From the NCBI GenBank assembly GCA_035998995.1, contig DASYHC010000112.1:18209-82208 (forward strand): DNA of 64,000 bases. The letters run 5' to 3'. This document shows, one piece after another, positions 1 through 64,000 of this stretch. The DNA comes from Bosea sp. (in: a-proteobacteria) (GTDB taxonomy: Bacteria > Pseudomonadota > Alphaproteobacteria > Rhizobiales > Beijerinckiaceae). Below the pieces are notes generated by a model that was given only the letters and a program-made list of their open reading frames with translations, was not told the origin of the DNA and did not search any database. The translations under genes were made by a program, and so were the position numbers. Every line of letters starts with the position of its first letter. Positions within the stretch are counted from its first letter, which is position 1.

Positions 1-1
1 C

Positions 2-445
2 CTCGCCACGCTGGCAGGCGTGGTCGGCAGGGATAATGTCGCCGACTTCCTCGTCTTCGGCGAACCCTCCGTCCAGACCCAGGACAAGTTCGCCATCGTT
101 GCCGGGCTGACGGGCTTCGAATATGTGCCGCCCGGCAGCGACGTACCGAAATGCTTCGAGCGGACCGCCCCGCAGACCGATCTCGCCATAGGAGCGAAAG
201 CTGCTGTCGAGGGGCCGCCTCCCCCCGTCGTGCCAAACCAGGCGACGGCGCTGAAGGAGGTGTCGATGAGCTGGTGGCTGTCGAAGCCTGTCCAGGAATA
301 TCTCGACCGGCAGACCTATCACCGGCGCAACTGCCAATCGCTTCTCAAGGCCCGCATGTGGCTCAACGAGCCTCTCTCCGCTCCCCAGCAGCGGACCATC
401 GCCGAGCAGCCGGCGAGCGCGCCGGTCAAGATGCCGGACCGTTGA
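2..445 (+). CDS. hypothetical protein, C-terminal part (5' end outside window)
   Basis: Frame is open from the window edge to the stop at 443-445. No motif recognised. Confidence 0.35.
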   Translation, partial: LATLAGVVGRDNVADFLVFGEPSVQTQDKFAIVAGLTGFEYVPPGSDVPKCFERTAPQTDLAIGAKAAVEGPPPPVVPNQATALKEVSMSWWLSKPVQEYLDRQTYHRRNCQSLLKARMWLNEPLSAPQQRTIAEQPASAPVKMPDR

Positions 446-812
446 CCCCGCGCCAGCGGCCATAGGCCCAGGGCTTGTACCAGGCGCCCTCGGGCGGCAG
501 TTCCTCGCAGACCAGGTCGATGCCGGAGGTGCCGAGCGGCGTGCAGCGGCAGATGCGGGCAAAGCCGACCCAGCCGCCGGCCCAGAGCCCGTGACGCTGG
601 ATCGCCTCGTCGGTGTATTCCGAACAGGTCGGCCAGTGCCGGCACTGACGGCCGATCAGCATGGAAAGGCTAAGCTGATAGCCGCGGATCAGCAGATGCG
701 CGCCCCGTCGTGGAGCAAGCGCAACGACGCGTCGCCATGAAAGGCTTTTTTCAGCATGTTTAGGCAGGTATGACTCAGGCGAACCCCGCCGCTCCCTCTC
801 ACCTCTCTCCAT
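426..812 (-). CDS. yidD: membrane protein insertion efficiency factor YidD
   Basis: CRHWPTCSEYTDEAIQRHG...RICRCTPLG matches the YidD Cys motifs. Start is uncertain: ATG 812 was chosen because the longer track ORF to 920 would overrun the divergent gene at 850. Confidence 0.75.
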   Translation of the reverse strand: MERGERERRGSPESYLPKHAEKSLSWRRVVALAPRRGAHLLIRGYQLSLSMLIGRQCRHWPTCSEYTDEAIQRHGLWAGGWVGFARICRCTPLGTSGIDLVCEELPPEGAWYKPWAYGRWRGVNGPAS

Positions 813-849
813 CGCCCCTCGCCGATTCTGCCCTTCCCACCCCCCGGTC

Positions 850-1581
850 ATGATGCGCGCACGTTTCCTTGCCTCCGCCACCGCCCTCTGCGGGCCGCTG
901 CTCGCCCTGGCCCTGGCCATGCCGGCGGCTGCACAACAGAGACCCTACCTGATCTGGCTCGACGCCGGCAAAATCGACGTCGCCAAGGTGATGGGCCTGC
1001 CGCCGGCCCAGAACTCCCCGGAGCACCGCGCCGAGTTCGAGAAGGTCCTTGCGATCTCCCAAGCCCGCACGCCCGAGCGCGAGAAGCAGGCGATCGCCGA
1101 CCAGTACCAGACGCTCAATGCCTTCCTGAACGGCATCGACCACGCCTATGTCGAAGGCACCCATCGCGAGACGCGGCTCCTGATGCGCGAGGCGCAGATC
1201 GAGCTCGCCATCCTGCTGAAGAGCGTCAACCGCATGACCAGCCGCATCCGACCGTTCCAGATGTGGAACAAGGTCAGGGTCAAGCCCTGCCCCGGCGGGC
1301 GGCCGGAAGGCACCTCCTTCCCCTCGGCCCATGCCGCGACCGCGGCGCTCTACGCTACGCTGCTCTCCGAGGCCGTGCCCGAGCTCGCCGACAAGTTCGA
1401 GGAGCGCGTCAAGAGCTATGACGAGAGCCGTCTTGTCTGCGGTTTCCATTATCCGACCGACCTGGAAGCCGGCGACAAGATCGGCCGCGTCGTCGCCAAG
1501 GCGCTGCTCGCCGAGAAAGCGTTCAAGGTCCGCTACGACGAGACGCGGGTCGAAACGCGGCAGGCCTTCGGGCTGAAATAG
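850..1581 (+). CDS. secreted PAP2-family (class A) acid phosphatase
   Basis: Signal peptide ending AMPAAAQ. PAP2 motifs present: KSVNRMTSRIRP (K-x6-RP), PSAH, SRLVCGFHYPTD. Confidence 0.8.
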   Translation: MMRARFLASATALCGPLLALALAMPAAAQQRPYLIWLDAGKIDVAKVMGLPPAQNSPEHRAEFEKVLAISQARTPEREKQAIADQYQTLNAFLNGIDHAYVEGTHRETRLLMREAQIELAILLKSVNRMTSRIRPFQMWNKVRVKPCPGGRPEGTSFPSAHAATAALYATLLSEAVPELADKFEERVKSYDESRLVCGFHYPTDLEAGDKIGRVVAKALLAEKAFKVRYDETRVETRQAFGLK

Positions 1582-1584
1582 CAC

Positions 1585-2046
1585 TCAGCCCGCGACGGTC
1601 TCGCGCCGCTTCGCCTCGATCTGGCCGATCGCGTCGACCACCGCGTCGAAGGTCAGCAAGGTCGAGGCGTGGCGGGCCTTGAAGTCGCGGACCGGCACGA
1701 GCACGGACAGATCCGCCCATTTGCCGTCCGGCGGCTCCGCTCCCTCCTTCAGGATCGCGCGCGCCTGCTCACGGACTTCGCGGAGCTCGGTGGCGGTCGA
1801 GCCGACGACATGTCGGGCCATGATCGAGGATGAAGCCTGGCCGAGCGCGCAGGCGCGGACATCGTGGCCGAAGCCGGTGACGACATCCTCGTGCATGGTC
1901 AGGTCGATGGTCACCGTCGAGCCACACAGCCGCGAATGGGCGGTCGCCGTCGCATCGGGCGCCGGCAAGCGCTCGAGCAACGGGATGTTTCCTGCCAATT
2001 CCAGGATTCGCTTGTTGTAGACGTCGTTCAGCATAAGCGAGCCCAT
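1585..2046 (-). CDS. NifU/IscU-like iron-sulfur cluster scaffold protein
   Basis: MLNDVYNKRILELAGNIP... with conserved Cys residues. ATG at 2046 or 2034. The rest of the 262-aa track ORF is upstream read-through. Confidence 0.75.
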   Translation of the reverse strand: MGSLMLNDVYNKRILELAGNIPLLERLPAPDATATAHSRLCGSTVTIDLTMHEDVVTGFGHDVRACALGQASSSIMARHVVGSTATELREVREQARAILKEGAEPPDGKWADLSVLVPVRDFKARHASTLLTFDAVVDAIGQIEAKRRETVAG

Positions 2047-2194
2047 GCGGGGGGGTGGATCGACCCGCCTTCCACTCCAATATAGAAAGGGCTCTCCCAA
2101 ATGGGGAGGGCCGTCTCGCCGCACCGGCTGACGAATTGATCCAACCCGGCTCTCCGCCCGTATGAAGGCGGGGTAGTAAAACGGAAGGCACCAC

Positions 2195-2836
2195 ATGGAC
2201 GCCGTGGTTAAGTCCTTGTCCGCCGACCAGGCCTTGCGCCCGGCCGCCGACACGTTCCTCGTCAGGAAGCCGACGCGGGAAGAAGCCGAGGAGGCGGTGC
2301 GGACGCTGCTTCTCTGGGCCGGCGACGATCCGTCGCGGGAGGGGCTGCTGGAGACGCCGCAGCGCGTCGCCAAGGCCTATCGCGAGTTCTACAAGGGTTA
2401 TGACGAGGACGCCGAAGAGATTCTCGAGCGCGTCTTCGAGGAGGTCGACGGCTACAAGGACATGGTCCTCGTCCGCGACATCCCATTCTATTCGCACTGC
2501 GAGCACCACATGGTGCCCTTCGTCGGCAAGGTCCATATCGGCTACTATCCGAATGGCGGCGTCGTCGGCCTGTCGAAGCTCGCGCGGGTCGTCGAGGTCT
2601 ATGCGCGCCGGTTGCAGACGCAGGAGACGATGACGGCACAGATCGCGCAGGCGATCGAGCGGTCGCTGAAGCCCGGCGGCGTCGCCGTCCTCGTCGAGGC
2701 CGAGCATATGTGCATGTCGATGCGCGGCGTGCAGAAGCAGGGCTCGTCGACGATGACGACGCAATACACCGGCCGCTTCCGCGATCCAGCCGAGCAGGTC
2801 CGCTTCTTCACCATGGTGAAGTCGCCGGGGCTGTGA
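2195..2836 (+). CDS. folE: GTP cyclohydrolase I
   Basis: [37 protein letters not shown]... is the typical FolE core. Confidence 0.95.
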
Positions 2837-2854
2837 TCCGGCTTGCCGAAGCGC

Positions 2855-2948
2855 GTCATGCTCGGGCTGGACCCGAGTATCTCGGCAATCAGTACCCTCT
2901 TGTCATGAGATTCTCGGGTCGGCGCTTTGCGCCGCCCGAGAATGACGG
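2855..2948. repeat. REP-A composite palindromic intergenic repeat, copy 1
   Basis: gtcatgctcgggctggacccgagtatc ... tcatgagattctcgggtc..cccgagaatgacgg. The same two-module element recurs at 13911-14017 and, inverted, at 26986-27092. Confidence 0.85.
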
Positions 2949-2995
2949 CGCGCATTCGGTGCCCTATATGCGAGACCCTATTCTCAGGATCCCCC

Positions 2996-3397
2996 ATGAC
3001 CGCCTTCCCCACCCTCTCAGCCAAGGCCGATATCGAAGAGGGCACGGTGCTCGCGCCCAAGTTCGATCGCGATGGCCTCGTCACCTGCGTCACCACCGAT
3101 GCCGTAACCGGCGAGGTGCTGATGGTCGCGCATATGAACGCCGAATCGCTGCGCCTCAGCATCGAGACCGGTGAGGCCTGGTACTGGTCGCGCTCGCGCA
3201 AGGCGCTCTGGCGCAAGGGCGAGACCTCCGGCCAGCTCCAGAGCATCGTGGAAATGCGGGTCGACTGCGACCAGGACGCGATCTGGATCAAGGTCAATGT
3301 CGGCGGCGACGGCGGTTGCTGCCATACCGGGCGGCACAGCTGCTTCTATCGGGTTAAGCCCATCGGAGCCGCAGCAAATGGTGCGTTGACCTTCTGA
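2996..3397 (+). CDS. hisI: phosphoribosyl-AMP cyclohydrolase
   Basis: [39 protein letters not shown]...[15 protein letters not shown] is the HisI signature. ATG at 2996 lies just after the REP-A copy. Confidence 0.9.
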
Positions 3398-3547
3398 ACC
3401 CCCAACTTCCTGCTTCGTTGGCGATCCTTTCACCACGCTTTCATGTTTTCTTCAAAGGCGACTGATAGCCGCCCAAGATCCCGGCGCCGTTCATCCTTCG
3501 CTCATCGGCCCGCGCGATCCTGAGCCTCCCGCGGAGGGATCGCGCCG

Positions 3548-4567
3548 ATGAGACTGGAGAACATCGCCAGACGGGCCTTCGGATTAGGCGGCGGCGGAGC
3601 TGCGATGAACGATCTCGTTTCCGAATCTGCTCCCCGGTTAAGCCGGCCGCGGATCGGCCTGGCGCTCGGCGGCGGCGCCGCGCGCGGCTGGGCCCATATC
3701 GGCGTCCTCGATGTCCTGACCGAGGCCGGCTATGCGCCGGAAGTCATCGCCGGCACCTCGATCGGCGCCGTGGTCGGCGGCTGCTACGCTGCCGACAAGC
3801 TGGAGCAACTGCGTGAATTCGCGCTCGGCCTGACCAAGCGACGCGTCGTCGGCCTGATGGATTTCCATCTCGGCGGCGCCGGGCTGATCTCGGGCGGCCG
3901 GCTGAAGCGCCTGCTGGAACGCGACCTTGCCGGCCTGCACATCAGCGATCTCAAGCAGACCTATGCCGCGGTCGCGACCGAACTCGGCACCGGTCACGAG
4001 ATCTGGCTGACCCGCGGCTCATTGGTCGACGCGCTGCGCGCCTCCTATGCGCTGCCGGGCGTGTTCGATCCGGTGAAGCTGGGCGGGCGCTGGCTGATGG
4101 ACGGGGCCCTGGTCAATCCGGTGCCGGTCACGGTGGCGCGGGCGCTCGGCGCCGACGTCGTGCTCTGCGTCAACCTCAATAGCGACATGACCGGCCGCGG
4201 CACGGTGATCCAGTCCTATGGCGCCGATCCCGACCCGGAACCCGTGGCCGAGCAGCGCCCGGCCAGCGGCTGGTTCGGCGGGATGCGCGATCGCATGCGC
4301 GGCATCGTCGGCAAGGCCAACCACGACCAGCAGCCGGGGCTTGCCGGTGTGATGGTCGACGCCTTCAACATCACGCAGGATAGGATCTCGCGCTCGCGCC
4401 TCGCCGGCGACCCGCCGGATGTGATGATCGGGCCCAAGCTCGGCCGCGTCGGCCTGTTCGACTTCCACCGTGCCGATGAGGCGATCGCGCTGGGCCGGCA
4501 GGCGGCCGAACGCGCGCTGGACGAGATCGCGGCGATCGTCGCGGCCAACCACCTGCCGCTGAACTAG
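3548..4567 (+). CDS. patatin-like phospholipase family protein
   Basis: GGGAARGWAHIGVL oxyanion motif, GTSIGA nucleophile elbow, DGALVNPVP Asp motif. Alternative start at 3605. Confidence 0.85.
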   Translation: MRLENIARRAFGLGGGGAAMNDLVSESAPRLSRPRIGLALGGGAARGWAHIGVLDVLTEAGYAPEVIAGTSIGAVVGGCYAADKLEQLREFALGLTKRRVVGLMDFHLGGAGLISGGRLKRLLERDLAGLHISDLKQTYAAVATELGTGHEIWLTRGSLVDALRASYALPGVFDPVKLGGRWLMDGALVNPVPVTVARALGADVVLCVNLNSDMTGRGTVIQSYGADPDPEPVAEQRPASGWFGGMRDRMRGIVGKANHDQQPGLAGVMVDAFNITQDRISRSRLAGDPPDVMIGPKLGRVGLFDFHRADEAIALGRQAAERALDEIAAIVAANHLPLN

Positions 4568-4589
4568 CGGCAGGTTGCGGGTCAGCGCC

Positions 4590-5021
4590 TCACGCCATCG
4601 CGATATAGTCGCGCATTGCCCGGCTTTCGGCCTCGATCTCGGCGACGCGATGCTTGACCACGTCACCGATCGAGACGATGCCGGCGATCCGGCCGTCATC
4701 GACCACCGGCACATGCCGGAAGCGGCCCGAGGTCATGATCTCCATCAGATCGTCGACGCTTGTGTCGGGCCGGCAGGTCACGACCTTGGCAGTCATCGCG
4801 CGGGACACCGGCGTGTCCAAGGCGGCGGCGCCGTCTGTGCCCAAGGCCTTGATGATGTCACGCTCGGACAGGATGCCGAGCAAGCCGCCATCGGCCCCGG
4901 TCACGACCACGGCGCCGATCCGCTTCTCGGCCAAGGTCCGCACCGCCTCGCCAAGCGTCCGATGCGGCTGCACCGAAACAACCTCGACGCCCTTGTTGCC
5001 GAGAATATGAACGACGTTCAT
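4590..5021 (-). CDS. CBS domain-containing protein
   Basis: Two CBS repeats (GILSERDIIKAL, GIVSIGDVVKH). GGAGGAG RBS precedes the ATG at 5021. Confidence 0.85.
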   Translation of the reverse strand: MNVVHILGNKGVEVVSVQPHRTLGEAVRTLAEKRIGAVVVTGADGGLLGILSERDIIKALGTDGAAALDTPVSRAMTAKVVTCRPDTSVDDLMEIMTSGRFRHVPVVDDGRIAGIVSIGDVVKHRVAEIEAESRAMRDYIAMA

Positions 5022-5207
5022 CGACTTCTCCTCCGACGGTAGCGACGCCGTTGGCCGGCGCTCGTTGATGAATTCGACGGGAGCAGCGCCGGAACGCGGA
5101 TCGTTGCATCCGCAATGCGACGCCACCTTGGACTCGTTCGACTGTGAGCGAAGTCTGAGGCGACGGCAAGGCGCTCGCGGCAGGAAAGCTGCCCGCTCCG
5201 GTTGCAG

Positions 5208-6026
5208 TCAGCGCCGAACCGGGCCGCGATCGAGCAACGGCAACAGCAGGAGCCCGGCGAGGAAGCCGCCGATATGCGCTTCCCAGGCGATGCTGGTCTC
5301 TTCGCCGAGGATCGGCACCAGCCCGGCGCCGAAGATGATGTTGGTGACGAACCAGATCACCACGAAGAGCATCGCCCGCGAGTTGCGCCAGAGGCCGCCG
5401 AGCGGCTCGGCCGGGATCATGCGCACGACCTCGTCATGGCCGAGGCCGCCGAAATGGACGCCGGGCGAGAAGACGAAGCGGATCGCAGCCGCCGTCGCGC
5501 CGGAAACACCGGCCGAGGCGCCGACGAGTGGCAGCACGTCGAGCTCGCGCGACCACCAGTGCAGCAGGGCGCCGGCGATCGTCGAGAGTGCCATCAGCAG
5601 CAGGAAGCGCCCGGCCCCGAGCCGGCGCGCGACCGGGCTGCCGAAGGCGGCCAGCCAGACGACATTCGAGATCAGGTGCAGCCAGGAGCCGTGCAGCAGG
5701 CCATAGCTGAGCAGGGTCCAGAGCTGGCCGTCGCCATCCGCCAGCAGGAGACGCACCAGTTGCAGGCGCTGGGCGATATCGGAGGCGCCGGACGTATCGA
5801 GCGTCCGGGCGATGTCCTCCAGGCGCTCGGGCGAGAACCAGAGCGTCAATCGCGCCGGCACGAAGGACAGCCAGGAGACGAGGAGAAAATCGTCGCGCGC
5901 GCTGAGCAGCTCGCGCGCGCCCTGGATCAGCGTCAAGGCCGCGATCAACCAGACGACGGCGCCGGGCAGGTTGAAGACCGGCTCGCGGGCCGGAGGCGCA
6001 TGGGGATCGTCTGGGTTCGCCGACAT
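5208..6026 (-). CDS. rhomboid family intramembrane serine protease
   Basis: Multi-TM protein with GASAGVSG (catalytic Ser) and AHIGGFLAGLL (catalytic His). GAGGG RBS precedes the ATG at 6026. Confidence 0.85.
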   Translation of the reverse strand: MSANPDDPHAPPAREPVFNLPGAVVWLIAALTLIQGARELLSARDDFLLVSWLSFVPARLTLWFSPERLEDIARTLDTSGASDIAQRLQLVRLLLADGDGQLWTLLSYGLLHGSWLHLISNVVWLAAFGSPVARRLGAGRFLLLMALSTIAGALLHWWSRELDVLPLVGASAGVSGATAAAIRFVFSPGVHFGGLGHDEVVRMIPAEPLGGLWRNSRAMLFVVIWFVTNIIFGAGLVPILGEETSIAWEAHIGGFLAGLLLLPLLDRGPVRR

Positions 6027-6210
6027 CACGCCCTCACTGGCGCATGGGCCTGCGGCAGGCAACAGAAAAGGGGAGAGCGATCGCTCTCCCCTCTCCTCCC
6101 CGGCCGGTCACGCCCCCGCGCCCCCGCCTTTTCCAGATGAGCCCCGACGCTTCACGCGGGCTCGAATTCGACAGCCGATTTATGGGGCATTTTAGGGATC
6201 TTCCACAAGC

Positions 6211-6226
6211 TTAACCCTTGCTTAAC
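6211..6226. promoter_or_regulatory. candidate CtrA-type box TTAA-N7-TTAAC
   Basis: TTAACCCTTGCTTAAC lies in the divergent region between the rhomboid and PAS genes. A third TTAA sits at 6228-6231. Confidence 0.35.
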
Positions 6227-6394
6227 CTTAACGACCCCTGCCGCCTCCCCCTGTCCGGGTCGCGTGGCAAGACGGCATGCGGGCTGCGTCCTCCCGATTC
6301 GCAAGGACCCGACAGTCCCCGCCTCGAACGAAAGCGATCCGAATTGACACGCATTCGCACGAACAGGGACAGCGCAGACCGGACAGGACAGGAT

Positions 6395-6967
6395 ATGAAG
6401 AACCCGAGCACCCGCCTGGTTTTCGACTACTGGGACACGTTGCGCGGCGATCGGAGCGCTCCCGAACGGGGCGAGATCGAGCCGGGAGCGCTGCGCCACG
6501 CGCTGGCCGACACCTTCGTGCTCGAGAACGAGCCAATCGGGCCGGTCTTCCGCCTCGCCGGCACGCGGCTCTGCGCTCTGTTCGGCCGCGAGCTGCGCGG
6601 ACGCGCCTTCACCGCGCTCTGGCCCGATGTCGAGGCGCAGGGCGACATGCGCCGCCTGGTCCAGACCGTGATGGACGAGACGGCGGGCGCCGTCGCCGGC
6701 CTCACGGCGCAGACTGAGAACGGCGCTACGGTGCATCTCGAGTTGCTTCTGCTGCCGCTCCGCTATCGCGGGCGGACCCATGCACGCATCCTCGGGGCGC
6801 TGTCGCCGGCCCTGTCGCCGGAATGGCTCGGCCTCGATACGCTCGATTCGATGCGGATGATCTCGCTCAGGATGATCTGGCCGGATGCGCGCGCGCTGCG
6901 CCCGGCCGACGCTACGACCCAGGACAAGCGGCCGAAATTGATGCTCCTGCCCGGCGGCCGTATCTGA
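6395..6967 (+). CDS. PAS domain-containing protein (alphaproteobacterial PAS_5-like)
   Basis: MKNPSTRLVFDYWDTLRGDRSAPERGEIEP..FRLAGTRLCALFGRELRG resembles the small PAS_5 family as I recall it. ATG at 6395. Confidence 0.65.
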   Translation: MKNPSTRLVFDYWDTLRGDRSAPERGEIEPGALRHALADTFVLENEPIGPVFRLAGTRLCALFGRELRGRAFTALWPDVEAQGDMRRLVQTVMDETAGAVAGLTAQTENGATVHLELLLLPLRYRGRTHARILGALSPALSPEWLGLDTLDSMRMISLRMIWPDARALRPADATTQDKRPKLMLLPGGRI

Positions 6968-7003
6968 TAGCACTAACCACCTCTTAACCGCCGAGCCGGT
7001 AGC

Positions 7004-7645
7004 ATGACCCTGTTAGGAACAAGGTCTGCAATGCTGACGGCGCCCCAAAATCCGAAGACGGGCTCGGTCCCGGTCGAGCGCCGGCGGCATCAGCGCATGA
7101 AAGTCGTCCTGCTCGGACGCTACATGCTGCCCAACCGCATGGAATATCCGTGCCAGACCACCGACATCTCGCCGGGTGGCCTGCATATGGTCGCGCCGGC
7201 CAAACCCATGGTCGGCGACCGCGTCATCGTCTACCTGGAGCATCTCGGCCGGATCGAGGGCACGGCGGTGCGGACCACGTCTGCCGGCTTTGCGATGACC
7301 ATCACCGCGACCAGCCGCAAGCGCGAGAAATTCACCGCACAGCTGACCTGGCTCGCCAATCGCGACGAGCTCGGCCTGCCGGAGGATCGGCGCCACGAAC
7401 GCATCGTGCCGCGCAATCCACGCTGCGTCGTCACCTTCGAAGACGGCACCGAGCATGCCGTGCGGCTGATCGACATCTCGCTGTCGGGCGCGGCCTTCGC
7501 CAGCGACCACCAGTTCGAGATGGGCACGGCGATCCGACTCGGCGGCACCGCGGCGATGATCGTGCGGCGCTTCGACGGCGGCTATGCCGCCCAGTTCCGC
7601 ATGCCGCTCTCGGCCGACGCGCTCGACGAGAATCTCGAGCTCTGA
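7004..7645 (+). CDS. PilZ domain-containing protein (two PilZ-like halves)
   Basis: ERRRHQRMKV...DISPGGL and DRRHERIVPR...DISLSGAAF match the RxxxR...D/NxSxxG PilZ motifs, present twice. Confidence 0.75.
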   Translation: MTLLGTRSAMLTAPQNPKTGSVPVERRRHQRMKVVLLGRYMLPNRMEYPCQTTDISPGGLHMVAPAKPMVGDRVIVYLEHLGRIEGTAVRTTSAGFAMTITATSRKREKFTAQLTWLANRDELGLPEDRRHERIVPRNPRCVVTFEDGTEHAVRLIDISLSGAAFASDHQFEMGTAIRLGGTAAMIVRRFDGGYAAQFRMPLSADALDENLEL

Positions 7646-7793
7646 GCCCGGATCAGGGCGCCGCTTCTTTCAACCGAACGCCTCGCCTGCCTTCGCGGAG
7701 CCGCGACCAGATCTCGGCAGCCACGGCCGAATCCATAAACTGATTGGCAACGCCGACTTCGGTGCGCCTCATGGCGTCCGGGAGGATGTCGTC

Positions 7794-8243
7794 ATGAGCG
7801 CATCCGTTGCACGAGCACTGAAGCTGGCAGGCGCGTTCGCGTCGCTCTCTGTCGTCGCCTGGTTTGCCATGGAGTGGTGGGTGACGCGATCGGCCGACAT
7901 CCTCGTCATCGAGAAGGGCTCCGGCACCCTGCAGCCCAATGGCCCGCATTTCGTCGTTGTCGACGGCGGCGAGGCATTCATGGTCGGCATCTCCACCGTT
8001 GGTAGCGAAGACCGCAACGCGCTTTGGGAGAAGCTCAAACCGGGTTGCCGATACAGCATTCGCTATATCGATCAGAGCCGCTACCCCGTCCCCAGTGGAA
8101 AGAGCGGAATGAGTGGCTACTTCATTTTCAGCGCATTGCCGCTCGATTGCCCCGGCCCGCCGGCCGAACCCGTCACGAAAGCGCCAACCGCGGAAGAGTT
8201 GCTCGACCGACTGACCGGCGCACGAAAAGCGCCCCGGCCCTAA
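7794..8243 (+). CDS. hypothetical membrane-anchored protein
   Basis: GGGAGGA RBS, N-terminal TM helix, GC3-rich frame. No motif recognised. Confidence 0.5.
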   Translation: MSASVARALKLAGAFASLSVVAWFAMEWWVTRSADILVIEKGSGTLQPNGPHFVVVDGGEAFMVGISTVGSEDRNALWEKLKPGCRYSIRYIDQSRYPVPSGKSGMSGYFIFSALPLDCPGPPAEPVTKAPTAEELLDRLTGARKAPRP

Positions 8244-8359
8244 GGCCGGCCTTGTACTGGACGCGCTCAGTGCAATCTCCGCAGACGGACAGCCTCGCCT
8301 TTGTCGGAGCGGCAAGGCGACCGTGCGACCAGCCCAGCTCCAACCACAGACACCGCCAT

Positions 8360-8398
8360 GGTTAAGAGACTGGATGGTTAAGGAAAGCCACGGTTAAG
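8360..8398 (+). promoter_or_regulatory. three direct GGTTAAG repeats with 16-bp period
   Basis: GGTTAAG at 8360, 8376 and 8392, about 170 bp upstream of the BTLCP gene. Confidence 0.5.
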
Positions 8399-8565
8399 AT
8401 TTCCTGACGTGAGCGCTGAGAATTCTTACCGTCGCTTTTATACCTGATTTTCTCTAAGTACTTTCATCGTCAATAGGCTCGATTTCAGTAAAATTGCTCG
8501 CTTTCACTTCAAGCGATCTCTACAGCCCAAGAGCATGGTCGTTCCCGGGACAGGAAAGGGACGAC

Positions 8566-9198
8566 ATGTTTTCGACTTACCGGGGACTTCGCGGCTTCGC
8601 CGCTGCCACCATCATCGCTCTTGCCGGCGTGACCGGCGCTGAAGCGCAGCAGACCGGCAACCTGCCGGTCGCCAGTGCGCCGATCGTCGCCGGCGGCGAC
8701 GCCCGTGCGCCTTACGCCTGGACGGATTTCTGCAAGCGCAGCCCGAGCGAATGCGCCGTCGACACCCGCGAAGCCGAGCAGGTCGAGCTGACGCCGAAGC
8801 TGTGGAAGCTGGTCGTCGCGGCCAATCTCAAGGCCAATCGCGAGATCGAGGCGATCACCGACCAGGATCACTGGGGCGTGGTCGACCGCTGGGACATCCC
8901 CACCGACGGCAAGGGCGATTGCGAGGACTATGTCCTGCTGAAGCGCCAGCGCCTGGCCGAGGCCGGCGTGCCGCGGCGGGCGATGCGCGTCACCGTGGTG
9001 ATCGACGAGGAGAATGCCGGCCACGCCGTGCTGATGATCCGCACCGACCGCGGCGACTTCATCCTCGACAACAAGCGCAACGCGATCCTGCCGTGGAGCC
9101 AGACCGGCTACACCTACGTCAAGCGTGAATCCCAGGCCCGCACCGGCTGGGCCTCGCTCGGCGGCCTCTCGACCTCGACGGTGGCCTCGCTGCGCTGA
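8566..9198 (+). CDS. transglutaminase-like cysteine peptidase (BTLCP/LapG family), secreted
   Basis: Signal peptide present. Cys-His-Asp triad context: GDCEDYVLLK, GHAVLMI, FILDN. Confidence 0.85.
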   Translation: MFSTYRGLRGFAAATIIALAGVTGAEAQQTGNLPVASAPIVAGGDARAPYAWTDFCKRSPSECAVDTREAEQVELTPKLWKLVVAANLKANREIEAITDQDHWGVVDRWDIPTDGKGDCEDYVLLKRQRLAEAGVPRRAMRVTVVIDEENAGHAVLMIRTDRGDFILDNKRNAILPWSQTGYTYVKRESQARTGWASLGGLSTSTVASLR

Positions 9199-9328
9199 GA
9201 AAGACAGCGCGCCGGGCGGGGACGAAACCCGGCGCGCATACCAGATCGGCGAAGTCCGGGCGGGCTTCGCCACCAGACGACGAGTCCGGTCACGTCCCCA
9301 CCCACCCGTCCCCGACCGGGCACGTCCA

Positions 9329-9357
9329 GGGCCGGCTCCTTCCCCAGGAGCCGGCCC
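9329..9357 (+). terminator. hairpin terminator candidate
   Basis: GGGCCGGCTCCT-tcccc-AGGAGCCGGCCC is a 12-bp perfect stem followed by a T-rich tract. A half copy recurs at about 10285-10315. Confidence 0.5.
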
Positions 9358-9567
9358 GATTCGTTAATTAATTGATTTTATTACGAAAATTCTCTTGCCG
9401 ATAAACTTATTCTAACAAGTTCCCTACGCCGCTAATGCCGGCAATGTCGCTACTGCCCGCCGTAAAATCGGAAATCCGTCATGTCGCTGGGCATATTGCG
9501 ACGCCGCTGCTTGCCGCAACGACCGCAACGATAAGGCTTTTGCGGCTGCCCCTAGTTCCATCTAGCT

Positions 9568-9592
9568 GGAACCTCAGCGCCGCATCTTGGTT
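9568..9592 (+). promoter_or_regulatory. candidate EcfG-type (general stress) promoter GGAAC-N17-GTT
   Basis: GGAAC at 9568-9572 and GTT at 9590-9592, about 35 nt upstream of the DUF1236 gene start. Confidence 0.4.
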
Positions 9593-9626
9593 GCTGCATC
9601 AAGCACGCAATACCGGGAGATCGGTC

Positions 9627-10025
9627 ATGAAGAAATTCGCATTCGCATTAGCGCTAGTCGTTTTGCCCGCAACGGCGTTCGCGCAGAATTCCGGGGTGGT
9701 CGTCCGTGATCCAGCTGGCGGTTCAACGCGCGATCCGGCGCTCGGCGTCGGCACGGTTGAGGCTCCCCTGAAGCGGGATCCGGCCGGTGGGGTCATGATC
9801 GACGATTCGCCGCGCTTCCGCACCTACGTGGTCGAGCAGCGCATCCCGTCCTACACCTATGCCGAGCCGATGGCGGTAGGCACCGTCCTGCCGGGCGAGG
9901 GGGGCATCGTCTACCGCGAGGTGCCGGTTGAATACGGCGCGCAGGGTTACAGCTACACGGTCGTGAATGGTCGCACCGTTCTGGTCGAGCCGCAGACCCG
10001 GCGCATCGTTCAAATCATCAACTGA
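9627..10025 (+). CDS. DUF1236-like secreted protein
   Basis: Signal peptide MKKFAFALALVVLPATAFA. C-terminal ...VVNGRTVLVEPQTRRIVQII is typical of DUF1236 as I recall it. Confidence 0.65.
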   Translation: MKKFAFALALVVLPATAFAQNSGVVVRDPAGGSTRDPALGVGTVEAPLKRDPAGGVMIDDSPRFRTYVVEQRIPSYTYAEPMAVGTVLPGEGGIVYREVPVEYGAQGYSYTVVNGRTVLVEPQTRRIVQIIN

Positions 10026-10345
10026 TCTCACGTACTGGCACCGCCAAGAGGCGCCAGCGAATGGGCGGCACGGCCTGAGCACCGTATTGGGTGTTTGGGG
10101 CGTCCTGTCTGTACCGGGCCGTCAACAGGGCTGGCTGCCGCCCTGTCGACGCCTGATCGGCTGCGCGCCATTCCGACCCAAGTCCTTTTCCCACTCCGTC
10201 CCTGTCGCTCGTCTCGCGAATGACGTTGAACGATTAGGAAAAGAGCCGAAATGCCACGCAAATATCAACAATATCAGCAGGTTGTCTCCTTCCCCGGGAG
10301 CCGGCCTGTTTCGTTATCAAGGACGGGTCCGGAGCCGCCGCGCGC

Positions 10346-10876
10346 TCAATCGATCCGCTTCATGCCCTTGGCGAACTGCTTCCAGCGCGCGGAATAGCCC
10401 GCGGCCGTACGGGCAATGCCGGCGATAGCGGCCTCGTCGAGGGTTCGGATGGCGCGCGCCGGCGCTCCAACGATCAGCGAATTGTCGGGGAATTCCTTGC
10501 CCTCGGTCACGAGCGCATTGGCGCCGACCAGACAGTTACGGCCGATCTTCACATGGTTGAGCACGGTCGCGCCCATGCCGATCAGGCTGTTCTCGCCGAT
10601 GATGCAGCCATGCAGGATGGCGCGGTGGCCGATGGTGCAGCCGGCACCGACTCTGAGCGGCGCTCCCGGATCGGTGTGGAATACGCAGCCTTCCTGGATA
10701 TTGGTGGCCTCGCCAATCTCGATCCATTCATTGTCGCCGCGCAGCACCGACCCGAACCAGATCCCGACATCGCGGGCGAGCCTGACGCGGCCGATGACAT
10801 GGGCGTCGGGTGCGAGCCACCATTGCCCTTCCGGCGGGGTCTCAGGCGCGGTTCCGTCGAGCGAATAGAGCGGCAT
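10346..10876 (-). CDS. gamma carbonic anhydrase family / hexapeptide-repeat protein
   Basis: Left-handed beta-helix hexapeptide repeats. VLRGDNEWIEIGEATNIQEGCVFH..GHRAILHGC is YrdA/PaaY-like. Confidence 0.9.
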   Translation of the reverse strand: MPLYSLDGTAPETPPEGQWWLAPDAHVIGRVRLARDVGIWFGSVLRGDNEWIEIGEATNIQEGCVFHTDPGAPLRVGAGCTIGHRAILHGCIIGENSLIGMGATVLNHVKIGRNCLVGANALVTEGKEFPDNSLIVGAPARAIRTLDEAAIAGIARTAAGYSARWKQFAKGMKRID

Positions 10877-10928
10877 GGCGTATCCTCCTTATTTCATTGG
10901 GAGGATTGCAGGGCGGGCGCCCTGCCCG

Positions 10929-11291
10929 TCAAGCGGCTCCGAGCATCACCAGCAGATCGAGCACGACCCGGCCGCTGATCAGGCTCCAGAGCGAGGCGAT
11001 CATGCTCGCCGCCATGACGAAGAAGAAGGGTCGCCCCTCGATCCTCCGGCCGCGCACGGTGTTGCGCAGGATCAGGAAGGGCGCGCTGAACACCACCACC
11101 GGTACGCTCGCCACCGCGCCGACGCCACCGCTCTGCAGCAATTCGAAGCCGGCGCGCTTCTGCGTGAACAATTCGAAGGCGCTCGCCAGCAAGCCGGCGA
11201 AGGCGAAGCCGAGGATCAACGATTTCAAGGCCTCGACGGCGGAGGGTTCGAGCGTCACGGGCGCGGCTTCCAGCGGATGCTGGCGAACCAT
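10929..11291 (-). CDS. hypothetical membrane protein
   Basis: Three predicted TM helices. ATG at 11291 is preferred so that the TTAA-N7-TTAA box stays in the promoter. Confidence 0.5.
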   Translation of the reverse strand: MVRQHPLEAAPVTLEPSAVEALKSLILGFAFAGLLASAFELFTQKRAGFELLQSGGVGAVASVPVVVFSAPFLILRNTVRGRRIEGRPFFFVMAASMIASLWSLISGRVVLDLLVMLGAA

Positions 11292-11323
11292 GACGCAGGG
11301 ACGCCAGCCGCGAAAGCGAAGCT

Positions 11324-11339
11324 TTAACCTTTGGTTAAC
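11324..11339. promoter_or_regulatory. candidate CtrA-type box TTAA-N7-TTAAC
   Basis: TTAACCTTTGGTTAAC lies in the divergent intergenic region between 10929-11291 (-) and 11431 (+). Confidence 0.35.
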
Positions 11340-11430
11340 CACGCCGGCCCGGTCATGGTTTACGGGGTGTTAAGGTGGCTCTGCTTCAGTTTCCTGACAG
11401 GGTCGCAAGCCGGCCCCGGGGACGAATCCG

Positions 11431-12156
11431 ATGAGCCTCTACGCCGCGCCTGACCAAAGCCAACCGCTCGGCAACGCCACCGATGTCGCGGCGCTGATCC
11501 GCAACCATCTGAAGCGCCGGCCGGCGCCGGTCCTGCCACGCGGCGACCGTGCGCTGCTAAAGCTCGCGGCCGCGATCGTCATGCTCGGGCTCGGCGGCAC
11601 CGGCCTCGCTCTGTTCGCCACCCGGCCCAATCCCGATGCCGGGACCGAATTGCAGACCTCGCGCGTCGGCGATGTGGTGCTGGCGATTCCGGAAAACCTG
11701 ACCGGCGCCGATTCGGATGAAGGCCGCCTCGTCGGCATGGCGCGCCTGCGCCTGGACTGGCCGAGCCTCGGCCCGGTGACGCCCGAAACCCGCAAGCGGC
11801 TCCTGATCACGCTGAGTCCGCCGGACAAGGTCAACGAGCCGGCGACGCAGCTCTCCACCTATGCCCGTTTCCTGACGCCGACGGTCTGGTCCAATCCGGG
11901 CGGACTGGTGGTGCGCGGCTTCCGCAAGAGCACGCCCTATGAGGGCGACGAGCTCTATGTCTCGGTGCCGGACGGGCGCGGCTTTGCGGCGCGCTGCCCG
12001 GTCGAGACCGCCCAGAGCGGCCTCGACGAGCCTTGCCGCGTGACGTTTCGCCATCGCGGCGTCGATGTGAACATCCGCTTTCCGCGCGCCATCGTCGCCG
12101 ATTGGCAGGTGATGCTCGGCGGCGTGCGCCGCACCATCGACGGGCTGATGCGCTGA
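11431..12156 (+). CDS. hypothetical membrane-anchored protein
   Basis: One N-terminal TM helix (LKLAAAIVMLGLGGTGLALFA), GC3-rich frame. No motif recognised. Confidence 0.5.
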   Translation: MSLYAAPDQSQPLGNATDVAALIRNHLKRRPAPVLPRGDRALLKLAAAIVMLGLGGTGLALFATRPNPDAGTELQTSRVGDVVLAIPENLTGADSDEGRLVGMARLRLDWPSLGPVTPETRKRLLITLSPPDKVNEPATQLSTYARFLTPTVWSNPGGLVVRGFRKSTPYEGDELYVSVPDGRGFAARCPVETAQSGLDEPCRVTFRHRGVDVNIRFPRAIVADWQVMLGGVRRTIDGLMR

Positions 12157-12166
12157 GCGCCTGGCC

Positions 12167-12379
12167 TCAGTCGTCGAGATCGACGTCGAGGATCGCCATG
12201 GTGAAGTTGAACGAGCGATCGCCGTCCTCGTCGTCGACATGGATGATGCCGATGAACTCGTCGGCGAGATAGACCTCGGCGGAATCGGTCTTCTTCAGCC
12301 GCGCGCGCACGCTGATGTTGTGGTTCGCGAAGGTGCGGCGGAGATAGGCTTCGAGCTTGGCGAGTTCGGTCTTGTCCAC
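12167..12379 (-). CDS. DUF3126 family protein
   Basis: VDKTELAKLEAYLRRTFANHNISVRARLKKTDSAEVYLADEFIGIIHVDDEDGDRSFNF. GTG start with AAGGA RBS. The long track ORF extension is a frame shadow of the + strand hydrolase gene. Confidence 0.7.
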   Translation of the reverse strand: MDKTELAKLEAYLRRTFANHNISVRARLKKTDSAEVYLADEFIGIIHVDDEDGDRSFNFTMAILDVDLDD

Positions 12380-12535
12380 GATGACGATCCTTATGTGTTG
12401 CGCGGACGGATGCCACGCGTGAGCGCTAAGGGCAAGGACGAAGGCGATCCGGCCACAGCGCATGGCCGCGCCGCTTTCCCGCGCTGACGCAGCACCAGCG
12501 CCCATGCCAAGCTGCAGGCCCCGCCCTGCTCGACG

Positions 12536-13927
12536 ATGGATTCTCCGATGAAGTCCTGGCTGCCCGCCGCGCTCGACTATGTCGCAAGCTGGCTCGAATT
12601 CCAGCGCCGTTTCCATGACCAGCCCGGCTGCGCAGTCGCGATCGCCAGCGAGGGCGAGATCGTGCTGGAGGCCGCCTTCGGCAGCGCCGACCTCTCGACC
12701 GGTGAGGCACTGACGCCACGCCACGGCTTCCGGATCGCCTCGCATTCGAAGAGCTTCACCGCCGGCGGCATCCTGCGGCTCGTCGAACAAGGCCGCCTGC
12801 GTCTCGACGACAAGGCCGGCGCCTATGTCGATGGCCTGCATTCCGAGGTCGCCGCGGTGACGCTGACCCAGCTTCTCTCCAACAGCGCCGGACTTCTCCG
12901 AGACGGCGTCGATTGCGGCCAGTTCTTCGACCGCAAGCCCTATCTGCGCAAGGACGAGTTGCTCGCCGATCTCGCCCGGCCGCCGGTCTTCCCGGCTTCG
13001 CAGCGCCTGAAATACTCCAATCACGGCTTCGGCCTGCTCGGCCTCGTCATCGAGGCGGTGACCGCCGAGACCTTTCCCGACTGGATCGCCCGCGAGATCG
13101 TCGCGCCCGCCGGGCTGAAGGAAACCACGCCCGACATCACGCTGTGGACCGGGCCGATGGCGAAGGGCCATAGCGGCAAACTTCCGCTCGGCCGGAGGGT
13201 GGTCATCCCGGCCGACAATCCCGGCAATGCGATGGTTTCGGCCGCCGGCTTCGTCGCGACCGCCGCCGACATCGCTCGCTACATCGCCCAGCTCTCACCG
13301 AAGGCCGAACGCAGCGTCCTGTCGGCGCTGAGCCGCCGCGAGATGACGCGCCGGCTCTGGCCAGATGCCGAGAGCAGTCTTGGCCGCCATTACGGTCTCG
13401 GCACCATCTCCGGCGGCGGCGATGGTTGGGACTGGGCGGGCCATTCCGGCGGCTTCCAGGGCTTCATCACCCGCACCGCCACCCTGCCGGAACAGGGCCT
13501 CACCATCTCGGTGCTGACAAACGCGATCGACGGCCTCGCCCATCCCTGGCTCGACGGCGTGATCCAGATCTTCAAGACCTTCGCCGAGCACGGGGCGCCG
13601 ACGGCGGCGACCGAGCGCTGGCGCACGCGGCATTGGACGATCTGGGGTGCAGGCGATCTCGTCCCGGTCGACGGCAAGGTACTGATGGCCAATCCGGCGT
13701 TGTTCAACCCGTTCCTCGACGCGGGCGAGATCGTGCCGGACGGCGAGGACCAGGGCCGCATCGTCAAGGCCTCGGCCTTCGCCAGCCCCGGCGAGCCGGT
13801 CCGCCTCGTCCGCAATGCCGCGGGCGAGATCGAGGAAGCCTGGCTCGGCGCGGCGCAGGTGATCGGGGAAGAGGCGCTGAAGGCCGAGATGCTGGGGCGG
13901 TATGACCAGCGTCATGCTCGGGCTTGA
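12536..13927 (+). CDS. serine hydrolase (beta-lactamase/class C transpeptidase-like family)
   Basis: SxxK motif in FRIASHSKSFTA and YSNHGF (YxN). The C-terminal codons run into REP-A copy 2. Confidence 0.85.
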   Translation: MDSPMKSWLPAALDYVASWLEFQRRFHDQPGCAVAIASEGEIVLEAAFGSADLSTGEALTPRHGFRIASHSKSFTAGGILRLVEQGRLRLDDKAGAYVDGLHSEVAAVTLTQLLSNSAGLLRDGVDCGQFFDRKPYLRKDELLADLARPPVFPASQRLKYSNHGFGLLGLVIEAVTAETFPDWIAREIVAPAGLKETTPDITLWTGPMAKGHSGKLPLGRRVVIPADNPGNAMVSAAGFVATAADIARYIAQLSPKAERSVLSALSRREMTRRLWPDAESSLGRHYGLGTISGGGDGWDWAGHSGGFQGFITRTATLPEQGLTISVLTNAIDGLAHPWLDGVIQIFKTFAEHGAPTAATERWRTRHWTIWGAGDLVPVDGKVLMANPALFNPFLDAGEIVPDGEDQGRIVKASAFASPGEPVRLVRNAAGEIEEAWLGAAQVIGEEALKAEMLGRYDQRHARA

Positions 13928-14017
13928 CCCGAGCATCTCCGGCCGGATGAGGCTCTATAAGGCGCCCCCTCGTCATGAGATTCTCGGGTCTGCGCTTCGC
14001 TCCGCCCGAGAATGACG
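13911..14017. repeat. REP-A composite palindromic repeat, copy 2
   Basis: gtcatgctcgggcttgacccgagcatc ... cgtcatgagattctcgggtc..cccgagaatgacg. Confidence 0.85.
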
Positions 14018-14023
14018 CCTGCG

Positions 14024-15355
14024 TCACCTCACATAATGCAGCTTGCCAAACCTCCGCCGGAACGCCGTTACGTCGCTGGCGATCGCCTCGTCCGGACGCG
14101 CGCCCGACAGCCCGTCGGCGATATAGCCGGCGAGTTCTGGCATGTGCTCGGGCTTCATGCCGAAGCGGACGATCTCGGGCGTGCCGAGGCGCAGACCGTT
14201 GACGTCGCCGTCGACCTCCGCGATCGGCAGGCCGATGCCGCAGCTCAGGATGTTCACCGCGCGCAGCCGCTTCGCCGCCGCCTGCCCGCCGCCGTAAGCG
14301 CCCGCCTCGATCGCGAACTGGTGCGAGGTCGTCATGCCGCGGTCGCGGGCGAAGACCGGCACCTGCCGCTCCGCCAGGGCCTCGGCCAGCGACTTCGCCG
14401 TCGCCGCCATCATCGCCGCGTAATCGCGGCCGAATTCCTGCCAGTCCATCATGGTGATCGCCAGCGCCGCCGACTTGGCCGCGTCGAAATTGGCGGTGAG
14501 ACCGGGATAGGCGATGGCGTCGAGCTTTTCGGCGAGGCCGGCATCGTTGGTGACGATCAGGCCGGAAGGCGGACCGCCCAGGCTCTTATAGGTGCTCATC
14601 GTCATGACGTGAGCCCCCTCCTCCAACGGCTGCTGCCAGCCTTGGCCGGCGATCATGCCGGAGAGATGGGCGGCGTCGAACAGCACGATCGCGCCGACCT
14701 CGTCGGCGATGGCGCGGATTTCGCGGATCGGATGCGGAAACAGGTTGAGGCTGCCACCGATGCTGATGACTTTGGGCTTGAGCCTCAGCGCATCGTTGCG
14801 CAGCTTGTCGACATCGACGGTGTAGCCGGTGGCATCGATCGGGGCGGGATGGCTGACGACGCCGTAGAGCCCGGCGGCGCCGGCGCCGTGATGGGTGACA
14901 TGGCCACCGATCGCGGGCGGCGGCGCGATCACCACATCGCCGGGCTTCGCCGCGGCCATGAAGACATAGAGATTGGCGATCGCGCCGGAGGGCACACGGA
15001 TTTCCGCAAAAGAGGCGCCGAAGACCTGTGCGGCTAGTTCGGCCGCAATCACCTCGATCTGCTCGATCGCCTCGAGGCCCATCTCGTATTTGTCGCCGGG
15101 ATAGCCGAGCGAGGGCCTGCTCCCCAGCCCCTGCCCCAGCACCGCCTCGGCGCGCGGGTTCATCACATTGGTCGCTGGGTTGAGGTTGACGCAATCGCGC
15201 TCATGGATGGTGCGGTTCTCGGTGATGAGGTTGGCGAGCCGCGTTTCGCGGGCCGCACGATCCTGACCGGCGACCTCGCCGGCGATCCTCAGCACATAAT
15301 CCTCGCTCGCCGCCGGCACCCAACTCCGCCGCGCCAATTTCACCGTCATCGCCAT
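14024..15355 (-). CDS. serine hydroxymethyltransferase family protein (glyA paralog-like)
   Basis: SHMT-type PLP region HVMTMSTYKSLGGPPSG and GGHVTHHG. Divergent from a GcvA-like LysR gene. Confidence 0.8.
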   Translation of the reverse strand: MAMTVKLARRSWVPAASEDYVLRIAGEVAGQDRAARETRLANLITENRTIHERDCVNLNPATNVMNPRAEAVLGQGLGSRPSLGYPGDKYEMGLEAIEQIEVIAAELAAQVFGASFAEIRVPSGAIANLYVFMAAAKPGDVVIAPPPAIGGHVTHHGAGAAGLYGVVSHPAPIDATGYTVDVDKLRNDALRLKPKVISIGGSLNLFPHPIREIRAIADEVGAIVLFDAAHLSGMIAGQGWQQPLEEGAHVMTMSTYKSLGGPPSGLIVTNDAGLAEKLDAIAYPGLTANFDAAKSAALAITMMDWQEFGRDYAAMMAATAKSLAEALAERQVPVFARDRGMTTSHQFAIEAGAYGGGQAAAKRLRAVNILSCGIGLPIAEVDGDVNGLRLGTPEIVRFGMKPEHMPELAGYIADGLSGARPDEAIASDVTAFRRRFGKLHYVR

Positions 15356-15426
15356 CCCTCGCCGAGCCGTGTTTCGTCAGGCCATTGCAGCGATTTGCCG
15401 GCGCTTATGCAAACCAGTTATCGTCG

Positions 15427-15457
15427 CCGGTAGGGCTAGAAAATCTAGGCCTACCGG
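15427..15457. promoter_or_regulatory. 31-bp near-perfect palindrome, candidate LysR operator
   Basis: CCGGTAGGGCTAGA-AAA-TCTAGGCCTACCGG, 13/14 arm matches, 10 nt upstream of the LysR start. Confidence 0.4.
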
Positions 15458-15467
15458 ATCGCTGTTC

Positions 15468-16349
15468 ATGCCCGTCAGACCGCCCCGCCCACCTCTGCCG
15501 CCGCTCAATGCGCTGCGCGCCTTCGAAGCCGCGGCGCGGCTCGGCAGCTTCTCAAAAGCGGCCGAGGAGATCGGCGTTACACAGGGCGCCATCGCCCAGC
15601 AGGTGCGTCATCTCGAGGCCTTCCTTGGGCTGACGCTGTTCCGGCGGCTACCGCAGGGCGTCGCGCTGACCGAGGCTGCGCAGGAAGCCCGGCCGCGGCT
15701 CAGCGCCGCCTTCGATGCGCTGGCGCTCACCGTACAGGAGCTCAAGGCGAGCCATGCCGGCCGGGCGCTGACCATCGCCGCACTGCCCTGCCTCGCCCAG
15801 CTCTGGCTGTCGCCGCGCTTGCCGGCGCTGCAGCGGGCCTTTCCCGGGCTGGCGATCTCGATCAGTGCGATGGAGGAGCCGCCGACGGGCAGGCACGACA
15901 ATTTCGATCTGGCGCTGTTCTATCTCCCCAGGCCGCCGGCCGGCGCGCTCACGCTCGGCGAGGACAGCCTGTTCCCGGTCTGCGCCCCGGCGCTCGCCCG
16001 CTCCTTACGGACCCCGGCCGATCTCGCCGGCCAGATTCTGCTGCACGACGCCGTCTGGCGCGACGACTGGGCGCGCTGGCTGCGCCATGCCGGCATAGGT
16101 GGGATCGATGCCGGCCGCGGCCCGTCCTACTCGCTCTACGCGCTGGCACTCGATGCTGCGCTCGGCGGCGCCGGCATACTGATCGGCCGCCGGAGCCTGG
16201 TCGCGCCGTATCTGGCGGATGGGCGGCTGGTCCAGCCATTCGCGGAAGAGCTTCCGAGCGGGGACCGGCTCACTATGCTCACCCCGCCGGCCGGCAAGCC
16301 GCATCCTCGGCGCGCCAAGATCGTCGCCTGGCTGGAAGCCAGCGCCTGA
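15468..16349 (+). CDS. LysR family transcriptional regulator (GcvA-like)
   Basis: PPLNALRAFEAAARLGSFSKAAEEIGVTQGAIAQQVRHLE is the HTH, followed by a LysR substrate-binding domain. Confidence 0.85.
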   Translation: MPVRPPRPPLPPLNALRAFEAAARLGSFSKAAEEIGVTQGAIAQQVRHLEAFLGLTLFRRLPQGVALTEAAQEARPRLSAAFDALALTVQELKASHAGRALTIAALPCLAQLWLSPRLPALQRAFPGLAISISAMEEPPTGRHDNFDLALFYLPRPPAGALTLGEDSLFPVCAPALARSLRTPADLAGQILLHDAVWRDDWARWLRHAGIGGIDAGRGPSYSLYALALDAALGGAGILIGRRSLVAPYLADGRLVQPFAEELPSGDRLTMLTPPAGKPHPRRAKIVAWLEASA

Positions 16350-16383
16350 ACGAACAGGGCCGTTCGCGAGAGCGCTCCTCGGC

Positions 16384-17169
16384 TCAGCCGTCGCCGGCCC
16401 TCTGGGTGCGCCGCTCGATCAACCGCTCGATGCCGTCGAGCACACGCTCGAGACCGAAGGCGAACATGTGGTCCACGCCGTACGCGCCCTGATGGGCAGC
16501 GCCGGCAGCAGCTCCGACGCGGGTCGCGGTCGGGTAGCGCGCCGGATCAAAGACGCGGGCCAGCAAGGGCGCATTCGCTTCCCACCAGCCGGCGTCGCTC
16601 ATCGCATCGGCCTGAGCGCGGGCGCGCGCGTCACCGCCGATGCGCGCGCAGTTCTCGACGAAGCCCAGCAGGAAGGTCAGCGCTGCGTCGGTTTCGACCT
16701 CGTCGAGACCGAGCCCGTCGAAGCCGCGCAGTTCGTACTCGTACTTCGCCATCAGGCCTGGGCCGAGCGGCGGACGTCCGGTCGCGACGGAGGCGATCCA
16801 GGGATGGGCCGAATACAGGGCGAGATTGTCCCGCGCGATCGCGGCAAGCCGGTCACGCCAGCCATCCCCTGCCGGCTCGGCCCGGCTCATGCCGAGGAAC
16901 AGGCTGTCGAGCATCAGGTCGAGCAGCTCGGCCTTGCTCGGCACATGGGTATAGAGCGCCATCGGCGCGGCGGAGAGAGCCAGCGCAACGGCCCGCATCG
17001 TCACGGCCTCCACGCCCTTCGCGTCGGCGATACCGATCGCAGCCGCGACGATGGCGTCGACCGTCAGCCCCGGTCGCGGTCCGCGCTGGCTCTGCGGCCG
17101 CTGGCGCCAGAGCAGGGTCAGGGTGGCGGCCGCGTCGCCCGCCCCGGTGCGTTCACGCGCCATGACCAT
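16384..17169 (-). CDS. TetR/AcrR family transcriptional regulator
   Basis: LTVDAIVAAAIGIADAKGVEAVTMRAVALALSAAPMALYTHVPSKAELL is a TetR HTH. Start is 17169 or 17163; the 17220 start would overlap the operator. Confidence 0.8.
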   Translation of the reverse strand: MVMARERTGAGDAAATLTLLWRQRPQSQRGPRPGLTVDAIVAAAIGIADAKGVEAVTMRAVALALSAAPMALYTHVPSKAELLDLMLDSLFLGMSRAEPAGDGWRDRLAAIARDNLALYSAHPWIASVATGRPPLGPGLMAKYEYELRGFDGLGLDEVETDAALTFLLGFVENCARIGGDARARAQADAMSDAGWWEANAPLLARVFDPARYPTATRVGAAAGAAHQGAYGVDHMFAFGLERVLDGIERLIERRTQRAGDG

Positions 17170-17198
17170 GGCTCCCAAGCTCGCAAGGGAAAAATACT

Positions 17199-17235
17199 GT
17201 ACATCGTACGCCATCCTCATTAACGTACGTTGTAC
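17199..17235. promoter_or_regulatory. candidate TetR operator (inverted repeat)
   Basis: GTACATCGTACG-N13-CGTACGTTGTAC, 11/12 arm matches, between the TetR gene and the divergent VOC gene. Confidence 0.45.
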
Positions 17236-17280
17236 GGATAAATTCTGTCCGCTTCCTATTGAGCCTCATCAGGACTTCCC

Positions 17281-17694
17281 ATGCGAATCTCAGCCTTCAC
17301 CGTCGCACTGACCGTCGACGACGTCCCCGCGTCACGCGACTTTCTCATCAATCATTTCGGCTTTCGCGAAGCGATGTCGGCCGATGGCTTCGTCTCGCTC
17401 GGGCGCGACGGAGCCGGCCTCAACATCGTCTATCTGCGGCGCGGGATCGAGGTCTTGCCGGAATCGGTCCGCGAGCAGACGGCACAAGGCGTGATCATCG
17501 CCTTCACGGTCGCAGACGCCAATGCCGAAGCTTCGCGACTGCAGGCCGAGGGGGTTCCGATCAGCCTGCCGATGCGCGACGAGCCCTGGGGCGAGCGCCT
17601 GTTTCAGGTTGCCGACAACAACGGCATTGCCTTCGAAATCGTCGAATGGCTTGCGGGAAGCGGCCAGGAAAGCGCGCCGGCGGCGGTCGTCTGA
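17281..17694 (+). CDS. VOC (glyoxalase/bleomycin-resistance) family protein
   Basis: About 137 aa with a VOC-like fold sequence (FTVALTVDDVPASRDFLINHFGF...PWGERLFQVADNNGIAFEIVEW). Confidence 0.8.
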   Translation: MRISAFTVALTVDDVPASRDFLINHFGFREAMSADGFVSLGRDGAGLNIVYLRRGIEVLPESVREQTAQGVIIAFTVADANAEASRLQAEGVPISLPMRDEPWGERLFQVADNNGIAFEIVEWLAGSGQESAPAAVV

Positions 17695-17718
17695 ATGCAG
17701 CTCCCGGGCACGTGACCA

Positions 17719-17747
17719 GAAAAAAGGGCGGCTCGCGAGAGCCGCCC
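17719..17747 (-). terminator. rho-independent terminator of rplM-rpsI (bidirectional hairpin)
   Basis: GGGCGGCTC-gcga-GAGCCGCCC with a T6 run on the minus strand. Confidence 0.6.
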
Positions 17748-17781
17748 TTCGGATCGATACCGACCAAAGCCGATACTGAAA

Positions 17782-18261
17782 TCAGCGCTTCGAGAACTGG
17801 AAGCTGCGGCGGGCCTTGGCCTTGCCGAACTTCTTGCGCTCGACGACACGCGAGTCGCGGGTCAGGAAGCCTTCCTTCTTGAGCGGGCTGCGCAGCTCCG
17901 GCTCATAATGGGTCAGCGCCTTCGAGATGCCGTGACGGACCGCGCCGGCCTGGCCGGAGAGGCCGCCGCCCTTGACCGTGACGATCACGTCGTACTGGGT
18001 CATGCGATCGACCAGCATCAGCGGCTGCTGCAGGATCAGGCGCAGCACCGGACGGGCGAAGTAGACTTCCTGGTCACGGGTGTTGACCGTGATCTTGCCG
18101 GAGCCCGGCTTGATCCAGACGCGGGCGATGGCGTTCTTGCGCTTGCCAGTGGCATAGGCGCGGCCCTGCGCATCGACCTTCTTGACGTGGACGGGAGCCT
18201 CGGGCTGGGTGCCCTTGGCGACCTGGCCGAGCTGCTCGAGAGACTGGAGAACCTCGGCCAT
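17782..18261 (-). CDS. rpsI: 30S ribosomal protein S9
   Basis: ...[19 protein letters not shown]...[18 protein letters not shown]. Confidence 0.97.
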
Positions 18262-18263
18262 CG

Positions 18264-18725
18264 TCAGACCCTCGCATTCTTGCGGTTGAGCGCCGCGACG
18301 TCGAGCGCCTCGGGCGACTGGGCGGCATGCGGATGCTCGGCGCCCTTGTAGACGCGCAGATTGCCGAGGATCTGGCGGAAGAGCGGGCCGCGGGGCAGCA
18401 TGCGCTCGACAGCCTTCTCGACGATGCGCTCAGGGAAGCGACCTTCGAGAATGAACTTGGCGGAGCGTTCCTTGATGCCGCCGGCATAGCCGGTGTGGTG
18501 GTAGTAGATCTTCTGGTCGCGCTTGCGACCGGTCAGCACCACCTTGTCGGCGTTGATAACGATGATGTTGTCGCCGCAGTCGACATGCGGGGTGTAAGCG
18601 GCCTTGTGCTTGCCGCGCAGACGCATCGCCACCAGGGAGGCGAGACGGCCGACGACGAGCCCGGAGGCGTCGATCACAACCCACTTCTTCTCGACATCGG
18701 CGGGCTTGAGCGAGATGGTCTTCAT
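18264..18725 (-). CDS. rplM: 50S ribosomal protein L13
   Basis: [43 protein letters not shown]. Confidence 0.97.
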
Positions 18726-18896
18726 CGCGGCACCCTTCGGCTGCTTGAAAAAAGGACAAGCCGCCGGCAGGCCGGCGGCGGTGTGGGCGCTGGATAGGCG
18801 GCTACCCCCTAGATGTCAAGCGAAGATAACGCATCGCTTTGACGAAAAGCGCATTGTTTTCAGCGCAATGCAAGAAACGGTATCAGGATACCGCAA

Positions 18897-19325
18897 TTAT
18901 CTCTCTGCCGGGATCGAATAGGTCCCCGTCGCATGGCAGACCATCTCGGCCTCGCCCTGCGAATAGAGGCTGACCTCTCCGACGGCGAGGCGCTTGCCGA
19001 GCTTGAGCAGCCTCGCCTCACCGATCAGCGCGGACTGCCCCGGCTTGCGCAAGAAATTGTAGTTGAGGCTGGTAGTGACCGCGAGTGCGACCGGGCCGAT
19101 CTGGGCAAGGATCGCGACGTAGAGCGCAAGATCAGCCAGCGCCATCATGGTCGGGCCGGAGATGGTGCCGCCCGGCCGCAGATGCTTCTCATGGTAGTCG
19201 CAGCGCATGCGCGCGCAGAGCGGCCCGACCTCCTCGACGAAATAAGTGCGGCCGCCATAGTGGAGCTGCGGGAAGACCTGATCGAGATAGGCCTCGATCT
19301 CGGCGGCGCTCATGCGGGTCGTCAT
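18897..19325 (-). CDS. PaaI family (hotdog-fold) thioesterase
   Basis: HLRPGGTISGPTMMALADLALY...GKRLAVGEVSLY. ATG at 19325. Confidence 0.85.
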   Translation of the reverse strand: MTTRMSAAEIEAYLDQVFPQLHYGGRTYFVEEVGPLCARMRCDYHEKHLRPGGTISGPTMMALADLALYVAILAQIGPVALAVTTSLNYNFLRKPGQSALIGEARLLKLGKRLAVGEVSLYSQGEAEMVCHATGTYSIPAER

Positions 19326-19419
19326 CGTGCGGAAAACCAAGGGCTGATCGGACGTTAGCCCCCTTGCAGCACGCCCCCCGCCTCCCGACAATAGGACAAA
19401 CAGCGAAAGGCCCGTCGCC

Positions 19420-20226
19420 ATGAACGCCCATGCCAAGGCGCAAATCCTGCTGCGCGAGGATGCCGACGGCATCGCGACCCTGACCCTGAACCGGCCGGAA
19501 GCGCGCAATCCGCTCAGCGAGACGATGCTGTCGGCCCTGTCGGAGACGCTGACCGCAATCGCGGTAGACCACAGCATCCGCGCCGTCGTGCTGGCAGCGG
19601 CCGGCCCGGTCTTTTCCGCCGGGCACGACCTCAAGGAGATGAGCGCGCGTCGGGCCGATCCTGATCGCGGCCGCGCCTATTTCGCCGAGGTCCTCGGGCG
19701 CTGCTCCGGCGTGATGCAGCAGATCACTGCCCTGCCCCAGCCGGTCATCGCCGCGGTTGAAGGCACCGCGACCGCCGCCGGTTGCCAGCTCGTCGCCTCC
19801 TGCGACCTCGCCGTCGCCGGCGAAGCTGCGCGCTTCTGCACACCGGGCGTCCATATCGGCCTGTTCTGCTCGACGCCGATGGTCGCGCTCTCGCGCAACC
19901 TCTCCGCCAAGCATGCGATGGAGATGCTGCTGCTCGGCGAGATGGTGCCAGCGCAGGAGGCCGCGCGAATGGGCCTAGTCAACCGCGTCGTGCCGGCGGG
20001 CGACGCCCCGGCCGAGGCCAAGCGGCTCGCGGCGGTGATCGCCTCGAAATCGGCGGCGACCGTCAAGACCGGCAAGCGCGCCTTCTACGAGCAGCGCGAG
20101 ATGGGGCTGAAGGCGGCCTATGACCACGCCTCGGCGGTGATGGTCGAGAACATGCTGGCGCGCGATGCGCAGGAGGGCATCGGCGCCTTCATGGAGAAGC
20201 GCCAACCGGACTGGCGTCACAGCTGA
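19420..20226 (+). CDS. enoyl-CoA hydratase/isomerase family protein
   Basis: Crotonase fold: LTLNRPEARNPLS, FSAGHDLKE, AVEGTATAAGCQLV. Confidence 0.9.
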   Translation: MNAHAKAQILLREDADGIATLTLNRPEARNPLSETMLSALSETLTAIAVDHSIRAVVLAAAGPVFSAGHDLKEMSARRADPDRGRAYFAEVLGRCSGVMQQITALPQPVIAAVEGTATAAGCQLVASCDLAVAGEAARFCTPGVHIGLFCSTPMVALSRNLSAKHAMEMLLLGEMVPAQEAARMGLVNRVVPAGDAPAEAKRLAAVIASKSAATVKTGKRAFYEQREMGLKAAYDHASAVMVENMLARDAQEGIGAFMEKRQPDWRHS

Positions 20227-20292
20227 GAGGGCGGGCCCGCCAGACGACGAGACCGCCATCGGCATGCAGGTTCACGCGCCAATTCCGTCCGG

Positions 20293-20733
20293 TCAGATGC
20301 CGAAAAGCGGGATCGGTTCCTGTTCCGCTCGCGCCGGCTCTGCTTCGGAGTGCGCCGCCCGCTGCGCTTGCTCATCAGCCGGCAATTGCAGCACGGTCGC
20401 GGTCTGGCCCTGCGAGAGGTTGGTCAGCAATTCGATCCGCCCATTGGGCAGTTCGATTGCGTCGTGATGGGCGTAAGGCTTGTCGAGATCGACCTGGCGA
20501 AAGCGCGCCAGCGTCGCCCCGAGACGGCGACGCGGCAAGAAGCCGATCGCCCTGTCGCATTCGATCTCGGCCGAGAACGCCAGCTCCGTGCCGGGCAGCA
20601 CGCAGACCGCGACATTGGGCTGAGCCGCGGAGCAGAAGCCCCTGGTGCTCGATCCGGCGAAGCTGGTGGTCTTGAGGACGTCGCCGACTTTGGCAGGAGT
20701 CGACATAACATGGTGCAGACTGTAGTCGCACAT
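20293..20733 (-). CDS. hypothetical protein
   Basis: 146-aa GC3-rich ORF starting MCDYSLHHV. No motif recognised. Confidence 0.5.
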   Translation of the reverse strand: MCDYSLHHVMSTPAKVGDVLKTTSFAGSSTRGFCSAAQPNVAVCVLPGTELAFSAEIECDRAIGFLPRRRLGATLARFRQVDLDKPYAHHDAIELPNGRIELLTNLSQGQTATVLQLPADEQAQRAAHSEAEPARAEQEPIPLFGI

Positions 20734-20888
20734 GGCAGGCCCTCCTCACTGGTGAAGAACAGGATTTGCTCTTCCTCTTCCAAGATGGGGAATGCGCTTG
20801 CCGACGCTATGTTCCGGGCATCGGCGCGCTTTCGGCGTCGATTCAGGAACGCCGGGCAACAGGTTCAATTCGCTGGGATTTTGGCTCC

Positions 20889-21419
20889 GTGAATCACGAT
20901 GCTTACGATGATGCGCTCATTCGCCGCATCCTGCGCGAGGTGAAGACCGTCGCGCTGGTCGGCGCCTCCGCCAATGAGGCGCGCCCGAGCTGGATCGTCA
21001 CCAAATACCTGCTCGATCGCGACTACGATGTGATCCCGGTCAATCCCGGGCTCGCCGGGCAGACGCTGCTGGGCAAGACCGTCTATGGCTCGCTCAAGGA
21101 GATTCCCCGGCCGGTCGACATGGTCGAGATCTTCAGAAACTCGGAAGCGGCCGGGCCGATCACCGACGAGGCGCTCGGCCTCTCACCGCTTCCGAAGGTG
21201 ATCTGGATGCAGCTTTCAGTGCGCAATGACGAGGCCGCGGCCAAGGCCGAGGCCAAGGGCGTCACCGTGATCATGAACCGCTGCCCGAAGATCGAATATG
21301 GCCGGCTCTCCGGCGAGATCGGCTGGCAGGGCATCAATTCACGCATTCTCTCGGCGAAGAAGCCGGTGCTGGCCGGCAAGGGCTTCCAGAAGCTGACGAT
21401 CAACCGGCCGGGCACTTAA
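20889..21419 (+). CDS. CoA-binding protein (YccU-like)
   Basis: VKTVALVGASANEARPSWIV..YDVIPVNP...VDMVEIFR..VIWMQ. GTG at 20889 is preferred over the TTG at 20766 because coding character upstream is poor. Confidence 0.7.
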   Translation: MNHDAYDDALIRRILREVKTVALVGASANEARPSWIVTKYLLDRDYDVIPVNPGLAGQTLLGKTVYGSLKEIPRPVDMVEIFRNSEAAGPITDEALGLSPLPKVIWMQLSVRNDEAAAKAEAKGVTVIMNRCPKIEYGRLSGEIGWQGINSRILSAKKPVLAGKGFQKLTINRPGT

Positions 21420-21493
21420 AGGCGGGGCGCCCCCTTTCCTGCTGGCAGACGATCGCTAATCTCGCCGCTTCCGCTCATCGCCGGAGAAGGCCG

Positions 21494-22468
21494 ATGCCCC
21501 GTCTCGATCGCCGCACCGTCCTGTTCGCCGGCCTCGCCAGCACGCTCGGTGCCGGCAGCGCCCACGCCGCCTTCCCCGAGCGACCGATCCAGCTCGTCGT
21601 ACCCTTTGCACCGGCCGGCGGCACCGACATCGCGGCGCGCCGGCTCGGCGAGACGCTGGCGCGGCAACTCGGCCAATCGGTGATCATCGACAACCGGCCA
21701 GGCGCCAACGGCATCGTCGCCGGGCAGGCCGTGGTCAAGGCACCGGCCGACGGCCATACGCTCCTGGTCGCGACCGCGGCCAGCTTCGCCGCCGCCCCGG
21801 CGCTCGGGCAGAAGCTGCCCTATGACGTCGAGCATGACTTCGTGCCGGTCGGCATGCTCGGCCTGTTCCCGCTGGTGCTGAACGCGTCACCAACCCTGCC
21901 GGTCTCCTCGCTCGCCGAATTCCTCGCTTACGCCAAGCAGCGCCCCGGCCAGCTCAATTTCGCCTCGGCCGGGATCGGCGGCACCAACCACCTCGTCTTC
22001 GAGATGATCATGCAGGCGGCCGGGATCAGGCTGGCGCATGTGCCCTATCGCGGCGCCGGGCTCGCCGCGGCAGACCTGATGTCGGGCCAGGTCCATGTCA
22101 TGATCGATAGCCTCGCCGCCAGCCTCGGCAACATCCAGGGCGGCAAGTTGAAGGCGCTGGCCGTGACGACCGATACACGTCAGCCGCAGCTCCCCGATTT
22201 GCCAACGCTGAAGGAGCAGGGCGTCGACATGGTCTATCCCGGTTGGGCCTCGATCGTCGCGCCGGCCGGCATCGCGCCCGACAAGTTGCGTATCCTCAGC
22301 ACCGCGATCAATGCGGCGATGACCGATGCCGAGCTCGTCGCGCGCTATCGCGAGCTGGTGATCGAGCCCGTCGCCTGGAGCCCGCAGGAGACCGGCGCCT
22401 TCATGGGTCGCGACCGCGCAATCCTGACCGAGCTGGTGGCGAAGACCGGGATCAAGCTGACCGAATAG
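21494..22468 (+). CDS. tripartite tricarboxylate transporter substrate-binding protein (Bug/TctC family)
   Basis: Tat/Sec leader followed by FPERPIQLVVPFAPAGGTDIAAR, the hallmark Bug motif. Confidence 0.9.
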   Translation: MPRLDRRTVLFAGLASTLGAGSAHAAFPERPIQLVVPFAPAGGTDIAARRLGETLARQLGQSVIIDNRPGANGIVAGQAVVKAPADGHTLLVATAASFAAAPALGQKLPYDVEHDFVPVGMLGLFPLVLNASPTLPVSSLAEFLAYAKQRPGQLNFASAGIGGTNHLVFEMIMQAAGIRLAHVPYRGAGLAAADLMSGQVHVMIDSLAASLGNIQGGKLKALAVTTDTRQPQLPDLPTLKEQGVDMVYPGWASIVAPAGIAPDKLRILSTAINAAMTDAELVARYRELVIEPVAWSPQETGAFMGRDRAILTELVAKTGIKLTE

Positions 22469-22480
22469 GCGGAGGCAGGC

Positions 22481-23704
22481 ATGCGCCAGGAGAACACGAC
22501 CTGCTGCATCGCCGGCGGCGGCCCGGCCGGAATGATGCTCGGCTTCCTGCTGGCGCGCGCCGGTGTCGACGTGATCGTGCTGGAGAAGCACGCCGATTTC
22601 CTGCGCGACTTTCGCGGCGATACCATCCATCCCTCGACCATGGAGGTGATGCACGAGCTCGGCCTGCTCGACGAGTTCCTGAGGCTGCCGCATGTCAGGG
22701 AGGACGATCTCGTCGCCCGCTTCGGCAACGAGGACATCACTGTCGCCGATTTCAGCCATTTGCCGGTCAAGGCGCCGTTCATCGCCTTCATGCCGCAATG
22801 GGATTTTCTCGACTTCCTCGCCGATCATGGGCGGGCCTTTTCGAATTTCCGGCTGCTGATGCAGACCAGGGCGACCGGACTGATCGAGGAGGCCGGACGT
22901 GTCGTCGGACTGACTGCGGAGGGCCCCGATGGCCCGCTGGAGGTCCGCGCCGATCTCGTCGTCGCGGCGGATGGCCGGCGCTCCGATCTCCGCGCTGCAG
23001 CGGGCTTCAACCCCACCGAACTCGGCGCACCGATGGACGTGCTCTGGTTCCGGCTCAGCCGCCGAACGGACGAGCCAGCGCAGGCCTTCGGGCAGGTCGC
23101 GGCGGGGCGCTTCTTCATCCGGCTCAACCGCGGCGACTACTGGCAATGCGCCTTCATCATCCCGAAGGGCTCGCTTGAGACATTGCAGGCAGCCGGGCTC
23201 GATGCCTTCAAGACCGGGCTCCTGACGCTCGCGCCGGAGCTCGCCGATCGGACTGGTGAACTCGCCTCCTGGGACGACATCAAGCTGCTTTCGGTCGCGG
23301 TCGACCGGCTGGAGCGCTGGTGGCGGCCGGGGCTGATCTGCATCGGCGACGCCGCGCATGCCATGTCGCCGATCGGCGGCGTCGGCATCAACCTGGCGAT
23401 CCAGGATGCTGTCGCGGCCGCCAATCTCCTGGCCAAGCCGCTACGCGAGAAGGCATTGGCGGATGCCGATCTCGCCGCCGTTCAGACGCGGCGCGAATGG
23501 CCTGCCAAGCTCACGCAAACCGCCCAGATCGCGATCCAGAACCGGGTGATCACGCCGCTGCTCGCAGCGGACAAGCCGATCGTACCACCCTGGCCGCTCA
23601 GGCTGTTGCAACGTTTCCCGCTGCTGCGACGACTGCCGGCGCGGATGGTCGGCATGGGCGTGCGGCCGGAGCATGTCGGGCCGGAGCTTGGGCCGCGCCG
23701 CTGA
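22481..23704 (+). CDS. FAD-dependent monooxygenase/oxidoreductase (UbiH-like)
   Basis: GxGxxG in CCIAGGGPAGMMLGFLLARAGVDVIVLEK, and GDAAHAMSPIGGVGINLAIQDA. Confidence 0.85.
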   Translation: MRQENTTCCIAGGGPAGMMLGFLLARAGVDVIVLEKHADFLRDFRGDTIHPSTMEVMHELGLLDEFLRLPHVREDDLVARFGNEDITVADFSHLPVKAPFIAFMPQWDFLDFLADHGRAFSNFRLLMQTRATGLIEEAGRVVGLTAEGPDGPLEVRADLVVAADGRRSDLRAAAGFNPTELGAPMDVLWFRLSRRTDEPAQAFGQVAAGRFFIRLNRGDYWQCAFIIPKGSLETLQAAGLDAFKTGLLTLAPELADRTGELASWDDIKLLSVAVDRLERWWRPGLICIGDAAHAMSPIGGVGINLAIQDAVAAANLLAKPLREKALADADLAAVQTRREWPAKLTQTAQIAIQNRVITPLLAADKPIVPPWPLRLLQRFPLLRRLPARMVGMGVRPEHVGPELGPRR

Positions 23705-23776
23705 ATTGACGCTCGGGATAGCGTTCGTTAAACCGAACAAGACCGTTTCACGATCAGAATTGTCAGGGAGCACGCC

Positions 23777-25054
23777 ATGTCAGACCGCGCACCGGGTTTC
23801 CATACGCTCGCCGTCCATGCCGGCGCTGCTCCCGACGCAGCCACCGGCGCGCGCGCCACGCCGATCTACCAGACGACCTCCTTCGTCTTCGACGATGTCG
23901 ACCACGCCGCCTCGCTGTTCGGGCTGCAGGCCTTCGGCAACATTTACACCCGCATCGGCAACCCGACCAACGCGGTGCTGGAAGAGCGCGTCGCGGCGCT
24001 GGAGGGCGGCACGGCGGCTCTGGCGGTGGCATCGGGCCACGCCGCCGAGTTCCTCTGCTTCCACGCGTTGCTGCAGCCGGGCGACGAGTTCGTCGCCGCC
24101 AAGAAGCTCTATGGCGGCTCGATCAACCAGTTCAATCACTCCTACAAGAACTTCGGTTGGAACGTGATCTGGGCCGATTCCGATGATCTGGAGGCCTTCG
24201 CCGCGGCGGTGACGCCGAAGACCAAGGCGATCTTCATCGAATCCATCGCCAACCCGGGCGGCGTCATCGTCGACATCGCGGGCATCTCAAAGATCGCCAG
24301 GAAGCACAACATCCCGCTGATCGTCGACAACACGATGGCTAGCCCCTATCTGATCCGTCCGTTCGAGCACGGCGCCGACATCGTTGTGCATTCGGCGACC
24401 AAGTTCCTGGGCGGCCATGGCAATTCGATCGGCGGCCTGATCGTCGATGGCGGCTCGTTCAACTGGACCGGCGACGAGCGCTACCCGATGCTGTCCAAGC
24501 CACGGCCGGAATATAACGGCATGGTGCTGGGCGAGACCTTCGGCAATTTCGCCTTCGCGATCGCGACCCGCGTGCTCGGCCTGCGCGACATGGGCCCGGC
24601 GCTCTCGCCCTTCAACGCCTTCATGATCCTGACCGGCATCGAGACGCTGCCGCTGCGTATGCAGCGCCATTGCGAGAATACGCTCAAGGTGGCGACGCAT
24701 CTGTCCAAGCACCCGGCGGTCGAATGGGTGAACTATGCCGGCCTACCGGATAACAAATACCACGCTCTCGCCCAGCGCTATTGCCCCAAGGGCGCCGGCG
24801 CGGTCTTCACTTTCGGCCTCAAGGGCGGCTACGACGCCGGCGTCCAGCTGGTCTCGAAGCTGTCGCTATTCTCGCATCTCGCCAATATCGGCGATACGCG
24901 CTCTCTGGTGATCCACCCGGCCTCGACCACGCACCGCCAGCTCTCGGACGCACAGAAGACGGCATCGGGCGCCGGCCCGGAGGTGGTGCGCCTGTCGATC
25001 GGCATCGAGGATGTCGAGGATCTGATCGCTGATCTCGATCAGGCGCTGGCCTGA
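23777..25054 (+). CDS. metY: O-acetylhomoserine aminocarboxypropyltransferase (sulfhydrylase)
   Basis: Cys/Met-metabolism PLP enzyme. PLP-Lys context [13 protein letters not shown], about 425 aa, MetY-like. Confidence 0.9.
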
Positions 25055-25060
25055 GCCCTT

Positions 25061-25150
25061 CCGTCATTGCGAGCGTAGCGAAGCAATCCAGAGGCGGCAG
25101 AGCTCTTCGCCAGCTGGATTGCTTCGTCGCTTCGCTCCTCGCAATGACGG
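25061..25150. repeat. REP-B long palindromic intergenic repeat
   Basis: ccgtcattgcgagcg.agcgaagcaatccag ... ctggattgcttcgtcgcttcgctcctcgcaatgacgg, between convergent metY and the HIT gene. Confidence 0.8.
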
Positions 25151-25591
25151 TTAGGCCTGATCCATTTCCTCGCGGATGCGGCGGGCCGTCGCCTGCTGCT
25201 CATCCGCGGGCGGGTGCGGGCAATCGCGATAGGTCACGACCTCCTCGGCGATATAGCGCCGGGAGGTCACATCGTCCGAACGCACCATCGGGATGAGATG
25301 GGCGTGGGCATGGGCGATGTCGTTGCCGGTGAACATGAAGGCGACTTTCGGTACGCCGTAGATCCGCTTCAGGGCTTTGGCCAGGCGCTGGCCGAGCTGG
25401 ATGGCTTCGGCCGCGAGCTCCGCCGGCATCTCCTCGAAATAGGGGTGATGCGCCCGCGGCACGATCTGGACATGGCCCGGCCGCACCGGCGCGATATCAA
25501 GGAAAGCGACGAGGTTCTCGGTTTCGGCGACGCGATGCGACGGGACCTTCCCGGCCGTGATCGCGCAGAACAGACAGCCGTCAGGCCGCAT
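25151..25591 (-). CDS. HIT family protein
   Basis: CLFCAI..., HVQIVPR, histidine triad HAHAHLIP. Confidence 0.85.
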   Translation of the reverse strand: MRPDGCLFCAITAGKVPSHRVAETENLVAFLDIAPVRPGHVQIVPRAHHPYFEEMPAELAAEAIQLGQRLAKALKRIYGVPKVAFMFTGNDIAHAHAHLIPMVRSDDVTSRRYIAEEVVTYRDCPHPPADEQQATARRIREEMDQA

Positions 25592-26648
25592 CCTTCTCTC
25601 CCTGCTCCGTGCGGGTCAGATGCACCACGCCCATCGCCAATACGGTGAAGCCGAGCGCCTGATGGGCGAGGCCGGCCCAGAGCGGCACGACCAAGAGCAA
25701 CGTCACGATGCCGAGCGCAGATTGCGCGAGCACAAGCCCGGCAATGGCAGTAGCGCGCTTGGCGGCGCCTGAGCCCGGCGCAGAGCGGCGGAGATTCAGT
25801 ACCTGCCAGAGTGCGAAGGCGAACAGGATGTAGGCGCCGATGCGGTGGTTGAACTGCACCAGCGCGACATTGTCGACGAAGTTCTCCCAGACCGGCGTCC
25901 CGGCGAAGAGCGTCGTGGACGACGGCACCAGCGCCCCGTCCATCAATGGCCAGGTGTTGAAGGTGAAGCCGGCCTTGGAGCCGGCGACGAGGCCGCCGAG
26001 CGCGATCTGGACGAAGAGTAGCAGGAGCAGAAGCCACGCCGCCGCCCTGCCCCGCATCGGCTCGGTCCGGCGCAGAGGGGTGAGCCAGGTGGCGAAAGCG
26101 ATCACGCTGGCGAAGAAGAAGCCGGCGAAGGTCAGGTGCAGCGTCAGCTTGACCGGCGCGACCGCGACCATGCCGGGCTGCAAGCCCGAGGCGACCATGA
26201 TCCAGCCGATCGTGCCCTGCAGGCCGAGCAGCAGGCCCATGCCGAACAGGATCGCCGTTTCACGCCACGGCATCGACCGCCGCAGCAGGACGACGAGGAA
26301 GCCTGCGAGATAGAGCACGCCGATGAAGCGGCCAAGCTGGCGATGGCCCCATTCCCACCAGTAGATGAACTTGAAGTCGGCGAGCTCCATCCCCGAGTTG
26401 AGGAGCTGAAATTGCGGGCTCAGCTGATACTTCTCGAATTCGAGCGCCCAGGCGGCATCGCTGAGCGGCGGGATCGCGCCGGTGACGGGGCGCCATTCGG
26501 TGATCGAGAGGCCGGAGCCGGTCAGCCGCGTCGCGCCGCCGACCACGACCATGACGAAGACCAGGAAGGCGACGGCCCAGAGCCAGCGGCGAATGCCGGC
26601 ATGGCCGGTGGCGGCCGGAACGGCAGGCTGATCGAGCGCGATCGTCAC
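25581..26648 (-). CDS. ctaA: heme A synthase (COX15/CtaA family)
   Basis: VVGGATRLTGSGLSITEWRPVTG... in a multi-TM protein. GTG at 26648 was chosen because the longer track ORF overlaps the divergent DUF2842 gene. 11-nt overlap with the HIT gene start. Confidence 0.85.
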   Translation of the reverse strand: MTIALDQPAVPAATGHAGIRRWLWAVAFLVFVMVVVGGATRLTGSGLSITEWRPVTGAIPPLSDAAWALEFEKYQLSPQFQLLNSGMELADFKFIYWWEWGHRQLGRFIGVLYLAGFLVVLLRRSMPWRETAILFGMGLLLGLQGTIGWIMVASGLQPGMVAVAPVKLTLHLTFAGFFFASVIAFATWLTPLRRTEPMRGRAAAWLLLLLLFVQIALGGLVAGSKAGFTFNTWPLMDGALVPSSTTLFAGTPVWENFVDNVALVQFNHRIGAYILFAFALWQVLNLRRSAPGSGAAKRATAIAGLVLAQSALGIVTLLLVVPLWAGLAHQALGFTVLAMGVVHLTRTEQGEKDAA

Positions 26649-26750
26649 GTTGGCGGGACCTCGGGTCGCAGGCAGCGGAGTTGATTGCGCTTCACAAGCG
26701 CGGCGGCGGGTGACAGATAGTCCGCCCGCAAGACCTGAACAACGCCCGCA

Positions 26751-26984
26751 ATGCCGCAGCCCGGACAGACGATCGCCATGAGGCAGACCCATCGCAAGCT
26801 CATCGGCACGGTCGTGATGATCGTCTTCGTCTGCGTCTACGCGCTCGTCGCCATGGCGCTGGCGCAAGGGCGGATCACCGAAGCTTCGAAGCCGGTGCAG
26901 ACCATCGCCTATATCGCGCTCGGCCTGGTCTGGGTGCTGCCGCTGCTGCCGCTGATCAAGTGGATGGAGCGGAAGGACGGGTAG
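26751..26984 (+). CDS. DUF2842-like small membrane protein
   Basis: Two TM helices, LIGTVVMIVFVCVYAL...LPLLPLIKWM. Usual divergent partner of ctaA in alphaproteobacteria (from memory). Confidence 0.6.
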   Translation: MPQPGQTIAMRQTHRKLIGTVVMIVFVCVYALVAMALAQGRITEASKPVQTIAYIALGLVWVLPLLPLIKWMERKDG

Positions 26985-26985
26985 C

Positions 26986-27092
26986 CGTCATTCTCGGACG
27001 CAGCGAAGCGGAGATCCGAGAATCTCATGACGAGAAGGCGTTCAGCAGAGCCTCATTCGGCCTGAGATGCTCGGGTCAAGCCCGAGCATGAC
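26986..27092. repeat. REP-A composite palindromic repeat, copy 3 (inverted orientation)
   Basis: cgtcattctcgg..ccgagaatctcatgacg ... gatgctcgggtcaagcccgagcatgac. Confidence 0.85.
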
Positions 27093-27099
27093 GGCTAAT

Positions 27100-28155
27100 C
27101 TACCCGACATTTACCTTCCGCCCTCGATTCCACAGCAGGAACGGCAACCCCGACAGCAGCGCCTTCAGCGCTGCATCGCTCTGGTGCAGGCCGTTGAGCG
27201 AGACGCGCGGCAGCGCATGCAGATGCTCCGCGTGTTCGGCGAAGAGATGGCCCGGCCGCGTCGTCACGGCGCTGGCAAAGCCTGCCTCCTTTGCAAAAGC
27301 GAACTCGCGTGGGCCAGCGGAGCCGGGATCGCCGACCGGATAGGCGAAATGGCGGATCGGCATCTCCAATGTCGCCTCAAGCCAGGCTTTGCTCTCGGCG
27401 ATCTCGCGCCGCGCGACATCTTCCGGATGCTTGGCCAGCATCGGATGGCTCAGCGTATGCGCGCCAATGGTGACGCCGGGCGCGCCGGCGAGCGAGCGCA
27501 GCGTCTCGGTCGGCAGGCACTCGCGCTCGACCAATGCCTCAGGGTCGATGCCGGCCTGCGTCGTCAGCTCGGAAATCGCTGAAAGCAGAATCGCTTCCGG
27601 CCCCTTGCGCAGACGCCAGTAGAGCCGGTCGAACGCAGTCTGCTTCTCGGCGTCGGTTCCAGCCGCAGCGTCGAAGCGGCCATCGGGAAGCTCGACAGAG
27701 ACGCGCGGCAAGGCCCGGATCGCCTCCTCCAGCTCCAGCCACCAGAGCCGGGCCGTGCGCTCGGCGAAGCCGCGCACGACATAGAGCGTCCAGGGCGCCT
27801 GATGCTTCGCCAGCACCGGCCAGGCATGGTCGAGATTGTCGCGATAGCCGTCGTCGAAGGCGAGCGCGACGAAGAAGCGGCCGGGCGTGGGATCGGCCAG
27901 CCGCGCCAGCGCCTCGTCGAGCGAGACGATGTCGTAGCCTTCAGCCCGGATCAGGGTCAGTGCCCGGTCGAGGAACTCAGGCGTGACCTCCAGCAGCCCG
28001 TTCGGACGGAAGCCACTACCGGCAGCAGCCTGGCGGACATGGTGCAGCGTCAGGATCGCGCCCTTGCCCTGCGCGAGCCCTCTGCCCCAGCGGTCGGCGC
28101 CGGTCGCCGCGATGGCCGCGAAGGCGGCTGAAAAAGCCTTGTGGCGCAGGCTCAT
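27100..28155 (-). CDS. polysaccharide deacetylase family protein
   Basis: NodB-homology motifs: ALAFDDGYRDN, HTLSHP. Confidence 0.85.
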   Translation of the reverse strand: MSLRHKAFSAAFAAIAATGADRWGRGLAQGKGAILTLHHVRQAAAGSGFRPNGLLEVTPEFLDRALTLIRAEGYDIVSLDEALARLADPTPGRFFVALAFDDGYRDNLDHAWPVLAKHQAPWTLYVVRGFAERTARLWWLELEEAIRALPRVSVELPDGRFDAAAGTDAEKQTAFDRLYWRLRKGPEAILLSAISELTTQAGIDPEALVERECLPTETLRSLAGAPGVTIGAHTLSHPMLAKHPEDVARREIAESKAWLEATLEMPIRHFAYPVGDPGSAGPREFAFAKEAGFASAVTTRPGHLFAEHAEHLHALPRVSLNGLHQSDAALKALLSGLPFLLWNRGRKVNVG

Positions 28156-28271
28156 GCCCGGCGTCTCCGAGAGATCGATTCAACCCTTCGCTAACGCTGT
28201 TTCGCGATGGCGTCATGCAACGTCCGCGACAGTGGCAGGTCCGTTCACAATGCCGGGTTAAGGAGGACGGC

Positions 28272-29507
28272 ATGTCCGCCGTCGCCGACCGCGCGCCCAG
28301 CACGTCCAGCGCCCCCGCCTTGCCGCGGGAGGTGGAGGCACGTCCCTGGGCCAGAGTGGTGGCCGGCAGCGACCTTGCCGCTCTCGAAGCCGACTGGCGC
28401 GCGCTCGAAGCAGAGGCGCTCGTGACGCCCTATCAGTCCTATGACTGGGTCCGGCCCTTCGCCGCGACGATCGGCCGGGCCGAGCGCATGGAGTTCCGCT
28501 TCGTCCGGGTCGAAGACAGCCAAGGCGGGCTGCTGGCGCTGTTCCCGCTGGTGATCACCCGGCGGCTCGGCACCCGCTTCGCCGAGTTCATCGGCGGCAA
28601 GCACGCCAATTACCACATGGCGCTCTACCAGCCGGATTTCGCCGGGACGCTCGATACGGCGGCGACGCAATTGCTGCTGCAGGAGATCGGCGCGGCGATC
28701 GGCGGGATCGACGCCCTGTTCCTGATCAACCAGCCGACCGCCTGGCAAGGTATCGCCAACCCGCCGGCCGGCCTCGCCGCGGGACAGAGCCCGAGCCGCG
28801 CCTACAAGCTCGCCCTCGATCCAGGCGACGGCGACGGCACGCTCAGGCGCTCGATGAGCAAGCATGCCCGCAAGAAGCTGACGACGAAGCGCAATCGCTT
28901 CGCCGAGTTCGGCCCGTCCGCGCTGGTCCAGGCCCATAGCGACGCCGAGATCGCGCGCGTGCTCGACGCCTTCCTGGCGCAGAAGGCCGCCCGCTTCGCC
29001 CAGATGGGCGTTCCGGACCCGTTCGCAGCGCCGGCGATCCGCAGCTTCCTGCGCGAGGGTGCGGCCGGACAGCCCGGCCGGCCACCGGCGATCGAACTCT
29101 ATTCGCTTGACCTCGCCGGCCGCTCGGTCGCGACCTATGTCGGCGCCGTGCAGGGCGCGCGCTTTTCCGGCATGGCGACCTCCTTCGACCTCGGCTCGGA
29201 GACGGCGCGCACCAGCCCGGGCGAGATCCTGCTGGTCGAGCTGATCAAGCGCAAATGCCGGGCCGGCTTCACCATGTTCGACCTCGGCGTCGGCGAAGCC
29301 CGCTACAAGACGACGATCTGCGACGACAGCGACGAGCTGGTCGACACCTTCTTCCCGTTGACCGCCAAGGGGCGGGCCTATGCCGGCTACAGCCAGGCCA
29401 AGCGCGCGCTGAAGCGGCGGATCAAGGCCTCGCCTCTCGCCTTGAAGGCGGCGCAGCGCATCCTCGGCCTGCTGAAGCGCCGCAAGCCGGCGGAGGCGGA
29501 CGAGTAG
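28272..29507 (+). CDS. GNAT-fold acetyltransferase (FemAB/CelD-BcsL-like)
   Basis: AGGAGGA RBS. LEADWRALEAEALVTPYQSYDWVRPF... is typical of the CelD/BioF2-like acetyltransferase family as I recall it. Confidence 0.7.
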   Translation: MSAVADRAPSTSSAPALPREVEARPWARVVAGSDLAALEADWRALEAEALVTPYQSYDWVRPFAATIGRAERMEFRFVRVEDSQGGLLALFPLVITRRLGTRFAEFIGGKHANYHMALYQPDFAGTLDTAATQLLLQEIGAAIGGIDALFLINQPTAWQGIANPPAGLAAGQSPSRAYKLALDPGDGDGTLRRSMSKHARKKLTTKRNRFAEFGPSALVQAHSDAEIARVLDAFLAQKAARFAQMGVPDPFAAPAIRSFLREGAAGQPGRPPAIELYSLDLAGRSVATYVGAVQGARFSGMATSFDLGSETARTSPGEILLVELIKRKCRAGFTMFDLGVGEARYKTTICDDSDELVDTFFPLTAKGRAYAGYSQAKRALKRRIKASPLALKAAQRILGLLKRRKPAEADE

Positions 29508-29578
29508 TCCGCTCCTGACATATGCTAACAAGCGATCGGGTTTGATCGGCTCCGCAACATCCTCACGGAGCGGGCGAG

Positions 29579-29950
29579 ATGACGATCATCAGCGGTAACT
29601 GCCATTGCGGCGCGACCAGGTTCGAAGTCCTGGAGCCGGTGACGGAGGTCGTCGCCTGCACCTGCTCGATCTGCTCGAAGCGCGGCGCGCTGTGGAGCTA
29701 CCACAAGCCGGCCCAGTTCAAGCTGCTGACGCCGCGCGAGAACCTCTCGACCTATCGCTGGCAGAGCCGGATGGTGGCGCATCATTTCTGCGGCAGCTGC
29801 GGCTGCACCACCTTCACCGAATCGCCCGACTGGTCGAGCGGCGAGCCCGATTTCGACAATCCCAAGGTCGCGGTGAATGCACGCGTGCTCGACGATTTCG
29901 ATCTCGCCGCCGTCCCGGTCACGGTGATCGACGGCAAGAACCTGTGGTAG
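29579..29950 (+). CDS. GFA family (CENP-V-like) zinc protein
   Basis: CHCGATRFEV...CTCSICSKRGALW...HHFCGSCG Cys clusters. Confidence 0.85.
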   Translation: MTIISGNCHCGATRFEVLEPVTEVVACTCSICSKRGALWSYHKPAQFKLLTPRENLSTYRWQSRMVAHHFCGSCGCTTFTESPDWSSGEPDFDNPKVAVNARVLDDFDLAAVPVTVIDGKNLW

Positions 29951-29956
29951 CCGTGA

Positions 29957-32143
29957 TCAGGCCGGAACCGGTTCCTTGTCCGGCATGGGGAGCTCGAGTT
30001 GCTCCTCTGGCGCCTCGACCATGACGAGCGCGATCGGGGCTCCCATCAGATCGGTCAGGCGATAGGCGACCTCGACTGCATGGCCGTTGCCGATATGGCC
30101 GGCCATGACCAGCGCGCCCTGGGCGCGTCCGAGCAGCGGCGCCAGCGTCTCGGCGTCGTCGCTCGTGGCGGCGGCGACCAGCACCCAGTCATAGGTCTCG
30201 CAGAGCGCATCGAGCGCGACATCGACGATGTCGGACGCCGCCAGCACCGCCGCGCGCCCGGCCCGGCCCGCCGCGATCTCGTGCAAACGCGAATCCGGCT
30301 CGCGGGTGATGATGTCGGAGAACATCGCCTCGCCGGCGAGCAGTTCGGAGAAGCCGGCCTGGTCGCGATCGCCATCGCTGGCGAGATCGACCAGGATGCA
30401 GCGGCTACGCTCGGAGAGAAGCTGCGCCAGCGCCCGCGGCGAGGCCTCACCGGGTTCGGCCCCGTCGAGCACCACGACGAGCGGCGCATGGCCCTCGCTC
30501 GCCTTGTTGACGCACGCGGCAAGATCGGCCGCGCCGGCCTCGGGATCGGCGAGATCGAGATGAAGCTGGCCGACGCGCCCGCCATGGGTCAGGAGCCCGG
30601 CAATGCGTTCGCGACGCGGCGGCGGCGCGGCCTTGACCTCGCTCTCGGGCCGATCTTCCTCCTCGTCCTTCGGCGCGCCGAAGCCCGGCTCGCCACGATT
30701 CGGCCCCTTGCGGCGCGGTGCGTCCTGAGCGGGCGCCGACGCGCCGCCATTCAGGAGCTCGCGCGAGACCACCGCCGCCAGGGCGACCAGGAAGGTCGCG
30801 AGCGTCGCGACAACCATGGTCGGCAGCTTCTTCGGGAAGGAAGGCTGGGTCGGCTCGATGGCGCGCGAGATGATGCGGGCATCGGCGGGCGTCGCGTTCT
30901 GGGCGTCGCGGGCGAGCGCCTCGCGATAGCGCAACATGTACTGCTCGAGCTGCTCGCGCTGGGTGCGGGCCTCGCGTTCGAGCGCGCGCAGCTGGACCTC
31001 GTCGTCATTGGCGCCGGAGACGGTCTTCTTCTGGCCGTCGAGCGCCGCCGTGACGCTCTCGACGCGCTGGCCGGCGATCTTGGCCTCGTTCTCAAGCGTG
31101 CGCACGGCGCGCTCGGCGGCGGCGCGGATCTGGCCTTCGAGATCAGCGAGCTGGGCGTTCAGTTCCTTGATGCGCGGATGTTCCGACAGGAGGTTGCGCG
31201 ATTCGAGCGCGATCTGGGCGCGCAGGTTGACGCGCTGCTCGATCAGCCGGCGAACCAGCTCGTTGTTGGCGACATCGGGGATCTCGAAGGTGCGGCCAGC
31301 CTTGATCGCATCACGGATGATCGCGGCCTTGGCCTGGGCCTCGGACTGCTGGTTGCGCGCATTGGAGAGCTGCGTCGACAGGTCGGCGAGTTGCTGGGCG
31401 GTGATGGTCGTATTGTTGGAGCCAACCAGCAGGCCGTGGCGGGAGCGGAACACCTCGACCTTGGCCTCCGATTCGGCCAGCTTCTTGCGCAGCGGGTCGA
31501 TCATGGTGGAGAGCCAGGACGAGGCGCTGCGAGCGGTGTCCTGCTTGGCCGCCTCCTCCATTTCGAGATAGACGGCCGCGATCTCGTTGGCGGCCCTGGC
31601 GGCGAGCGCCGGATCCTGTGAGGTGAACTCGACCGCGACGATACGCGAGCGACCGACCGGGAAGACCAGAAGCCGGTCGTAATAGGCCTCCAGCACCCGA
31701 TCCTCGGGCGAGCGATCAGCCGGATGGGCGCCGATGCCGACCAGCACGCCGATCTTCTTCAGCGCACCCAGCGCGCCGGCGCCGGAGTCGAATTCAGGAT
31801 TGCCGACTAGGCCGATGCGCTTGATCGCCTCGCGTGCCAGATCGCGCGACAGGACGACCTGGACCTGGCTCTGCACGGCCTCCGGATCGAATTGCTGGCC
31901 GGACACCTCCGACTGGCCCGGCCGGGTGAAATAGCTGTCGCGGCTCTGTAGCAGGAGCTGGGCCTGGCCGGTGTAGCGCGGCGGAATCACGTTGACCGCG
32001 ACGAAGGACAAGCCCAGCGCCGCCAGAGTCGGCCCGATGATCCAGAGTTTCTTCGCCTTGATCGCGGCCCACAGGGCCGGCAGATCGAGCAGGTCGGAGC
32101 GGCTCTCGCCGGCGGCCGCAACGGTATCGTAGCGAGCGGTCAT
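29957..32143 (-). CDS. exopolysaccharide transport / chain-length determinant protein (ExoP/GumC-like) with degenerate kinase-like C-terminus
   Basis: Wzz-type N-terminal TM plus periplasmic coiled coil and a second TM. The C-terminal domain has EPGEASPR where BY-kinases have PGEGKS/T. ATG at 32143; alternative at 32206. Confidence 0.8.
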   Translation of the reverse strand: MTARYDTVAAAGESRSDLLDLPALWAAIKAKKLWIIGPTLAALGLSFVAVNVIPPRYTGQAQLLLQSRDSYFTRPGQSEVSGQQFDPEAVQSQVQVVLSRDLAREAIKRIGLVGNPEFDSGAGALGALKKIGVLVGIGAHPADRSPEDRVLEAYYDRLLVFPVGRSRIVAVEFTSQDPALAARAANEIAAVYLEMEEAAKQDTARSASSWLSTMIDPLRKKLAESEAKVEVFRSRHGLLVGSNNTTITAQQLADLSTQLSNARNQQSEAQAKAAIIRDAIKAGRTFEIPDVANNELVRRLIEQRVNLRAQIALESRNLLSEHPRIKELNAQLADLEGQIRAAAERAVRTLENEAKIAGQRVESVTAALDGQKKTVSGANDDEVQLRALEREARTQREQLEQYMLRYREALARDAQNATPADARIISRAIEPTQPSFPKKLPTMVVATLATFLVALAAVVSRELLNGGASAPAQDAPRRKGPNRGEPGFGAPKDEEEDRPESEVKAAPPPRRERIAGLLTHGGRVGQLHLDLADPEAGAADLAACVNKASEGHAPLVVVLDGAEPGEASPRALAQLLSERSRCILVDLASDGDRDQAGFSELLAGEAMFSDIITREPDSRLHEIAAGRAGRAAVLAASDIVDVALDALCETYDWVLVAAATSDDAETLAPLLGRAQGALVMAGHIGNGHAVEVAYRLTDLMGAPIALVMVEAPEEQLELPMPDKEPVPA

Positions 32144-32311
32144 GAGGCTTCCATTCACGCAGAACTCTCGCGCCCCCACGAGAGACGCAGCGTCATGTGA
32201 GCCCATTAAGGTTAGTGGCCGGTTAAGAGCGGCCGTTTCGAATATGCCGCGAAGGATCAGCGCGATCAGGTTTTGTTAACCATGACGACCTATCCCTAGG
32301 GGCATGTCTCG

Positions 32312-32887
32312 ATGGGTCCGCCGGTGATGATGAGTAGACATCCCGTCTGTCTGGCGCTTGCCGCCGCGCTCGCTTTGGCGGGCTGCGCGCCGCGCGTCGT
32401 CGCGCCGGAGTTCGCGGTCGAGAGCTCAGCGCCTTACCAGCTCGCCAGTGGCGACCGGCTGCGCGTCATCGTTTTCGGGCAGGACAATCTTTCCAACATC
32501 TATGCCGTCGACGGCTCCGGCCGCATCTCCATGCCGCTGATCGGTGCGGTCGAGGTGCAGGGGCGCACCACGCAGCAGCTCGAGCGGGCGATCGAGGCGA
32601 AGCTGCGCGGCGGCTATCTGCGCGAACCCAAGGTCTCGGTCGAGGTCGACGCCTACCGGCCGTTCTTCGTGCTCGGCGAGGTCACCACTTCCGGCCAGTT
32701 CCCGTTCGTGAACGGCATGACCGTGCAGACCGCGGTGGCGATCGCCGGCGGCTTCACCCCGCGCGGCCAGCGCAACTATGCCGAGGTCACCCGCCTGATG
32801 GACGGCCAGCTCGTCACCGGCACGGTGCCGATCACCTATCCGGTCCGCCCCGGTGACACGATCGTGATCAAGGAACGCTGGTTCTGA
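32312..32887 (+). CDS. polysaccharide export outer-membrane lipoprotein (Wza/ExoF-like)
   Basis: Lipobox LALAGC. Poly_export motif YQLASGDRLRVIVFGQDNLS plus an SLBB-like C-terminus. Confidence 0.85.
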   Translation: MGPPVMMSRHPVCLALAAALALAGCAPRVVAPEFAVESSAPYQLASGDRLRVIVFGQDNLSNIYAVDGSGRISMPLIGAVEVQGRTTQQLERAIEAKLRGGYLREPKVSVEVDAYRPFFVLGEVTTSGQFPFVNGMTVQTAVAIAGGFTPRGQRNYAEVTRLMDGQLVTGTVPITYPVRPGDTIVIKERWF

Positions 32888-32913
32888 CCTCCCCTGCCCG
32901 GGACCTTGCGACC

Positions 32914-34077
32914 ATGTCCGCTGCGGCCGGCTCCGCTCCCCTGACGATCCTGCATGTCTTCCGGGCGCCGCTCGGCGGGCTCTTCCGGCATGTGCTCGAC
33001 CTCGCCCGCGGCCAGATCGCCCGCGGCCATGCGGTCGGCATCTTCTGCGATTCGACCACGGGCGGGCCACGCGCCGACCAGATCTTCGCCGAGCTTGGCC
33101 CGCAGCTTTCGCTCGGCGTCACCCGCGTGCCGATGTCGCGCTATCCCAGTCTCACCGACATGCGCGCGCAGGCTTCGGCGGTCTCGACCCGCAAGCGGAT
33201 CGCGCCGCAGATCGTGCATGCGCATGGCTCCAAGGGCGGCGTCTATGCCCGCCTACCGGCGCTGGTCTCGCCCGGGCGGCGCTATGTCACCGCCTATACG
33301 CCGCATGGCGGCAGCTTCAACTACAAGCCGGGCAGCGCCGAGCACCGCGTCTACATGGCGATCGAGCGCCTGCTCGAACCGGCGACCGACATGTTCCTGT
33401 TCGAGAGCGCCTTCATCGCCGGGCGCTTCGAGGCCCATATCGGGCACAAGCCACGCACCGACCATCGCATCGTGCTCAACGGCATCTCGGAGGCCGAGTT
33501 CGAGCCGATCGATCATGCCGAGGCGGCGTTCGACCTCGTCTATCTCGGCGAATTGCGCTCGGCCAAGGGCGTCGACACGCTGATCGAGGCGCTCGCGCTG
33601 CTGAAGCGCAGGGACGGTTTGACACCGCGCATCCTGATCGTCGGCTCCGGCCCGGACGAGGCGCTGCTGCGACAGATGACGGTCGACCAGGGTGTCGCGA
33701 GCCAGTGCGTGTTCGAGCCGCCGGGCCCGATCCGTGCGGCGCTCGCCAAGGCGCATGTCATGGTGATCCCGTCGCGGGCCGAGTCCCTGCCCTATGTGAT
33801 CCTGGAGGCGGCGGCGGCGGCGCAGCCGCTGATCGCGACCGATGTCGGCGGCATCAAGGAGATCTACGGACCAAAGCATGCCGGCCGGCTGATCGCTCCG
33901 AACGAGCCGACCATCCTGGCCGATGCGATCCGCAAGGCCCTGGCGACGCCGGCGACGGAGCGCCTCGCCGAGGCCGCCGATCTCGCCTCGCATGTCCGGG
34001 CGAATTTCCGTCTCGACACCATGGTCGACGGCGTCCTCGATGCCTATCGCGCCGCGCTCGCTAGGCGCATCGGCTGA
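32914..34077 (+). CDS. glycosyltransferase family 4
   Basis: GT-B fold with E-x7-E region PSRAESLPYVILEAAAAAQPLIATDVGG. Confidence 0.85.
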   Translation: MSAAAGSAPLTILHVFRAPLGGLFRHVLDLARGQIARGHAVGIFCDSTTGGPRADQIFAELGPQLSLGVTRVPMSRYPSLTDMRAQASAVSTRKRIAPQIVHAHGSKGGVYARLPALVSPGRRYVTAYTPHGGSFNYKPGSAEHRVYMAIERLLEPATDMFLFESAFIAGRFEAHIGHKPRTDHRIVLNGISEAEFEPIDHAEAAFDLVYLGELRSAKGVDTLIEALALLKRRDGLTPRILIVGSGPDEALLRQMTVDQGVASQCVFEPPGPIRAALAKAHVMVIPSRAESLPYVILEAAAAAQPLIATDVGGIKEIYGPKHAGRLIAPNEPTILADAIRKALATPATERLAEAADLASHVRANFRLDTMVDGVLDAYRAALARRIG

Positions 34078-34203
34078 CGATCGACAGCCGAGCGGGCGCT
34101 GTCGGTTCCGCTTTCGCGAATCCTCCCCTATGCTCGCCTTGTCGCGGGCTCTCGGCGTTGGCCCTGTCCGCCCGCGACGCGAACCGGTTCGGATGGCGCG
34201 AGC

Positions 34204-34731
34204 ATGTGGCGCGACGGACGCAAGGCGAGCGCGCGCCGCGCGCGGCTCGAACGCGAATGGGCGCGGCTGTTCCGCTATGCCTGCGCGCTGACGCGCGACC
34301 GGGAGCGGGCCGCCGATGCCGCGCAGGAAGCCGCCTTGCGGATTCTGACGGCCAAGAGCGAGCCGGCGGACGATCCCGCCTATCGCCGCTGGCTCTACAG
34401 CATCCTGCGTAACCTGCTGATCGATCAGGTCCGGCGGCAGCAGCGCGAGCAAGGCACGCCGGCGCCCGAACCGGCCGACTGGTGTTTCGACGAACGCGCG
34501 CTCAGCGCGATCACGGTGCGGCAGGCTTTGGAGCAACTGCCCGGCGCGATGAAGGAGGTGGTGGTCTTGGTCGATCTCGACGGCTTCAGCTATGCGGAGG
34601 CGGCGGCGCTGATCGGCGTACCGGCCGGCACCGTGATGAGCCGCCTGTCGCGAGCCCGGGCCATGCTGCTGACAATCATAGGGGGAGCCAATATCCGCGT
34701 GCTCCCGATCCGCCATGCCGCATCGAGCTGA
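34204..34731 (+). CDS. ECF-type RNA polymerase sigma factor
   Basis: Sigma-2 (LFRYACALTRDRERAADAAQEAALRI) and sigma-4 (FSYAEAAALIGVPAGTVMSRLSRARAML) regions. Confidence 0.85.
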   Translation: MWRDGRKASARRARLEREWARLFRYACALTRDRERAADAAQEAALRILTAKSEPADDPAYRRWLYSILRNLLIDQVRRQQREQGTPAPEPADWCFDERALSAITVRQALEQLPGAMKEVVVLVDLDGFSYAEAAALIGVPAGTVMSRLSRARAMLLTIIGGANIRVLPIRHAASS

Positions 34732-35476
34732 TCTGCCGCTTCCATCGGATTGGGAGAAGCTCAACGCCTTCGCCGATGGCGAGCTGGCGCCGGCCGAGCA
34801 GCGTGCCCTGGCGGAACGGCTCGCGACCTCGCCGGAGACGGCTGAGACGCTGCGTGGCATCGTCAGGCTGAAGCAGGAATTGCAGGCGCTGCCGGCTGGC
34901 GATGCGCCGCCCCTCCCTGCGCTCCCGGCATCAGCGCGCCTGCGCTGGCGACAAGTCGCAGCCATCGCGGCCGCGCTCGTCATCGCCACAGCCGTCGCCT
35001 TTACGCCGATCCTGCTACGGCCCGATGCCTCCGACGCCTTCCTCTCGGCGTCGATGGCGGCGCATGAGCAATTCGCGAGCGCGCCGGCCCAGCCTGCGGC
35101 GATGGTCGCGCCAGCCGCGGCCTTGCCAGTCGCCAACGAGCTCGCTCGTCTTGGCCTGCAGCCGGTCTGGCAGACGGGTGCGGTAACCGGTGAGATCCGG
35201 ATCGGCTTCGTCGGCGCGCGCGGCTGCCGGCTCAGCCTGCATGTCAGCTCGCATGACGAGCCGGCGCCGGTACCCGTTCGGGCCGACGCTGCTCTGACAG
35301 GCTGGAATGCCGGTGGAAACGGCTATCTCGTGATCGCAACCGGAATGCCGCAGGCGCGTTTCGAGATGATCGCCGGCTTCATCAAGGCCCTGACCAGCGA
35401 GCCTGCCGACAAGGTCGAGCCGCTGCGCACCGCCCTCCAGAACGACTGGCGCAACGCGCAGCCCTGCCTCGCCTAG
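34715..35476 (+). CDS. anti-sigma factor (putative)
   Basis: 17-nt overlap with the sigma gene. N-terminal LNAFADGELAPAEQRALAERL motif and a central TM helix. Confidence 0.6.
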   Translation: MPHRADLPLPSDWEKLNAFADGELAPAEQRALAERLATSPETAETLRGIVRLKQELQALPAGDAPPLPALPASARLRWRQVAAIAAALVIATAVAFTPILLRPDASDAFLSASMAAHEQFASAPAQPAAMVAPAAALPVANELARLGLQPVWQTGAVTGEIRIGFVGARGCRLSLHVSSHDEPAPVPVRADAALTGWNAGGNGYLVIATGMPQARFEMIAGFIKALTSEPADKVEPLRTALQNDWRNAQPCLA

Positions 35477-35567
35477 AATCTTTTTTGCCCAGATGGAATG
35501 AACTGAGCTCCTCACCCGTCTTGTTACCAGAAGCCGGCGCAATGGCGACGCCGCGAGGGAGGACAGC

Positions 35568-36938
35568 ATGGCGAAGCAGGAACGGTCCCTGGGCGAACTC
35601 TATGGCGACGATCCGGAGCGCGGCGATGCGCTCGCCTTCGGCCGCCGCACCGGCTCCTCCCGCCGCGGCTTCCTCGGTGGTGCCGGGCTCGCGACGATGG
35701 GCGCAGCTGTCGGCGGCTCGATCCCGTTCTCCGATCATATGCCTGGCGGACTGATCCCGGCCGCACTGGCGCAGGGCACCCCGCCCGCCTCGCCGGCTCC
35801 CTCCGCCGCTCCGGCAGCGGCTGCGCCCAAGGGTCCGCAGATCCTCGACTTCCCCGGCAAGGCCAAGGGCCTCGTACTGCTCGGCGACCGGCCGCTCGTC
35901 GCCGAGACGCCGGAGCACATGCTCGACGACGACACCACGCCGTTCGAGAAGTTCTACGTCCGCAATAACGGCCAGACGCCGGAGCCCTTCACCGAAGGCG
36001 ACGCGTGGGAACTGACCATCGACGGCGAGGTCAATACGCCGCTGAAGATCAAGCTCGGCGAGCTCAAGCAGAAATTCACGCACAAGACCTTCCGCATGGT
36101 GCTGGAATGCGGCGGCAATGGCCGCTCCTTCTTCCAGCCGCAGGCGCGCGGCAACCAGTGGACCAATGGCGGCGCCGGCTGCGCCGAGTGGACCGGCGTG
36201 CCGCTCGCCGACGTGCTGCAGAGCGCCGGCCTGAAGTCGACCGCCGTCCACACCGGCAATTTCGGCGCCGACCAGCATCTCTCGGGCGATGCCACGAAGG
36301 ATGCGATCTCGCGCGGCGTGCCGATCGCGGCGGCGCTGGAGCCGCATGCGCTCCTGGTCTGGGGGATGAACGGCCAGCCGCTCCCGGCCATTCATGGCGG
36401 ACCACTGCGCGTGATCATCCCCGGCTTCCCGGCCTCGGTCTCGCATAAATGGCTGAAGCGGATCGCGATCCGCGACAAGGTGCATGACGGCCAGGGCATG
36501 GGCGGCACCTCTTATTCGGTCGCGATCAAGCCGATGATCCCCGGCGGCAAGACCGACGATGCCAACATGCGCACGATGACCGACATGCCGGTGCGCGGCA
36601 TCATCACCAACCCGGCCAACGGCACGCGCCTCGCCGCCGGCACCCGCAAGCTCGCTCTGCGCGGCGCGGCCTGGGACGGGCATGAGGGCGTCTCGCGCGT
36701 CGATGTCTCGATCGATTTCGGAGCGACCTGGCAGCCGGCGAAAGCCGCCGAGCCGAAGAACCGCTATGACTGGCGGCGCTGGACCGCCGATGTCGAACTC
36801 CCGTCCGACGGCTATTACGAGCTCTGGGTCCGCGCCACCGACAGCAAGGGCCGGGCGCAGCCGCATGTTGCCGGCGGCTGGAACCCGCAAGGCTATGGCG
36901 CCAACCCGATGCACCGGGTCGCGGTCCTGGTCGGGTGA
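35568..36938 (+). CDS. sorA: sulfite dehydrogenase, molybdopterin subunit (SorA-like)
   Basis: Tat signal SRRGFLGGAGLATMGAAV. Sulfite-oxidase family Mo-domain (LECGGNGR, Cys ligand) plus a dimerisation domain. Confidence 0.85.
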   Translation: MAKQERSLGELYGDDPERGDALAFGRRTGSSRRGFLGGAGLATMGAAVGGSIPFSDHMPGGLIPAALAQGTPPASPAPSAAPAAAAPKGPQILDFPGKAKGLVLLGDRPLVAETPEHMLDDDTTPFEKFYVRNNGQTPEPFTEGDAWELTIDGEVNTPLKIKLGELKQKFTHKTFRMVLECGGNGRSFFQPQARGNQWTNGGAGCAEWTGVPLADVLQSAGLKSTAVHTGNFGADQHLSGDATKDAISRGVPIAAALEPHALLVWGMNGQPLPAIHGGPLRVIIPGFPASVSHKWLKRIAIRDKVHDGQGMGGTSYSVAIKPMIPGGKTDDANMRTMTDMPVRGIITNPANGTRLAAGTRKLALRGAAWDGHEGVSRVDVSIDFGATWQPAKAAEPKNRYDWRRWTADVELPSDGYYELWVRATDSKGRAQPHVAGGWNPQGYGANPMHRVAVLVG

Positions 36939-37303
36939 GCGCCATGATCGCACGCATTCGCCGTGCCGGGTTCATGCTCGGCGCGGGGCTTCTCTTCGTC
37001 GCGTCATCGGCGCTGGCGCAGGTCCCCGCCCCATCCGAAGAGACGCCGGAGATGTTCCCGGCCGGGCCGAACCGCGACGAGGCCTTCTATGCCTGCATCG
37101 CCTGCCACAACTTCAAGCTGGTCGCGGCCCAGGGCTTGAGCCGCGAGAAATGGGGCGAGACGCTCGACTGGATGGTGAGCAAGCACAACATGCCGGCCCT
37201 CGCCGCAGACGAACGCGGCAAGGTGCTCGACTATCTCGCCGAGGTGTTTCCGCCGAAGGCGCCGTCGCAACAGGGCGGGTGGAAGAACCCGTTCCTGAAC
37301 TGA
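36935..37303 (+). CDS. sorB: cytochrome c subunit (SorB-like)
   Basis: Overlaps the sorA stop. Signal peptide and CIACH heme-binding motif. Confidence 0.75.
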   Translation: MSAMIARIRRAGFMLGAGLLFVASSALAQVPAPSEETPEMFPAGPNRDEAFYACIACHNFKLVAAQGLSREKWGETLDWMVSKHNMPALAADERGKVLDYLAEVFPPKAPSQQGGWKNPFLN

Positions 37304-37318
37304 GACGGCGCCGTCCGG

Positions 37319-37657
37319 TCAGAACAGCTTGAGCGCGACCACACCGGCGACGACCAGCGCGATGCCGAGCCAGCCGGCCGGGCGGATGCGCTGGCCGAAG
37401 GCGAGCGAGCCGACCACGGCCGTCAGCACCAGGCCGACGCCGCCCCAGACGGCGTAGGCGACCGAGAGGTCCATGCCACGGATCGCCTGCGCCAGGGCGG
37501 CAAAGGCGCCGACGACACAGAGCACGCCGAGGGCGCCGACGAGCCGGCGCTTCAGCCCGTCGGAGAGCTTGAGCAGGCTGGTGCCGATCACCTCGAGGGC
37601 GACGGCCAGGCCCAGCCAGGCAAGCGCGAAGGCTTGCGCGGAGGCAGCGAAGGTCAC
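37319..37657 (-). CDS. SMR family multidrug efflux protein (paired subunit)
   Basis: Four TM helices, LEVIGTSLLKLS (conserved Glu), AYAVWGGVG. GTG start overlaps the upstream stop (GTGA). Confidence 0.8.
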   Translation of the reverse strand: MTFAASAQAFALAWLGLAVALEVIGTSLLKLSDGLKRRLVGALGVLCVVGAFAALAQAIRGMDLSVAYAVWGGVGLVLTAVVGSLAFGQRIRPAGWLGIALVVAGVVALKLF

Positions 37658-38022
37658 ACCAGCCTCCGCTCGTCCTCCTTGGACGCCACATGGTCGGCGT
37701 CGTGACCGACGCCGCGTTCGAGCAGCACGATGCCGCCGATGATCAGGGCCAGCGCCAGGATGCGCGAGACCGTCAGATGCTCGGCGAAGAAGGCATGGCC
37801 GATCAGGGCGATGCCGACGATGCCGAGGCCTTCCCAGACCGCATAGGCGACCGCCATCGGGATGACCCGGAGGGCGACGCTGAGCAGGGCGAAGGATAAT
37901 CCGATCAGCACGAGCGGCAGGACCGCGACGAGGACCGGGGCCGCGACGAAGGCTTTCAGAGCCGAGGTCGCGGCAAGCTCCACGGCAATGGCCGCGAGCA
38001 GGATCAACCAATGAAAAGACAT
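37654..38022 (-). CDS. SMR family multidrug efflux protein (paired subunit)
   Basis: IAVELAATSALK (conserved Glu), AYAVWEGLG. 4-nt overlap with the downstream SMR gene. Confidence 0.8.
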   Translation of the reverse strand: MSFHWLILLAAIAVELAATSALKAFVAAPVLVAVLPLVLIGLSFALLSVALRVIPMAVAYAVWEGLGIVGIALIGHAFFAEHLTVSRILALALIIGGIVLLERGVGHDADHVASKEDERRLV

Positions 38023-38539
38023 AAGTCACACAGGGGCGCTGGCCCAGGGCGCAGGCGGCGCGGGTGCGGCGTCTGCGGGGTGCGCATCGTTAGCGTTCAA
38101 AAGACGATGTTCGAGATGAAGGGAGCGTTCAGGCTTTCGCCGGAGGCCAGCACACCACCATGCCCAAATGTAACGGAAATACCGTGGGCAAAGCCGGTGA
38201 AATATGTGCTTCTCAGACACTCATCGAGGCCCTAAGTGCCTGAATCTATGCTTTTTGTCAACTCGATCACAACTTTCAGCGGCTTTCACGTTCGTTTTTC
38301 GGGTACTGAAACCCTGCGCTAATACCTTGAAGGCCCGAGCGAAAATCGATCTTTCCAGACGTCTGAAAAAAGGTGCTCGGAGGGCGTGCCTCCAGGGCGC
38401 TCGCGACGCCCTAAAATCACTTCAAATCCCGATCGCTTCCGCAGAGTCCGATTAAGTCTTCCGAGAGCAATTTGCGCTAGGTCGAGATGGCTTTCTGCGC
38501 GGCTGGCGTGCCAGTCGCCGCGCGCGAGGACTGGACGAG

Positions 38540-40081
38540 ATGGGCGCTTTCGACGTTCGCGACCTGATCAAGGCGGATTCAGCCGGCTCTGCTCCGACGA
38601 GCGGAGACCCCGGCACCACCCGCGCCTTTCACCCGCTGGCCGAGCGCATCGCCGCCATGCCGGTCAAGCAGACGCTGTCGCCGGTGCTGATCGAGGGGCT
38701 GGTGCGCCTCGCCGACGTGCTGGTGATCCTCGGCGTCGGCGGGCTGGTCTTCGCGTTCTATATCGCCGGCAAGGTCGATTACGCGCTGCCCTATCAGGTC
38801 ACCGTGCCATTGATGGCAGTCGGTGCGCTCGGCATCTTCCAGGCGCTGCACCTCTACCATGTCGGCGCATTGCGCAATTTCATCGGCATGGTGGTGCGGG
38901 TCTCGGCCGGCTGGACCGTCATGTTCCTGCTGGCGCTCGCCGCCTTCTTCTTCCTCAAGATCAGCGACCAGGTCTCGCGCGTCTGGCTCGCCAGCTTCTA
39001 TGCCGTCGGCCTCGTGCTGCTGCTGGGCGAGCGCCTGGCGGTCTCGCTCGTCGTGCTGCGCCTGACCCGAATGGGCCGCCTGGAACGGCGCACTGCGATC
39101 GTCGGCGGCGGTCCGGCCGGCGAGGAGCTGATCAAGGCGCTGGAGGCCCAGCGCGACACGGGTTTTCGCATCTGCGGCGTGTTCGACGACCGCAATGACG
39201 AGCGCTCGCCCGATCTCGTCGCCGGCTACCCCAAGCTCGGCACGATCGACGATCTCGTCGAGTTCGCGCGCCGCACCAAGCTCGACCTGGTGATCTTCAC
39301 CCTGCCGATCTCGGCGGAGGCGCGCCTGCTCGCCATGCTGCGCAAGCTCTGGGTGCTGCCGATCGACATCCGGCTCTCGGCCCATATGTCGAAACTGCGC
39401 TTCCGGCCGCGCTCCTATTCCTATATCGGCGCGGTCCCGGTGCTCGACGTGTTCGACCGGCCGATCGCCGACTGGGACATCGTCGTCAAATGGGTGTTCG
39501 ACAAGATCGTCGGCACGCTGGCACTGATCGCGCTCTCGCCGCTGATGCTGGCGACCGCCGTCGCGGTCAAGCTCAATTCCAAGGGACCGATCCTGTTCCG
39601 CCAGAAGCGCTACGGCTTCAACAACGAGATGATCGAGGTGCTGAAATTCCGCTCGCTCTATCACGAGATGAGCGACTTCACCGCCGCCAAGCAGGTGACC
39701 AAGGACGACCCACGCGTCACCCGCGTCGGCCGCTTCATCCGCAAGACCTCGATCGACGAGCTGCCACAGCTGCTCAACGTCGTGTTCAAGGGCAATCTCT
39801 CGCTGGTCGGCCCGCGCCCGCACGCCGTGCACGCCACCATGCAGAACCGCGCCTATGAGCAGGTCGTCGACGGCTATTTCGCCCGGCACAAGGTCAAGCC
39901 CGGCATCACCGGCTGGGCCCAGGTGCATGGCTGGCGCGGCGAGACCGACACCGAGGACAAGATCCAGCGCCGCGTCGAGCATGATCTCTATTACATCGAG
40001 AACTGGTCGGTGCTGCTCGACCTCTACATCCTGATCAAGACGCCGTTCTCGCTCATGACCAAGAACGAGAACGCCTATTGA
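38540..40081 (+). CDS. undecaprenyl-phosphate glycosyl-1-phosphate transferase (WcaJ/ExoY-type priming enzyme)
   Basis: N-terminal TM bundle plus bacterial sugar-transferase domain: KFRSL.., [23 protein letters not shown]. Confidence 0.9.
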
Positions 40082-41331
40082 GCACGCTGGCGCAGCGGCA
40101 GGGTGATGCGCCCCGGCGCAGGGGGCTGACGATCTCCCATGCCGCGATCAAGCGCGGCACGCTGTGGCTCTTGCTGGCGGTGAGCTTCGTCGCGCTGGTC
40201 GAGCCCTCGCCTTACGAATTCGTCTTCCCGATCACGCTGCTGGTTTTTGCGATCACCGGCATCCGCTTCTCGCAGAAACTGCTGCCGATGGCGGTGCTTC
40301 TGCTCGTCTATAATATCGGCGGCGTGATCGCGCTGATCCCCTGGATGGACGAGGCGCCCTCGGTGCGCTTCACCGCCGTCTCGGTCTATCTGATGATCAC
40401 GGCGATCTTCTTCGCGGCGATCATGGCGGAGGACCCGCTCGGCCGGCTTGAGACGCTGCGCAAGGGCTATCTCTTCGCCGCCTGGTGCGCCGGCCTTGCC
40501 GCCGTGCTCGGCTATTTCGATGTCGGCGGTCTCTCAGGCGTCTTCACCTACGCCTCGCGGGCCTCGGGCACGTTCAAGGACCCGAACGTGCTCGGCCCCT
40601 TCCTGGTGCTGCCGCTGATCTACTTGCTGCATGCCGTGATCGTCGGCCGGATCGGGCTGGTGAAGGGCTTTCTGCTGCTGAGCATCCCGCTGCTGGCGCT
40701 GTTCCTGTCGTTCTCCCGCGGCGCCTGGGTCAATCTTGCGGTGTCGGCGCTGCTGATGACGGGGCTGACCTTCCTGACCTCGAGCAGCACGGCGCAGCGT
40801 GCCCGCATCGTCTTCCTGACGCTGGTGATGCTGGTGCTGCTGGTCGTGGCGCTCCTGATCGCGCTCTCCTTCGAGAACATCCGCGCCATCTTCGAGCTGC
40901 GCGCCAATCTCGACCAGGACTACGACCAGGGCGTCACCGGCCGCTTCGGCAATCAGCTGCGCTCGCTGCCGATGCTGCTCGACCTGCCGAACGGCTTCGG
41001 GCCGCTGCGCTTCCGCTTCCATTTCCCGGAAGACCCGCACAACGTCTACATCAACGGCTTTGCTTCCTATGGCTGGCTCGGCGGCTTCGCCTATCTGGCG
41101 CTGACCGCTGCGACCTGCATCGCCGGCTGGCGCGTCGTCTTCCGGCGCACGCCCTGGCAGGGCCATGCGATCGTGCTCTGGTCGGTGCTGTTCGTCACCA
41201 TCCTGCAGGGCTTCCAGATCGACACCGACCACTGGCGGCATTTCTACCTGATGCTCGGCCTGATCTGGGGCATGGCGGCTTTGCCCTCGCCTGCGCCAGG
41301 CGCTCAGCCTGCCTCGCGGTCGAGCGCGTAG
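40078..41331 (+). CDS. O-antigen ligase/polymerase family membrane protein (Wzy_C-like)
   Basis: About 10 TM helices with loop FLSFSRGAWVN typical of Wzy_C. TTG start overlaps the upstream stop. Confidence 0.8.
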   Translation: MSTLAQRQGDAPRRRGLTISHAAIKRGTLWLLLAVSFVALVEPSPYEFVFPITLLVFAITGIRFSQKLLPMAVLLLVYNIGGVIALIPWMDEAPSVRFTAVSVYLMITAIFFAAIMAEDPLGRLETLRKGYLFAAWCAGLAAVLGYFDVGGLSGVFTYASRASGTFKDPNVLGPFLVLPLIYLLHAVIVGRIGLVKGFLLLSIPLLALFLSFSRGAWVNLAVSALLMTGLTFLTSSSTAQRARIVFLTLVMLVLLVVALLIALSFENIRAIFELRANLDQDYDQGVTGRFGNQLRSLPMLLDLPNGFGPLRFRFHFPEDPHNVYINGFASYGWLGGFAYLALTAATCIAGWRVVFRRTPWQGHAIVLWSVLFVTILQGFQIDTDHWRHFYLMLGLIWGMAALPSPAPGAQPASRSSA

Positions 41332-41394
41332 CCAGAAGCTGTCGCCAAGCTCCGCGCCGACGTGGCCCAGAGCGAGCGGCATCCCACCGGTGGA

Positions 41395-41535
41395 TCAGTT
41401 GCACTCCGTCAGCTCGCCATTGCTGACCTTGTGGCTGTGGCAGGTCACGGGCGGTGTCGGCTCCTGCGCGCAAGCGGAGAGCGCGAAAGCGGCGAGCAGG
41501 AGGGCGGTTCTGATTCTGGCTGACCGGAACAGCAT
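41395..41535 (-). CDS. small putative lipoprotein
   Basis: MLFRSARIRTALLLAAFALSAC lipobox. Only 46 aa, so weak. Confidence 0.3.
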   Translation of the reverse strand: MLFRSARIRTALLLAAFALSACAQEPTPPVTCHSHKVSNGELTECN

Positions 41536-41775
41536 GCGACCGCATATCGGGAATTGGCGAAGGCGTTCGCACGTTGGCGCCGCCCGAGCCGGTTTCGTGC
41601 AAAGCCTATGGGCCAGCAACGGCGCTCATCGCGCCACGGGTCGAGATCGCCAAGCGGGGGCCGGCATCAGCCCCGCAGCGACCCTAGTCATCAGGCGTAT
41701 GGCGTTAACACCTATGTGTGGCTGACCGGAGCCCACTGGCCTGCCATTGTACTCATGCCCTTCGGGCGTTCCTCC

Positions 41776-41826
41776 CCAAAAAACTAGCCCGGCTCCGCTT
41801 CTGCGGACCGGGCTTCTTTCGTTTCA
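41776..41826 (-). terminator. bidirectional hairpin terminator, probable original terminator of the split tRNA-Pro gene
   Basis: AGCCCGGCTCCGC-ttct-GCGGACCGGGCT (12 bp, 1 bulge). T6 on the minus strand and a T-rich tract on the plus strand. Confidence 0.5.
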
Positions 41827-41952
41827 ACTGGTGGCCTTGCTTGCGCCAATCGATCTCGCGGACCGGCAGAGTCACGCTACCGTTTCGGTCCGAATCCGGA
41901 CCTGCCAGCCGGCACGGCGGCTGTTCTAATCTACTGAAAGAAGGGAATAAAA

Positions 41953-41978
41953 TGGTCGGAGCGAGAGGATTTGAACCT
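41953..41978 (-). pseudogene. 3' fragment of chromosomal tRNA-Pro(GGG): T-loop, T-stem, acceptor, CCA
   Basis: The minus strand reads AGGTTCAAATCCTCTCGCTCCGACCA. This complements the 5' fragment at 53179-53236. Confidence 0.85.
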
Positions 41979-42000
41979 TATACGCCCTGGTTGTGTTCAG
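41978..42000 (+). repeat. left terminal inverted repeat of the element
   Basis: TTATACGCcctggttGTGTTCAG compared with the reverse complement of 53155-53177, TTATACGCgatcgaaGTGTTCAG (18/23 identical). Confidence 0.7.
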
Positions 42001-42035
42001 TGTGTATGTAGATGCATGATCGCCTCGCGGCGTTC

Positions 42036-42245
42036 TCAACGCAAGGGGCCTCGCCTAATGGGCTCCTCGTCGTCGCGAGGAGGGAGCGGCACTCGGTCTT
42101 CGAACCGTGGCAACGGTGGAATGCCCTTCAGCCGGTGGAAGCGGTCGGAGATGGCCCTGACTGTCCGCCTATAGTTTTCGTGCCGCATCGGGTCGAATGT
42201 GGAGAGACCCGAAGGACTGTCACCATGGTCGCGGATGGTCGACAT
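42036..42245 (-). CDS. small hypothetical ORF (doubtful)
   Basis: 69-aa ORF overlapping the GNAT gene end. No motif and poor support. Confidence 0.2.
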   Translation of the reverse strand: MSTIRDHGDSPSGLSTFDPMRHENYRRTVRAISDRFHRLKGIPPLPRFEDRVPLPPRDDEEPIRRGPLR

Positions 42246-43032
42246 CGTGAGCCTCCTTGTAGGTGTCGAACAGATCAAACCCATGCGTGTCCCTGAAACT
42301 GAACGCACCGAGCCATCTGGTGCCTCGGTGTAGCATAATAGCCTTGCACAGGGACACAGACGTATTCGTGCCTTGTGGGCCCGGCCCGGGCACGCTTTGC
42401 GTGAAGACCAGGAGATCGCGCGCCGCCCGTCTGTCCTTCAGTGCAAGCACGGCGGCGACCGCGGCGTGCGTTTCCTCGTCGATCTCGCCTTGGGCGAGGC
42501 AGAGTGCGATCTTCTGGGTTGCCGACGGCACGATGTGGAAACGCCACGACGTCTCGTCCGGGAGGAAACCCATACTGAGCCAAGCGTAGCGCCCGATGTC
42601 CTCGGCCTCGATGTCGATGCTTTCCAGGCCGATCTTCCGACCGAGCTCGATGAGATTGATCATGAGCCCCGTCCCGATGCCCCGGCCTTGCAGATCCGGG
42701 TTGACCTGCGTCTCCCCGTCGCGAGCGATGGCTTCCGTGACCTCGAACCGCTTCGATTTCAGGAAGAGACGCGTGGTGTCGGGAGCGATGCCGCTGATCT
42801 CGATCTCGAACATCTCGGCCTCATGATCCAGGTTCGAGATCACGCCACGGATCGCGCCGGGAGCCCCGTCAGCGATCGCGTCGACGAACTGCTCCGGGAA
42901 CAGGCCGGCGGTTTCGAGGAAGCGGTCGTTCCACCACCGGGCGGCCTCGACGGACAGAGGCGGGTCGAAGCTCACGTACTGGTTGTCCGTGAAGCGGTCC
43001 GGCCATCCCTTCGGCGTTGCGTCGTCTGTCAT
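42220..43032 (-). CDS. GNAT-like acetyltransferase-fold protein (island cargo)
   Basis: LQGRGIGTGLM fits the GNAT motif A Q/R-x-x-G-x-G/A, followed by GRYAWLSMGF. The long N- and C-terminal extensions have no recognisable motifs. Confidence 0.55.
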   Translation of the reverse strand: MTDDATPKGWPDRFTDNQYVSFDPPLSVEAARWWNDRFLETAGLFPEQFVDAIADGAPGAIRGVISNLDHEAEMFEIEISGIAPDTTRLFLKSKRFEVTEAIARDGETQVNPDLQGRGIGTGLMINLIELGRKIGLESIDIEAEDIGRYAWLSMGFLPDETSWRFHIVPSATQKIALCLAQGEIDEETHAAVAAVLALKDRRAARDLLVFTQSVPGPGPQGTNTSVSLCKAIMLHRGTRWLGAFSFRDTHGFDLFDTYKEAHDVDHPRPW

Positions 43033-43252
43033 GGCCCTATGATATGGGGATGATCGAAAGCGACAATCGCGCAGATGCCGCAGAAGGCCGCTCCGGGCTC
43101 ACCAGGGATCATGGGCCCGCCTGACCCGCTGCGCCGCGCCCCGGCTCCTTCCCTTGCACCGAGGTGCTCGCCGGCAAGGGACGCTGCGCTCTTCGCCCTT
43201 GCCGGCTCCGCGCCTCGATGACCGCGGGACGCCGCGACGGCGGCTCCGGGGA

Positions 43253-45298
43253 TCAGGCTACGGCGACCTGGGATGCGGGCGGGGACATCCCTACCCAATC
43301 GAAGCCGACCCGCCGGCGGTCGGATGCCCATGGCCTCTCCAGAGCGGTCGCCAACGCCGACCGTTCCCCGACGACGACGACTTGCCTCTCGGCCCGGGTC
43401 ACTGCGGTGTAGAGCCACGATGGATCCAGCACCATCGATCGGTAGACCGGCACGATGACCCGCGCGGCCTGGCTGCCCTGGCACTTGTGGCAGGTCACCG
43501 CGTAGGCGAGGGCAAGGTCGATGAGCGCCCCCATTTCCGCAGGCGGGCGCCGTTCGAGGTCGCCGGACAGGAATCGGAATGTCCTCCCGTCGATCTCGGC
43601 GACGACCACGCGCTCAACCTCGTCGACCTCGACGACCTTTCCCATCGACCCGTTGAACAGGCCCAGCTTGTAGTCGTTCCGGAGATGGATGCAGGGGTCG
43701 CCCGGGCTGAACCACTCGCCGAGATGGCCCTTGATGACCGGGAGCCGCCGGGCCTGCTGCCGCGATCGCTGGAACATCCTGTTGAGGGGCCCGACGCCGG
43801 CGGGGCCGTCGTTGGTCGCGGTCACGACGACGAGCTCGCCGGCGTCGAAGCCGCCCAGATCGGCGGCCACCTTCGCAACGACGTCCGGGATGCCGTCCAA
43901 CGGGGATTCGACGAAGGAGACGCCGTCGACGGCACCGGCGTATTCCGGCAAGGGCGGCCACCTGCGATCGCGGACGGCCGCCGCCACCGCCGGGATGCCC
44001 GAGGCCTCGGTCTGACGGTGCACGACGCGCAGCCTCGCCGCGATGGCGTCGTCCATGACGAGCCGGTGATAGACAAGGCCGAACGAGATCGGAGGCAGCT
44101 GGGCCGGGTCGCCGACAAACAGGATGCGGGCACGATCGGGCACGTGACGCAGGAGGCGGTAGAGCGTGGAGAGATCCACCATCGACGCCTCGTCGATCAC
44201 GATCAGGGTGCGGTCGTCGATGCTGGCCAGGGCCGCGAGCTTCGTCCGGATGCGCCCGGCCCGCTCGGGCTCGGCGTCCTGGAGCTCATCTTCCAGCCGC
44301 CGCGTCTCGTCGAGCTCCCCGAGCAATCGGGCGAGCGTCCGCGCGAGGCGTCCGGACGCCCGCGAGAGCCGCAACGCGGCCTTGCCGGACAGCGCCGCGA
44401 GCAGCGTCGAGCCGCCCGTCGCCTCCCACGCCCGACAGACCGCACGGGTCGTGTGGGTCTTGCCTACGCCCGCGCCGCCGAGAAGGCAGGACACCGGGTT
44501 GGCGAGAACCTTGAACACCGCCGCGGCCTGCTCCGGATGAAGCCCCGCGAAATCGATGAGGGAGCCCTTCTGGAGGTCCTTAAGGACGCTTCGCGGCAGG
44601 GGCTCGGCCAAGCGCTGGATGACGGCCAGCTTGGCGACGACGTCCTCTTCCATCGTCGCGCAGCCCGGGAACCGGAGGGTGCCGTCCGCATCGACGAGCG
44701 CGCCGTTGCGCAATCCCGCGGCGATGGCCTCGCCGACGATCGCATCGGCCTCGCGCGCCCCGAGGAGGCGGGCGACCTCGCCCGGCAGGTCGGACAGGGA
44801 AATGGCGGTGTCGCCCCGCGAGATACCGGCCTTCGCGACCGCGTCGATCGAGCCGACCAGCCGCCGGAGATCCCTGCGCGGGTCCGGGACGCCTTCCTCA
44901 CGCAGGACGGCAAGCCCCAGCCGGTCGACCTTGGACCAGGGGAGGAGCGGCACGAGACAGTAGGGGTTTGCCGAAAGCCGCGTCGCCGCGTCGTCGCCCA
45001 GGATGCGGCAGAGCCGGCGCGCGAAGGCCAGGCCGTCCACGCCCCGCTCGGACAGCCACGAGATCGTCGCGGCCTCCCCGGCGGCCTCCTTCCAGGCCGA
45101 GACGGCCATGGCGGCGAGGCGGAGGGCCAGCAGGGGCCGATCGCGATCGAGCGCGGCGGCGATGGCGGGCACCTTCGATTCGTCGGAGAGGACGGATGGA
45201 AGGCTATCGCCGAAGGCCTCGCCCAGGCGCCGCGCACGCTCGGGCCCGATGCCCTGCACCCGTGAGGCGACGTAGTCCCGGACAAGCGTCCCCGGCAT
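43253..45298 (-). CDS. RecD-like SF1 DNA helicase
   Basis: N-terminal HhH-like VQGIGPERARRLGEAFG. Walker A LLGGAGVGKTHT, Walker B LIVIDEASMVD, FVGDPAQLPPI, and C-terminal AYAVTCHKCQGSQA...LYTAVTRA. The ATG overlaps the upstream stop (ATGA). Confidence 0.85.
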   Translation of the reverse strand: MPGTLVRDYVASRVQGIGPERARRLGEAFGDSLPSVLSDESKVPAIAAALDRDRPLLALRLAAMAVSAWKEAAGEAATISWLSERGVDGLAFARRLCRILGDDAATRLSANPYCLVPLLPWSKVDRLGLAVLREEGVPDPRRDLRRLVGSIDAVAKAGISRGDTAISLSDLPGEVARLLGAREADAIVGEAIAAGLRNGALVDADGTLRFPGCATMEEDVVAKLAVIQRLAEPLPRSVLKDLQKGSLIDFAGLHPEQAAAVFKVLANPVSCLLGGAGVGKTHTTRAVCRAWEATGGSTLLAALSGKAALRLSRASGRLARTLARLLGELDETRRLEDELQDAEPERAGRIRTKLAALASIDDRTLIVIDEASMVDLSTLYRLLRHVPDRARILFVGDPAQLPPISFGLVYHRLVMDDAIAARLRVVHRQTEASGIPAVAAAVRDRRWPPLPEYAGAVDGVSFVESPLDGIPDVVAKVAADLGGFDAGELVVVTATNDGPAGVGPLNRMFQRSRQQARRLPVIKGHLGEWFSPGDPCIHLRNDYKLGLFNGSMGKVVEVDEVERVVVAEIDGRTFRFLSGDLERRPPAEMGALIDLALAYAVTCHKCQGSQAARVIVPVYRSMVLDPSWLYTAVTRAERQVVVVGERSALATALERPWASDRRRVGFDWVGMSPPASQVAVA

Positions 45299-45762
45299 CA
45301 GGCGAGGTCGCCGGTGCGGAGGACCATGCCCGTCTCGCCGAGGAGCCGGATCTGCTCCGTCAGCGAGGCGATCGTCCGCCGCTGACGCTCGATCAGGGCC
45401 TCCCGTTCGGCCAACGCCCGGGCCAGGTCGTCCCTGTCGGACTGGGCCCGGCCCAGGCGATCCTTGGCGGCCTTGTCGATGACGTCGGTCAACGCACGTG
45501 CCCCGATCGGCTTGACGCCTTGCCGGACGGCGACCGAGTTCACCAGCGCGGCGAGCTCGGGCTTCTTGTAGAAGTGCTGCTCCTGGGCCTGTGTGAGCCC
45601 GCAGACCTCGACGGCGAAGGCGCGGACGTTGACCTTGCCGTCGTCGGTCATCGGCAGCGTCGGTCGCCGTCCCTCCTCGGGCTGCGCCTCCCACGCCGCG
45701 TCGAGCGCCTCCAGCCGCTCGCCGACGAGAGGGACGAGGGTTTCGAGGATCGAGCGCGGCAT
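45298..45762 (-). CDS. small HTH-like/coiled-coil protein (second ginD-like gene)
   Basis: 154 aa. VNVRAFAVEVCGLTQAQEQHFYKKPELAALV, then heptad-rich LARALAEREALIERQRRTIASLTEQIRLL. Start shares 1 nt with the upstream stop (TGATG). Confidence 0.6.
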   Translation of the reverse strand: MPRSILETLVPLVGERLEALDAAWEAQPEEGRRPTLPMTDDGKVNVRAFAVEVCGLTQAQEQHFYKKPELAALVNSVAVRQGVKPIGARALTDVIDKAAKDRLGRAQSDRDDLARALAEREALIERQRRTIASLTEQIRLLGETGMVLRTGDLA

Positions 45763-46271
45763 CAGCCGTCCTCTCTCAACTGGACGACCGGTGCGGAAGG
45801 AGCCAGGCCGACGACATGGTCGGGGCGACCATTCCGGGCGTTCCGACCGGCACGGCGAGCCATGCTCTTGGCGTGCTGGATCTGCTTGTGTGCCACGTTG
45901 ACCGCGTCCTGGAGACGAGTGGCCAGGATCGCCTTTTCCTGCCGGAGCAGCGCGTTTTCCTGTCGGAGCGCGGCGATGGTGCTCTGGGCGTCGAGCTTCG
46001 GCGTGGGCGCCCGTGGTGCGGCGACCTGAGCCTCCATGCAGGCGAGCACTTCCCGCCGGACATCGGGGTAGGCGCAGCCCTCGATGCCGATCAGCGTCCG
46101 GCTGCGGTTGGCTTCCTTGGCGACGGAGGCGACGCTGATCCGAAGCCTGCCTTCGCGCTTTGCCTTGACGTTGTCCGGATGGAGCGGCTGCCCGCGCCGC
46201 AGACGACCCAGCGCCGCGCGCAGGTCGGCTCCGGCGTCGGGACCGGTTTGGATGTTCGTCTCACGCGGCAT
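45762..46271 (-). CDS. small HTH-like/coiled-coil protein (ginD-like position)
   Basis: GGGAGG RBS precedes the ATG at 46271 (GTG at 46277 also possible). ISVASVAKEANRSRTLIG, then the zipper IAALRQENALLRQEKAILATRL. Overlaps the recombinase C stop. Confidence 0.6.
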   Translation of the reverse strand: MPRETNIQTGPDAGADLRAALGRLRRGQPLHPDNVKAKREGRLRISVASVAKEANRSRTLIGIEGCAYPDVRREVLACMEAQVAAPRAPTPKLDAQSTIAALRQENALLRQEKAILATRLQDAVNVAHKQIQHAKSMARRAGRNARNGRPDHVVGLAPSAPVVQLREDG

Positions 46272-48288
46272 CGGCACCTCCCATCACGACATTCATCTTG
46301 CGAAGGATCGCCTCCGCGGTCGCCACGCGCTCGGCGGCCACCGCGGCGATGGCGTGCTCGCCGGCGGCGCGGCCCTCGTCCCGAAGCCGGAGGTTCGTCG
46401 CGAGCCGCTCCTTCCAGAAGGGTTCGTGGGTCTCGGCGACGAGCAGGTTTGAGCAGGAGCAGCAGACGCCCGGCTGCCGGTGCGAATAGCGCGGCCGTCG
46501 CGCGGCGAGGTCGAAGGCGCCGACGGCCTGATGGTGGCAACGGGCGGTCTCCGGCCGGAACAGGCAGGCGCCCCATGCCGCCCCCCAGACGCGCACGTCG
46601 TCCTCCGCCACCGCGGAGGTGAGCCGGGCGAGGCGGTCGGCATCGGTGCCTTCGGTTCCCATCAGCGCCTCGATCGATCCGGCGTTCTCCCGGATCGTGT
46701 CGGCCATCTTGCCGGCGACGCGACCGGTCCCGTTGACGGCGTCGAACAGGAGGCGGGCGGCCTCGCGAGTCGCGACGTCGTCGAGCAGGCCTAGGAGCTC
46801 GGGGTCCGATCCGAGGTATCCCTGCTCAGTCATGGCCAGGGACATGTGCTTGAAGTGGTCGGACAAGGCGGGCAGCAACCTCTCGTCCGAGCGGACGACG
46901 TATTGCGCGAAGGACTTGCGCCATTGGTGTGTGCTCAAACGCCAATCCCGGAAGCCGTCCGGCAAGTCCACGAAGTCTCGCATGAACCGGACCTGGCCTT
47001 CGCGTAGGTCGTCGCTCAATACGCCGGCGGGCCGGGACTCGGCCGCCGGGTCGTGCCAGAAGGCTCTGGACGACAGGATGAGGTCCGACAGGCTCCGCGC
47101 TTCGCGCCAACGCCGGAAAAGGCGCTCCAGCACCAGGATCGCCTCGACGGGCGGCGGGATCACCGCCGTGCCGACCGGGCGGGAGCCCGCCACCCACTCG
47201 ACCTCCTGCCATTGGTGCCGTCCCTTGAAGACGCGACCGCGGACGTAGAAGATCTCGTTGAGGCCGCTCGCCGAGGGCCTGACCTCTACGCAGGCCGGCC
47301 AGCCCGTTTCCGGATCGACCGGCTCGGCCTTCAGGCCGGCGACCTCGCTGATGCGCATCCCGAGCATGGACTGGAGCACGATGGTGCACGCCGAGCGCAG
47401 GTCGTGGATGAGCCGGCGCATGCGCCGGATCTCGCTTAGTTCCAGCTCCTCGCCCGACTTAGTCCATCCAAGCAACGGATCGATCGCGGGGTTGCGGTCC
47501 TCGCTCCACATCCGGTTGAGGTCGCGATTGAGGCGGTAGCTGTAGGAATTGGACATGCGGGAGGTCTCGCCGTTCTTGGCGTGATAGGCCCGCGCCCACT
47601 CCACGATCAGGTCCGCGCGCTTCCCGAGCCAGCACAGGGCCTCGGGGACGACGGCGAGGAAGACGGGGTCCGGCACGGGCGGGATCGCCCCGGCGACCCG
47701 GGAGCCCAGCGTCCTCGCGACGGCGTAGGCGGCCTCGCCGCCAAAAGGATGCTCGGGCATGACCGCGCCGTCCGTGCCCGACAGCGCGGCGCGCTGTTCA
47801 TGGATGCGGACCAAGACGTCGAGATGGACGGCGAGCTTGATGGCCGTGACGTCTTCCTCCGAGCCGTTCGCCTTGTCGGCGACGAGATGCGCGACGAAGT
47901 CCCGCGCTAGATCGGCGTCGAGCTCCGCGAAGCTCGACACGCCCGCCGTCGCCATCCAGCGGACCAGGTAGCGAAGGCCGAACCCGATATCGGCGATCGT
48001 GGCGTCCTTGAGCTGCGCCCCGCGGTTGTTGGCCGATCTCAAGGACCAGACGAAGCGTCGGCACATTTCGAGCAGCCGGGACCACTTCGGATCGGTGAAG
48101 ACCGACCCGTCGGGCATGTCGAAGTCCCAGAGCACGACGGGCTCGCGCTTTCCCGCCGTTGTGGACGGAAATCGCCAAGAAGGATCTCCCCAGAGGCTCT
48201 TCGCGGAGACCTGGATGATACTGATCGGCATCCTCGCGATGCGCACGGGAGCCTGTTGGCGGTCGAGCGTGACGAGCCTGTTTACCAT
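46261..48288 (-). CDS. tyrosine recombinase C (large, 675 aa)
   Basis: SMLGMRISEVAGL (Arg I), STHQWRKSFAQY (H-x-x-R), DHFKHMSLAMTEQGYLG (His/Tyr). Cys-rich C-terminal tail (C..C-H-H...CCSC). Confidence 0.85.
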   Translation of the reverse strand: MVNRLVTLDRQQAPVRIARMPISIIQVSAKSLWGDPSWRFPSTTAGKREPVVLWDFDMPDGSVFTDPKWSRLLEMCRRFVWSLRSANNRGAQLKDATIADIGFGLRYLVRWMATAGVSSFAELDADLARDFVAHLVADKANGSEEDVTAIKLAVHLDVLVRIHEQRAALSGTDGAVMPEHPFGGEAAYAVARTLGSRVAGAIPPVPDPVFLAVVPEALCWLGKRADLIVEWARAYHAKNGETSRMSNSYSYRLNRDLNRMWSEDRNPAIDPLLGWTKSGEELELSEIRRMRRLIHDLRSACTIVLQSMLGMRISEVAGLKAEPVDPETGWPACVEVRPSASGLNEIFYVRGRVFKGRHQWQEVEWVAGSRPVGTAVIPPPVEAILVLERLFRRWREARSLSDLILSSRAFWHDPAAESRPAGVLSDDLREGQVRFMRDFVDLPDGFRDWRLSTHQWRKSFAQYVVRSDERLLPALSDHFKHMSLAMTEQGYLGSDPELLGLLDDVATREAARLLFDAVNGTGRVAGKMADTIRENAGSIEALMGTEGTDADRLARLTSAVAEDDVRVWGAAWGACLFRPETARCHHQAVGAFDLAARRPRYSHRQPGVCCSCSNLLVAETHEPFWKERLATNLRLRDEGRAAGEHAIAAVAAERVATAEAILRKMNVVMGGADAA

Positions 48289-48292
48289 CGTC

Positions 48293-50152
48293 TCACTCCA
48301 GATCCGGCAGCGGCGGCAAAGTCACCGACGAAGCCTTGTGCACCGTCGCGGCGGGGAACCGCGGCAGCCAAACCGACCGCAGGGCCTCGGCCTGGGGCAG
48401 CCAGACATCCATCCACCGGACGGGATGCACGCGCGACCGGGCGACTTCCATCTGCGCCGCAAGCTGGGACAGGCGCAGGAAAACCTTGGGATCGCCGACG
48501 TCGACGCAGGCGAGCGGACACGCCGGGCATTGCCCGTAGGCGGTGCAAGCCTGCCCATCGCGCTGACCGGGCAACGGCGAGAACAGCGGCTCGAAACAGG
48601 AGAAGCCCGGCGTCGCTGCGCTGCCCCGGCCAGCGTCGAGGAAGCCGTTTCGCGTGTCGGCACGACCGCCGGTGGCGACGAAGCGCTCCCGCCACGCCAT
48701 GGCGGTGGCGAGCGCCTCACGGCCACGCTCCCTCATGGTGGACGTCTCGTAGGAGCGGTGTGTCGTCGACACCGTAGCATGGCCCAGCAAGACCTGGTTC
48801 GCCTTGATGTCGCCTCCGCTCGCGATATCGACCAGATCGGATGCCGTCTTGCGCATCATCGACATCGTGAAGGCCGGCAGCCCATAGTCCGCGATGAAGG
48901 TGGCGAGGCCGCGATGCCAGAAACCGTCGCCGGCGGCGCCTTCCCCCGCGTCGAAGCCGCCATATGTCTCGGCGCGCGGGGTCCAGAAGACGAACACCCG
49001 GTCCCGGTGGCGCTCGTCCACGTGCCGGCGCGTGAAGCGGGTGAGCCGTTCCAGGGTCCGAAGCAAGTTGACCGGCGCCTCGGGGGCCGAGAGCCCTGCC
49101 GCAAATGAGCGGTAGTGCTTCCGCTTGGCTCGCGCCTTCCGCGCGCCGACCCGCCATCTCGCTTCGCCGAAAAGCGGATGGCTCCGTTCGACGTCATGCC
49201 ATTCCAAGGTCAACAGGCCTTCGGGGTTGAAGGCCCCGTCTATGGCCAGGAGCAATGCGAAGGGCACGATCGCGCGCGGCGAGAGATGCAGCGCGGACGC
49301 GACCTCCGCGTAGGAGCCGTAAGGGGACACCATCGAACGGGCGAGGCCGTAATCGCTCGCGGCGAGCAGGTCGCGCGCGGGGATGCGCGAGTCGTAGCGC
49401 TGGACGAGCGCGGCGAGCCGCACGACGGGGTCGCGATAGGGCGTTACGGAGCGGGCGCCGGGAGATGGCAACCTATCCGGAGACATCAGTTCGGCCCTGT
49501 CCGCGATCTCCATCCGCGCGACCGTCTCCGCGATATCGTCGATGCATGCCCTCCTGATCAGGGACAGGTCGAGATGGGAAACGGCCTCGCGCGGCCGGAC
49601 CTGACGGTGGTTCAGAGGCCAGGGATTGCGCCTGAAGCCGAAGTCCCGATCGCGGATGGGTGCGCCTCGCGCCGATGACCGCAGATGGTCGAACAGGTCC
49701 GCGACCGCACGGTAGCGCTGCGTCTTGGTCAGCCCCGACCAAGGTGTCCCATCCGACTCGCCGGTGTTCAGCCACGCCTCGAAGCGTGCGATCGCGTCCG
49801 CGTCGATGTCAGCCAACGTTTCGACGGACGAGCCTTCGAGCAGGAAGGCAAGAAAGGGGTTCAGGATCTTCGCGATGCCCTGCCGGGTCGACCGGGCGAG
49901 AAGCCCCTTGGTCGACAAGTACTCAGCGACGGCGAGACCGATGTCGCGCCTGATCAGCCAGTTCGATAGGTCGATCTCCTGCACGCCTCCGGCGCAGGTC
50001 GCGTCGCGGAAGCGCACCAACAGCCGATCCGGCTGCTCCACGACGCCGAAGATGACCGGCAGCCTCGCGGGAACCGCTTCCTTCGCCTTCGGCAGCAGAT
50101 GGGCGGGAACGGCGCGCCCGGCGCGTCGCCTGAGCGGTTCAGGCGAGCGCAT
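48293..50152 (-). CDS. tyrosine recombinase-family protein B (619 aa, atypical active site)
   Basis: MSMMRKTASDL and LLGHATVSTTHRSYE give a recombinase box II. Box I reads DGAFNPEGLL with no Arg. Cys-rich tail C..C..C..C. Confidence 0.75.
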   Translation of the reverse strand: MRSPEPLRRRAGRAVPAHLLPKAKEAVPARLPVIFGVVEQPDRLLVRFRDATCAGGVQEIDLSNWLIRRDIGLAVAEYLSTKGLLARSTRQGIAKILNPFLAFLLEGSSVETLADIDADAIARFEAWLNTGESDGTPWSGLTKTQRYRAVADLFDHLRSSARGAPIRDRDFGFRRNPWPLNHRQVRPREAVSHLDLSLIRRACIDDIAETVARMEIADRAELMSPDRLPSPGARSVTPYRDPVVRLAALVQRYDSRIPARDLLAASDYGLARSMVSPYGSYAEVASALHLSPRAIVPFALLLAIDGAFNPEGLLTLEWHDVERSHPLFGEARWRVGARKARAKRKHYRSFAAGLSAPEAPVNLLRTLERLTRFTRRHVDERHRDRVFVFWTPRAETYGGFDAGEGAAGDGFWHRGLATFIADYGLPAFTMSMMRKTASDLVDIASGGDIKANQVLLGHATVSTTHRSYETSTMRERGREALATAMAWRERFVATGGRADTRNGFLDAGRGSAATPGFSCFEPLFSPLPGQRDGQACTAYGQCPACPLACVDVGDPKVFLRLSQLAAQMEVARSRVHPVRWMDVWLPQAEALRSVWLPRFPAATVHKASSVTLPPLPDLE

Positions 50153-51614
50153 CGAGTCGCTCCTTCAAGAGGCGCGCGAAGGTGTCGGAGATCTCCGGCT
50201 CCCGGGTCTCGACGTGGCGCAGGTAGATGTCCTGGGTCGTGCTCAGGCGCTTGTGGCCCAGCCGCGCCTGGAGCTTCTTCCAGGGGGCGGGGTTGCCGGC
50301 CTGGATTTCGGCCCAATAGAATTGGCAGGCGAAGGTGTGCCGCAGGTCGTGAAAGCTGTGCTTCGCGACGTCGCGCGCTTCGAGGATCTCCTCGCCGTGT
50401 TCGTCGATGGCCGGCGACCCCGTCGAAGGATCGATCCGATAGGTGGTCTCCGTCCGCGTCAGCCCGGATGCGAGCACGGAGGCATGGAAGGCGCGCATCG
50501 CCGTCGCCGGCGACGTCTTGCCTCCGACGTCCCGGCTTGTGGATCGAATTCCGTTCAGGAAGAGCGCATTGGAGGCGTTGCGGCCACGCTGCTTCGCCGA
50601 CCTGACGACCGACGCGCGCTCGCCATCGATGTAGGCTAGCAGAGCCTTCACAAGGAAAGCTGGGATCACGACCGTGCGGGGAACCCCGCCCTTGGCGACG
50701 GTGATCCGCAAGGGCAAGGGCCGCCAGCGATCGGACAGGTCCTCGCCCCGTGCGACGTCGAGGATCTGGTAGATCGTCAGGCCGACGACTTCCTCAACGC
50801 GCATGCCGGTGTAGAGCGATGTCTCGGCGATCAGCCGGTCACGGGTCGCGCGAGCGTCGTTGTCGTCGATGTCGTATGGGGAGGCCCCTAAACCGTCGAG
50901 GATGGCCGTGAGGTCTCCCATCGCGATCGGGTTCACGTGCTCGTCCACCGCCGCCGGTCGTGGACGGAGAGGGCTCGCCGCGGCGACGCGGATGCCGCCG
51001 GTATGAGGCAGGAACGCCCTGTCGATGTCCACTAGGCGCTTGGTCCCCGCTTCCACGACAGGGCATTCCTCGACAAGGCCGTGCCGGTGCGACCAGCGAT
51101 ACAGCGCCTCGACCGTGCCGATCCGGCGCGAGATCGTCGCGGACGAAAAACGGCGGCCACGGGTGGATACCCCCTCGACCAAGGCTTGCGCATAGGCGCG
51201 CAGGTCATCCGCCCCTACCGCGTCCCATCCCAGGCCGTGCAAGCGCAGATACGTCCACCAATGGACGAGATCGTCGGCATAGGCGGTCTGGGTCTTCTGC
51301 CACCGTCCGCGGCGGGCGGGGACGTGGCAGTGGTCCAGCAGAAACAAGTTGGCCGGCTCGATAGGATTGAGATCGTCGTCGAAGAGCATGACGAACCCCG
51401 CCGGCGTGCGGAGTCCCCGCATGGTAGCGCCGTCGAAATCGCCGGCCTCGTCGACGGAGTAGTCGACGGCCCTGATGCGATGGATCGTCGCCATGGCGAA
51501 GTTCTGATTGTCGTTGTCGCCGTCCACGCCCCGCACCGCGCATTGCTTCCCGAGGCGAGAGACGTCGACGACGCTCGCGTTCCGTTCGGGTTCGATCCTC
51601 GCTCGGGCGACCAT
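50139..51614 (-). CDS. tyrosine recombinase A (491 aa)
   Basis: SLYTGMRVEEVVGL (Arg I), HSFHDLRHTFA (H-x-x-R), ARLGHKRLSTTQDIYL (His, Tyr). 14-nt overlap with the recombinase B start. Confidence 0.85.
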   Translation of the reverse strand: MVARARIEPERNASVVDVSRLGKQCAVRGVDGDNDNQNFAMATIHRIRAVDYSVDEAGDFDGATMRGLRTPAGFVMLFDDDLNPIEPANLFLLDHCHVPARRGRWQKTQTAYADDLVHWWTYLRLHGLGWDAVGADDLRAYAQALVEGVSTRGRRFSSATISRRIGTVEALYRWSHRHGLVEECPVVEAGTKRLVDIDRAFLPHTGGIRVAAASPLRPRPAAVDEHVNPIAMGDLTAILDGLGASPYDIDDNDARATRDRLIAETSLYTGMRVEEVVGLTIYQILDVARGEDLSDRWRPLPLRITVAKGGVPRTVVIPAFLVKALLAYIDGERASVVRSAKQRGRNASNALFLNGIRSTSRDVGGKTSPATAMRAFHASVLASGLTRTETTYRIDPSTGSPAIDEHGEEILEARDVAKHSFHDLRHTFACQFYWAEIQAGNPAPWKKLQARLGHKRLSTTQDIYLRHVETREPEISDTFARLLKERLDALA

Positions 51615-51637
51615 GACTCGCGCAGCTCCAGAAACCG

Positions 51638-52600
51638 TTACGATCGAGCCCGGCCCAAGGGCCGAATTCGGTCATGGTTATCGAAATCGAGGCCCGCGAG
51701 CGTCGTCGCAGGGGCGAGCGCCGTCGATCGCTCGATCAGTCTCGCCAACTCGACGGCCACCAAGGCGGCGTCGCGTGCGTGCTCGCTGCCGAGCGACACG
51801 GCCTGCGCCGACTTCAGCACGGCATGGGCTGTCGGATCGAGCGTCGCGACCGGCGCCGCCAGCCCGTCCCGTCCGACGACGAAGCCAGCGCGCGGCGCTC
51901 CTTCGAGCGCCGAGGAGACGGCCCGGATCGCGTCGAGCTCGGGGAGCGTGGCGATGAAGGCTTCCAGCACTTCCGAGGCGTCGTGGACGTGGATGCGGAG
52001 GCCGCTGGATCCGACGATGGCGGTGCCATCGGCGTGCCAGGCTTCGTCGGGCCGGGCCGCCCGAAGGGCTCCGCCAATCGAAGGCAGGACGTCCGACACC
52101 AACCCGTCCGGTACGAGAAGGTCGATGTCGGCCAGCTCTGCCTCGACCCGAACGCGGGCCTCGACGGCATGGGCGTGGGTGGCGCAGCCTCCTAGGAGCA
52201 TGCATGCCTGCCAGAGGCCCGCGCGGTCGAAGGCGCGAAAGACGTCGGCGACCGGTTGGGGCACCAGCGCGAGGCGGAACGCACGCGCGGCGCGCGACAC
52301 ATCGGCCATGCGGGGGCCGAGGCTGCGACGCTCGGCTGCGACGCTCTCGCGAGCGGCATAGAAATCGCCATACTCGGCCTCCGTCGCCGGCGAACGACGA
52401 CCGCGAGACCGCGCCTGCTTCTTCTTGGTGGTCGGATCGGTCCAGAAGCGGGTCAGGTAGTCCTGCCCGGCGACGTTCTTCCACTGAAAGCCGCCGCCCA
52501 ACCCTTCCTCGCGCTGAAGGAGGGATCGATGCAGGCGATCGACCGTCATCACGTCGTCGAGAACGCGAGACTGCTCGGCAGAGAAGGGAATGAAATGCAT
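51638..52600 (-). CDS. nucleotidyltransferase-fold protein (GSU2403-family-like, from memory)
   Basis: GGGFQWKNVAGQDYLTRFW...SRGRRSPATE...LLGGCATHAHAVE...ADIDLLV resembles that family as I recall it. ATG at 52600 or 52612. First gene of the recombinase operon. Confidence 0.5.
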   Translation of the reverse strand: MHFIPFSAEQSRVLDDVMTVDRLHRSLLQREEGLGGGFQWKNVAGQDYLTRFWTDPTTKKKQARSRGRRSPATEAEYGDFYAARESVAAERRSLGPRMADVSRAARAFRLALVPQPVADVFRAFDRAGLWQACMLLGGCATHAHAVEARVRVEAELADIDLLVPDGLVSDVLPSIGGALRAARPDEAWHADGTAIVGSSGLRIHVHDASEVLEAFIATLPELDAIRAVSSALEGAPRAGFVVGRDGLAAPVATLDPTAHAVLKSAQAVSLGSEHARDAALVAVELARLIERSTALAPATTLAGLDFDNHDRIRPLGRARS

Positions 52601-52641
52601 TTTGATACCCATAATGGATCGAACCAATATTGGGTATCAAA
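52601..52641. promoter_or_regulatory. perfect 11-bp inverted repeat flanking a T-loop-like core
   Basis: TTTGATACCCA-taatGGATCGAACCaatat-TGGGTATCAAA, directly at the 5' end of the recombinase operon. Confidence 0.6.
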
Positions 52642-52692
52642 TCGCTCCAGACAATGCGCGTCGCGGTTGTTCGTTAACGGGTGGTGAAGAAG

Positions 52693-52767
52693 TGGTCTGG
52701 GATCTCGGGATCGAACCGAGGGCCTGCACGCCCCAAACGCGCCGCTCTACCGCTGAGCTAATCCCAG
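52693..52767 (-). tRNA. tRNA-Pro (anticodon UGG), island-borne
   Basis: The minus strand folds as CTGGGAT TA GCTC AGCGGTA GAGC G GCGCG TTTGGGG CGTGC AGGCC CTCGG TTCGATC CCGAG ATCCCAG A CCA. C1-G72 and A73 are Pro identity elements. Confidence 0.9.
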
Positions 52768-52964
52768 GAAAGGGATCGCCGAAACGGAATTAGGAGTGTT
52801 CAGTCAAGGCGAGAGAAGGCGGGCGTCTGAGCACCTGCAATCTCGAAAAAGCCGTTCAGGATGAATGGAGTAGCGCCGATTGAACATGTGCAGAGCATGT
52901 TCAATAATTGCAGATCGCTGTGCGAACTGGGCGGCAAATTCAGGCCAGTGGTGGTGGAGGGGGA

Positions 52965-53006
52965 GATGATGGGCTGGACCCACATAAAGCAGTCCAGCCC
53001 ATCATC
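52965..53006. other. 15-bp perfect stem hairpin between the two island tRNAs
   Basis: GATGATGGGCTGGAC-N12-GTCCAGCCCATCATC. No U-tract, so function is unknown. Confidence 0.5.
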
Positions 53007-53052
53007 AGCAGAGCGGCGATTTCCAGCCAAGTGCTTGAAATCATTGACTTTT

Positions 53053-53130
53053 TGGTCGGAGTAGCAGGATTTGAACCTGCGACCCCATGTCCCCCAGACA
53101 TGTGCGCTAACCGGGCTGCGCTATACTCCG
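53053..53130 (-). tRNA. tRNA-Pro (anticodon GGG), island-borne replacement copy
   Basis: CGGAGTA TA GCGC AGCCCGGTTA GCGC A CATGT CTGGGGG ACATG GGGTC GCAGG TTCAAAT CCTGC TACTCCG A CCA. It differs from the split host copy only by compensated stem changes. Confidence 0.9.
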
Positions 53131-53154
53131 TCAAGGAAACCGCTCTGAAAACTC

Positions 53155-53177
53155 CTGAACACTTCGATCGCGTATAA
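53155..53177 (-). repeat. right terminal inverted repeat of the element
   Basis: Plus strand is ctgaacacttcgatcgcgtataa. See the left repeat at 41978-42000. Confidence 0.7.
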
Positions 53178-53178
53178 C

Positions 53179-53236
53179 GAACCTCCGACCCCTTGTCCCC
53201 CAGACAAGTGCGCTAACCGGGCTGCGCTACGCTCCG
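53179..53236 (-). pseudogene. 5' fragment (nt 1-58) of chromosomal tRNA-Pro(GGG)
   Basis: The minus strand reads CGGAGCG TA GCGC AGCCCGGTTA GCGC A CTTGT CTGGGGG ACAAG GGGTC GGAGG TTC and then breaks. Confidence 0.85.
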
Positions 53237-53245
53237 ACGGGTCGG

Positions 53246-53274
53246 CTTATAGAGCGAGCGTCGCCGCGATGCAA
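53246..53274 (-). promoter_or_regulatory. sigma-70-like promoter of the (now split) tRNA-Pro gene
   Basis: Minus strand TTGCAT-N17-TATAAG. The -10 element ends 9 nt before tRNA nt 1. Confidence 0.55.
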
Positions 53275-53495
53275 CGCGGCAATTGCCGGTAGACAGCGCT
53301 CGATTCACAGCGGCCTGCCATGATGTGGCCGCGGCGCGACTTCGGCCGGCGTGATGCCTCTCCGGAAGGATGTTGGTCATGCCGGCGACCATCCGGCCAC
53401 GGCGCGGCAACGCGGCGAGGCGAAAAGCCGCGCGGCGGCCAATCCAGAGTTCAGCCGACCGACCATGTCCCCGACTTTCCTGGCGGCACAGATCG

Positions 53496-53777
53496 TCAAG
53501 CGAAGTTCAGGGCCGGGCGATGGCTCCGGGGCGAGCGGGGTTTGGCTGTGCGCTGCGTCTTGCGCCGGCTGCGCCGCTCGCTCTTCAGCCGGGGCGGCCG
53601 CAATTCGGTGCCGGCGGTCGGCGCGGGGACCGGCGCAGCACCAGCGATCGCCGAGGCCATCCCCAAGGGATCCATGACATCACTGAGCGTGCGCGTCCCG
53701 ATTCGCGCCTGCGCCTTGGCATAGTCGTCGGCCTGCTCGCGCACCTTGTCGGCGAAGATCTCGAACAACCTGAACAT
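53496..53777 (-). CDS. hypothetical small protein with basic C-terminus
   Basis: AAGGAGAGAG RBS. MFRLFEIFADKVREQADDYAKAQ... with no motif recognised. Confidence 0.5.
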   Translation of the reverse strand: MFRLFEIFADKVREQADDYAKAQARIGTRTLSDVMDPLGMASAIAGAAPVPAPTAGTELRPPRLKSERRSRRKTQRTAKPRSPRSHRPALNFA

Positions 53778-53950
53778 CGTCTCTCTCCTTGCCGCAAGGC
53801 GCGGCTCGGAGGTTACAACGCGCCAAATGCCGATCGGTGCCCGAGCGGCACGATGGTCTCGGTCCGGACCTGTCTTTTGACCGCTGCCGCCGCGCGTAAC
53901 CCGTGGTACAGATTCGCAAAGCGGATAATCGGAAGCGGCGGCACGACACT

Positions 53951-56665
53951 ATGGGGGATGGAGTTTCAAGGCCCGCCGGGATTCCCGCGCGCTGGGTGAT
54001 CCTTGCGCTCTTCGCCGTGATCGTCCTGCCCGGCATCGCCTTCGCCGGCATCCTGCTGCAGCGCTACGCCGTCGCCGAGACCGAGCGCTACGAGCAGGAG
54101 GCGCGAGAGGTCGCCAGTTCCGCGACCTCGGTGCTCGATCGCCATCTCAACGGCTGGCGGACGACTTTGCAGACGCTCGCCACATCGCAGAACCTGCAGA
54201 ACCGCGACCTTGAGGCATTCTATCGCCAGGCCACGCTGGTGAAGCGCTTCATCGGCGCAGATATCGGCTTGCGCAGTCCCGACGGCCAGCAATTGCTGAA
54301 CACCCGCGTCGCCCACGGCACGCCGCTGCCGAAGACGCCGCTTGATCGCGATACCGAGGTGGTCGCCGAACAGCGCGCGCTGATCACGAACGTCTTCACC
54401 GGCGCGATCGCGCAGGCGCCGCTGTTCGCGCTGATCGTGCCGGTCCGGGTCGACGGCAAGGTCGAATATCTCCTGCATATCAGCGCCGGGACCGAGCTGC
54501 TCTACCAGGTCCTCAAGCCGATCGTTCCTGCCGGCTGGCTCGTCGCCGTGGGGGATCGCAACGGCGCTTATGTCATGCGCTCGGACGATCACGCAGCTTT
54601 CGCCGGAAAGCCGGGTGTGCCGGCCTTCCTCGCCAAGGCCACGGGCCAGAGCGGCAACTTCACAGGCCAGAGCGCGCTCGGCGAGAACGTGCTGGTCGGC
54701 TATGTCCGCTCGAACGTCGCGGACTGGCTGGTGGCGGCGAGCATCCGCGAGAGCGTCGTTCGCCAGCCTCTGCAGCAGGCGATACTGATGCTTACAGCGG
54801 GAGGGCTCGCGGCCCTTCTCGCCAGCTCGCTGATCGCGCTGTCGCTCTGGCGGCTTTTCGCCCGGCCCTTGTCCGTCCTGACGAAATCCGGAAGCCAGAT
54901 CGGTAGAACCGACGAACCGATCCCGCTGAAGACCCGCCTGCGCGAATTCATCGTGCTGCGCGACACTCTGTCGGATGCCTCGATGCAAATCCGGCAGGAT
55001 AGCGCGACGCTGGAGCGGCGCGTCGCCGACCGTACCGCCGAGCTCGAGGCCAGCAATATCCGCCTCGCCAGCGAGATCGAACAGCGCACCCGGGCGGAAG
55101 GCATGCTCGTCCAGGCGCAGAAGATGGAGGCGATCGGCAATCTGACGGGCGGGGTGGCGCACGATTTCAACAACCTGCTCCAGGTCGTCAGCGGCAATCT
55201 GCAGCTGCTCTCGCGCGAGGTCGCCAGCAACGAGAAGGCGCAGCTTCGCATCGAGAAGGCGATGGCGGGTGTCGCGCGCGGGTCCTATCTCGCCTCGCAG
55301 CTGCTCGCCTTCGGCCGGCGCCAGCCGCTGGAGCCGCGCGTCGTCAATATCGGCCGCCTGATCCGGGGCATGGACGACCTGCTGCGGCGCACGCTCGGCG
55401 AGGCGGTCGAAATCGAGACCGCGATCGCAGGCGGCCTGTGGAACACGCTGGTCGACCCGACCAATCTCGAGAACGCGATCCTGAACCTCGCGATCAATGC
55501 ACGCGATGCCATGGATGGGGCGGGCAAGCTCACGATCGAAGCCGGCAATGCCTTCCTCGACGACGGCTATGCCGCCAGCCACCCTGAAGTGAATGCGGGG
55601 CAGTATGTGATGGTCGCGGTGACCGATACCGGCAGCGGCATGACGCGCGAGGTCATCGAGAAGATCTTTGAACCATTCTTCTCGACCAAGCCCGAAGGCA
55701 AAGGCACCGGCCTTGGCCTGTCGATGGTCTACGGCTTCCTCAAGCAGTCCGGCGGCCATGTGAAGGTCTATTCGGAGCCCGGCCAAGGCACGACGGTAAA
55801 GCTCTATCTGCCGCGCTCGCTGCAGGCCGAGGACGTGCCGGTGGAGGTCGAAAACGGCCCCATCATCGGCGGCCACGAGACGATCCTCGTCGTCGAGGAT
55901 GACGCAGCGGTCCGCGACACCGTCGTCGCGATGCTCGACGAGCTCGGCTATCGCGTGCTGCGGGCGAACGACGCGCAAAGCGCCCTGGTCGTGATCGAGA
56001 GCGGCGTCGCCATCGACCTGCTCTTCACCGATGTCGTCATGCCCGGCCCGCTTCGCAGTCCGGAACTCGCGCGCAAGGCGAAGGAGCGCCTGCCGCAGCT
56101 CAGCATCCTCTTCACCTCCGGCTATACCGAGAATGCGATCGTCCATGGCGGGCGGCTCGACAGCGGCGTAAACCTGCTCTCGAAGCCCTATTCGCGCGAT
56201 GTCCTCGCGCGGAAGATCCGGCAAGTGCTGGCGCGCGACGGCAAGCTGCCGCGCCCGGTCGGCGACGATGGGCCTGCTGAGACGGATGCCGGGCAGCCAT
56301 CGCCGGCGCCGGCAGCGCTCACCATTCTGATCTGCGAGGATGACGCACTGATCCGGATGGACATGGCCGACATGGTCGGCGAGCTCGGCCATGCCGTGCG
56401 CGAGGCCGGCAGCGCGAAACAGGCGCTGGATGTCGCGGCCGCCGAGCCGATCGACCTGCTGCTGACCGATATCGGCTTGCCTGACATGGCGGGAACCGAA
56501 CTCGCCCGCCGCCTGCGCGAAGATCGGCCGGGCTTTCCGGTGATCTTCGTCACCGGACATGGCCGGGTCGAGGGCTTCCAGGACGAGGCTGGGACGGCTG
56601 TGATCGGCAAGCCGTTCGACTTCGAGCGCCTGAAGCGAGCCATCGAGGCGCTCCGCTCCGGCTAG
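53951..56665 (+). CDS. hybrid sensor histidine kinase/response regulator (periplasmic sensor, HisKA, HATPase, two REC domains)
   Basis: Two TM helices flank a periplasmic domain. H-box [15 protein letters not shown]-boxes [23 protein letters not shown]1 [21 protein letters not shown]2 [21 protein letters not shown]. Alternative GTG start at 53903. Confidence 0.9.
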
Positions 56666-56788
56666 GGCCGGAGCTTTATGAAGGCGCAGCCGCAACAGCA
56701 AGGATTCATTAACGAATTCTGTTCAAATGCGGTTCACAGGGTGAAGGTTATCTTCATGATACTGGCACCGATTCGTGGAGGCCCCGTC

Positions 56789-56938
56789 ATGACTATGGAC
56801 TGGCGCAACAGCCTGATGCTCGGCTTCATCGCGGCCGTGTTCGTCGCCTGCCTGTTCGGCCCCTATATGATCTCGGTGATGCTCGGCGGGCTCGGCCTGA
56901 CGTGCTATCTCTCGAAGCACATCAGGCCTGAAGCCTGA
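56789..56938 (+). CDS. small putative membrane protein (doubtful)
   Basis: About 49 aa with two hydrophobic helices. Weak support. Confidence 0.25.
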   Translation: MTMDWRNSLMLGFIAAVFVACLFGPYMISVMLGGLGLTCYLSKHIRPEA

Positions 56939-56943
56939 CCCTA

Positions 56944-57573
56944 TCAGGCCGCGAGCGCCGGCCGCTTCGACAGCCAGGCCCGCACCAAGCCAAGATCCGC
57001 CTGCGACAGGCCATGCCCGGTCGGCAGGCTGCGGTGCTCGACTGAAGCCCCCGCCCCGCTGAGCGTCGCCGCCAGCCGCGCCGCATTCTCCTCCGGGATG
57101 ATCGGGTCGAAGCTGCCAGAGACGATCAGCACGGGCTTGCCGCCCAGCGCCGCTGCCGGCGGCTTGGCGAAGGGCGACATCGCTCGCAACAGGACCGCCC
57201 CCGACAGCACCTCCGGCCGCAGCAGCAGCATCGCGGCGGCGATGTTGGCGCCGTTCGAGAAGCCGAGCGCGATCGGCGCCGGCAACCCGTACTCCGCCCG
57301 CGCCTGCTCGACGAAATCGGCAAGCTCATGCGTGCGCCGGGTGAGATCGTCCTCGTCGAAGACGCCCTCGGCCAGACGGCGGAAGAAGCGCGGCATGCCG
57401 GCTTCGAGCGTGCGCCCGCGCGGCGAGAGCAGCGCCGCCCCTGGCGCGAGCGTGCGCCCGAGCGGCAGAAGGTCGTTCTCGTCGCCGCCGGTGCCATGCA
57501 GCAGCAGGAGCGGCGCCTGGCTGGCAGCGCTCGCCGGCTCGAAGCGATGAATGAAGGTTTCGGTCGTGCTCAT
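56944..57573 (-). CDS. alpha/beta hydrolase (phospholipase/carboxylesterase family, MhqD-like)
   Basis: LLLLHGTGGDENDL and GFSNGANIAA (nucleophile elbow). Confidence 0.85.
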   Translation of the reverse strand: MSTTETFIHRFEPASAASQAPLLLLHGTGGDENDLLPLGRTLAPGAALLSPRGRTLEAGMPRFFRRLAEGVFDEDDLTRRTHELADFVEQARAEYGLPAPIALGFSNGANIAAAMLLLRPEVLSGAVLLRAMSPFAKPPAAALGGKPVLIVSGSFDPIIPEENAARLAATLSGAGASVEHRSLPTGHGLSQADLGLVRAWLSKRPALAA

Positions 57574-57638
57574 GGCACGCCTCCTTTCTGAGAGTTTTCG
57601 CAAAGGCGCCCCGCCCGAAGGCGGGGCGCCTGTACGGT

Positions 57639-58571
57639 TCAGGCGAGTGCCGGCAGCACAGCCTCGATCTCGGCGCGGCGTGTCTCGTACTGCGCCGGCA
57701 GCTTGAGCGTTCCGCCGAGGTCGTCCGCCGGCTCGTCGACAGCGAAGCCGGGGGCGTCAGTCGCGATCTCGAACAGCACGCCGCCGGGCTCACGGACGTA
57801 GACGGAGCGGAAATAGTTCCGATCCTTCTGCTCGGTGGGGCGCAGGCCGAATGTGTCGGCCAGCGTCTTCACCATGCGGGCCTGCTCCGCGTCGTCGCCG
57901 GCGCGGAAGGCGATGTGATGCACCGAGCCCGCGCCCATCCTGGCCGGCAGGAAGCCGCCGGCGGCGCGCAGGTCGACGACGCCGCCATGGGCAGCACCTT
58001 CGGCCCGCATGCGGACAGTGTCGCCCTCGCGACCGGCCTCGACGAAGCCGAACACGTCACGCAGGATCGCGGCGGTCGTCTCGGTCTTGTCGAGCAGCAG
58101 CGTGACGCCGTGGAAGCCGCGGATCGCGGATTCGGCCGGCACCTCGCCATTGTCCCAGGCCGGCTCGATCTCGCTGCCGGGCACCGCGACCAAAGCGAGC
58201 CGCATGCCGTCCGGATCGCGGAAGCTCAGCACGGTCTCGCCGAAGCGCTTCTGCGGCGCATCATGGGCGACGCCGTTGGCGACGAGGCGATGCGTCCAGT
58301 AGCCGACCGCTGCTTCCGGGATGCGGAAGGTGGTCAACTCCGTCTCGCCGACGCCAAGCCGGCCGGGCGCGACATGCTCCCAGGGAAAGAAGGTCAGGAT
58401 GGTGCCCGGATTGCCGCCGGCATCGCCGAAATAGAGATGCCAGGTGGTCGGATCGTCGAAGTTCACCGTCTTCTTCACCAGGCGCAGGCCAAGCACGCGG
58501 CTGTAGAAGTCGAGGTTGCGACGCGCCGGGCCGGCGATGGCGGTGACGTGGTGGATGCCGTTGATCTGCAT
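57639..58571 (-). CDS. ring-cleaving dioxygenase (tandem VOC domains, MhqO-like)
   Basis: MQINGIHHVTAIAGPARRNLDFYSRVLGLRLVKKTVNFDDP..WHLYFGD and a second VOC half, GSVHHIAFR. Confidence 0.85.
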   Translation of the reverse strand: MQINGIHHVTAIAGPARRNLDFYSRVLGLRLVKKTVNFDDPTTWHLYFGDAGGNPGTILTFFPWEHVAPGRLGVGETELTTFRIPEAAVGYWTHRLVANGVAHDAPQKRFGETVLSFRDPDGMRLALVAVPGSEIEPAWDNGEVPAESAIRGFHGVTLLLDKTETTAAILRDVFGFVEAGREGDTVRMRAEGAAHGGVVDLRAAGGFLPARMGAGSVHHIAFRAGDDAEQARMVKTLADTFGLRPTEQKDRNYFRSVYVREPGGVLFEIATDAPGFAVDEPADDLGGTLKLPAQYETRRAEIEAVLPALA

Positions 58572-58756
58572 GATGTCGTCCTCCGGGCTGCAGGACGCTG
58601 CCCTCGTTGGGCACAAAGATGATTGCGGTTCGGCAAAATGCCAGATCGAGTTCATTGCACCATAGCAATGTTATTCTCTGAAATTGCCAATTTGAATTGC
58701 CAAATCGAAATCGCCATTCTCTGCCGCAGACCAAACCGGTCCTTCGGAGAAAGACC

Positions 58757-59182
58757 ATGATCGACACCCGTTTCGCCCCTTATGGCGCCCTGACCCTGCG
58801 AGTCGCCCTCGGCGTCATGTTCATCGCCCACGCCTATCTGAAGCTTGCCGTCTTCACGGTTCCCGGCTTCGCCGGCTTCCTTGGCCAGGTCGGCCTGCCC
58901 GGTTTCCTCGCCTGGCCGATCATCCTGGCGGAAGTGATCGGCGGCCTTGCCATCCTCACCGGCTTCTATGGCCGCTATGTCTCGGTCCTGCTGCTGCCGG
59001 TCCTGCTGGGCGCTCTCGTCATCCACGCCCCCAATGGCTGGGTCTTCAACGCCCCGAACGGCGGCTGGGAATATCCCGCCTTCCTCGCCCTCACCGCCTT
59101 CGCCCATGTCCTGATCGGCGACGGCGCGCTGGCGCTACGTCCGGCCGGTGTTTCGGTCGCCGCCAAGCCCGCTTTGGCCTGA
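58757..59182 (+). CDS. DoxX family membrane protein (MhqP-like)
   Basis: LRVALGVMFIAHAYLKL...AEVIGGLAILTG. Confidence 0.85.
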   Translation: MIDTRFAPYGALTLRVALGVMFIAHAYLKLAVFTVPGFAGFLGQVGLPGFLAWPIILAEVIGGLAILTGFYGRYVSVLLLPVLLGALVIHAPNGWVFNAPNGGWEYPAFLALTAFAHVLIGDGALALRPAGVSVAAKPALA

Positions 59183-59277
59183 GCTTCCCCTGCTCATCAC
59201 GACAGAACGGGCGACAGGTTGCTGCAACCTGTCGCCCGTACCATGTTCAGGGAGCTGACTTCCCTGGAGCCGCCCGC

Positions 59278-60231
59278 TTGCCGAACGCCGCCTCTTCCGT
59301 CGCCTGGGACGATTTCCGGCTGATCAAGGCCATCGCCGAGGCGCGCAGCCTGCCGGCGGCCGCCGAGCTGATCGGCCTCAACCATTCGACCGTGTTCCGC
59401 CGCCTCGGCCAGATCGAGGAAAGCCTCGGCACGCGCTTGTTCGAGCGGCACCGCTCCGGCTATGTGCCGACGCCCGCGGGCGAAGAGATGGCCGTCCTGG
59501 CCGAGCGGCTGGAGACCGACATCGCCGGATTTACCCGCCGACTCGCCGGCCGCGAAATCCTGCCGGCCGGCGAACTGCGCGTCACCACCAATGATTCGCT
59601 GCTGGCCGAATTGCTGACGCCGCTCTTCGCCGCCTTCATGCGGCAATGCCCGGACATCAAGCTCGACATCCTGCTCGGCAACCAAGCGCTCAATCTGAGC
59701 AAGCGCGACGCCGATGTCGCGATCCGCGCCACCGACAGCCCACCGGAAAACCTGATCGGCCGGCGCGTCGCCCAGATCGGCTGGGCACTCTATGGCCGCG
59801 CCACGGATTTTCCGGAAGGCGCACCGGCTGATCAGGCCGAGCTTGCGCAGCAGCGCTGGATCTCGCTCGGCGACCAGTTCAGCAACTTCAAGGTCGTGCA
59901 GTATCGGCAAAAGCACATCCCGGCCGACCAGACCGTCTACAAGCTCAACACGGTGCTGGGCCTCGCGGAAGCGGTCGAGGCCGGCATCGGCATCGGCTTC
60001 CTGCCCTGCTTCATCGCCGACAAGCGTCCGGCGCTGGTCCGGCTGGCGCAACCACAGACCGGCTACGCCGCCGATCTGTGGCTGCTGACCCATCCCGACC
60101 TGCGCCACTCGCCGCGGGTGCGGCTCTTCCTCGATTTCATGGCCCAGGAGCTGACCAAGCTGCGGCCGCTGATGGAAGGTGGCGCGACAAGCCGGGAGAG
60201 CGCCGAGGCGCCCTCGCCGGCCAACGCGTAG
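59278..60231 (+). CDS. LysR family transcriptional regulator
   Basis: WDDFRLIKAIAEARSLPAAAELIGLNHSTVFRRLGQIEESLG is the HTH. TTG start as given in the track. Confidence 0.85.
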   Translation: MPNAASSVAWDDFRLIKAIAEARSLPAAAELIGLNHSTVFRRLGQIEESLGTRLFERHRSGYVPTPAGEEMAVLAERLETDIAGFTRRLAGREILPAGELRVTTNDSLLAELLTPLFAAFMRQCPDIKLDILLGNQALNLSKRDADVAIRATDSPPENLIGRRVAQIGWALYGRATDFPEGAPADQAELAQQRWISLGDQFSNFKVVQYRQKHIPADQTVYKLNTVLGLAEAVEAGIGIGFLPCFIADKRPALVRLAQPQTGYAADLWLLTHPDLRHSPRVRLFLDFMAQELTKLRPLMEGGATSRESAEAPSPANA

Positions 60232-60238
60232 CGAGCCG

Positions 60239-60742
60239 TCAGGCGGCCTGACGGTTGATCCCGGATTCCGCCAGCTTGGTCAGCTTGCTGTCGGCGGCAT
60301 GCTCCTCGTCGAGGTTCTGCTGCAGCAACGCAGCACAATCCTCGCGGCCGAGCTGCTTGGCCCAAGCGGTCAGCGTGCCGTAGCGGGTGATCTCGTAGTG
60401 CTCGACCGCCTGCGCCGCCGCGATGATCGCCGCATCCAGCACCTGCTTGTCCTCGACCTCGCCGGTGACCTCGTCCGCTTCTTCGAGGATGCCGTCGATC
60501 GCCGGGCAATCGGTCCCCTTGGCCTCGACGCCATGTTGCTGGAAGACCTGCTCCAGCCGGCGGATATGGCCCTCGGTCTCGCCGAGATGGGCCTGCAGGC
60601 CGTTCCGCAGCTGCGTATCCGTCGCCTTCTCGATCATGGTCGGCAAAGCTTTCCTGATCTGCTTCTCGGCGTAGTAGATGTCCTGGAGCTGATGCACGAA
60701 GAGATCGTCCATCGTCTTGATATCCTTGGAAAACAGGCCCAT
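60239..60742 (-). CDS. ferritin-like DUF892 (YciE/YciF family) stress protein
   Basis: MDDLFVHQLQDIYYAEKQIRKALPTMIEKA...AQAVEHYEITRYGTL. Confidence 0.85.
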   Translation of the reverse strand: MGLFSKDIKTMDDLFVHQLQDIYYAEKQIRKALPTMIEKATDTQLRNGLQAHLGETEGHIRRLEQVFQQHGVEAKGTDCPAIDGILEEADEVTGEVEDKQVLDAAIIAAAQAVEHYEITRYGTLTAWAKQLGREDCAALLQQNLDEEHAADSKLTKLAESGINRQAA

Positions 60743-60817
60743 GCCTTCCTCCTGCTCGCATTGTCGGGATTGATGAAACCGATGCCGCCTGCCGACGACA
60801 TGCTTCCCTGTCGCTGC

Positions 60818-60842
60818 AACGTGCGCCGCGGCGAACTGTTCC
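60818..60842 (-). promoter_or_regulatory. EcfG-type general stress promoter GGAAC-N16-CGTT
   Basis: Minus strand GGAAC (60842-60838), 16 nt, CGTT (60821-60818). It lies about 75 nt upstream of the DUF892 start. Confidence 0.6.
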
Positions 60843-60895
60843 GGAGATGTGCGAAGGCGGATGCGGCCTGCCGGCATCTACGCTAGGCTCGCGTC

Positions 60896-61066
60896 ATGGA
60901 ACTCCTCATTCCCCTTATCGCGGGCTTGGCCCTGATCTGGCTGATAGGCCGCGGCGTGCCCTGGAACGCCAAGCTGACGACAGTCGTCGTCACGCTGGCG
61001 GTCATCGTCGCGATCCTGCTGATCGAGCGCGCCGGCCTCTGGCCCGAGGCGTTCCGGCGGCAGTAA
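60896..61066 (+). CDS. small putative membrane protein (56 aa)
   Basis: MELLIPLIAGLALIWLIGRG...VVVTLAVIVAILLIERAG gives two TM helices. Below the track cutoff, read from the sequence. Confidence 0.3.
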   Translation: MELLIPLIAGLALIWLIGRGVPWNAKLTTVVVTLAVIVAILLIERAGLWPEAFRRQ

Positions 61067-61097
61067 ACCGCCGCCGGTTGAGCTCGGCGAGCTGCTC

Positions 61098-61412
61098 TCA
61101 GGAAACGAGCTTCAGCCCGACGATACCGGCGACGATCAAGCCGACGCAGGCCAAGCGCAGCGCCGTCGCCGGCTCTCCGAACAGGATGATGCCGAGGACG
61201 GCGGTGCCGATCGTGCCGATTCCGGTCCAGATCGCATAGGCGGTGCCGAGCGGCAGGCTCTTCAAGGCGAGGCCGAGCAGGCCGAGGCTCACCGCCATGC
61301 TGGCGACAGTCAGCACTGTCGGGACGAGGCGAGTGAAGCCGTGCGTGTATTTCAGGCCGATGGCCCAGCCGATCTCGAACAGGCCGGCGAAGAAGAGATA
61401 AGTCCAGGCCAT
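61098..61412 (-). CDS. sugE: SMR-family guanidinium/quaternary ammonium exporter SugE (Gdx)
   Basis: [23 protein letters not shown]...[13 protein letters not shown], 104 aa. Confidence 0.9.
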
Positions 61413-61432
61413 GGCGGCCCTCCGTTCAGAAG

Positions 61433-61492
61433 GGCGGGGTCGTCCACGCCTAGGGGAAACGCGGGCGAAAGGCCTGCGGAGGTCGTCCTCGC
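61433..61492 (-). ncRNA. guanidine-II (mini-ykkC) riboswitch candidate
   Basis: Two hairpins with ACGA loops on the minus strand, GCGAGG-ACGA-CCTCCGC and GGCGTGG-ACGA-CCCCGCC, joined by a 25-nt linker. GGAGGG SD and the sugE ATG follow directly. Confidence 0.6.
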
Positions 61493-61546
61493 CGGCTGAT
61501 CTAGCGAGCCGGGAGCGAAGGTTCAAGTCGTCGGAAGGCCGTGAAG

Positions 61547-62143
61547 CTAGCCGTCTTCCCCGGCGCTCGCGGTGGCCAAGGCGCCGTGCAGCAAGCGGCG
61601 GCATTCGATCAGCTCGGAGAGCGTCGCCTTAAGGAAGGCGAGATCATCGGCGCCGATCAGCGGCTGCGCCGAGCGTGGCAAGGAAGAAAGAAGCGCCTTC
61701 GCAGCGAAGCCGGGTTCGGCCAGGCTCGCCGGGCGATGCTGCTGAGCCGCCGGCATCGGCTCGGCGCGCGAGGGGGACGCATGGGCTGCCGCAGCCGAAG
61801 GAGCCGGCGCATTGGCGCCGGTGATCTCGCCGCCGCGACCGATCGCCTGGACATAGCGCGGCCCCTGTTCCTTCAGGATGCGCTGCAGGCCCTTGATGGT
61901 ATAGCCCTCGCCATAGAGCAGGCGGCGGATGCCCTTGAGCAGGGCGACATCGTCGGGCCGGTAATAGCGCCGGCCGCCGCCGCGCTTCAGCGGCTTGATC
62001 TGGGAGAAGCGCGTTTCCCAGAAACGCAGGACGTGTTGGGGAATGTCGAGGTCTTCGGCGACCTCGCTGATGGTTCTGAATGCGTCTGGGCTCTTGTTAT
62101 CCAATTCGGCCTCGAATCCGCCGTCGTGGAACTCCAGAATCAC
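61547..62143 (-). CDS. MerR family transcriptional regulator
   Basis: [56 protein letters not shown]. Overlaps the ihfA stop. Confidence 0.85.
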
Positions 62144-62454
62144 TCCTCCTCACCCACGCCGTTCAGTCCGTTGATCCGCGCCTTCATCACGTTGGACGGC
62201 TTGAACACCATCACGCGACGCGGCTCGATCGGGACTTCGACGCCGGTTTTCGGATTACGCCCGATTCGCTCGCCTTTGTCGCGCACCACGAACGAGCCGA
62301 ACGAGGACAACTTGACGTTTTCCCCACGCGCGACCGCGTCGCAGATCTCGTCCAGCACCGCCTCGACCAGCTTGGACGACTCCGTCCGCGACAGGCCGAT
62401 CTTCTGGTAGACAGCCTCGCACAGATCAGCCCGCGTAATCGTTTGCCCCGCCAT
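62140..62454 (-). CDS. ihfA: integration host factor subunit alpha
   Basis: [26 protein letters not shown]...GFGSF-type core [35 protein letters not shown]. Confidence 0.95.
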
Positions 62455-62655
62455 CAATTCCTCCAAGGCGTTTCTTCAAACAGCGGCGTCCCCGTTAACC
62501 TAACCCCACCGGAGGCGGACGCTAGGCGGCGAGGCGATTGCGGTCAATCCTCGCCGTGCTCGCACAGGTTGAAAAACGCGGAAAATCCGCGCTGACAGCC
62601 GCTAAGAAAATGTCATAGATCAAAAGCGCTTAGCTTGGACGGCGAATCCGCGCCA

Positions 62656-63633
62656 CTACCAGCGGATCAGCGCCGAGCCCCAGGTGAAGCCGCCGCCCAT
62701 CGCCTCGATCAGCACGAGCTGGCCGGGCTTGATCCGGCCGTCGGCATGAGCCTCGGCGAGCGCCAGCGGAATCGAAGCGGCCGAGGTGTTGCCGTGCCTG
62801 TCGACGGTGACGACGACCCGGTCCTCGCCGATGCCGAGCTTGTGGGCTGTGGCGTCGATGATGCGGCGATTGGCCTGATGCGGCACGAACCAGTCGATGT
62901 CGTCGCCGGAGAGCCCGGTCTCCTCGAAGGTGTGGCGCACCGTCTCGGCCAGGTTGACCACAGCGTGCTTGAAGACCTCCCGGCCTTCCATGCGCAGGAA
63001 GCCCACGGTCTTGGTCGAGCCCGGCCCGCCATCGACATAGAGCTTGTTGGCATAGCGGCCGTCGGAGCGGACATGGGTCGTCAGCACGCCGCGATCGGCG
63101 AGCGTGCCGGTGCCCTCCTCCGCCTGGAGCACGACGGCGCCGGCGCCGTCGCCGAACAGCACGCAGGTGGCGCGGTCGTCCCAGTCGAGGATGCGCGAGA
63201 AGGTCTCGGCGCCGATGACGATGGCGGTCTTGGCCGCGCCGCTCACCAGGAACTTGTCGGCGGTGGCGAGTCCGAAGACGAAGCCGGAGCAGACGGCCTG
63301 CAGGTCGAAGGCGGCGCCTTGCGTGATGCCGAGCTCGGCCTGGATATAGGTCGCAGTGGCCGGAAAGGTGTGGTCGGGCGTCGCGGTCGCGACGATGATG
63401 AGGTCGACCTCGCTCGCCGGGATGCCTGCGTCGGCGAGCGCAGCCTGCGCCGCCTTCAGGCCGAGCATGCCGGTGGTTTCACCTTCCGCCGCGATGTGGC
63501 GGGCGCGGATACCAGTGCGCTGGACGATCCACTCGTCGCTGGTGTCGACCTTCGCCGCCAATTCGGCGTTGGTCATGATGCGCGCCGGCAGATAGGAGCC
63601 GCAGCCGCGCAGGACGGATCGCATTCTGGACAA
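62656..63633 (-). CDS. fabH: beta-ketoacyl-ACP synthase III
   Basis: [15 protein letters not shown] (active Cys), [23 protein letters not shown]. Confidence 0.95.
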
Positions 63634-63647
63634 GGACGTTCTCTTCC

Positions 63648-64000
63648 CTACTCGCCTGCGGCGACTTGAGGCTCTGCCGGCGCCGCGCTGGGCCGCGCCG
63701 TCGCGGCGACCATCTCGCGCACCTTGGCCATCAGATTCTCGCGCGCCATCTCGTAGCCGAGTTCGGTCGCGCTGGCGAACCCGACGGCATCGGTGCCGCC
63801 ATGGCTCTTGATTACGATGCCCTCGAGCCCGAGGAAGACGCCGCCATTGACCTTGCGCGGATCCATCTTGTCCTTCAGCGCGGCGAAGGCACCACGTGCG
63901 AAAAGATAGCCGATTTTCGACATCAGCGAGCGGCCCATCGCCGCCCGCAGGTATTCGCCGATCTGCTTGGCCGTGCCCTCGGCCGTCTTCAGGGCGATGT
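63648..64000 (-). CDS. plsX: phosphate acyltransferase PlsX (C-terminal part; 5' end outside window)
   Basis: ...[32 protein letters not shown]... The frame stays open to the window edge. Confidence 0.85.

Follow-up and report, generated by a model that had tools for sequence, protein, structure and literature searches.

The window, a stretch of 64,000 nucleotides of Bosea DNA, contains an 11.2-kb insert in the chromosome. Features of the insert and its borders, listed from the left end of the element, are as follows.

53179-53236, minus strand: host tRNA-Pro(GGG) 5' fragment, nt 1-58 (sequence comparison)
53178-53183, minus strand: attL 6-bp spacer GGTTCG, identical to the T-loop core of the native attB
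53155-53177, minus strand: left terminal inverted repeat TTATACGCGATCGAAGTGTTCAG, with two perfect 8-bp blocks that match the right end
53053-53130, minus strand: island-borne intact tRNA-Pro(GGG), the replacement copy (ARAGORN; Rfam 63.7 bits)
52693-52767, minus strand: second island-borne tRNA-Pro, anticodon UGG (ARAGORN; Rfam 56.2 bits)
51638-52627, minus strand: putative nucleotidyltransferase-fold gene, start codon uncertain (PF12281, 28.1 bits; cut-off 26.3)
50139-51614, minus strand: rec1, ordinary tyrosine recombinase, 491 aa, IntA/GinA position
48293-50152, minus strand: rec2, degenerate tyrosine-recombinase-like protein, 619 aa, Tfp position
46261-48288, minus strand: rec3, large tyrosine recombinase, 675 aa, IntB position
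45762-46277, minus strand: sm171, small conserved protein (171 aa) completing a four-gene operon, Srap/GinD position
45298-45762, minus strand: sm154, small protein with no family match
43253-45298, minus strand: RecD2-like SF1B helicase, 681 aa (AAA_30 2.4e-37, UvrD_C_2, TIGR01448 6e-82)
42036-43032, minus strand: cargo region with a GNAT-like 270-aa gene (42220-43032) and a small ORF (42036-42308)
41978-42000, minus strand: right terminal inverted repeat CTGAACACAACCAGGGCGTATAA
41972-41977, minus strand: attR 6-bp spacer GGTTCA, different from the native Bosea attB GGTTCG
41953-41971, minus strand: displaced host tRNA-Pro(GGG) 3' end (remaining T-loop, T-stem, acceptor strand, CCA)

The preliminary description had proposed that inserted DNA interrupts a tRNA-Pro(GGG) gene in its T-loop. 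This proved correct, as did all of its coordinates on recheck, and the two pieces join into a perfect tRNA. The 5' fragment matches nt 1-58 of the uninterrupted gene in Bosea sp. Root483D1 and B. vestrisii with 100% identity, and the minus strand from 41978 to 41953 supplies the T-loop, T-stem, acceptor strand and CCA absent from this fragment; GAACCT is common to both island borders (41973-41978 and 53179-53184). ARAGORN called the 78-nt in silico join tRNA-Pro(ggg) and found no tRNA in either piece alone. The uninterrupted gene predicted for relatives was present, with matching flanks and no island, in both of these genomes. Root483D1 aligns to positions 30091-41598 of the window at 91% and to positions 56690-64000 at 90%, with one intact tRNA-Pro(GGG) (Rfam 61.5 bits) between the aligned flanks; B. 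vestrisii likewise has the intact gene. An assembly artefact was rejected, the same junctions being found in six independent metagenome/SRA contigs (L061-L066). The region around the split tRNA is rearranged among Bosea genomes.

The earlier view that the island destroys its target is misleading: 48 bp inside attL the island provides a full replacement gene for tRNA-Pro(GGG), and such a gene is kept in four lineages. Since the island carries its own intact copy, the cell probably does not lose tRNA-Pro(GGG). Every stem difference between the host and island genes is compensatory, the base pair being kept. Across seven host and island tRNA-Pro(GGG) sequences, pairing is kept in 100% of cells for each of the 21 stem pairs, and 11 of these pairs change on both sides, a result reached by none of 500 shuffles. 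The replacement tRNA is identical at 78/78 positions between the window and L064-66, although overall island identity is only 85%, and at 77/78 positions between the window and L061 (overall island identity, 76%). This conservation and covariation suggest that the replacement tRNA is functional. The second tRNA-Pro has the anticodon UGG in the window island and CGG in the L061-63 island lineage, and in L061 one of its D-stem positions is unpaired. Both intact island tRNA genes had been overlooked in the preliminary description, and they change the reading of the island.

The conserved region upstream of the host tRNA is retained at 53237-53300, and three Bosea genomes share a conserved promoter region ahead of the 5' fragment. 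A host promoter read by eye as TTGCAT-17-TATAAG, with 8/12 matching positions, is proposed here; a σ70 scan of the minus strand gave no promoter hit ahead of either tRNA. A search of the interval from the host tRNA promoter region to the island tRNAs revealed no terminator-like site. Insertion would leave the host tRNA promoter in place ca. 106 nt upstream of the replacement copy, without an intervening terminator. Its expression can be predicted from this arrangement: it would most likely be co-transcribed with the dead 5' fragment and freed by RNase P and 3' processing, and the processed tRNA would restore CCC/CCU decoding.

Four diverged lineages show the same design, in which the host tRNA is interrupted after nt 58-59, an intact copy lies 37-48 bp within the element and the 3' piece is displaced to the opposite end: Bosea type A (the window and L064-66), Bosea type B (L061-63), Microvirga arvi BT689, whose rec3 is 53% identical, and L086-89, where the host tRNA is of different sequence. 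In 4/4 lineages, matching terminal repeats enclose the tRNA together with the nucleotidyltransferase gene and the recombinase block. The near-identical elements L064, L065 and L066 occur in strains with different flanks and have different attR spacers.

All core ORFs of the island are intact, and its gene content is as listed in the preliminary description, including three co-directional genes of the tyrosine-recombinase type at one end, followed by cargo; its reading as a site-specific element is supported. The three proteins belong to the tyrosine recombinase family, each matching integrase models (PHROGs 1.7e-22, 5e-4 and 4e-8). Rec1 matches Phage_integrase (2.8e-13), SAM_1 (2.6e-08) and phrog_1 (1.7e-22). 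Rec3, which matches phrog_216 (4e-8) and whose profile matches the XerC-like 4a8e (E=1.1e-5), shows every residue of the R312/K355/H454-R457/H481/Y491 set in the alignment and carries a Cys cluster at its C-terminus. According to alignments, rec2 is without Arg I (FNP motif) and keeps R434, H458 and Y468, along with a C-terminal Cys cluster. It matches phrog_1 (5e-4) and XerA box II (E=0.1), and its UniRef label is core-binding (CB) domain. The best fold matches of rec2 (Cre, YopR and FLP) were not significant, both Foldseek searches giving E > 0.1, and its structure model is poor in the catalytic region (pLDDT <50, residues 435-549). The two small genes previously taken for HTH/coiled-coil proteins are both present, but neither has a family match and only the first (171 aa) is conserved family-wide; sm171 follows rec3 in about 38/60 loci.

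The putative nucleotidyltransferase has a conserved GG...DxD motif, and its gene is confined to tRNA-carrying lineages. The sm154 gene is always paired with the helicase gene; the 681 aa of the helicase are counted from an ATG overlapping the stop codon of sm154. The roles of these three proteins are presumptive. The match of the GNAT-like gene to Acetyltransf_1 is weak (E=7e-4, just under the cut-off). Both cargo genes are also present in L064 and L066 and are not found in L061-63.

Gene order, protein sizes, imperfect inverted repeats, a 6-bp spacer and homology point to the SEs, strand-biased circularizing elements of Vibrionaceae with the module order intA-tfp-intB-srap. In both systems, the first gene encodes an ordinary recombinase, the second a degenerate protein, the third a large recombinase that is catalytically complete and the fourth a small protein, and the sizes are nearly identical (545/614/671/161 aa in the SE of pAQU1; 491/619/675/171 aa here). 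IntB is homologous to rec3 (hhalign 96.6%, E=6e-10; BLASTP 2.5e-5). Srap matches the sm171 profile at E=2.3e-4, with 35% identity over 46 columns (hhalign 44%, borderline), and the motif AL.RL..G.P...G.L...EAG..R..I is common to both. Tfp and rec2 share Asn in place of Arg I and a C-terminal Cys motif, but their homology was not significant by hhalign (1.9%), and Tfp is described as having no catalytic motif, whereas Arg II, His and Tyr are retained in rec2. Plasmids of P. aeruginosa and K. pneumoniae carry four-gene operons that are gene-for-gene homologous to the island module and in turn match IntA, IntB and Srap. Both SEs and the island have imperfect terminal inverted repeats flanking a 6-bp spacer, carry the target's 6 bp at attL and a different 6 bp at attR, and have no conjugation genes. 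SEs have been reported from Gammaproteobacteria only, and in a published PSI-BLAST search neither Tfp nor Srap had a homologue in Alpha- or Betaproteobacteria. The word "tRNA" is absent from the main text of the SE paper, which describes neither a tRNA target nor a replacement gene. The island subclade differs in adding the nucleotidyltransferase gene, sm154 and the RecD2-like helicase. SEs move by strand-biased copy-out, and the island may do the same.

Other systems share fewer of these properties. Tn554 (tnpA-tnpB-tnpC), according to the summary in PMC10214605, resembles the island in combining an ordinary with a large tyrosine recombinase, in having a third protein that is small, in its site specificity and in leaving a 6-bp footprint at the junction; it is set apart by having no middle degenerate protein, and it is known from Staphylococcus and Enterococcus (Firmicutes). 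RIT elements also have three recombinases in a row, but these are 315-410 aa long and all catalytic, and the earlier exclusion of a RIT trio holds. Classical tRNA islands and prophages (Islander-type; PMC4383910) likewise insert inside a tRNA gene by a site-specific tyrosine recombinase, with a displaced tRNA fragment marking the far end and the cell keeping a working tRNA. They have one integrase and an attP with tens of bases identical to the 3' part of the tRNA, so that the target is regenerated at the junction. Here, in contrast, identity is limited to 6-7 bp, the tRNA at the junction is left dead, and its substitute is a separate full-length gene whose stems differ in sequence.

We consider it quite likely that the 11.2-kb insert is a multi-recombinase, site-specific integrative element of the SE/GInt/Tn554 type, with a replacement tRNA compensating for the target. 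It would be an SE/GInt-type element in Alphaproteobacteria with a tRNA T-loop as target and whole-gene replacement as compensation. It is unlikely that the internal tRNAs are instead ordinary cargo (codon supplementation or captured host DNA) unrelated to target disruption, in a host that tolerates the loss because its remaining tRNA-Pro species decode CCC/CCU. In E. coli, all four proline codons are read by cmo5UGG and the GGG isoacceptor (proL) is therefore dispensable; this favours the cargo view, and compensation may not be strictly required by the host. The second tRNA-Pro of the Bosea islands also looks less constrained, given its variable anticodon and the unpaired D-stem position in L061. 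However, the anticodon of the carried tRNA equals that of the target in 4/4 lineages and three host backgrounds; the carried tRNA is always directly beside the junction holding the host promoter and is far better conserved than the remaining island; and family members that do not target this tRNA carry no such gene.

The island had earlier been likened to GInts (ginABCD; compared here were Pseudomonas Pht-PAI and P. stutzeri DSM 4166, PMC5385486). That a canonical GInt simply destroyed its tRNA target, leaving the cell without tRNA-Pro(GGG), is quite improbable. The architecture agrees, with three recombinase-like genes and a small one at one end, then cargo, then a mildly AT-richer far end, and the 3' half of the tRNA is missing at attL. 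High target specificity, short imperfect border repeats and a 6-7-nt staggered exchange with attR/attI sequence variants are also shared, and the GInt class is defined mainly by such architecture, sequence conservation between its families being very low (PMC5385486). The sequences do not agree: no similarity was detectable between canonical GinC (full length) or GinD and the island's third and fourth proteins (hhalign 0.3% and 0.7%), and BLASTP of published GinA/B/C fragments found no match to island proteins. The degenerate protein, without Arg I, is third in GInts (GinC) but second here, as in SEs; GInt repeats are 10-17 nt long, against 6-7 nt shared here; and in a published PSI-BLAST survey Alphaproteobacteria yielded no ginC-ginD blocks (PMC10214605). 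Known GInt targets are protein-coding (an ABC transporter gene, ssb, a ribonucleotide reductase gene and an HU gene), damage is limited by outward promoters or 3'-end insertion and not by a spare gene, and the word "tRNA" is absent from the GInt paper and its supplement (PMC5385486). The intact tRNA-Pro(GGG) is present just inside attL in 4/4 lineages.

An immobile relic, or a composite of a small tRNA-bearing segment and an unrelated recombinase element, is very improbable: no excision product is observable in the window and the surroundings of the tRNA are rearranged between Bosea genomes, but the core ORFs are all intact, sister species have clean empty sites, near-identical elements differ in flanks and attR spacers, and the same parts lie between matching repeats in every lineage.

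In a compensating element of the SE/GInt/Tn554 type, the four-gene module (rec1, rec2, rec3 and sm171) would recognise the two imperfect terminal inverted repeats (TTATACGC...GTGTTCAG at the left end, its complement at the right end), and strands would be exchanged across the 6-bp spacer GGTTCR, the start of the tRNA-Pro(GGG) T-loop, around which the tRNA T-arm itself forms an inverted repeat. Because the element shares only 6-7 bp with its target, the split tRNA would not be rebuilt as it is by classical tRNA islands; the element would compensate by a spare whole gene instead. If SE-like copy-out leaves the donor site occupied, the target would never be restored, and a spare gene would therefore be the only way to occupy a needed tRNA. 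In that case, the spare gene would also make the host dependent on the element.

The native Bosea T-loop reads GGTTCGAAT. The native attB spacer, GGTTCG, is found at attL in 7/7 Bosea junctions, while at attR the window and L066 have GGTTCA, and L064 and L061-63 have GGTTCG. GGTTCA departs from the native sequence, so that the element itself is the probable source of this attR spacer. In L086/87 and L088/89, too, spacer differences are confined to attR. This asymmetry, although it represents few independent events and could also arise by ordinary heteroduplex resolution, fits the SE rule, by which the target's 6 bp stay at attL and the element's 6 bp go to attR (PMC10214605).

The "AT-richer far end" noted earlier is real but only mild: GC is 59% in the final 300 bp, compared with 67.6% for the island, which as a whole equals its flanks. 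Judged by its sequence, the element may still be mobile. Its terminal repeats, a 23-bp imperfect inverted repeat with two perfect 8-bp blocks, form a motif confined to tRNA-Pro-splitting relatives and one further relative, L095, where the right end is followed by GATTCA and then by the left end; such a junction, with its 6-bp spacer, is what a circle or a tandem copy should produce.

The tRNA-Pro(GGG) gene interrupted by the island was reconstructed from its two borders. On the minus strand, positions 53236 to 53179 hold nucleotides 1-58 of the gene and end in GGTTC, and positions 41978 to 41953 read AGGTTCAAATCCTCTCGCTCCGACCA, the border sequences being those given in the preliminary description. 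When the two pieces were joined in silico, ARAGORN recognized the 78-nt product as a tRNA-Pro(ggg) with a perfect cloverleaf; neither border of the island yielded a tRNA on its own with the same program. The expected uninterrupted site was found in two island-free Bosea genomes. Bosea sp. Root483D1 (L082) matches window positions 30091-41598 at 91% and 56690-64000 at 90% identity, and between these flanks the island is missing and just one uninterrupted tRNA-Pro(GGG) (Rfam, 61.5 bits) lies on the same strand. The same arrangement, an intact tRNA-Pro(GGG) and no island, was found in B. vestrisii (L081). Since both empty sites are clean, we conclude that the insert spans from T-loop break to T-loop break and includes two tRNA genes located within it. 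The uninterrupted tRNA was also present on 14 metagenome contigs, some with recognisable flanks (the O-antigen-ligase flank on L074 only, at 79% identity, and the distal fatty-acid-synthesis flank on nine, at 66-75% identity), but this evidence is superseded by the clean Bosea sites.

The element measures 11,200 bp from terminal inverted repeat to terminal inverted repeat (41978-53177). Its left end is TTATACGCGATCGAAGTGTTCAG and its right end is an imperfect complement of the left, containing two perfect 8-bp blocks, so that the ends form a 23-bp imperfect inverted repeat. The GC content of the island, 67.6%, equals that of the flanks and is lower only in the tRNA region (55%) and in the last 300 bp (59%). 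The genes of the island are arranged as follows.

Genes of the island, in order
53053-53130, minus strand, intact tRNA-Pro(GGG)
52693-52767, minus strand, intact tRNA-Pro(UGG)
Minus strand, weak nucleotidyltransferase-fold gene (PF12281, 28 bits; conserved GG...DxD)
Minus strand, rec1, canonical tyrosine recombinase, 491 aa
48293-50152, minus strand, rec2, 619 aa
46261-48288, minus strand, rec3, 675 aa
Minus strand, sm171, small protein of 171 aa
Minus strand, sm154, small protein of 154 aa (with the next gene, 43253-45762)
Minus strand, RecD2-like helicase, 681 aa
Minus strand, weak GNAT-like gene and a small ORF

The two intact tRNA genes, detected with both ARAGORN and Rfam (63.7 bits for tRNA-Pro(GGG) and 56.2 bits for tRNA-Pro(UGG)), had been missed in the preliminary description, which held that the target tRNA is destroyed. 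The function of tRNA-Pro(GGG) would instead be replaced, and the paradox of a destroyed target would fall away. A cloverleaf alignment was made of tRNA-Pro(GGG) genes from hosts and islands (seven distinct sequences), in which 21 of 21 stem pairs were standard in every sequence, and both partners had changed in 11 of the pairs; neither the slid controls nor any of 500 shuffles approached this result. The anticodon loop was invariant, the T-loop varied only at its fourth position, and the D-loop differed at one position, in the island copy from Microvirga. In the island tRNA-Pro(GGG) and the 125-nt left end, the window and L064-66 (Bosea type A islands) showed 100% identity, the islands being 85% identical overall, and the tRNA matched that of L061 (a Bosea type B island) at 77 of 78 positions, the islands being 76% identical. 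At the sequence level, the island tRNA-Pro(GGG) varies in the way expected of a gene selected to work as a tRNA. The second tRNA-Pro (window 52693-52767; L061 5525-5599; L064 5526-5600) differs in its anticodon between the two Bosea island lineages (UGG versus CGG, at 96% identity), and the D-stem of the CGG copy in L061 has a C:C mismatch and thus an unpaired position. The second gene looks less tightly constrained than the island tRNA-Pro(GGG), and its CGG copy has either switched its anticodon while remaining a live gene or begun to decay.

The internal tRNA-Pro(GGG) lies downstream of the dead host tRNA, at a distance of ca. 106 nt from the start of the latter. With no terminator-like site found between the two, and with the upstream region of the host tRNA conserved in three Bosea genomes, the simplest way for the internal gene to be expressed would be read-through from the host tRNA promoter, followed by RNase P processing. 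Since a promoter scan revealed no minus-strand promoter for the island tRNAs, this model rests on the conservation of the host upstream region.

The junctions were compared with the native Bosea T-arm, GGAGG-TTCGAAT-CCTCT, whose core (attB) is GGTTCG.

Junctions of the island in the window (spacer between hyphens)
attL, at the 5' fragment of the host tRNA: GGA-GGTTCG-TTATACGC
attR, at the displaced 3' piece: GCGTATAA-GGTTCA-AATCC

The attL spacer consists of the host's six bases and is the same as in native attB; the attR spacer is not derivable from the attB of this host. The attR spacer is GGTTCA or GGTTCG and differs among near-identical elements (last base G in L064 versus A in L066; A in L086/87 versus G in L088/89), while in the same set the attL spacer is constant. 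The only sequence common to attL and attR is (A)GGTTC(R), 6-7 nt, and because its identity with the target is limited to these 6-7 bp, the element cannot rebuild the tRNA. In L095, a distant relative whose rec3 is 43% identical and which has neither a tRNA nor the nucleotidyltransferase gene, positions 9382-9450 read CCCCATATAA-GATTCA-TTATATGAGG, i.e., the right end, a six-base spacer, and the left end are joined. Such a junction would result from the assembly of a circular form or from a head-to-tail tandem; a search of the contig ends for a terminal overlap found none. [quoted passage not shown] The spacer asymmetry and the L095 junction match this description, and they are likewise compatible with the staggered exchange over 6-7 nt that has been proposed for GInt elements (PMC5385486). 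Independent junction events are few, and we therefore rate the island as consistent with, but not proven to follow, the SE rule that leaves the target's 6 bp in attL and places the element's in attR.

The assignment of the three large proteins to the tyrosine recombinases, made originally from sequence inspection, was upheld by profile searches. Rec1 was recognized by both Pfam (2.8e-13) and PHROGs (1.7e-22), and rec3, a diverged member, by PHROGs (4e-8). In an alignment of 31 rec3 sequences, R312, K355, R457, H481, and Y491 were invariant, and H454 was present in at least 90% of the sequences; the rec3 profile matched the XerC-like structure 4a8e (1.1e-5) over the Arg I and HxxR boxes. Rec2 proved to be a degenerate member of the family (PHROGs, 5e-4): it keeps R434, H458, and Y468, its box II aligns to XerA, and a conserved FNP motif occupies the place of Arg I. 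Structure models were suggestive only, although their best matches were recombinases. The rec3 model, of good quality (pLDDT 80), gave whole-chain Foldseek E-values above 0.1, with FLP and lambda integrase as the best matches, and the weak rec2 model (pLDDT 68, built from a 9-sequence alignment) matched Cre, YopR, and FLP best, at a non-significant E of 0.5-4. A four-cysteine cluster is conserved after the catalytic domain, in the C-terminal third, of both proteins (C519/C536/C542/C545 in rec2; C575/C584/C609/C612 in rec3) and may form a zinc-binding domain. Such a domain is not known from ordinary tyrosine recombinases. A C-x4-G-C-x2-C motif similar to these clusters is present in SE Tfp. Proteins encoded in the flanks of the island belong to 90%-identity clusters whose names point to a Bosea species (Alphaproteobacteria) as the host. 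The rec1 and rec2 sequence clusters include Bosea thiooxidans ARD30_00865 and ARD30_00860, and the representative of the rec2 cluster is 100% identical to rec2 of the window.

The island was set against known families of elements. The SE operon intA-tfp-intB-srap is matched in order by canonical rec1, rec2 without Arg I, rec3 with the full R/K/HxxR/H/Y set, and then sm171, and the sizes of the island proteins match those of the reference SE on pAQU1 (545, 614, 671, and 161 aa for intA, tfp, intB, and srap). Rec3 matched SE IntB with a probability of 96.6% in hhalign (E=6e-10) and with an E-value of 2.5e-5 in BLASTP, the match running through the distinctive H-x-[WF]-R-[KR]-S-F-A ... F-K-H ... 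G-Y region. The match of sm171 to Srap was borderline (E=2.3e-4, probability 44%), and that of rec2 to Tfp was collinear but not significant (hhalign probability 1.9%), with Asn for Arg I and the Cys motif in both. In BLASTP, the island and SE modules are bridged by operons of four genes located on plasmids of P. aeruginosa and K. pneumoniae. The ends agree as well: imperfect terminal inverted repeats of 13-19 bp around a 6-bp spacer in SEs, and a 23-bp imperfect repeat with a 6-bp spacer here. SEs are further characterized by strand-biased copy-out, in which recombination of attL with attR yields a circle but no restored empty site. We conclude that the island and SE modules are distantly related within a broad SE/GInt/Tn554 group. 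SEs were reported as confined to Gammaproteobacteria, and in Alphaproteobacteria the same survey detected neither homologues of Tfp or Srap nor ginC-ginD blocks (PMC10214605); the four-gene module described here widens the SE-like host range to Alpha- and Betaproteobacteria, Acidobacteriota, and Verrucomicrobia.

The preliminary description had called the island GInt-like. A three-recombinase island splitting a tRNA gene is indeed present, but the GInt label was not retained, and SE-like should be used instead. The layout is that of a GInt, with a ginABCD-type four-gene operon at the 5' end, cargo, and a short AT-rich 3' end (59% versus 67.6% GC). At the sequence level, a canonical GInt was rejected: published P. 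stutzeri GinA, GinB, and GinC fragments (Fig. S1 of the GInt paper) gave no BLASTP match, and GinC and GinD gave no profile match (hhalign probability 0.3% for GinC versus rec3 and 0.7% for GinD versus sm171). Full-length GinC and GinD for this comparison were taken from plasmid pT75-VIM, whose GinC shares 77-95% identity with the P. stutzeri fragments of this protein; P. stutzeri DSM 4166 and Pht-PAI served as GInt reference elements. The position of the non-canonical protein also differs, since in GInt the third protein, GinC, lacks the first catalytic arginine while GinA and GinB are complete, whereas here R312 of rec3 is invariant and rec2 carries FNP. GInt elements are flanked by imperfect direct repeats of 10-17 nt; only the 6-7 nt common to attL and attR were found here. 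On pT75-VIM itself (L083, CP113227.1, a Pseudomonadaceae plasmid), a canonical gin operon at 5833-12567, cut by an IS21-family element, lies directly upstream of tmexCD, and is thus a GInt remnant beside a tigecycline-resistance efflux cluster.

Classical tRNA-gene islands are set apart by their junctions. According to the Islander paper (PMC4383910), the norm is that the split tRNA is restored. Islands in tRNA genes normally regenerate the target from a long common stretch, through a 3' tRNA segment carried at attP; in the island attL, the spacer is followed by TTATACGC and not by AATCCTCTCGCTCCGACCA, and ARAGORN found no tRNA across attL. Tn554 (tnpA-tnpB-tnpC) differs in gene count, having two recombinases and a small protein against three recombinase-type genes here. 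RIT elements, already discounted on recombinase size, have three catalytic recombinases of ca. 315-410 aa (PMC10214605, Table 1) against 491, 619, and 675 aa here, with rec2 non-canonical.

Loci with the same module were collected by a scan of species-representative genomes, which yielded 60 loci from Alpha-, Beta-, and Gammaproteobacteria, Acidobacteriota, and Verrucomicrobia. The order rec1-rec2-rec3 is conserved in about 55 of them, usually followed by sm171. A subclade that splits tRNA-Pro(GGG) comprises four lineages.

Lineages splitting tRNA-Pro(GGG)
Bosea type A: window and L064-66
Bosea type B: L061-63
Microvirga arvi BT689: L001, rec3 53% identical
L086-89: host tRNA-Pro(GGG) of different sequence

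In all four, the host tRNA is cut after nt 58-59, its 3' piece lies at the far end, and the element has, at 37-48 bp from its left end, the beginning of a complete tRNA-Pro(GGG) gene, after which comes the nucleotidyltransferase gene. The terminal motifs were found in these lineages and in L095, and not otherwise; L094 was uninformative, its contig ending just upstream of rec1. Other loci contain tRNA genes near the module: in L007 (Steroidobacteraceae), an intact tRNA-Pro(UGG) at 6583-6658 with the same T-arm, GGAGGTTCAAATCCTCT, lies 190 bp upstream of rec1, and in L019 (Thalassospira lucentensis), two tRNA-Gln(CUG) genes, 92% identical (3166-3239 and 4312-4385), lie upstream. ARAGORN calls in L023 and L031 were doubtful, and those in L043 and L052 were an ordinary tRNA-Gly and tRNA-Met, respectively. 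No split tRNA fragments were found in these six loci.

Among near relatives, rec3 homologues proved scarce (35 clusters in a word-indexed search), and an exhaustive profile search gave 2,784, 1,624, and 647 clusters (50% identity) at E<=1e-3, 1e-10, and 1e-30, respectively. With tblastn, rec3 relatives were found in 148 plasmid records (31 from Agrobacterium and 30 from Pseudomonas, plus sphingomonads and Mesorhizobium), including P. aeruginosa plasmids of 177-527 kb; Staphylococcus and Enterococcus were absent from the ten most frequent genera and from the 50 listed of these 148 records. We conclude that the wider rec3 family is common and almost unstudied, and that the tRNA-splitting subclade is rare.

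Neither a multi-recombinase element at a tRNA gene nor the replacement of a whole tRNA gene was found described in the GInt, SE, and Islander papers or in literature searches, and the word "tRNA" is absent from the GInt supplement (PMC5385486) and from the main text of the SE paper (PMC10214605). The island would represent a second solution to the problem of a tRNA target, in which only 6 bp are common with the target and a whole spare gene is brought instead. Island finders that require a regenerated tRNA and a displaced fragment will misplace or miss such elements, and annotators will count the island-borne tRNA as the host's. With 11.2 kb, defined ends, and clean empty sites in sister species, the island is a testable model for SE-type excision versus copy-out.

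A bolder interpretation, which we consider improbable, is that the island is an SE-like transposon that moves by copy-out, leaves its target unrestored, and acts as an addiction device, permanently killing the host's only tRNA-Pro(GGG) and placing its own diverged copy under the host promoter, and that the lineage-specific nucleotidyltransferase beside the tRNA genes may act on tRNA. Loss of the element would then mean loss of CCC/CCU decoding, and the nucleotidyltransferase could, e.g., distinguish or repair the island isoacceptors. If true, the element would be maintained through a tRNA, by a type of system that has not been described in mobile elements.

The cargo was also searched for defence systems with PADLOC; such a role was not adopted, the matches being generic ones to RecD-like helicases only. 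The pair formed by sm154 and the RecD2-like helicase lies behind the recombinase operon in some family members only; besides the window, it is found in L001, L017, L018, L044, L045, and L049 (at ca. 12.5-15.4 kb in each locus), and its carriers include members from Acidobacteriota, Azospirillum, and Massilia without tRNA targeting. The pair looks like an accessory module that the elements may or may not carry.

Several differences between loci lie around the island. A segment of ca. 350 bp just outside attR (41599-41952), which is not part of the island, has no counterpart in Root483D1, in B. vestrisii, or in any other fetched locus. The segment contains, at 41750-41828 on the plus strand, a sub-threshold Rfam match to the alphaproteobacterial sRNA mmgR/suhB (RF00519; 36.8 bits versus a gathering score of 41) that terminates in a stem-loop and a U-run. 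The 5' side of the tRNA is adjoined by a 920-aa hybrid histidine kinase/response regulator with HisKA, HATPase_c, and two receiver domains (ORF 53903-56665, plus strand, within 53779-56689). In Root483D1 the kinase is absent and a small SH3_3 gene occupies its position, and in L064 a chemoreceptor gene is found there; independently of the island, the 5' flank of the tRNA forms a second spot of variation. Relative to the window (41953-53236), Root483D1, and B. vestrisii, the orientation of tRNA-Pro(GGG) with respect to the O-antigen-ligase gene is flipped in Bosea type B (L061, 5067-15342) and in the empty-site contig L074 (1658-1735), i.e., with or without the island, and the segment around tRNA-Pro(GGG) is inverted or rearranged between Bosea lineages.

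Follow-up and report, generated by a model that had tools for sequence, protein, structure and literature searches.

[quoted passage not shown] This assignment is drawn from comparison of the element with its relatives and with published SEs. The arrangement of inverted arms around a 6-bp spacer, to which an earlier note on this DNA had drawn attention, is a published SE trait, and the geometry as such is a rediscovery.

Terminal repeats and the split tRNA-Pro(GGG) gene

The integrase-distal repeat, which corresponds to SE motif C', lies at 41978-42000 on the plus strand (TTATACGCCCTGGTTGTGTTCAG, with the structure TTATACGC-N7-GTGTTCAG), and the integrase-proximal repeat, the counterpart of motif C, lies at 53155-53177 on the minus strand (TTATACGCGATCGAAGTGTTCAG once the window sequence is reverse-complemented). 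Aligned in this way, the two share 18 of 23 positions, with both 8-mers the same and equally spaced; the sequences are exactly those given in the earlier note. None of 200,000 random pairs of 23-mers reached 18 identities. The outer 8-mer TTATACGC is present in the 64-kb window at the two ends only, and a search for TTATACGC-N7-GTGTTCAG allowing three mismatches returned two places in the 64 kb, the two ends themselves (0.11 expected), with two or more matches in none of 100 shuffles. Chance is excluded as the source of the inverted repeats. Next to the distal repeat, a subterminal motif (TGTGTATGT, 42001-42009, plus strand) is conserved in all lineages at the distal end only, so that the two ends of the element are asymmetric.

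The comparison set consisted of 11 related loci from five lineages. Conservation of the ends in homologous islands, which had been proposed as a check on the repeats, was indeed observed: inverted termini are kept in all 11 loci, with exactly one repeat per end. Each repeat has two parts, 8-11 bp followed by a gap of 7-9 bp and then by 8 bp, over a length of 23-25 nt. In place of TTATACGC, the outer arm is TTATATGGGGT at both ends of four of the loci (L007-L010) and TTATATGC at both ends of L138, the Microvirga element; across lineages (G/C)TGTTCAG is retained as the inner arm, with a spacing of 7 or 9. Joint change of both ends between lineages is the behaviour expected for a recombinase-binding site at each end, and this conservation and co-variation in related elements support positions 41978 and 53177 as the true termini of the element.

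Directly next to the repeats lie the two break points of a tRNA-Pro(GGG) gene, which is split within its T-loop, a known crossover sublocation for tyrosine recombinases acting on tRNA genes. The 5' part of the host gene lies at 53184-53236 and its 3' remainder at 41953-41971 (AATCCTCTCGCTCCGACCA in tRNA sense), both on the minus strand. When 53236-53178 is joined to 41971-41953, with the hexamer described below counted once, a valid 78-nt tRNA-Pro(GGG) is obtained, and since the halves rejoin in this manner the 11.2 kb between them constitute a T-loop insertion. An uninterrupted copy of exactly this tRNA is found in a Bosea metagenome-assembled genome (L054) and in L080; the window agrees with this native gene at every position of its 5' part and its 3' remainder. 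Of the two, L080 represents a roughly syntenic empty site, because the genes on both sides of it match the flanks in the window. A tRNA-Pro gene is split in the same way, at GGTTCR, in all 11 related loci. A scan of genomes for intact tRNAs recovered the Bosea type and, among the matches listed, neither the L007 type nor the L001 type; when the native tRNA of L007-L010 was sought through the neighbouring LuxR gene, relatives at 83-88% LuxR identity proved to have a syntenic intact tRNA-Pro(GGG), but its T-arm is different.

The insert does not rebuild the gene that it interrupts: the 5' part of the tRNA continues straight into TTATACGC, and past the hexamer the sequence of the element is unrelated to the tRNA. 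Classical tRNA-targeting phages and islands, in contrast, carry the 3' part of the tRNA and reconstitute the gene, whereas this element shares 6 bp with its target, destroys it and brings in a whole replacement. A likeness between the arms of the element and the tRNA sequences flanking the hexamer, noticed by eye, was dropped as it is not conserved between lineages.

The duplicated hexamer and the predicted circle junction

Across the relatives, the duplicated unit is a hexamer, GGTTCR, at tRNA positions 52-57 (YGAACC on the plus strand). In the window, the copy on the integrase-proximal side (attL, 53178-53183) is CGAACC, which in tRNA sense reads GGTTCG and does not differ from the native T-loop hexamer, and the copy on the integrase-distal side (attR, 41972-41977) is TGAACC, or GGTTCA in tRNA sense, one base off the native GGTTCG; the two are thus identical at five of six positions. 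The earlier note had described the duplication as GAACC(T). The string GAACCT is present at 41973-41978 and 53179-53184, but what supplies its T is not the same at the two sites: on the left the repeat begins with this base, and on the right it belongs to the tRNA. In L007 the tRNA base at that position differs, so that only the hexamer register holds. The related proposal that strand exchange takes place within GAACC of the T-loop needs the same adjustment: the ends do flank a 6-bp crossover hexamer in the T-loop, in the register GGTTCR.

The two copies of the hexamer differ in four of seven independent insertions, solely at the first or last position of the hexamer. Besides the window (proximal GGTTCG, distal GGTTCA), these are L001 and L009, both with GGTTCA on the integrase-proximal and GGTTCG on the integrase-distal side, and L138, with GGTTCA and AGTTCA, respectively. 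The confinement of the mismatches to the hexamer indicates that the hexamer is the exchanged region and that it is not a target duplication made by repair. In both insertions where it could be decided which copy is foreign, it is the distal one, in agreement with the SE rule given below, the other five being uninformative: in the window the distal copy departs from the native sequence, and in L138 the distal AGTTCA would set A52 opposite C62, a mispair in the T-stem.

These features have close parallels in SEs. Their ends carry 13-19-bp imperfect inverted repeats, C and C', so named for their equivalence to phage core-type sites (PMC10214605, PMC9345347), and in the circle junction, attS, C and C' are separated by a 6-bp spacer, as shown experimentally (PMC9345347, PMC10214605). 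The criteria by which SEs are called are a split attB and a joint that forms imperfect inverted repeats with a 6-bp spacer. According to the rule established for them, the 6 bp beside C enter the circle and land on the distal side after integration, and the 6 bp of the target stay on the proximal side (PMC9345347, PMC10214605). The geometry of arm, 6-bp spacer and arm that the earlier note obtained by joining the ends is therefore well supported, as it matches attS of homologous SEs, and the spacer that it placed in the circle, CGAACC, is the same one that the published SE rule predicts.

By analogy with homologous SEs, one recombinase subunit would be bound to each outer arm of 8-11 bp, with cleavage at the edges of the hexamer, and the joined ends would read, whichever strand is taken, ...GCGTATAA-(6 bp)-TTATACGC... 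The integrase-proximal flank would be the source from which the spacer is copied, GGTTCG in this case, and under SE-type behaviour the circle junction of the window element would be ...CTGAACACAACCAGGGCGTATAA-GGTTCG-TTATACGCGATCGAAGTGTTCAG... Upon insertion, the target would keep its own hexamer on the integrase-proximal side, and the one brought by the element would come to lie at the distal junction. Metagenome contigs were scanned for the predicted junction, GCGTATAAGGTTCRTTATACGC, and no genuine circle junction was found among them. The sole match (L137) was discarded as a chance palindrome: outside the 22-mer there is no similarity, and the site lies within an ORF in unrelated DNA of low GC content.

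Core genes, family assignment and alternative explanations

The element extends from 41978 to 53177, and all its genes are on the minus strand. Following the tRNA genes discussed in the next section, the first protein-coding gene from the integrase-proximal end (51638-52627) encodes a nucleotidyltransferase-like protein of 329 aa (NTP_transf_8), located between the end and intA and present in all the lineages that target tRNA-Pro. It is followed by four core genes that overlap or are spaced by 4 nt: an IntA-like tyrosine recombinase of 491 aa (A, 50139-51614), a Tfp-like protein of 619 aa with a recombinase fold (B, 48293-50152), an IntB-like large tyrosine recombinase of 675 aa (C, 46261-48288) and a Srap-like small protein of 171 aa (D, 45762-46277). 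Next come a conserved gene for a protein of 154 aa with no family match (45298-45762), whose ends overlap the neighbouring genes, and a RecD2-like SF1 helicase gene (43253-45298; 681 aa from the start codon used in the relatives), found in all tRNA-Pro-targeting lineages; from A to the helicase, genes overlap or are a few bases apart. The distal part, 42036-43032, is variable cargo with a 90-aa ORF and a gene whose 270-aa product matches GNAT weakly. The latter gene is present in L001-L003, absent in L004-L006 and replaced by other genes in L007-L010 and L138.

The A protein has a Pfam Phage_integrase domain and a SAM-like N-terminal domain, and reads GMRVEE...HDLRH...LGH...Y. In the alignment of the C family, no member deviates at R312, K355, H454, R457 or H481, and together with the Tyr, also present, these make up the full tyrosine-recombinase set. 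The B family lacks the first His, and instead of the first catalytic Arg eight of its nine members have Asn and the other one Ser. The order is therefore a recombinase, an incomplete recombinase-fold protein, a large recombinase and a small protein, and because the second protein is catalytically incomplete and the third fully catalytic, it corresponds to IntA, Tfp, IntB and Srap, the products of the SE core intA, tfp, intB and srap. Profile comparisons with hhalign between the group of the window element and SE proteins gave 99.9% for A with IntA (E = 7e-34), 99.6% for B with Tfp (E = 2e-24), 100% for C with IntB (E = 8e-41) and 96% for D with Srap (E = 5e-9; values from 3e-9 to 5e-9), and non-cognate pairings gave 20% or less. 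BLASTP identities to SE proteins were 22-29% for A, B and C, and for the Srap-like D matches were marginal only. The SE gene order was also found in three further loci (L013, L015 and L016). In Additional file 3 of Idola 2023, L015 and L016 have their B and D genes listed among the tfp and srap orthologs; a same-sized pair in that file includes a srap-like gene for which the D protein of L013 is given as the similarity reference.

The earlier note had regarded the element as a GInt, an assignment that did not hold. GInts have the genes ginABCD, with GinA and GinB catalytic and the incomplete protein in third position (PMC10214605), whereas here the incomplete protein is the second, and SE profiles were matched while those of the GInt of E. 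coli Sakai were not: hhalign against ECs_3509-3512 gave less than 8% in every pairing, with this one GInt compared (ginC and ginD of Sakai are listed in Additional file 10 of Idola 2023). There are nevertheless points in common, since GInts also have three recombinase-fold proteins and a small fourth one, a 6-nt crossover, imperfect short direct repeats and site-specific insertion (PMC5385486). Their ends, however, are described without recognisable common features, and for the distal end the GInt paper reports nothing in common between them (PMC5385486). The statement that inverted-repeat ends fall outside the published description of GInts is accordingly accurate for that family, but it confers no novelty on this element, which is SE-type and for which inverted ends are a published criterion.

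With SEs the element shares catalytic IntA and IntB next to a Tfp that is not fully so, overlapping gene ends, imperfect inverted termini, site-selective insertion and a 6-bp unit at both junctions, the two copies of which need not be identical. It differs from the SEs described so far in its alphaproteobacterial host and its target in a tRNA T-loop, in having intA separated from the end by two tRNA genes and the nucleotidyltransferase gene (the SE operon sits directly at the end), and in the conservation of the 154-aa gene and the RecD2-like helicase downstream of the srap-like gene. Its repeats are bipartite, of 23-25 nt, versus the contiguous 13-19 bp of SEs. Two other systems also share traits with it. 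Tn554 encodes TnpA, TnpB and TnpC, that is, two tyrosine recombinases and a small protein said to resemble Srap, and it has imperfect inverted ends and moves a 6-bp sequence from the donor to the new site (PMC10214605). By its description it is set apart through the lack of a Tfp counterpart, which the element has, and through its hosts, which are Firmicutes. RIT elements have tyrosine-recombinase genes in a row of three, and inverted repeats at their ends (34 bp, according to PMC10214605), but all three proteins are catalytic and of 315-410 aa and there is no small fourth one, as opposed to the 491, 619 and 675 aa of this element, with its middle protein lacking the first Arg and its Srap-like protein.

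With the same ends and the same 6-bp crossover, the element could also move by classical excision and integration, known from GInts, ICEs and phages, with both strands exchanged by way of a Holliday junction at cuts staggered by 6 nt and with a heteroduplex resolved by replication or repair, in which case excision would restore the tRNA-Pro. We give this possibility a minor but real weight. Classical recombination, proposed for GInts by Bardaji 2017 (PMC5385486), likewise predicts mismatches confined to the hexamer, and the IntA-like and IntB-like proteins both have full catalytic sets. Arguing against it are the homology of the four core proteins to those of SEs and not to those of a GInt, the experimental observation that SEs form circles in a strand-biased manner without giving rise to an empty site (PMC10214605), and the distal position of the foreign hexamer in both informative insertions. 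This last result would be expected about one time in four by chance under the classical heteroduplex model, and with just two of the seven insertions informative on the foreign copy it is weak, so that classical two-strand exchange stays a live rival with regard to the mode of movement.

Two further explanations concern the nature and the limits of the element. It is very unlikely that the interval is composite, with the tRNA genes and the nucleotidyltransferase gene as a separate insertion and the ends of the recombinase element elsewhere. In described SEs intA is directly at the left end, and the Methylomonas plasmid pUP202, the closest four-gene relative outside the group, is without these extra genes; yet the same boundaries are present in all five lineages, even where the Tfp-like protein is only 47% identical, the tRNA-Pro(GGG) gene starts 35-47 bp from the terminal repeat in every lineage, and no second copy of the repeat was found inside the element. 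Even less credible is a DDE-type transposon, in which the terminal inverted repeats would be accompanied by GAACC(T) as a target-site duplication left by staggered cuts filled in through repair synthesis. On the surface the ends do resemble those of a transposon, inverted repeats flanked by a short direct repeat, but the element has no transposase-like gene, its recombinases being all of the tyrosine type; the duplication is imperfect in four of the seven insertions, unlike what repair synthesis produces, and insertion always occurs at the same tRNA-Pro hexamer.

Element-borne tRNA genes, host range and mobility

The element brings two tRNA genes of its own, both on the minus strand: a tRNA-Pro(TGG) at 52693-52767, replaced by CGG at this position in the L004 lineage, and an intact tRNA-Pro(GGG) at 53053-53130, 24 bp inside the end repeat. 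The latter has the same orientation as the split host gene and differs from it in sequence. Each of the 11 related loci likewise has an internal intact tRNA-Pro(GGG), the start of which is 35-47 bp from the integrase-proximal end. In a crude scan with an E. coli-type consensus, no promoter-like site was detected on the minus strand between the end and this tRNA gene; its orientation and the promoter scan suggest that it may be transcribed by read-through from the promoter of the destroyed gene. We infer that the two tRNAs of the element would make up for the decoding capacity lost upon insertion. The L001 element, which breaks a tRNA-Pro(CGG) but brings GGG and TGG, suggests that the pair covers proline decoding whichever tRNA-Pro is hit. 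There is a published parallel in SE-6283, which is inserted in bcp and brings a bcp homolog (PMC9345347). The cost of target destruction appears to be avoided by means of whole replacement tRNA genes.

SEs have been reported only in Gammaproteobacteria, with no homologs of Tfp or Srap found in Alpha- or Betaproteobacteria (PMC10214605), and the word tRNA is absent from the main text of the paper on their host range (PMC10214605). No later papers extending SEs to these hosts or targets were found in the literature searched, and no SE-type element with a tRNA as its target seems to have been known before this one. The host range is widened by Bosea, Microvirga and a Methylobacterium-like bacterium, in which all four core proteins have clear homologs at the profile level. 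A Bosea thiooxidans protein is 100% identical to the 619-aa protein, which otherwise has only eight clusters of homologs, at 47-88% identity. A tblastn search against plasmids returned many Tfp-like and IntB-like matches on alpha- and betaproteobacterial plasmids, for one of which, a Mesorhizobium plasmid, the four-gene layout was checked, and was also the source of the three further loci with the SE gene order described above, on Vibrio pSNUTY2, a Pseudoalteromonas plasmid and a Pseudomonas megaplasmid. At the ends of Methylomonas pUP202, two candidate inverted repeats can be seen, GCAGAGCAT/ATGCTCTGC and GTGAAC-N-GTTCA motifs. A further locus, L139 (P0007 lineage), has a different gene layout, with no tRNA target and no recognisable repeat; its contig stops 644 bp upstream of intA.

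On a more speculative note, these elements could represent an unrecognised alphaproteobacterial branch of SEs specialised on tRNA-Pro, which would break the gene at positions 52-57 and place their own tRNA-Pro under the host promoter. The tRNA supply of the host would then reside in the element and, if SE-type copy-out regenerates no empty site, a gene-replacement addiction could result, with the RecD2-like helicase and the nucleotidyltransferase perhaps serving replicative copy-out. We put this forward as a tentative and rather doubtful proposal. The findings are mainly of relevance to researchers on mobile elements and to those who annotate islands, as island finders based on tRNA genes expect a regenerated tRNA. 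Near-identical copies with differing hexamers also offer natural material for testing the strand-biased 6-bp rule outside Vibrio. Comparison of related copies shows that the group has moved recently between tRNA-Pro genes: the elements of L001 and L002 are 99.72% identical over 11,182 bp in a gapless alignment, the former being inserted in tRNA-Pro(CGG) and the latter in tRNA-Pro(GGG), with different surroundings.

Relatives on plasmids and conserved cysteines

The clade to which the element belongs appears to be much larger than its tRNA-Pro-targeting group. A minimal relative consisting of four genes and spanning about 5.9 kb was identified in plasmid pUP202 of Methylomonas sp. UP202 (L011, 5773-11515), with a large recombinase showing 37% identity. 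This relative, which contains no tRNA, helicase or nucleotidyltransferase genes, is placed within a conjugative transfer operon, with traU on one side and traN on the other. In addition, matches to the Tfp-like and IntB-like proteins, with about 27-31% identity, were found on many plasmids of alpha- and betaproteobacteria, hosts including Mesorhizobium, Agrobacterium, Sphingobium, Bradyrhizobium, Burkholderia and Variovorax; among these, the complete four-gene layout was examined on the plasmid of Mesorhizobium sp. L-2-11 (L014) only.

The Tfp-like (48293-50152) and IntB-like (46261-48288) proteins encoded in the window are both cysteine-rich at their C-terminal ends. The cysteines, at positions 519, 536, 542 and 545 of one protein and 575, 584 and 612 of the other, do not vary between Bosea and the SEs of Vibrio and Pseudoalteromonas, which suggests that these segments are metal-binding modules.

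Partial tRNA-Pro loci and a spurious circle junction

Among the matches listed in the genome scan for tRNA-Pro, seven loci (L017, L034, L038, L057, L088, L112 and L124) carry the 3' two-fifths of the gene, beginning in the anticodon loop, and the DNA ahead of this part has no relation to tRNA. They resemble the displaced repeats that classical integrases leave behind on targeting the anticodon loop, and are unrelated to the element in the window. The metagenome scan yielded a 22-nt exact match to the predicted circle junction (L137, 3067-3088) located within an ORF of unrelated, low-GC DNA; it was rejected as a chance palindrome, and stands as a warning for junction searches based on short patterns.

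tRNA-Pro genes and hexamer variants at related loci

The second tRNA-Pro borne by the element has the anticodon TGG in the window (52693-52767) and in the L001-L003 lineage, and CGG in the L004-L006 lineage (L004, 7386-7460). Since both versions occupy an identical position and their bodies are nearly identical, the difference is an anticodon switch among close relatives. In the L007 lineage, the element-borne tRNA-Pro(GGG) (L007, 6895-6972) reads AGTTCG at positions 52-57, those of the GGTTCR hexamer present at both junctions.

In L002 (11242), an additional A separates the hexamer from the distal repeat (TATAA-A-GGTTCG), giving 7 nt versus 6, and this could be either an assembly error or a genuine crossover variant. 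At its distal border L138 carries a foreign hexamer, AGTTCA (20963-20968). Seen beside the AGTTCG of the L007-lineage tRNA, a hexamer of this kind could be explained by an earlier stay within the tRNA of another element.

The tRNA-Pro(CGG) disrupted in L001 lies in a dense tRNA cluster (6550-6902 and 18278-19741), also present in L003, and the region looks like a tRNA gene array. Tyr, Leu and Leu tRNAs are found on the upstream side of the target, while those for Pro(GGG), His, three Leu and Pro(TGG) are located downstream, adjoining a 146-aa fragment that matches His-tRNA synthetase.

Follow-up and report, generated by a model that had tools for sequence, protein, structure and literature searches.

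Our analysis of the window (the whole 64,000-nt stretch of Bosea sp. DNA) identifies, on sequence grounds, its array of seven minus-strand genes as the backbone of a site-specific integrative element of the GInt kind, 11.2 kb long and inserted at a tRNA-Pro(GGG) gene. We judge it rather probable that this GInt-type element carries a module, made up of a small protein (E), a RecD2-like helicase and a hairpin, that processes the element's own DNA in replicative excision or transfer. The ginABCD-like recombination module within the array is known already; what appears to be new is the tie of a helicase, its small partner E and a hairpin to such arrays, of which we found no mention in the literature searched. 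The element is bounded and spans 11,200 bp (window 41978..53177), with the gene array as its core. Its features and the adjoining host pieces are as follows:

41953..41977, minus strand: 3′ end of the host tRNA-Pro(GGG) gene with the right core (repeat D9; ...AAATCCTCTCGCTCCGACCA)
41972..41977, minus strand: crossover core, right copy, GGTTCA
41978..42000, plus strand: right terminal inverted repeat, TTATACG-N8-GTGTTCAG
42220..43032, minus strand: variable cargo gene (270-aa product, weakly matching GNAT)
43122..43252, minus strand: conserved long imperfect hairpin of ~133 nt (covariance model)
43253..45301, minus strand: SF1B RecD2-like helicase, 682 aa (AAA_30, SH3_13, UvrD_C_2)
45298..45762, minus strand: protein E, 154 aa, a small family always immediately upstream of the helicase
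45762..46277 (or start 46271), minus strand: protein D, GinD-like, small, with a C-terminal coiled coil
46261..48288, minus strand: recombinase C, GinC-like, 675 aa, Cys-rich C-terminus
48293..50152, minus strand: recombinase B, GinB-like, 619 aa, Cys-rich C-terminus
50139..51614, minus strand: recombinase A, GinA-like tyrosine recombinase, 491 aa (Pfam Phage_integrase, SAM_1)
51638..52612, minus strand: NTase-fold-like protein (PF12281 marginal; likelier start 52600)
52602..52640, minus strand: operator-like inverted repeat TTGATACCCA-N19-TGGGTATCAA, overlapping a promoter-like site upstream of the NTase start
52693..52767, minus strand: second element tRNA, tRNA-Pro(TGG)
53053..53130, minus strand: complete replacement tRNA-Pro(GGG) (ARAGORN; Rfam tRNA, 63.7 bits)
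53155..53177, minus strand: left terminal inverted repeat, TTATACG-N8-GTGTTCAG
53178..53183, minus strand: crossover core, left copy, 6 bp, GGTTCG (junction sequences)
53179..53236, minus strand: 5′ piece of the host tRNA-Pro(GGG) gene, 58 nt (repeat D1; T-loop end ...GGAGGTTC)

An earlier, sequence-only reading of this DNA had noted neither where the element ends nor the interrupted host tRNA-Pro(GGG), the two tRNA genes carried by the element, the terminal repeats or the hairpin.

The insertion point is the T-loop of the host tRNA-Pro(GGG) gene, which now lies in two pieces whose acceptor-arm strands pair (CGGAGCG in the 53179..53236 piece with CGCTCCG in the 41953..41977 piece). Joining the pieces in silico gives a canonical tRNA-Pro(GGG), and in silico removal of the element regains a canonical tRNA at three loci. 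The core common to both ends is the 6-bp GGTTCR, which adjoins inverted repeats of the form TTATAYG-N8-GTGTTCAG; this terminal-repeat pattern has exactly two matches in the window, inverted and one at each end, with 0.02 expected by chance. The terminal repeats are also kept in the related elements L001, L002 and L006, and the position of the core is identical across all five related elements. Split tRNA, common core and inverted repeats occur together both in the Bosea element and in four diverged ones from differing genomic contexts, and the nucleotide hit within tRNA-Pro(GGG) is the same in every one of them. Once joined, the element ends would form a palindromic attP-like site, GCGTATAA-GGTTCR-TTATACGC, and the target T-arm is an inverted repeat with a spacer. 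An empty target site was looked for in a related strain and not found, and a search of the window with the terminal-repeat pattern returned no second copy of the element; some GInts leave no empty site (PMC5385486).

The seven minus-strand ORFs are all intact, and the coordinates and junctions given for them in the sequence-only reading were reproduced throughout: a 23-nt gap between the NTase-like gene and recombinase A, a 14-nt overlap between A and B, a 4-nt gap between B and C, overlaps of 11-17 nt between C and D and of 1 nt between D and E, and an ATGA overlap between E and the helicase. The same order with near-identical junctions is found in L001 (Microvirga), L002-5 and L006-8, and as this arrangement recurs among proteins of only 33-85% identity, chance can be rejected as its origin. 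Consistent tight coupling is, however, limited to the six genes from recombinase A through the helicase, so the claim of seven coupled genes stands for these six in relatives and applies only loosely to the NTase-like gene, whose gap to A widens to 36 nt in L006 and reaches ~220 nt in both L001 and L002.

The recombinase trio and protein D had been likened to a known four-gene module, correctly so, as each of A, B, C and D has its homologue (blastp) in the four-gene array of a Pseudomonas aeruginosa plasmid and in a bare Methylomonas element. Pfam clearly identifies recombinase A as a tyrosine recombinase (2.8e-13), and its blastp matches are 6e-16 to the Pseudomonas A and 8e-70 to the Methylomonas A, while protein D matches its Methylomonas counterpart at 4e-21 and the Pseudomonas D at only 0.22. 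Recombinases B and C are divergent (PHROG integrase matches of 5e-4 and 4e-8, respectively), and their best PDB matches, though weak, are Xer-type throughout. In B the first catalytic Arg is missing and R434/H458/Y468 are retained; R312, H454-x-x-R457, H478/H481 and Y491 are present in C. By homology and analogy, A, B, C and D would be the equivalents of ginABCD in recombination, and all four gin products are needed for GInt excision and integration (PMC5385486). As in the GInts of that paper, the module is co-directional and overlapping, with three tyrosine-recombinase-like proteins of rising size and a small coiled-coil protein (~170 aa) as the fourth product; insertion is site-specific, the crossover spanning 6 bp and the repeats being short and imperfect, and variable cargo follows the core genes towards a short, relatively AT-rich far end. 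Unlike in GInts, the left end is not delimited by gin-like genes, two tRNA genes and the NTase-like gene coming first; the terminal inverted repeats are clear; the degenerate subunit is B (in GInt it is C); the target is a tRNA T-loop, the gene being destroyed and a whole element-borne tRNA replacing it; and E, the RecD2-like helicase and the hairpin follow the ginD-like gene as conserved backbone. The word tRNA does not occur in the GInt paper (PMC5385486), and neither this paper nor that on SE elements (PMC10214605) mentions a helicase. That the four-gene module is embedded in a longer unit, as had been proposed, is borne out by conservation of the longer unit among relatives; distant arrays consisting of A-B-C-D alone exist as well.

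Protein E has no Pfam match, and its AF2 model (pLDDT 83) consists of helices with a 54-residue C-terminal helix. A search of PDB folds with this model returned no match and no recognisable DNA-binding fold, and its earlier assignment as an HTH protein is not demonstrable. The helicase has intact Walker A and B motifs and matches TIGR01448 over nearly the full model length (3.6e-82), its score of 276.6 lying below the RecD2 equivalog cut-off of 500. It shares the SF1B motor and the AAA_30-SH3_13-UvrD_C_2 order with RecD2 and the helicase domains of TraA/TraI-type relaxases, but has no relaxase domain, and the small protein E, which is specific to the family, invariably accompanies it. In the neighbourhoods of helicase and E homologues, E directly precedes the helicase in 69/69 informative metagenome loci, a multi-recombinase array adjoins the pair in every locus with enough upstream DNA, and the pair stands apart from a recombinase array in none of 80 loci, which is the co-occurrence that the sequence-only reading had proposed to look for; recombinase arrays without the pair also exist. 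The arrays are of three types: GInt-like (A-B-C-D-E-Hel), GMT-like (YR-GmtZ-like-E-Hel, with GmtX next in an Acidiphilium plasmid) and int1-int2-E-Hel-C-D, with the pair embedded in the recombinase operon. L009 has E and the helicase inverted together as a single unit, and viral contigs yielded no relatives. No other proteins of the element are as well conserved as E and the helicase (66-85% and 61-82% identity across L006, L002 and L001, compared with 48-78% for the recombinases). The suggestion that the helicase is not random cargo thus gains support from a pair that is kept throughout the clade, including the cargo-free L006, and the comparative sequence evidence places both E and the helicase in the element backbone.

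The hairpin adjoins the end of the helicase gene, accompanies E and the helicase in 12 elements (covariance model 52-140 bits) and was seen only together with them. Compensatory change is found at 14 of its 47 pairs, and 89.9% of cells are paired as against 33-42% with the partners slid, in an alignment that was fitted to the model and is biased toward structure. Rfam holds no match to it, and the covariance model search did not detect it in low-GC elements, more distant elements or L009. Alternatively, the hairpin could function in the RNA, for instance by stabilising a transcript.

GMT islands (GmtY, GmtZ, GmtX), which move by copy-and-paste transfer, are likewise a multi-protein tyrosine-recombinase system, and the traits shared with the element as we envisage it are spacer-containing inverted-repeat insertion sites, a circular intermediate and replicative transfer (bioRxiv 10.1101/2023.03.28.534373). 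Relatives of E (up to 59% identity) and the helicase are located between a GmtZ-like PF13009 protein and GmtX on the Acidiphilium plasmid, and also beside GmtZ-like PF13009 proteins in metagenome loci. In contrast to GMT, recombinases B and C have neither a PF13009 match nor significant profile similarity to GmtZ-like proteins, and protein D is not recognised as GmtX; no helicase is described in the GMT paper (bioRxiv 10.1101/2023.03.28.534373). Strand-biased circularizing integrative elements (SE; IntA, Tfp, IntB, Srap), which take a copy-out-like route, and Tn554 (TnpA, TnpB, TnpC) also combine several recombinase-fold proteins with a small coiled-coil auxiliary, a 6-bp footprint and target specificity (PMC10214605). 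Compared by description, they differ from the element in gene order and number, and their description includes neither a helicase nor tRNA features (PMC10214605). If such a copy-out-like route is taken, unwinding and replication would be needed.

The likeliest function of the pair and the hairpin, we infer, is processing of the element's own DNA in replicative excision or transfer. E, the RecD2-like helicase and the hairpin would then be a portable three-part module for element DNA processing, in which E may act as an adaptor, with either the hairpin or the recombination complex as its possible target, and unwinding of DNA by the helicase, at strand exchange or later, would allow a circular copy to be released or replicated. 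This proposal fits the replicative or 'copy-out' behaviour reported for GMT and SE and suspected for GInts. Many GInt-like, GMT and SE elements are mobile without a helicase of their own, which makes the module dispensable for the basic reaction.

A different role for the same three parts, which we consider unlikely, would be mobilisation by conjugative transfer and not excision or replication. The hairpin would be an oriT-like site, E an accessory protein and one tyrosine recombinase the nicking enzyme, as with MpsA of SGI1, reportedly a recombinase-like relaxase; the helicase would act as does the helicase domain of TraI/TraA relaxases, and a helper type IV secretion system would export the strand. 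Such a model draws on matches of the helicase to the helicase part of Ti-type TraA (5.6e-37) and Dtr (2.6e-26) relaxase models, but these are confined to the generic SF1B helicase core, and a relaxase domain, a coupling protein and other transfer genes are absent from the element. It would also account for the cis-acting hairpin beside the genes and for a route of transfer, none being known for GInt and SE elements, and GInt-like four-gene elements and one E-helicase array were found on plasmids with mating-pair genes. However, the architecture with the pair between recombinase genes, within a recombination operon, points to the recombination reaction itself.

If instead the pair, alone or together with the NTase, were a defence, exclusion or anti-defence system, E and the helicase would be conserved cargo with no role in mobility, benefiting the host or shielding the element from phages or competing elements. 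Defence systems beside the core genes are known from GInt and GMT islands, and as cargo there typically begins directly behind the final core gene and includes many defence genes, conserved linkage alone is insufficient to argue against this reading. Many toxin-antitoxin and defence systems include NTase-fold proteins, which also speaks for it, and PADLOC models of RecD-like components (type IV-D RecD, PDC-S68, PDC-M16A) match the helicase; these matches cover only generic helicase domains, however, and E and the NTase match nothing. We nevertheless hold a defence role to be quite improbable, as the pair is never away from a recombinase array in the 80 loci, lies inside the recombinase operon in two architectures and is present in the minimal L006, and as a strand-specific conserved hairpin is easier to reconcile with a cis-acting site than with a pair of defence genes. 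The joint NTase/helicase accessory system raised by the sequence-only reading is weakened by the independent occurrence of the NTase and the pair, and by an NTase that is the least conserved element protein (33-65% identity to relatives) and loosely coupled there. Finally, an immobile, domesticated or decaying remnant with ancestral spacing and a helicase now serving host DNA repair would agree with the failure to find an empty site or second copy and with the arginine missing from B, but is very improbable given seven intact ORFs, the preservation of both ends and both core copies, the same element type at the same tRNA position between unrelated flanks and with different cargo each time, which requires repeated or recent site-specific insertion, and the normality of a degenerate subunit here, GinC (PMC5385486) and Tfp (PMC10214605) being described as without catalytic residues.

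The NTase-like gene is restricted to some lineages, and most E-helicase loci are without it. Its PF12281 match scores 28.4 bits against a cut-off of 26.3, the motif GG...DxD...D is conserved, and the start at 52600 is likelier than that at 52612 because the first ATG is missing in L006. L006 and L002 keep the operator-like arms TGATACC/GGTATCA, and L001 has them with one mismatch. We regard the gene as a putative lineage-specific leader, probably controlled by the operator-like palindrome at the operon promoter.

The replacement tRNA-Pro(GGG) starts 47 bp inside the left end, is found at the same place in every related element and differs in its stems from the split host gene. It compensates for the broken host gene and may be read from the host tRNA promoter. 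Since it retains the GGTTCRAAT core, any protection against self-insertion must rest on flanking bases. At the position of the second tRNA, the 74%-identity relative L006 has a CGG anticodon instead of TGG. L006 is also a minimal element of 10,192 bp, in which the helicase is followed only by the hairpin and the right end; the GNAT-like cargo gene is absent from it, and the other relatives have different cargo there. Temperate phages such as the vTRX32-1-like Rhizobium phages (PMC8631192) also break a chromosomal tRNA and supply a full copy, not only the 3′ end; they do so with a single integrase, whereas the Bosea element has multiple recombinases and no phage genes.

The element occupies 41978..53177 (11,200 bp) and lies between two parts of a host tRNA-Pro(GGG) gene, with complete tRNA genes of its own inside. 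The tRNA features, in window positions, are:

53179..53236, minus strand: 5′ part of the host tRNA-Pro(GGG), 58 nt, a repeat copy
53053..53130, minus strand: replacement tRNA-Pro(GGG), just upstream of the NTase-like gene
52693..52767, minus strand: tRNA-Pro(TGG), the second element-borne tRNA, also upstream of the NTase-like gene
41953..41977, minus strand: 3′ end of the tRNA, 25 nt, 11.2 kb from the 5′ part

The acceptor and T-stem halves of the 5′ and 3′ fragments pair with each other and not with the intact gene between them, and joining the fragments in silico yields a canonical tRNA-Pro(GGG). The left junction runs ...GGAGGTTCG/TTATACGCGATCGAAGTGTTCAG... and the right junction ...CTGAACACAACCAGGGCGTATAA/GGTTCAAATCC... 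(slash, point of joining), with a common 6-bp core, GGTTCR, that reads GGTTCG at one and GGTTCA at the other; in the Microvirga relative (L001) the right copy is AGTTCA, as expected for hybrid sites. On the element side the core is flanked by inverted repeats of the form TTATACG-N8-GTGTTCAG, which has exactly two matches in the 64-kb window (0.02 expected), inverted and at both ends. Site-specific insertion with short imperfect direct repeats, as in GInts (islands defined by the genes ginABCD), is consistent with a 6–7 nt staggered exchange, and the same tRNA nucleotide position is used by five elements. As read from the DNA, this is a site-specific integrative element that entered the T-loop of a tRNA-Pro(GGG) gene, with GGTTCR as the site of exchange, and that carries a replacement tRNA for the host gene that it breaks. 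Some temperate phages are known to replace a whole tRNA (PMC8631192), and in the literature searched we found no description of a GInt-like element that splits and replaces a tRNA gene. The search by the exact flanking sugar-transferase protein for an empty site in a close strain returned occupied sites only, and no near-identical DNA was found in plasmids.

The replacement tRNA-Pro(GGG) at 53053..53130 contains the same AGGTTCAAAT core as the host target, so any protection against self-insertion must rest on its differing T-stem and acceptor bases. The anticodon of the second tRNA-Pro is TGG in the window (52693..52767) and CGG in a metagenome relative (L006, 7386..7460), with two further substitutions, and this tRNA is missing from the more distant elements L001 and L002.

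Relatives of protein B form only nine clusters at 90% identity among 5.8 billion proteins, and a sequence identical to it is recorded from Bosea thiooxidans. The seven-gene order is the same in Microvirga arvi BT689 (L001 and L010, B 47% identical) and in two metagenome lineages (L002–5, B 53%; L006–8, B 74%). In each, an intact tRNA-Pro(GGG) closely precedes the array and is itself preceded by a shortened copy of the tRNA 5′ part, whose 3′ counterpart lies at the far end. Core and end repeats are the same in kind (signature TTATAYG-N8-GTGTTCAG), and the host flanking DNA is different for each element. Their sizes (L006, 10,192 bp; L002, 11,153 bp; the window, 11,200 bp; L001, 14,185 bp) differ by the cargo past the helicase. 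L006 has none; the window has a GNAT-like gene, L002 encodes a 165-aa protein there, and L001 carries a KAP NTPase with small genes. Having no cargo, L006 defines the backbone: the ends, the tRNA genes, the seven genes and a non-coding hairpin. Among L006, L002 and L001 the identity to the window is 66–85% for E, 61–82% for the helicase, 48–78% for the recombinases and D, and 33–65% for the NTase-like protein.

A sequence-only reading of the window (about 67% GC) had proposed seven tightly coupled minus-strand genes, and an ORF check found all of them at exactly those coordinates:

51638..52612, minus strand: NTase-like gene
50139..51614, minus strand: recombinase A
48293..50152, minus strand: recombinase B
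46261..48288, minus strand: recombinase C
45762..46277, minus strand: small protein D
45298..45762, minus strand: small protein E
43253..45301, minus strand: helicase

The junctions described in that reading (in order, a 23-nt gap, a 14-nt overlap, a 4-nt gap, an 11–17-nt overlap, a 1-nt overlap and an ATGA overlap) were likewise confirmed. Recombinase A (491 aa) has the Pfam domains Phage_integrase (2.8e-13) and SAM-like (2.6e-8). Recombinases B (619 aa) and C (675 aa) have no match in Pfam; they match PHROG integrase families (5e-4 and 4e-8, respectively), and their profiles give weak top matches among PDB sequences that are all Xer-type recombinases, so that both appear weakly but consistently recombinase-like. 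Recombinase C keeps the full R..HxxR..H..Y set (R312, H454-x-x-R457, H478/H481, Y491). B keeps R434, H458 and Y468, with F308/N309 in place of the first catalytic Arg that a Pseudomonas GinB-like protein retains, a loss common to the tRNA-Pro clade and Methylomonas. Published work on GInts and on SEs (strand-biased circularizing integrative elements) calls GinC the degenerate member, whereas here it is B that has lost the first Arg and C that is complete. The C-termini of both B and C hold conserved Cys clusters, CxnCx5CxxC, and protein D (171 aa) ends in a heptad-like segment. NCBIfam gave no match for the NTase-like protein, B, C, D or E. Kinship of D and E as paralogues is unproven, the profile comparison being not significant (E = 0.1).

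The recombinases and D can be placed among known systems. [quoted passage not shown] The window has this ginABCD arrangement, three recombinase-like genes followed by D, in agreement with the four-gene module named by the sequence-only reading. Homology to GInts has been judged by E < 1e-5 to at least one GInt integrase plus the same organisation (PMC10121019). Against the array of the P. aeruginosa plasmid pNDTH9845 (376/563/637/171 aa) blastp gave 6e-16 for A, 3e-8 for B, 5e-28 for C and 0.22 for D, and against the Methylomonas pUP202 element 8e-70, 2e-66, 5e-127 and 4e-21, respectively. The pNDTH9845 D protein, WP_009681707.1, is the cited similarity reference for proteins in the supplementary-table portion of the SE/GInt survey, and it is via this array that the window would be tied, indirectly, to named GInts. 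By homology, the core A-B-C-D is probably a GInt module, GInts being the closest known system, and recombination would be carried out by these four proteins. Sphingobium, Azospirillum, Aurantiacibacter and an alphaproteobacterial MAG hold more distant A-B-C-D arrays (B 29–32% identical), none of which has an E, a helicase, an NTase or a tRNA within 10 kb.

On plasmid pUP202 of Methylomonas sp. UP202 (L017, 5773..11515), a bare A-B-C-D element lacking cargo has its place inside an F-type transfer operon, with traU and traN as its neighbours. Among plasmid-borne arrays it is the one closest to the window's recombinases (C 37% identical).

The element departs from the GInt definition in its tRNA T-loop target, its whole tRNA genes and its clear terminal inverted repeats; neither the GInt paper (PMC5385486) nor the SE papers mention tRNA or a helicase. 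The 5′ end is also differently built: in GInts it is delimited by the gin operon, whereas here the left end is at 53177 and A starts at 51614, with two tRNAs and the NTase-like gene between. Some other E-helicase relatives begin with A beside a host gene. RIT elements have overlapping ritA, ritB and ritC and no fourth small gene (PMC3414803), and the window is set apart from them by its conserved D; its three recombinases have 491, 619 and 675 aa. [quoted passage not shown] GMT islands, SEs and Tn554 are, by analogy, functional analogues of the element.

The place of the NTase-like gene in this operon is less constant. Its product matches PF12281 (NTP_transf_8, GSU2403-like) marginally, at 28.4 bits with a gathering cut-off of 26.3. 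Within the clade the carboxylate motif LLGG...D162-x-D164...D211 is conserved and an N-terminal segment strongly so. A structure model built with four close homologues is of low confidence (pLDDT 44), a profile search of PDB sequences gave no match, a wider protein search returned only four close relatives, and the literature on PF12281/GSU2403 held nothing relevant. The gene also leads the array at two further type I loci and at three of type II (the types are described below); most loci with E and the helicase lack it. Its gap to A is about 220 nt in L001 and L002. In the literature searched we found no description of an NTase-led operon. An operator-like inverted repeat, TTGATACCCA-N19-TGGGTATCAA (52602..52640), extends over a promoter-like site immediately ahead of the NTase start codon; the arms of the repeat, TTGATACC...GGTATCA, are conserved in L006 and L002 and, with one mismatch, in L001. 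This conservation suggests a regulated operon promoter ahead of the NTase-like gene and places the start codon probably at 52600 rather than 52612. No other minus-strand promoter-like site was found inside the seven genes, and no minus-strand terminator-like site, both weak negatives.

Protein E and the helicase behave as a pair. E has no match in Pfam, NCBIfam, PHROG or PADLOC; its structure model is confident (pLDDT 83) and finds no fold match in the PDB, leaving the helix-turn-helix label that E had earlier been given unsupported. The helicase has the domains AAA_30, AAA_19, SH3_13 and UvrD_C_2 in Pfam and scores 276.6 bits against TIGR01448 (E = 3.6e-82, model positions 75–701 of 713), which by sequence makes it a RecD2-like SF1B helicase and not a RecD2 equivalog (cut-off 500 bits). 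Relatives of E form 60 clusters at 90% identity, and a profile search returned 177 representatives among 1.84 billion proteins. Scanning metagenome contigs with the E profile gave 80 loci, which were annotated with custom profiles and clustering. The helicase directly follows E in 69 of the 69 loci that have at least 400 bp downstream (automated flagging gave 67 and missed two where, as an ORF-overlap artefact, the helicase ORF begins within the span of the E ORF), and a recombinase array is present in every E locus with enough upstream sequence.

The arrays are of three architectures:

Type I, the window type: A-B-C-(D)-E-helicase
Type II, GMT-like: a 479–549-aa tyrosine recombinase, then a 1050–1080-aa PF13009 (Integrase_2) protein, then E-helicase
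Type III, in low-GC organisms: int1-int2-E-helicase-C-like-D-like-X

Many type I arrays start directly at a host gene (truncated comM, rarA-like, IMPDH-like or thiF). ORFs of about 300 aa upstream of A in distant relatives were considered as divergent NTases and proved to be host genes (ThiF, IMPDH-like, RarA-like, truncated ComM, aminotransferase). A type II array on an Acidiphilium multivorum plasmid is annotated in RefSeq as a run of tyrosine recombinase, 'VPA1269 family protein', E-like protein, 'RecD-like helicase' and 'GmtX'. In type III the pair lies within the recombinase operon, and blast detects no similarity between those recombinases and the window's. In another locus (L009, 6745..9404) E and the helicase together, as one block, face the other way from A-B-C-D. 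Identity to the window's E is 59% for the E of one type II array and only 43% for that of some type I arrays, which suggests that the pair moves between array types. The literature searched held nothing relevant on helicase-linked GInt or GMT elements.

Several other elements with the pair adjoin tRNA genes (L037, L068, L044, L052, L070, L104): tRNA-Tyr or tRNA-Asp lies just upstream of the array, and a convergent tRNA-Glu(CTC) about 1 kb past the helicase. L105 abuts a truncated comM.

For about 190 nt past the helicase stop, DNA conservation among the window, L006 and L002 is far above that expected from the 55–65% protein identity. This region folds as one long imperfect hairpin, single-copy in the window and absent from Rfam, with compensatory changes visible among the three sequences. 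With a covariance model built on the 133-nt core, 12 elements score 52–140 bits on the gene strand and only 20–28 bits on the opposite one; they belong to types I and II, with a type III variant among them. The hairpin usually lies just past the helicase (in L001, beyond the cargo); the model has no match in arrays lacking E and the helicase and detects no copy in L009. In an alignment fitted to the model, which favours structure, 89.9% of cells pair versus 33–42% with slid partners, 14 of 47 pairs have changes on both sides, and none of 500 shuffles reaches the observed pairing values. The folding energy is unremarkable for the GC content (z = -2.0), so the case rests on conservation and covariation.

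We suggest that E, the helicase and the hairpin would form an accessory DNA-processing module that serves the element itself. An adaptor might load a 5′–3′ SF1B helicase at a cis site, and the helicase might then release or replicate a circular copy. GMT islands move by copy-and-paste via a circular form, and their targets are spaced inverted repeats (bioRxiv 10.1101/2023.03.28.534373), a kind of site of which the tRNA T-arm is an example; SEs use a copy-out-like route (PMC10214605), and some GInts leave no empty site (PMC5385486). Tentatively, and at rather less than even confidence, we extend this to a portable unwinding or replication cassette, captured repeatedly by unrelated GInt-like, GMT-like and third-type elements and driving replicative copy-out mobility, in which E would load the helicase at the hairpin or a recombination intermediate and which is here combined with a tRNA replacement that would tie host to element. 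The main rival is that E, helicase and hairpin are an oriT-like mobilisation module, as the helicase resembles the helicase domains of relaxases. Alternatively, E and the helicase could be conserved defence or exclusion cargo; PADLOC gave generic helicase-domain matches only. Least likely, the array could be a decayed remnant. The viral contigs searched contained no relative of E, which leaves a phage or satellite origin unsupported. A paper on jumbo-phage islands was set aside as a parallel, as those are single-integrase tmRNA islands.

The interest of the proposed cassette lies mainly in its strict and repeated association with three different recombinase systems, and the literature searched holds no description of an E-helicase-hairpin module linked to such arrays. 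GInts, SEs and GMT elements have lately come to be recognised as vehicles of virulence, resistance and defence genes. The questions touched are how three to four recombinase-family proteins cooperate, how new copies form while the donor is kept, and by what route such elements spread. An array-linked helicase with a dedicated partner and a cis-acting hairpin would offer a testable handle on the replicative or transfer step. Splitting a tRNA while carrying a complete spare extends a trick of some phages to an integrative element free of phage genes. Elements of this kind, now annotated as hypothetical proteins, may be found in genomes by the split tRNA-Pro, the GGTTCR core and the TTATAYG-N8-GTGTTCAG ends.

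The window's cargo (42012..43032, minus strand) is a 270-aa protein with a weak GNAT match over 33 residues only; in a sister contig (L018) a 69-aa ORF is called that abuts its 3′ end. In host DNA just beyond the right end of the element, 41750..41828 (plus strand) matches the alphaproteobacterial sRNA family mmgR/suhB (RF00519) at 36.8 bits, below the gathering score of 41. A sugar-transferase/Wzy-like gene pair lies beside the element both in the window (38540..41331) and in L006 (3123..5935). Its side of the tRNA and its relative orientation are both reversed between the two, which suggests either a local inversion or different paralogous contexts.
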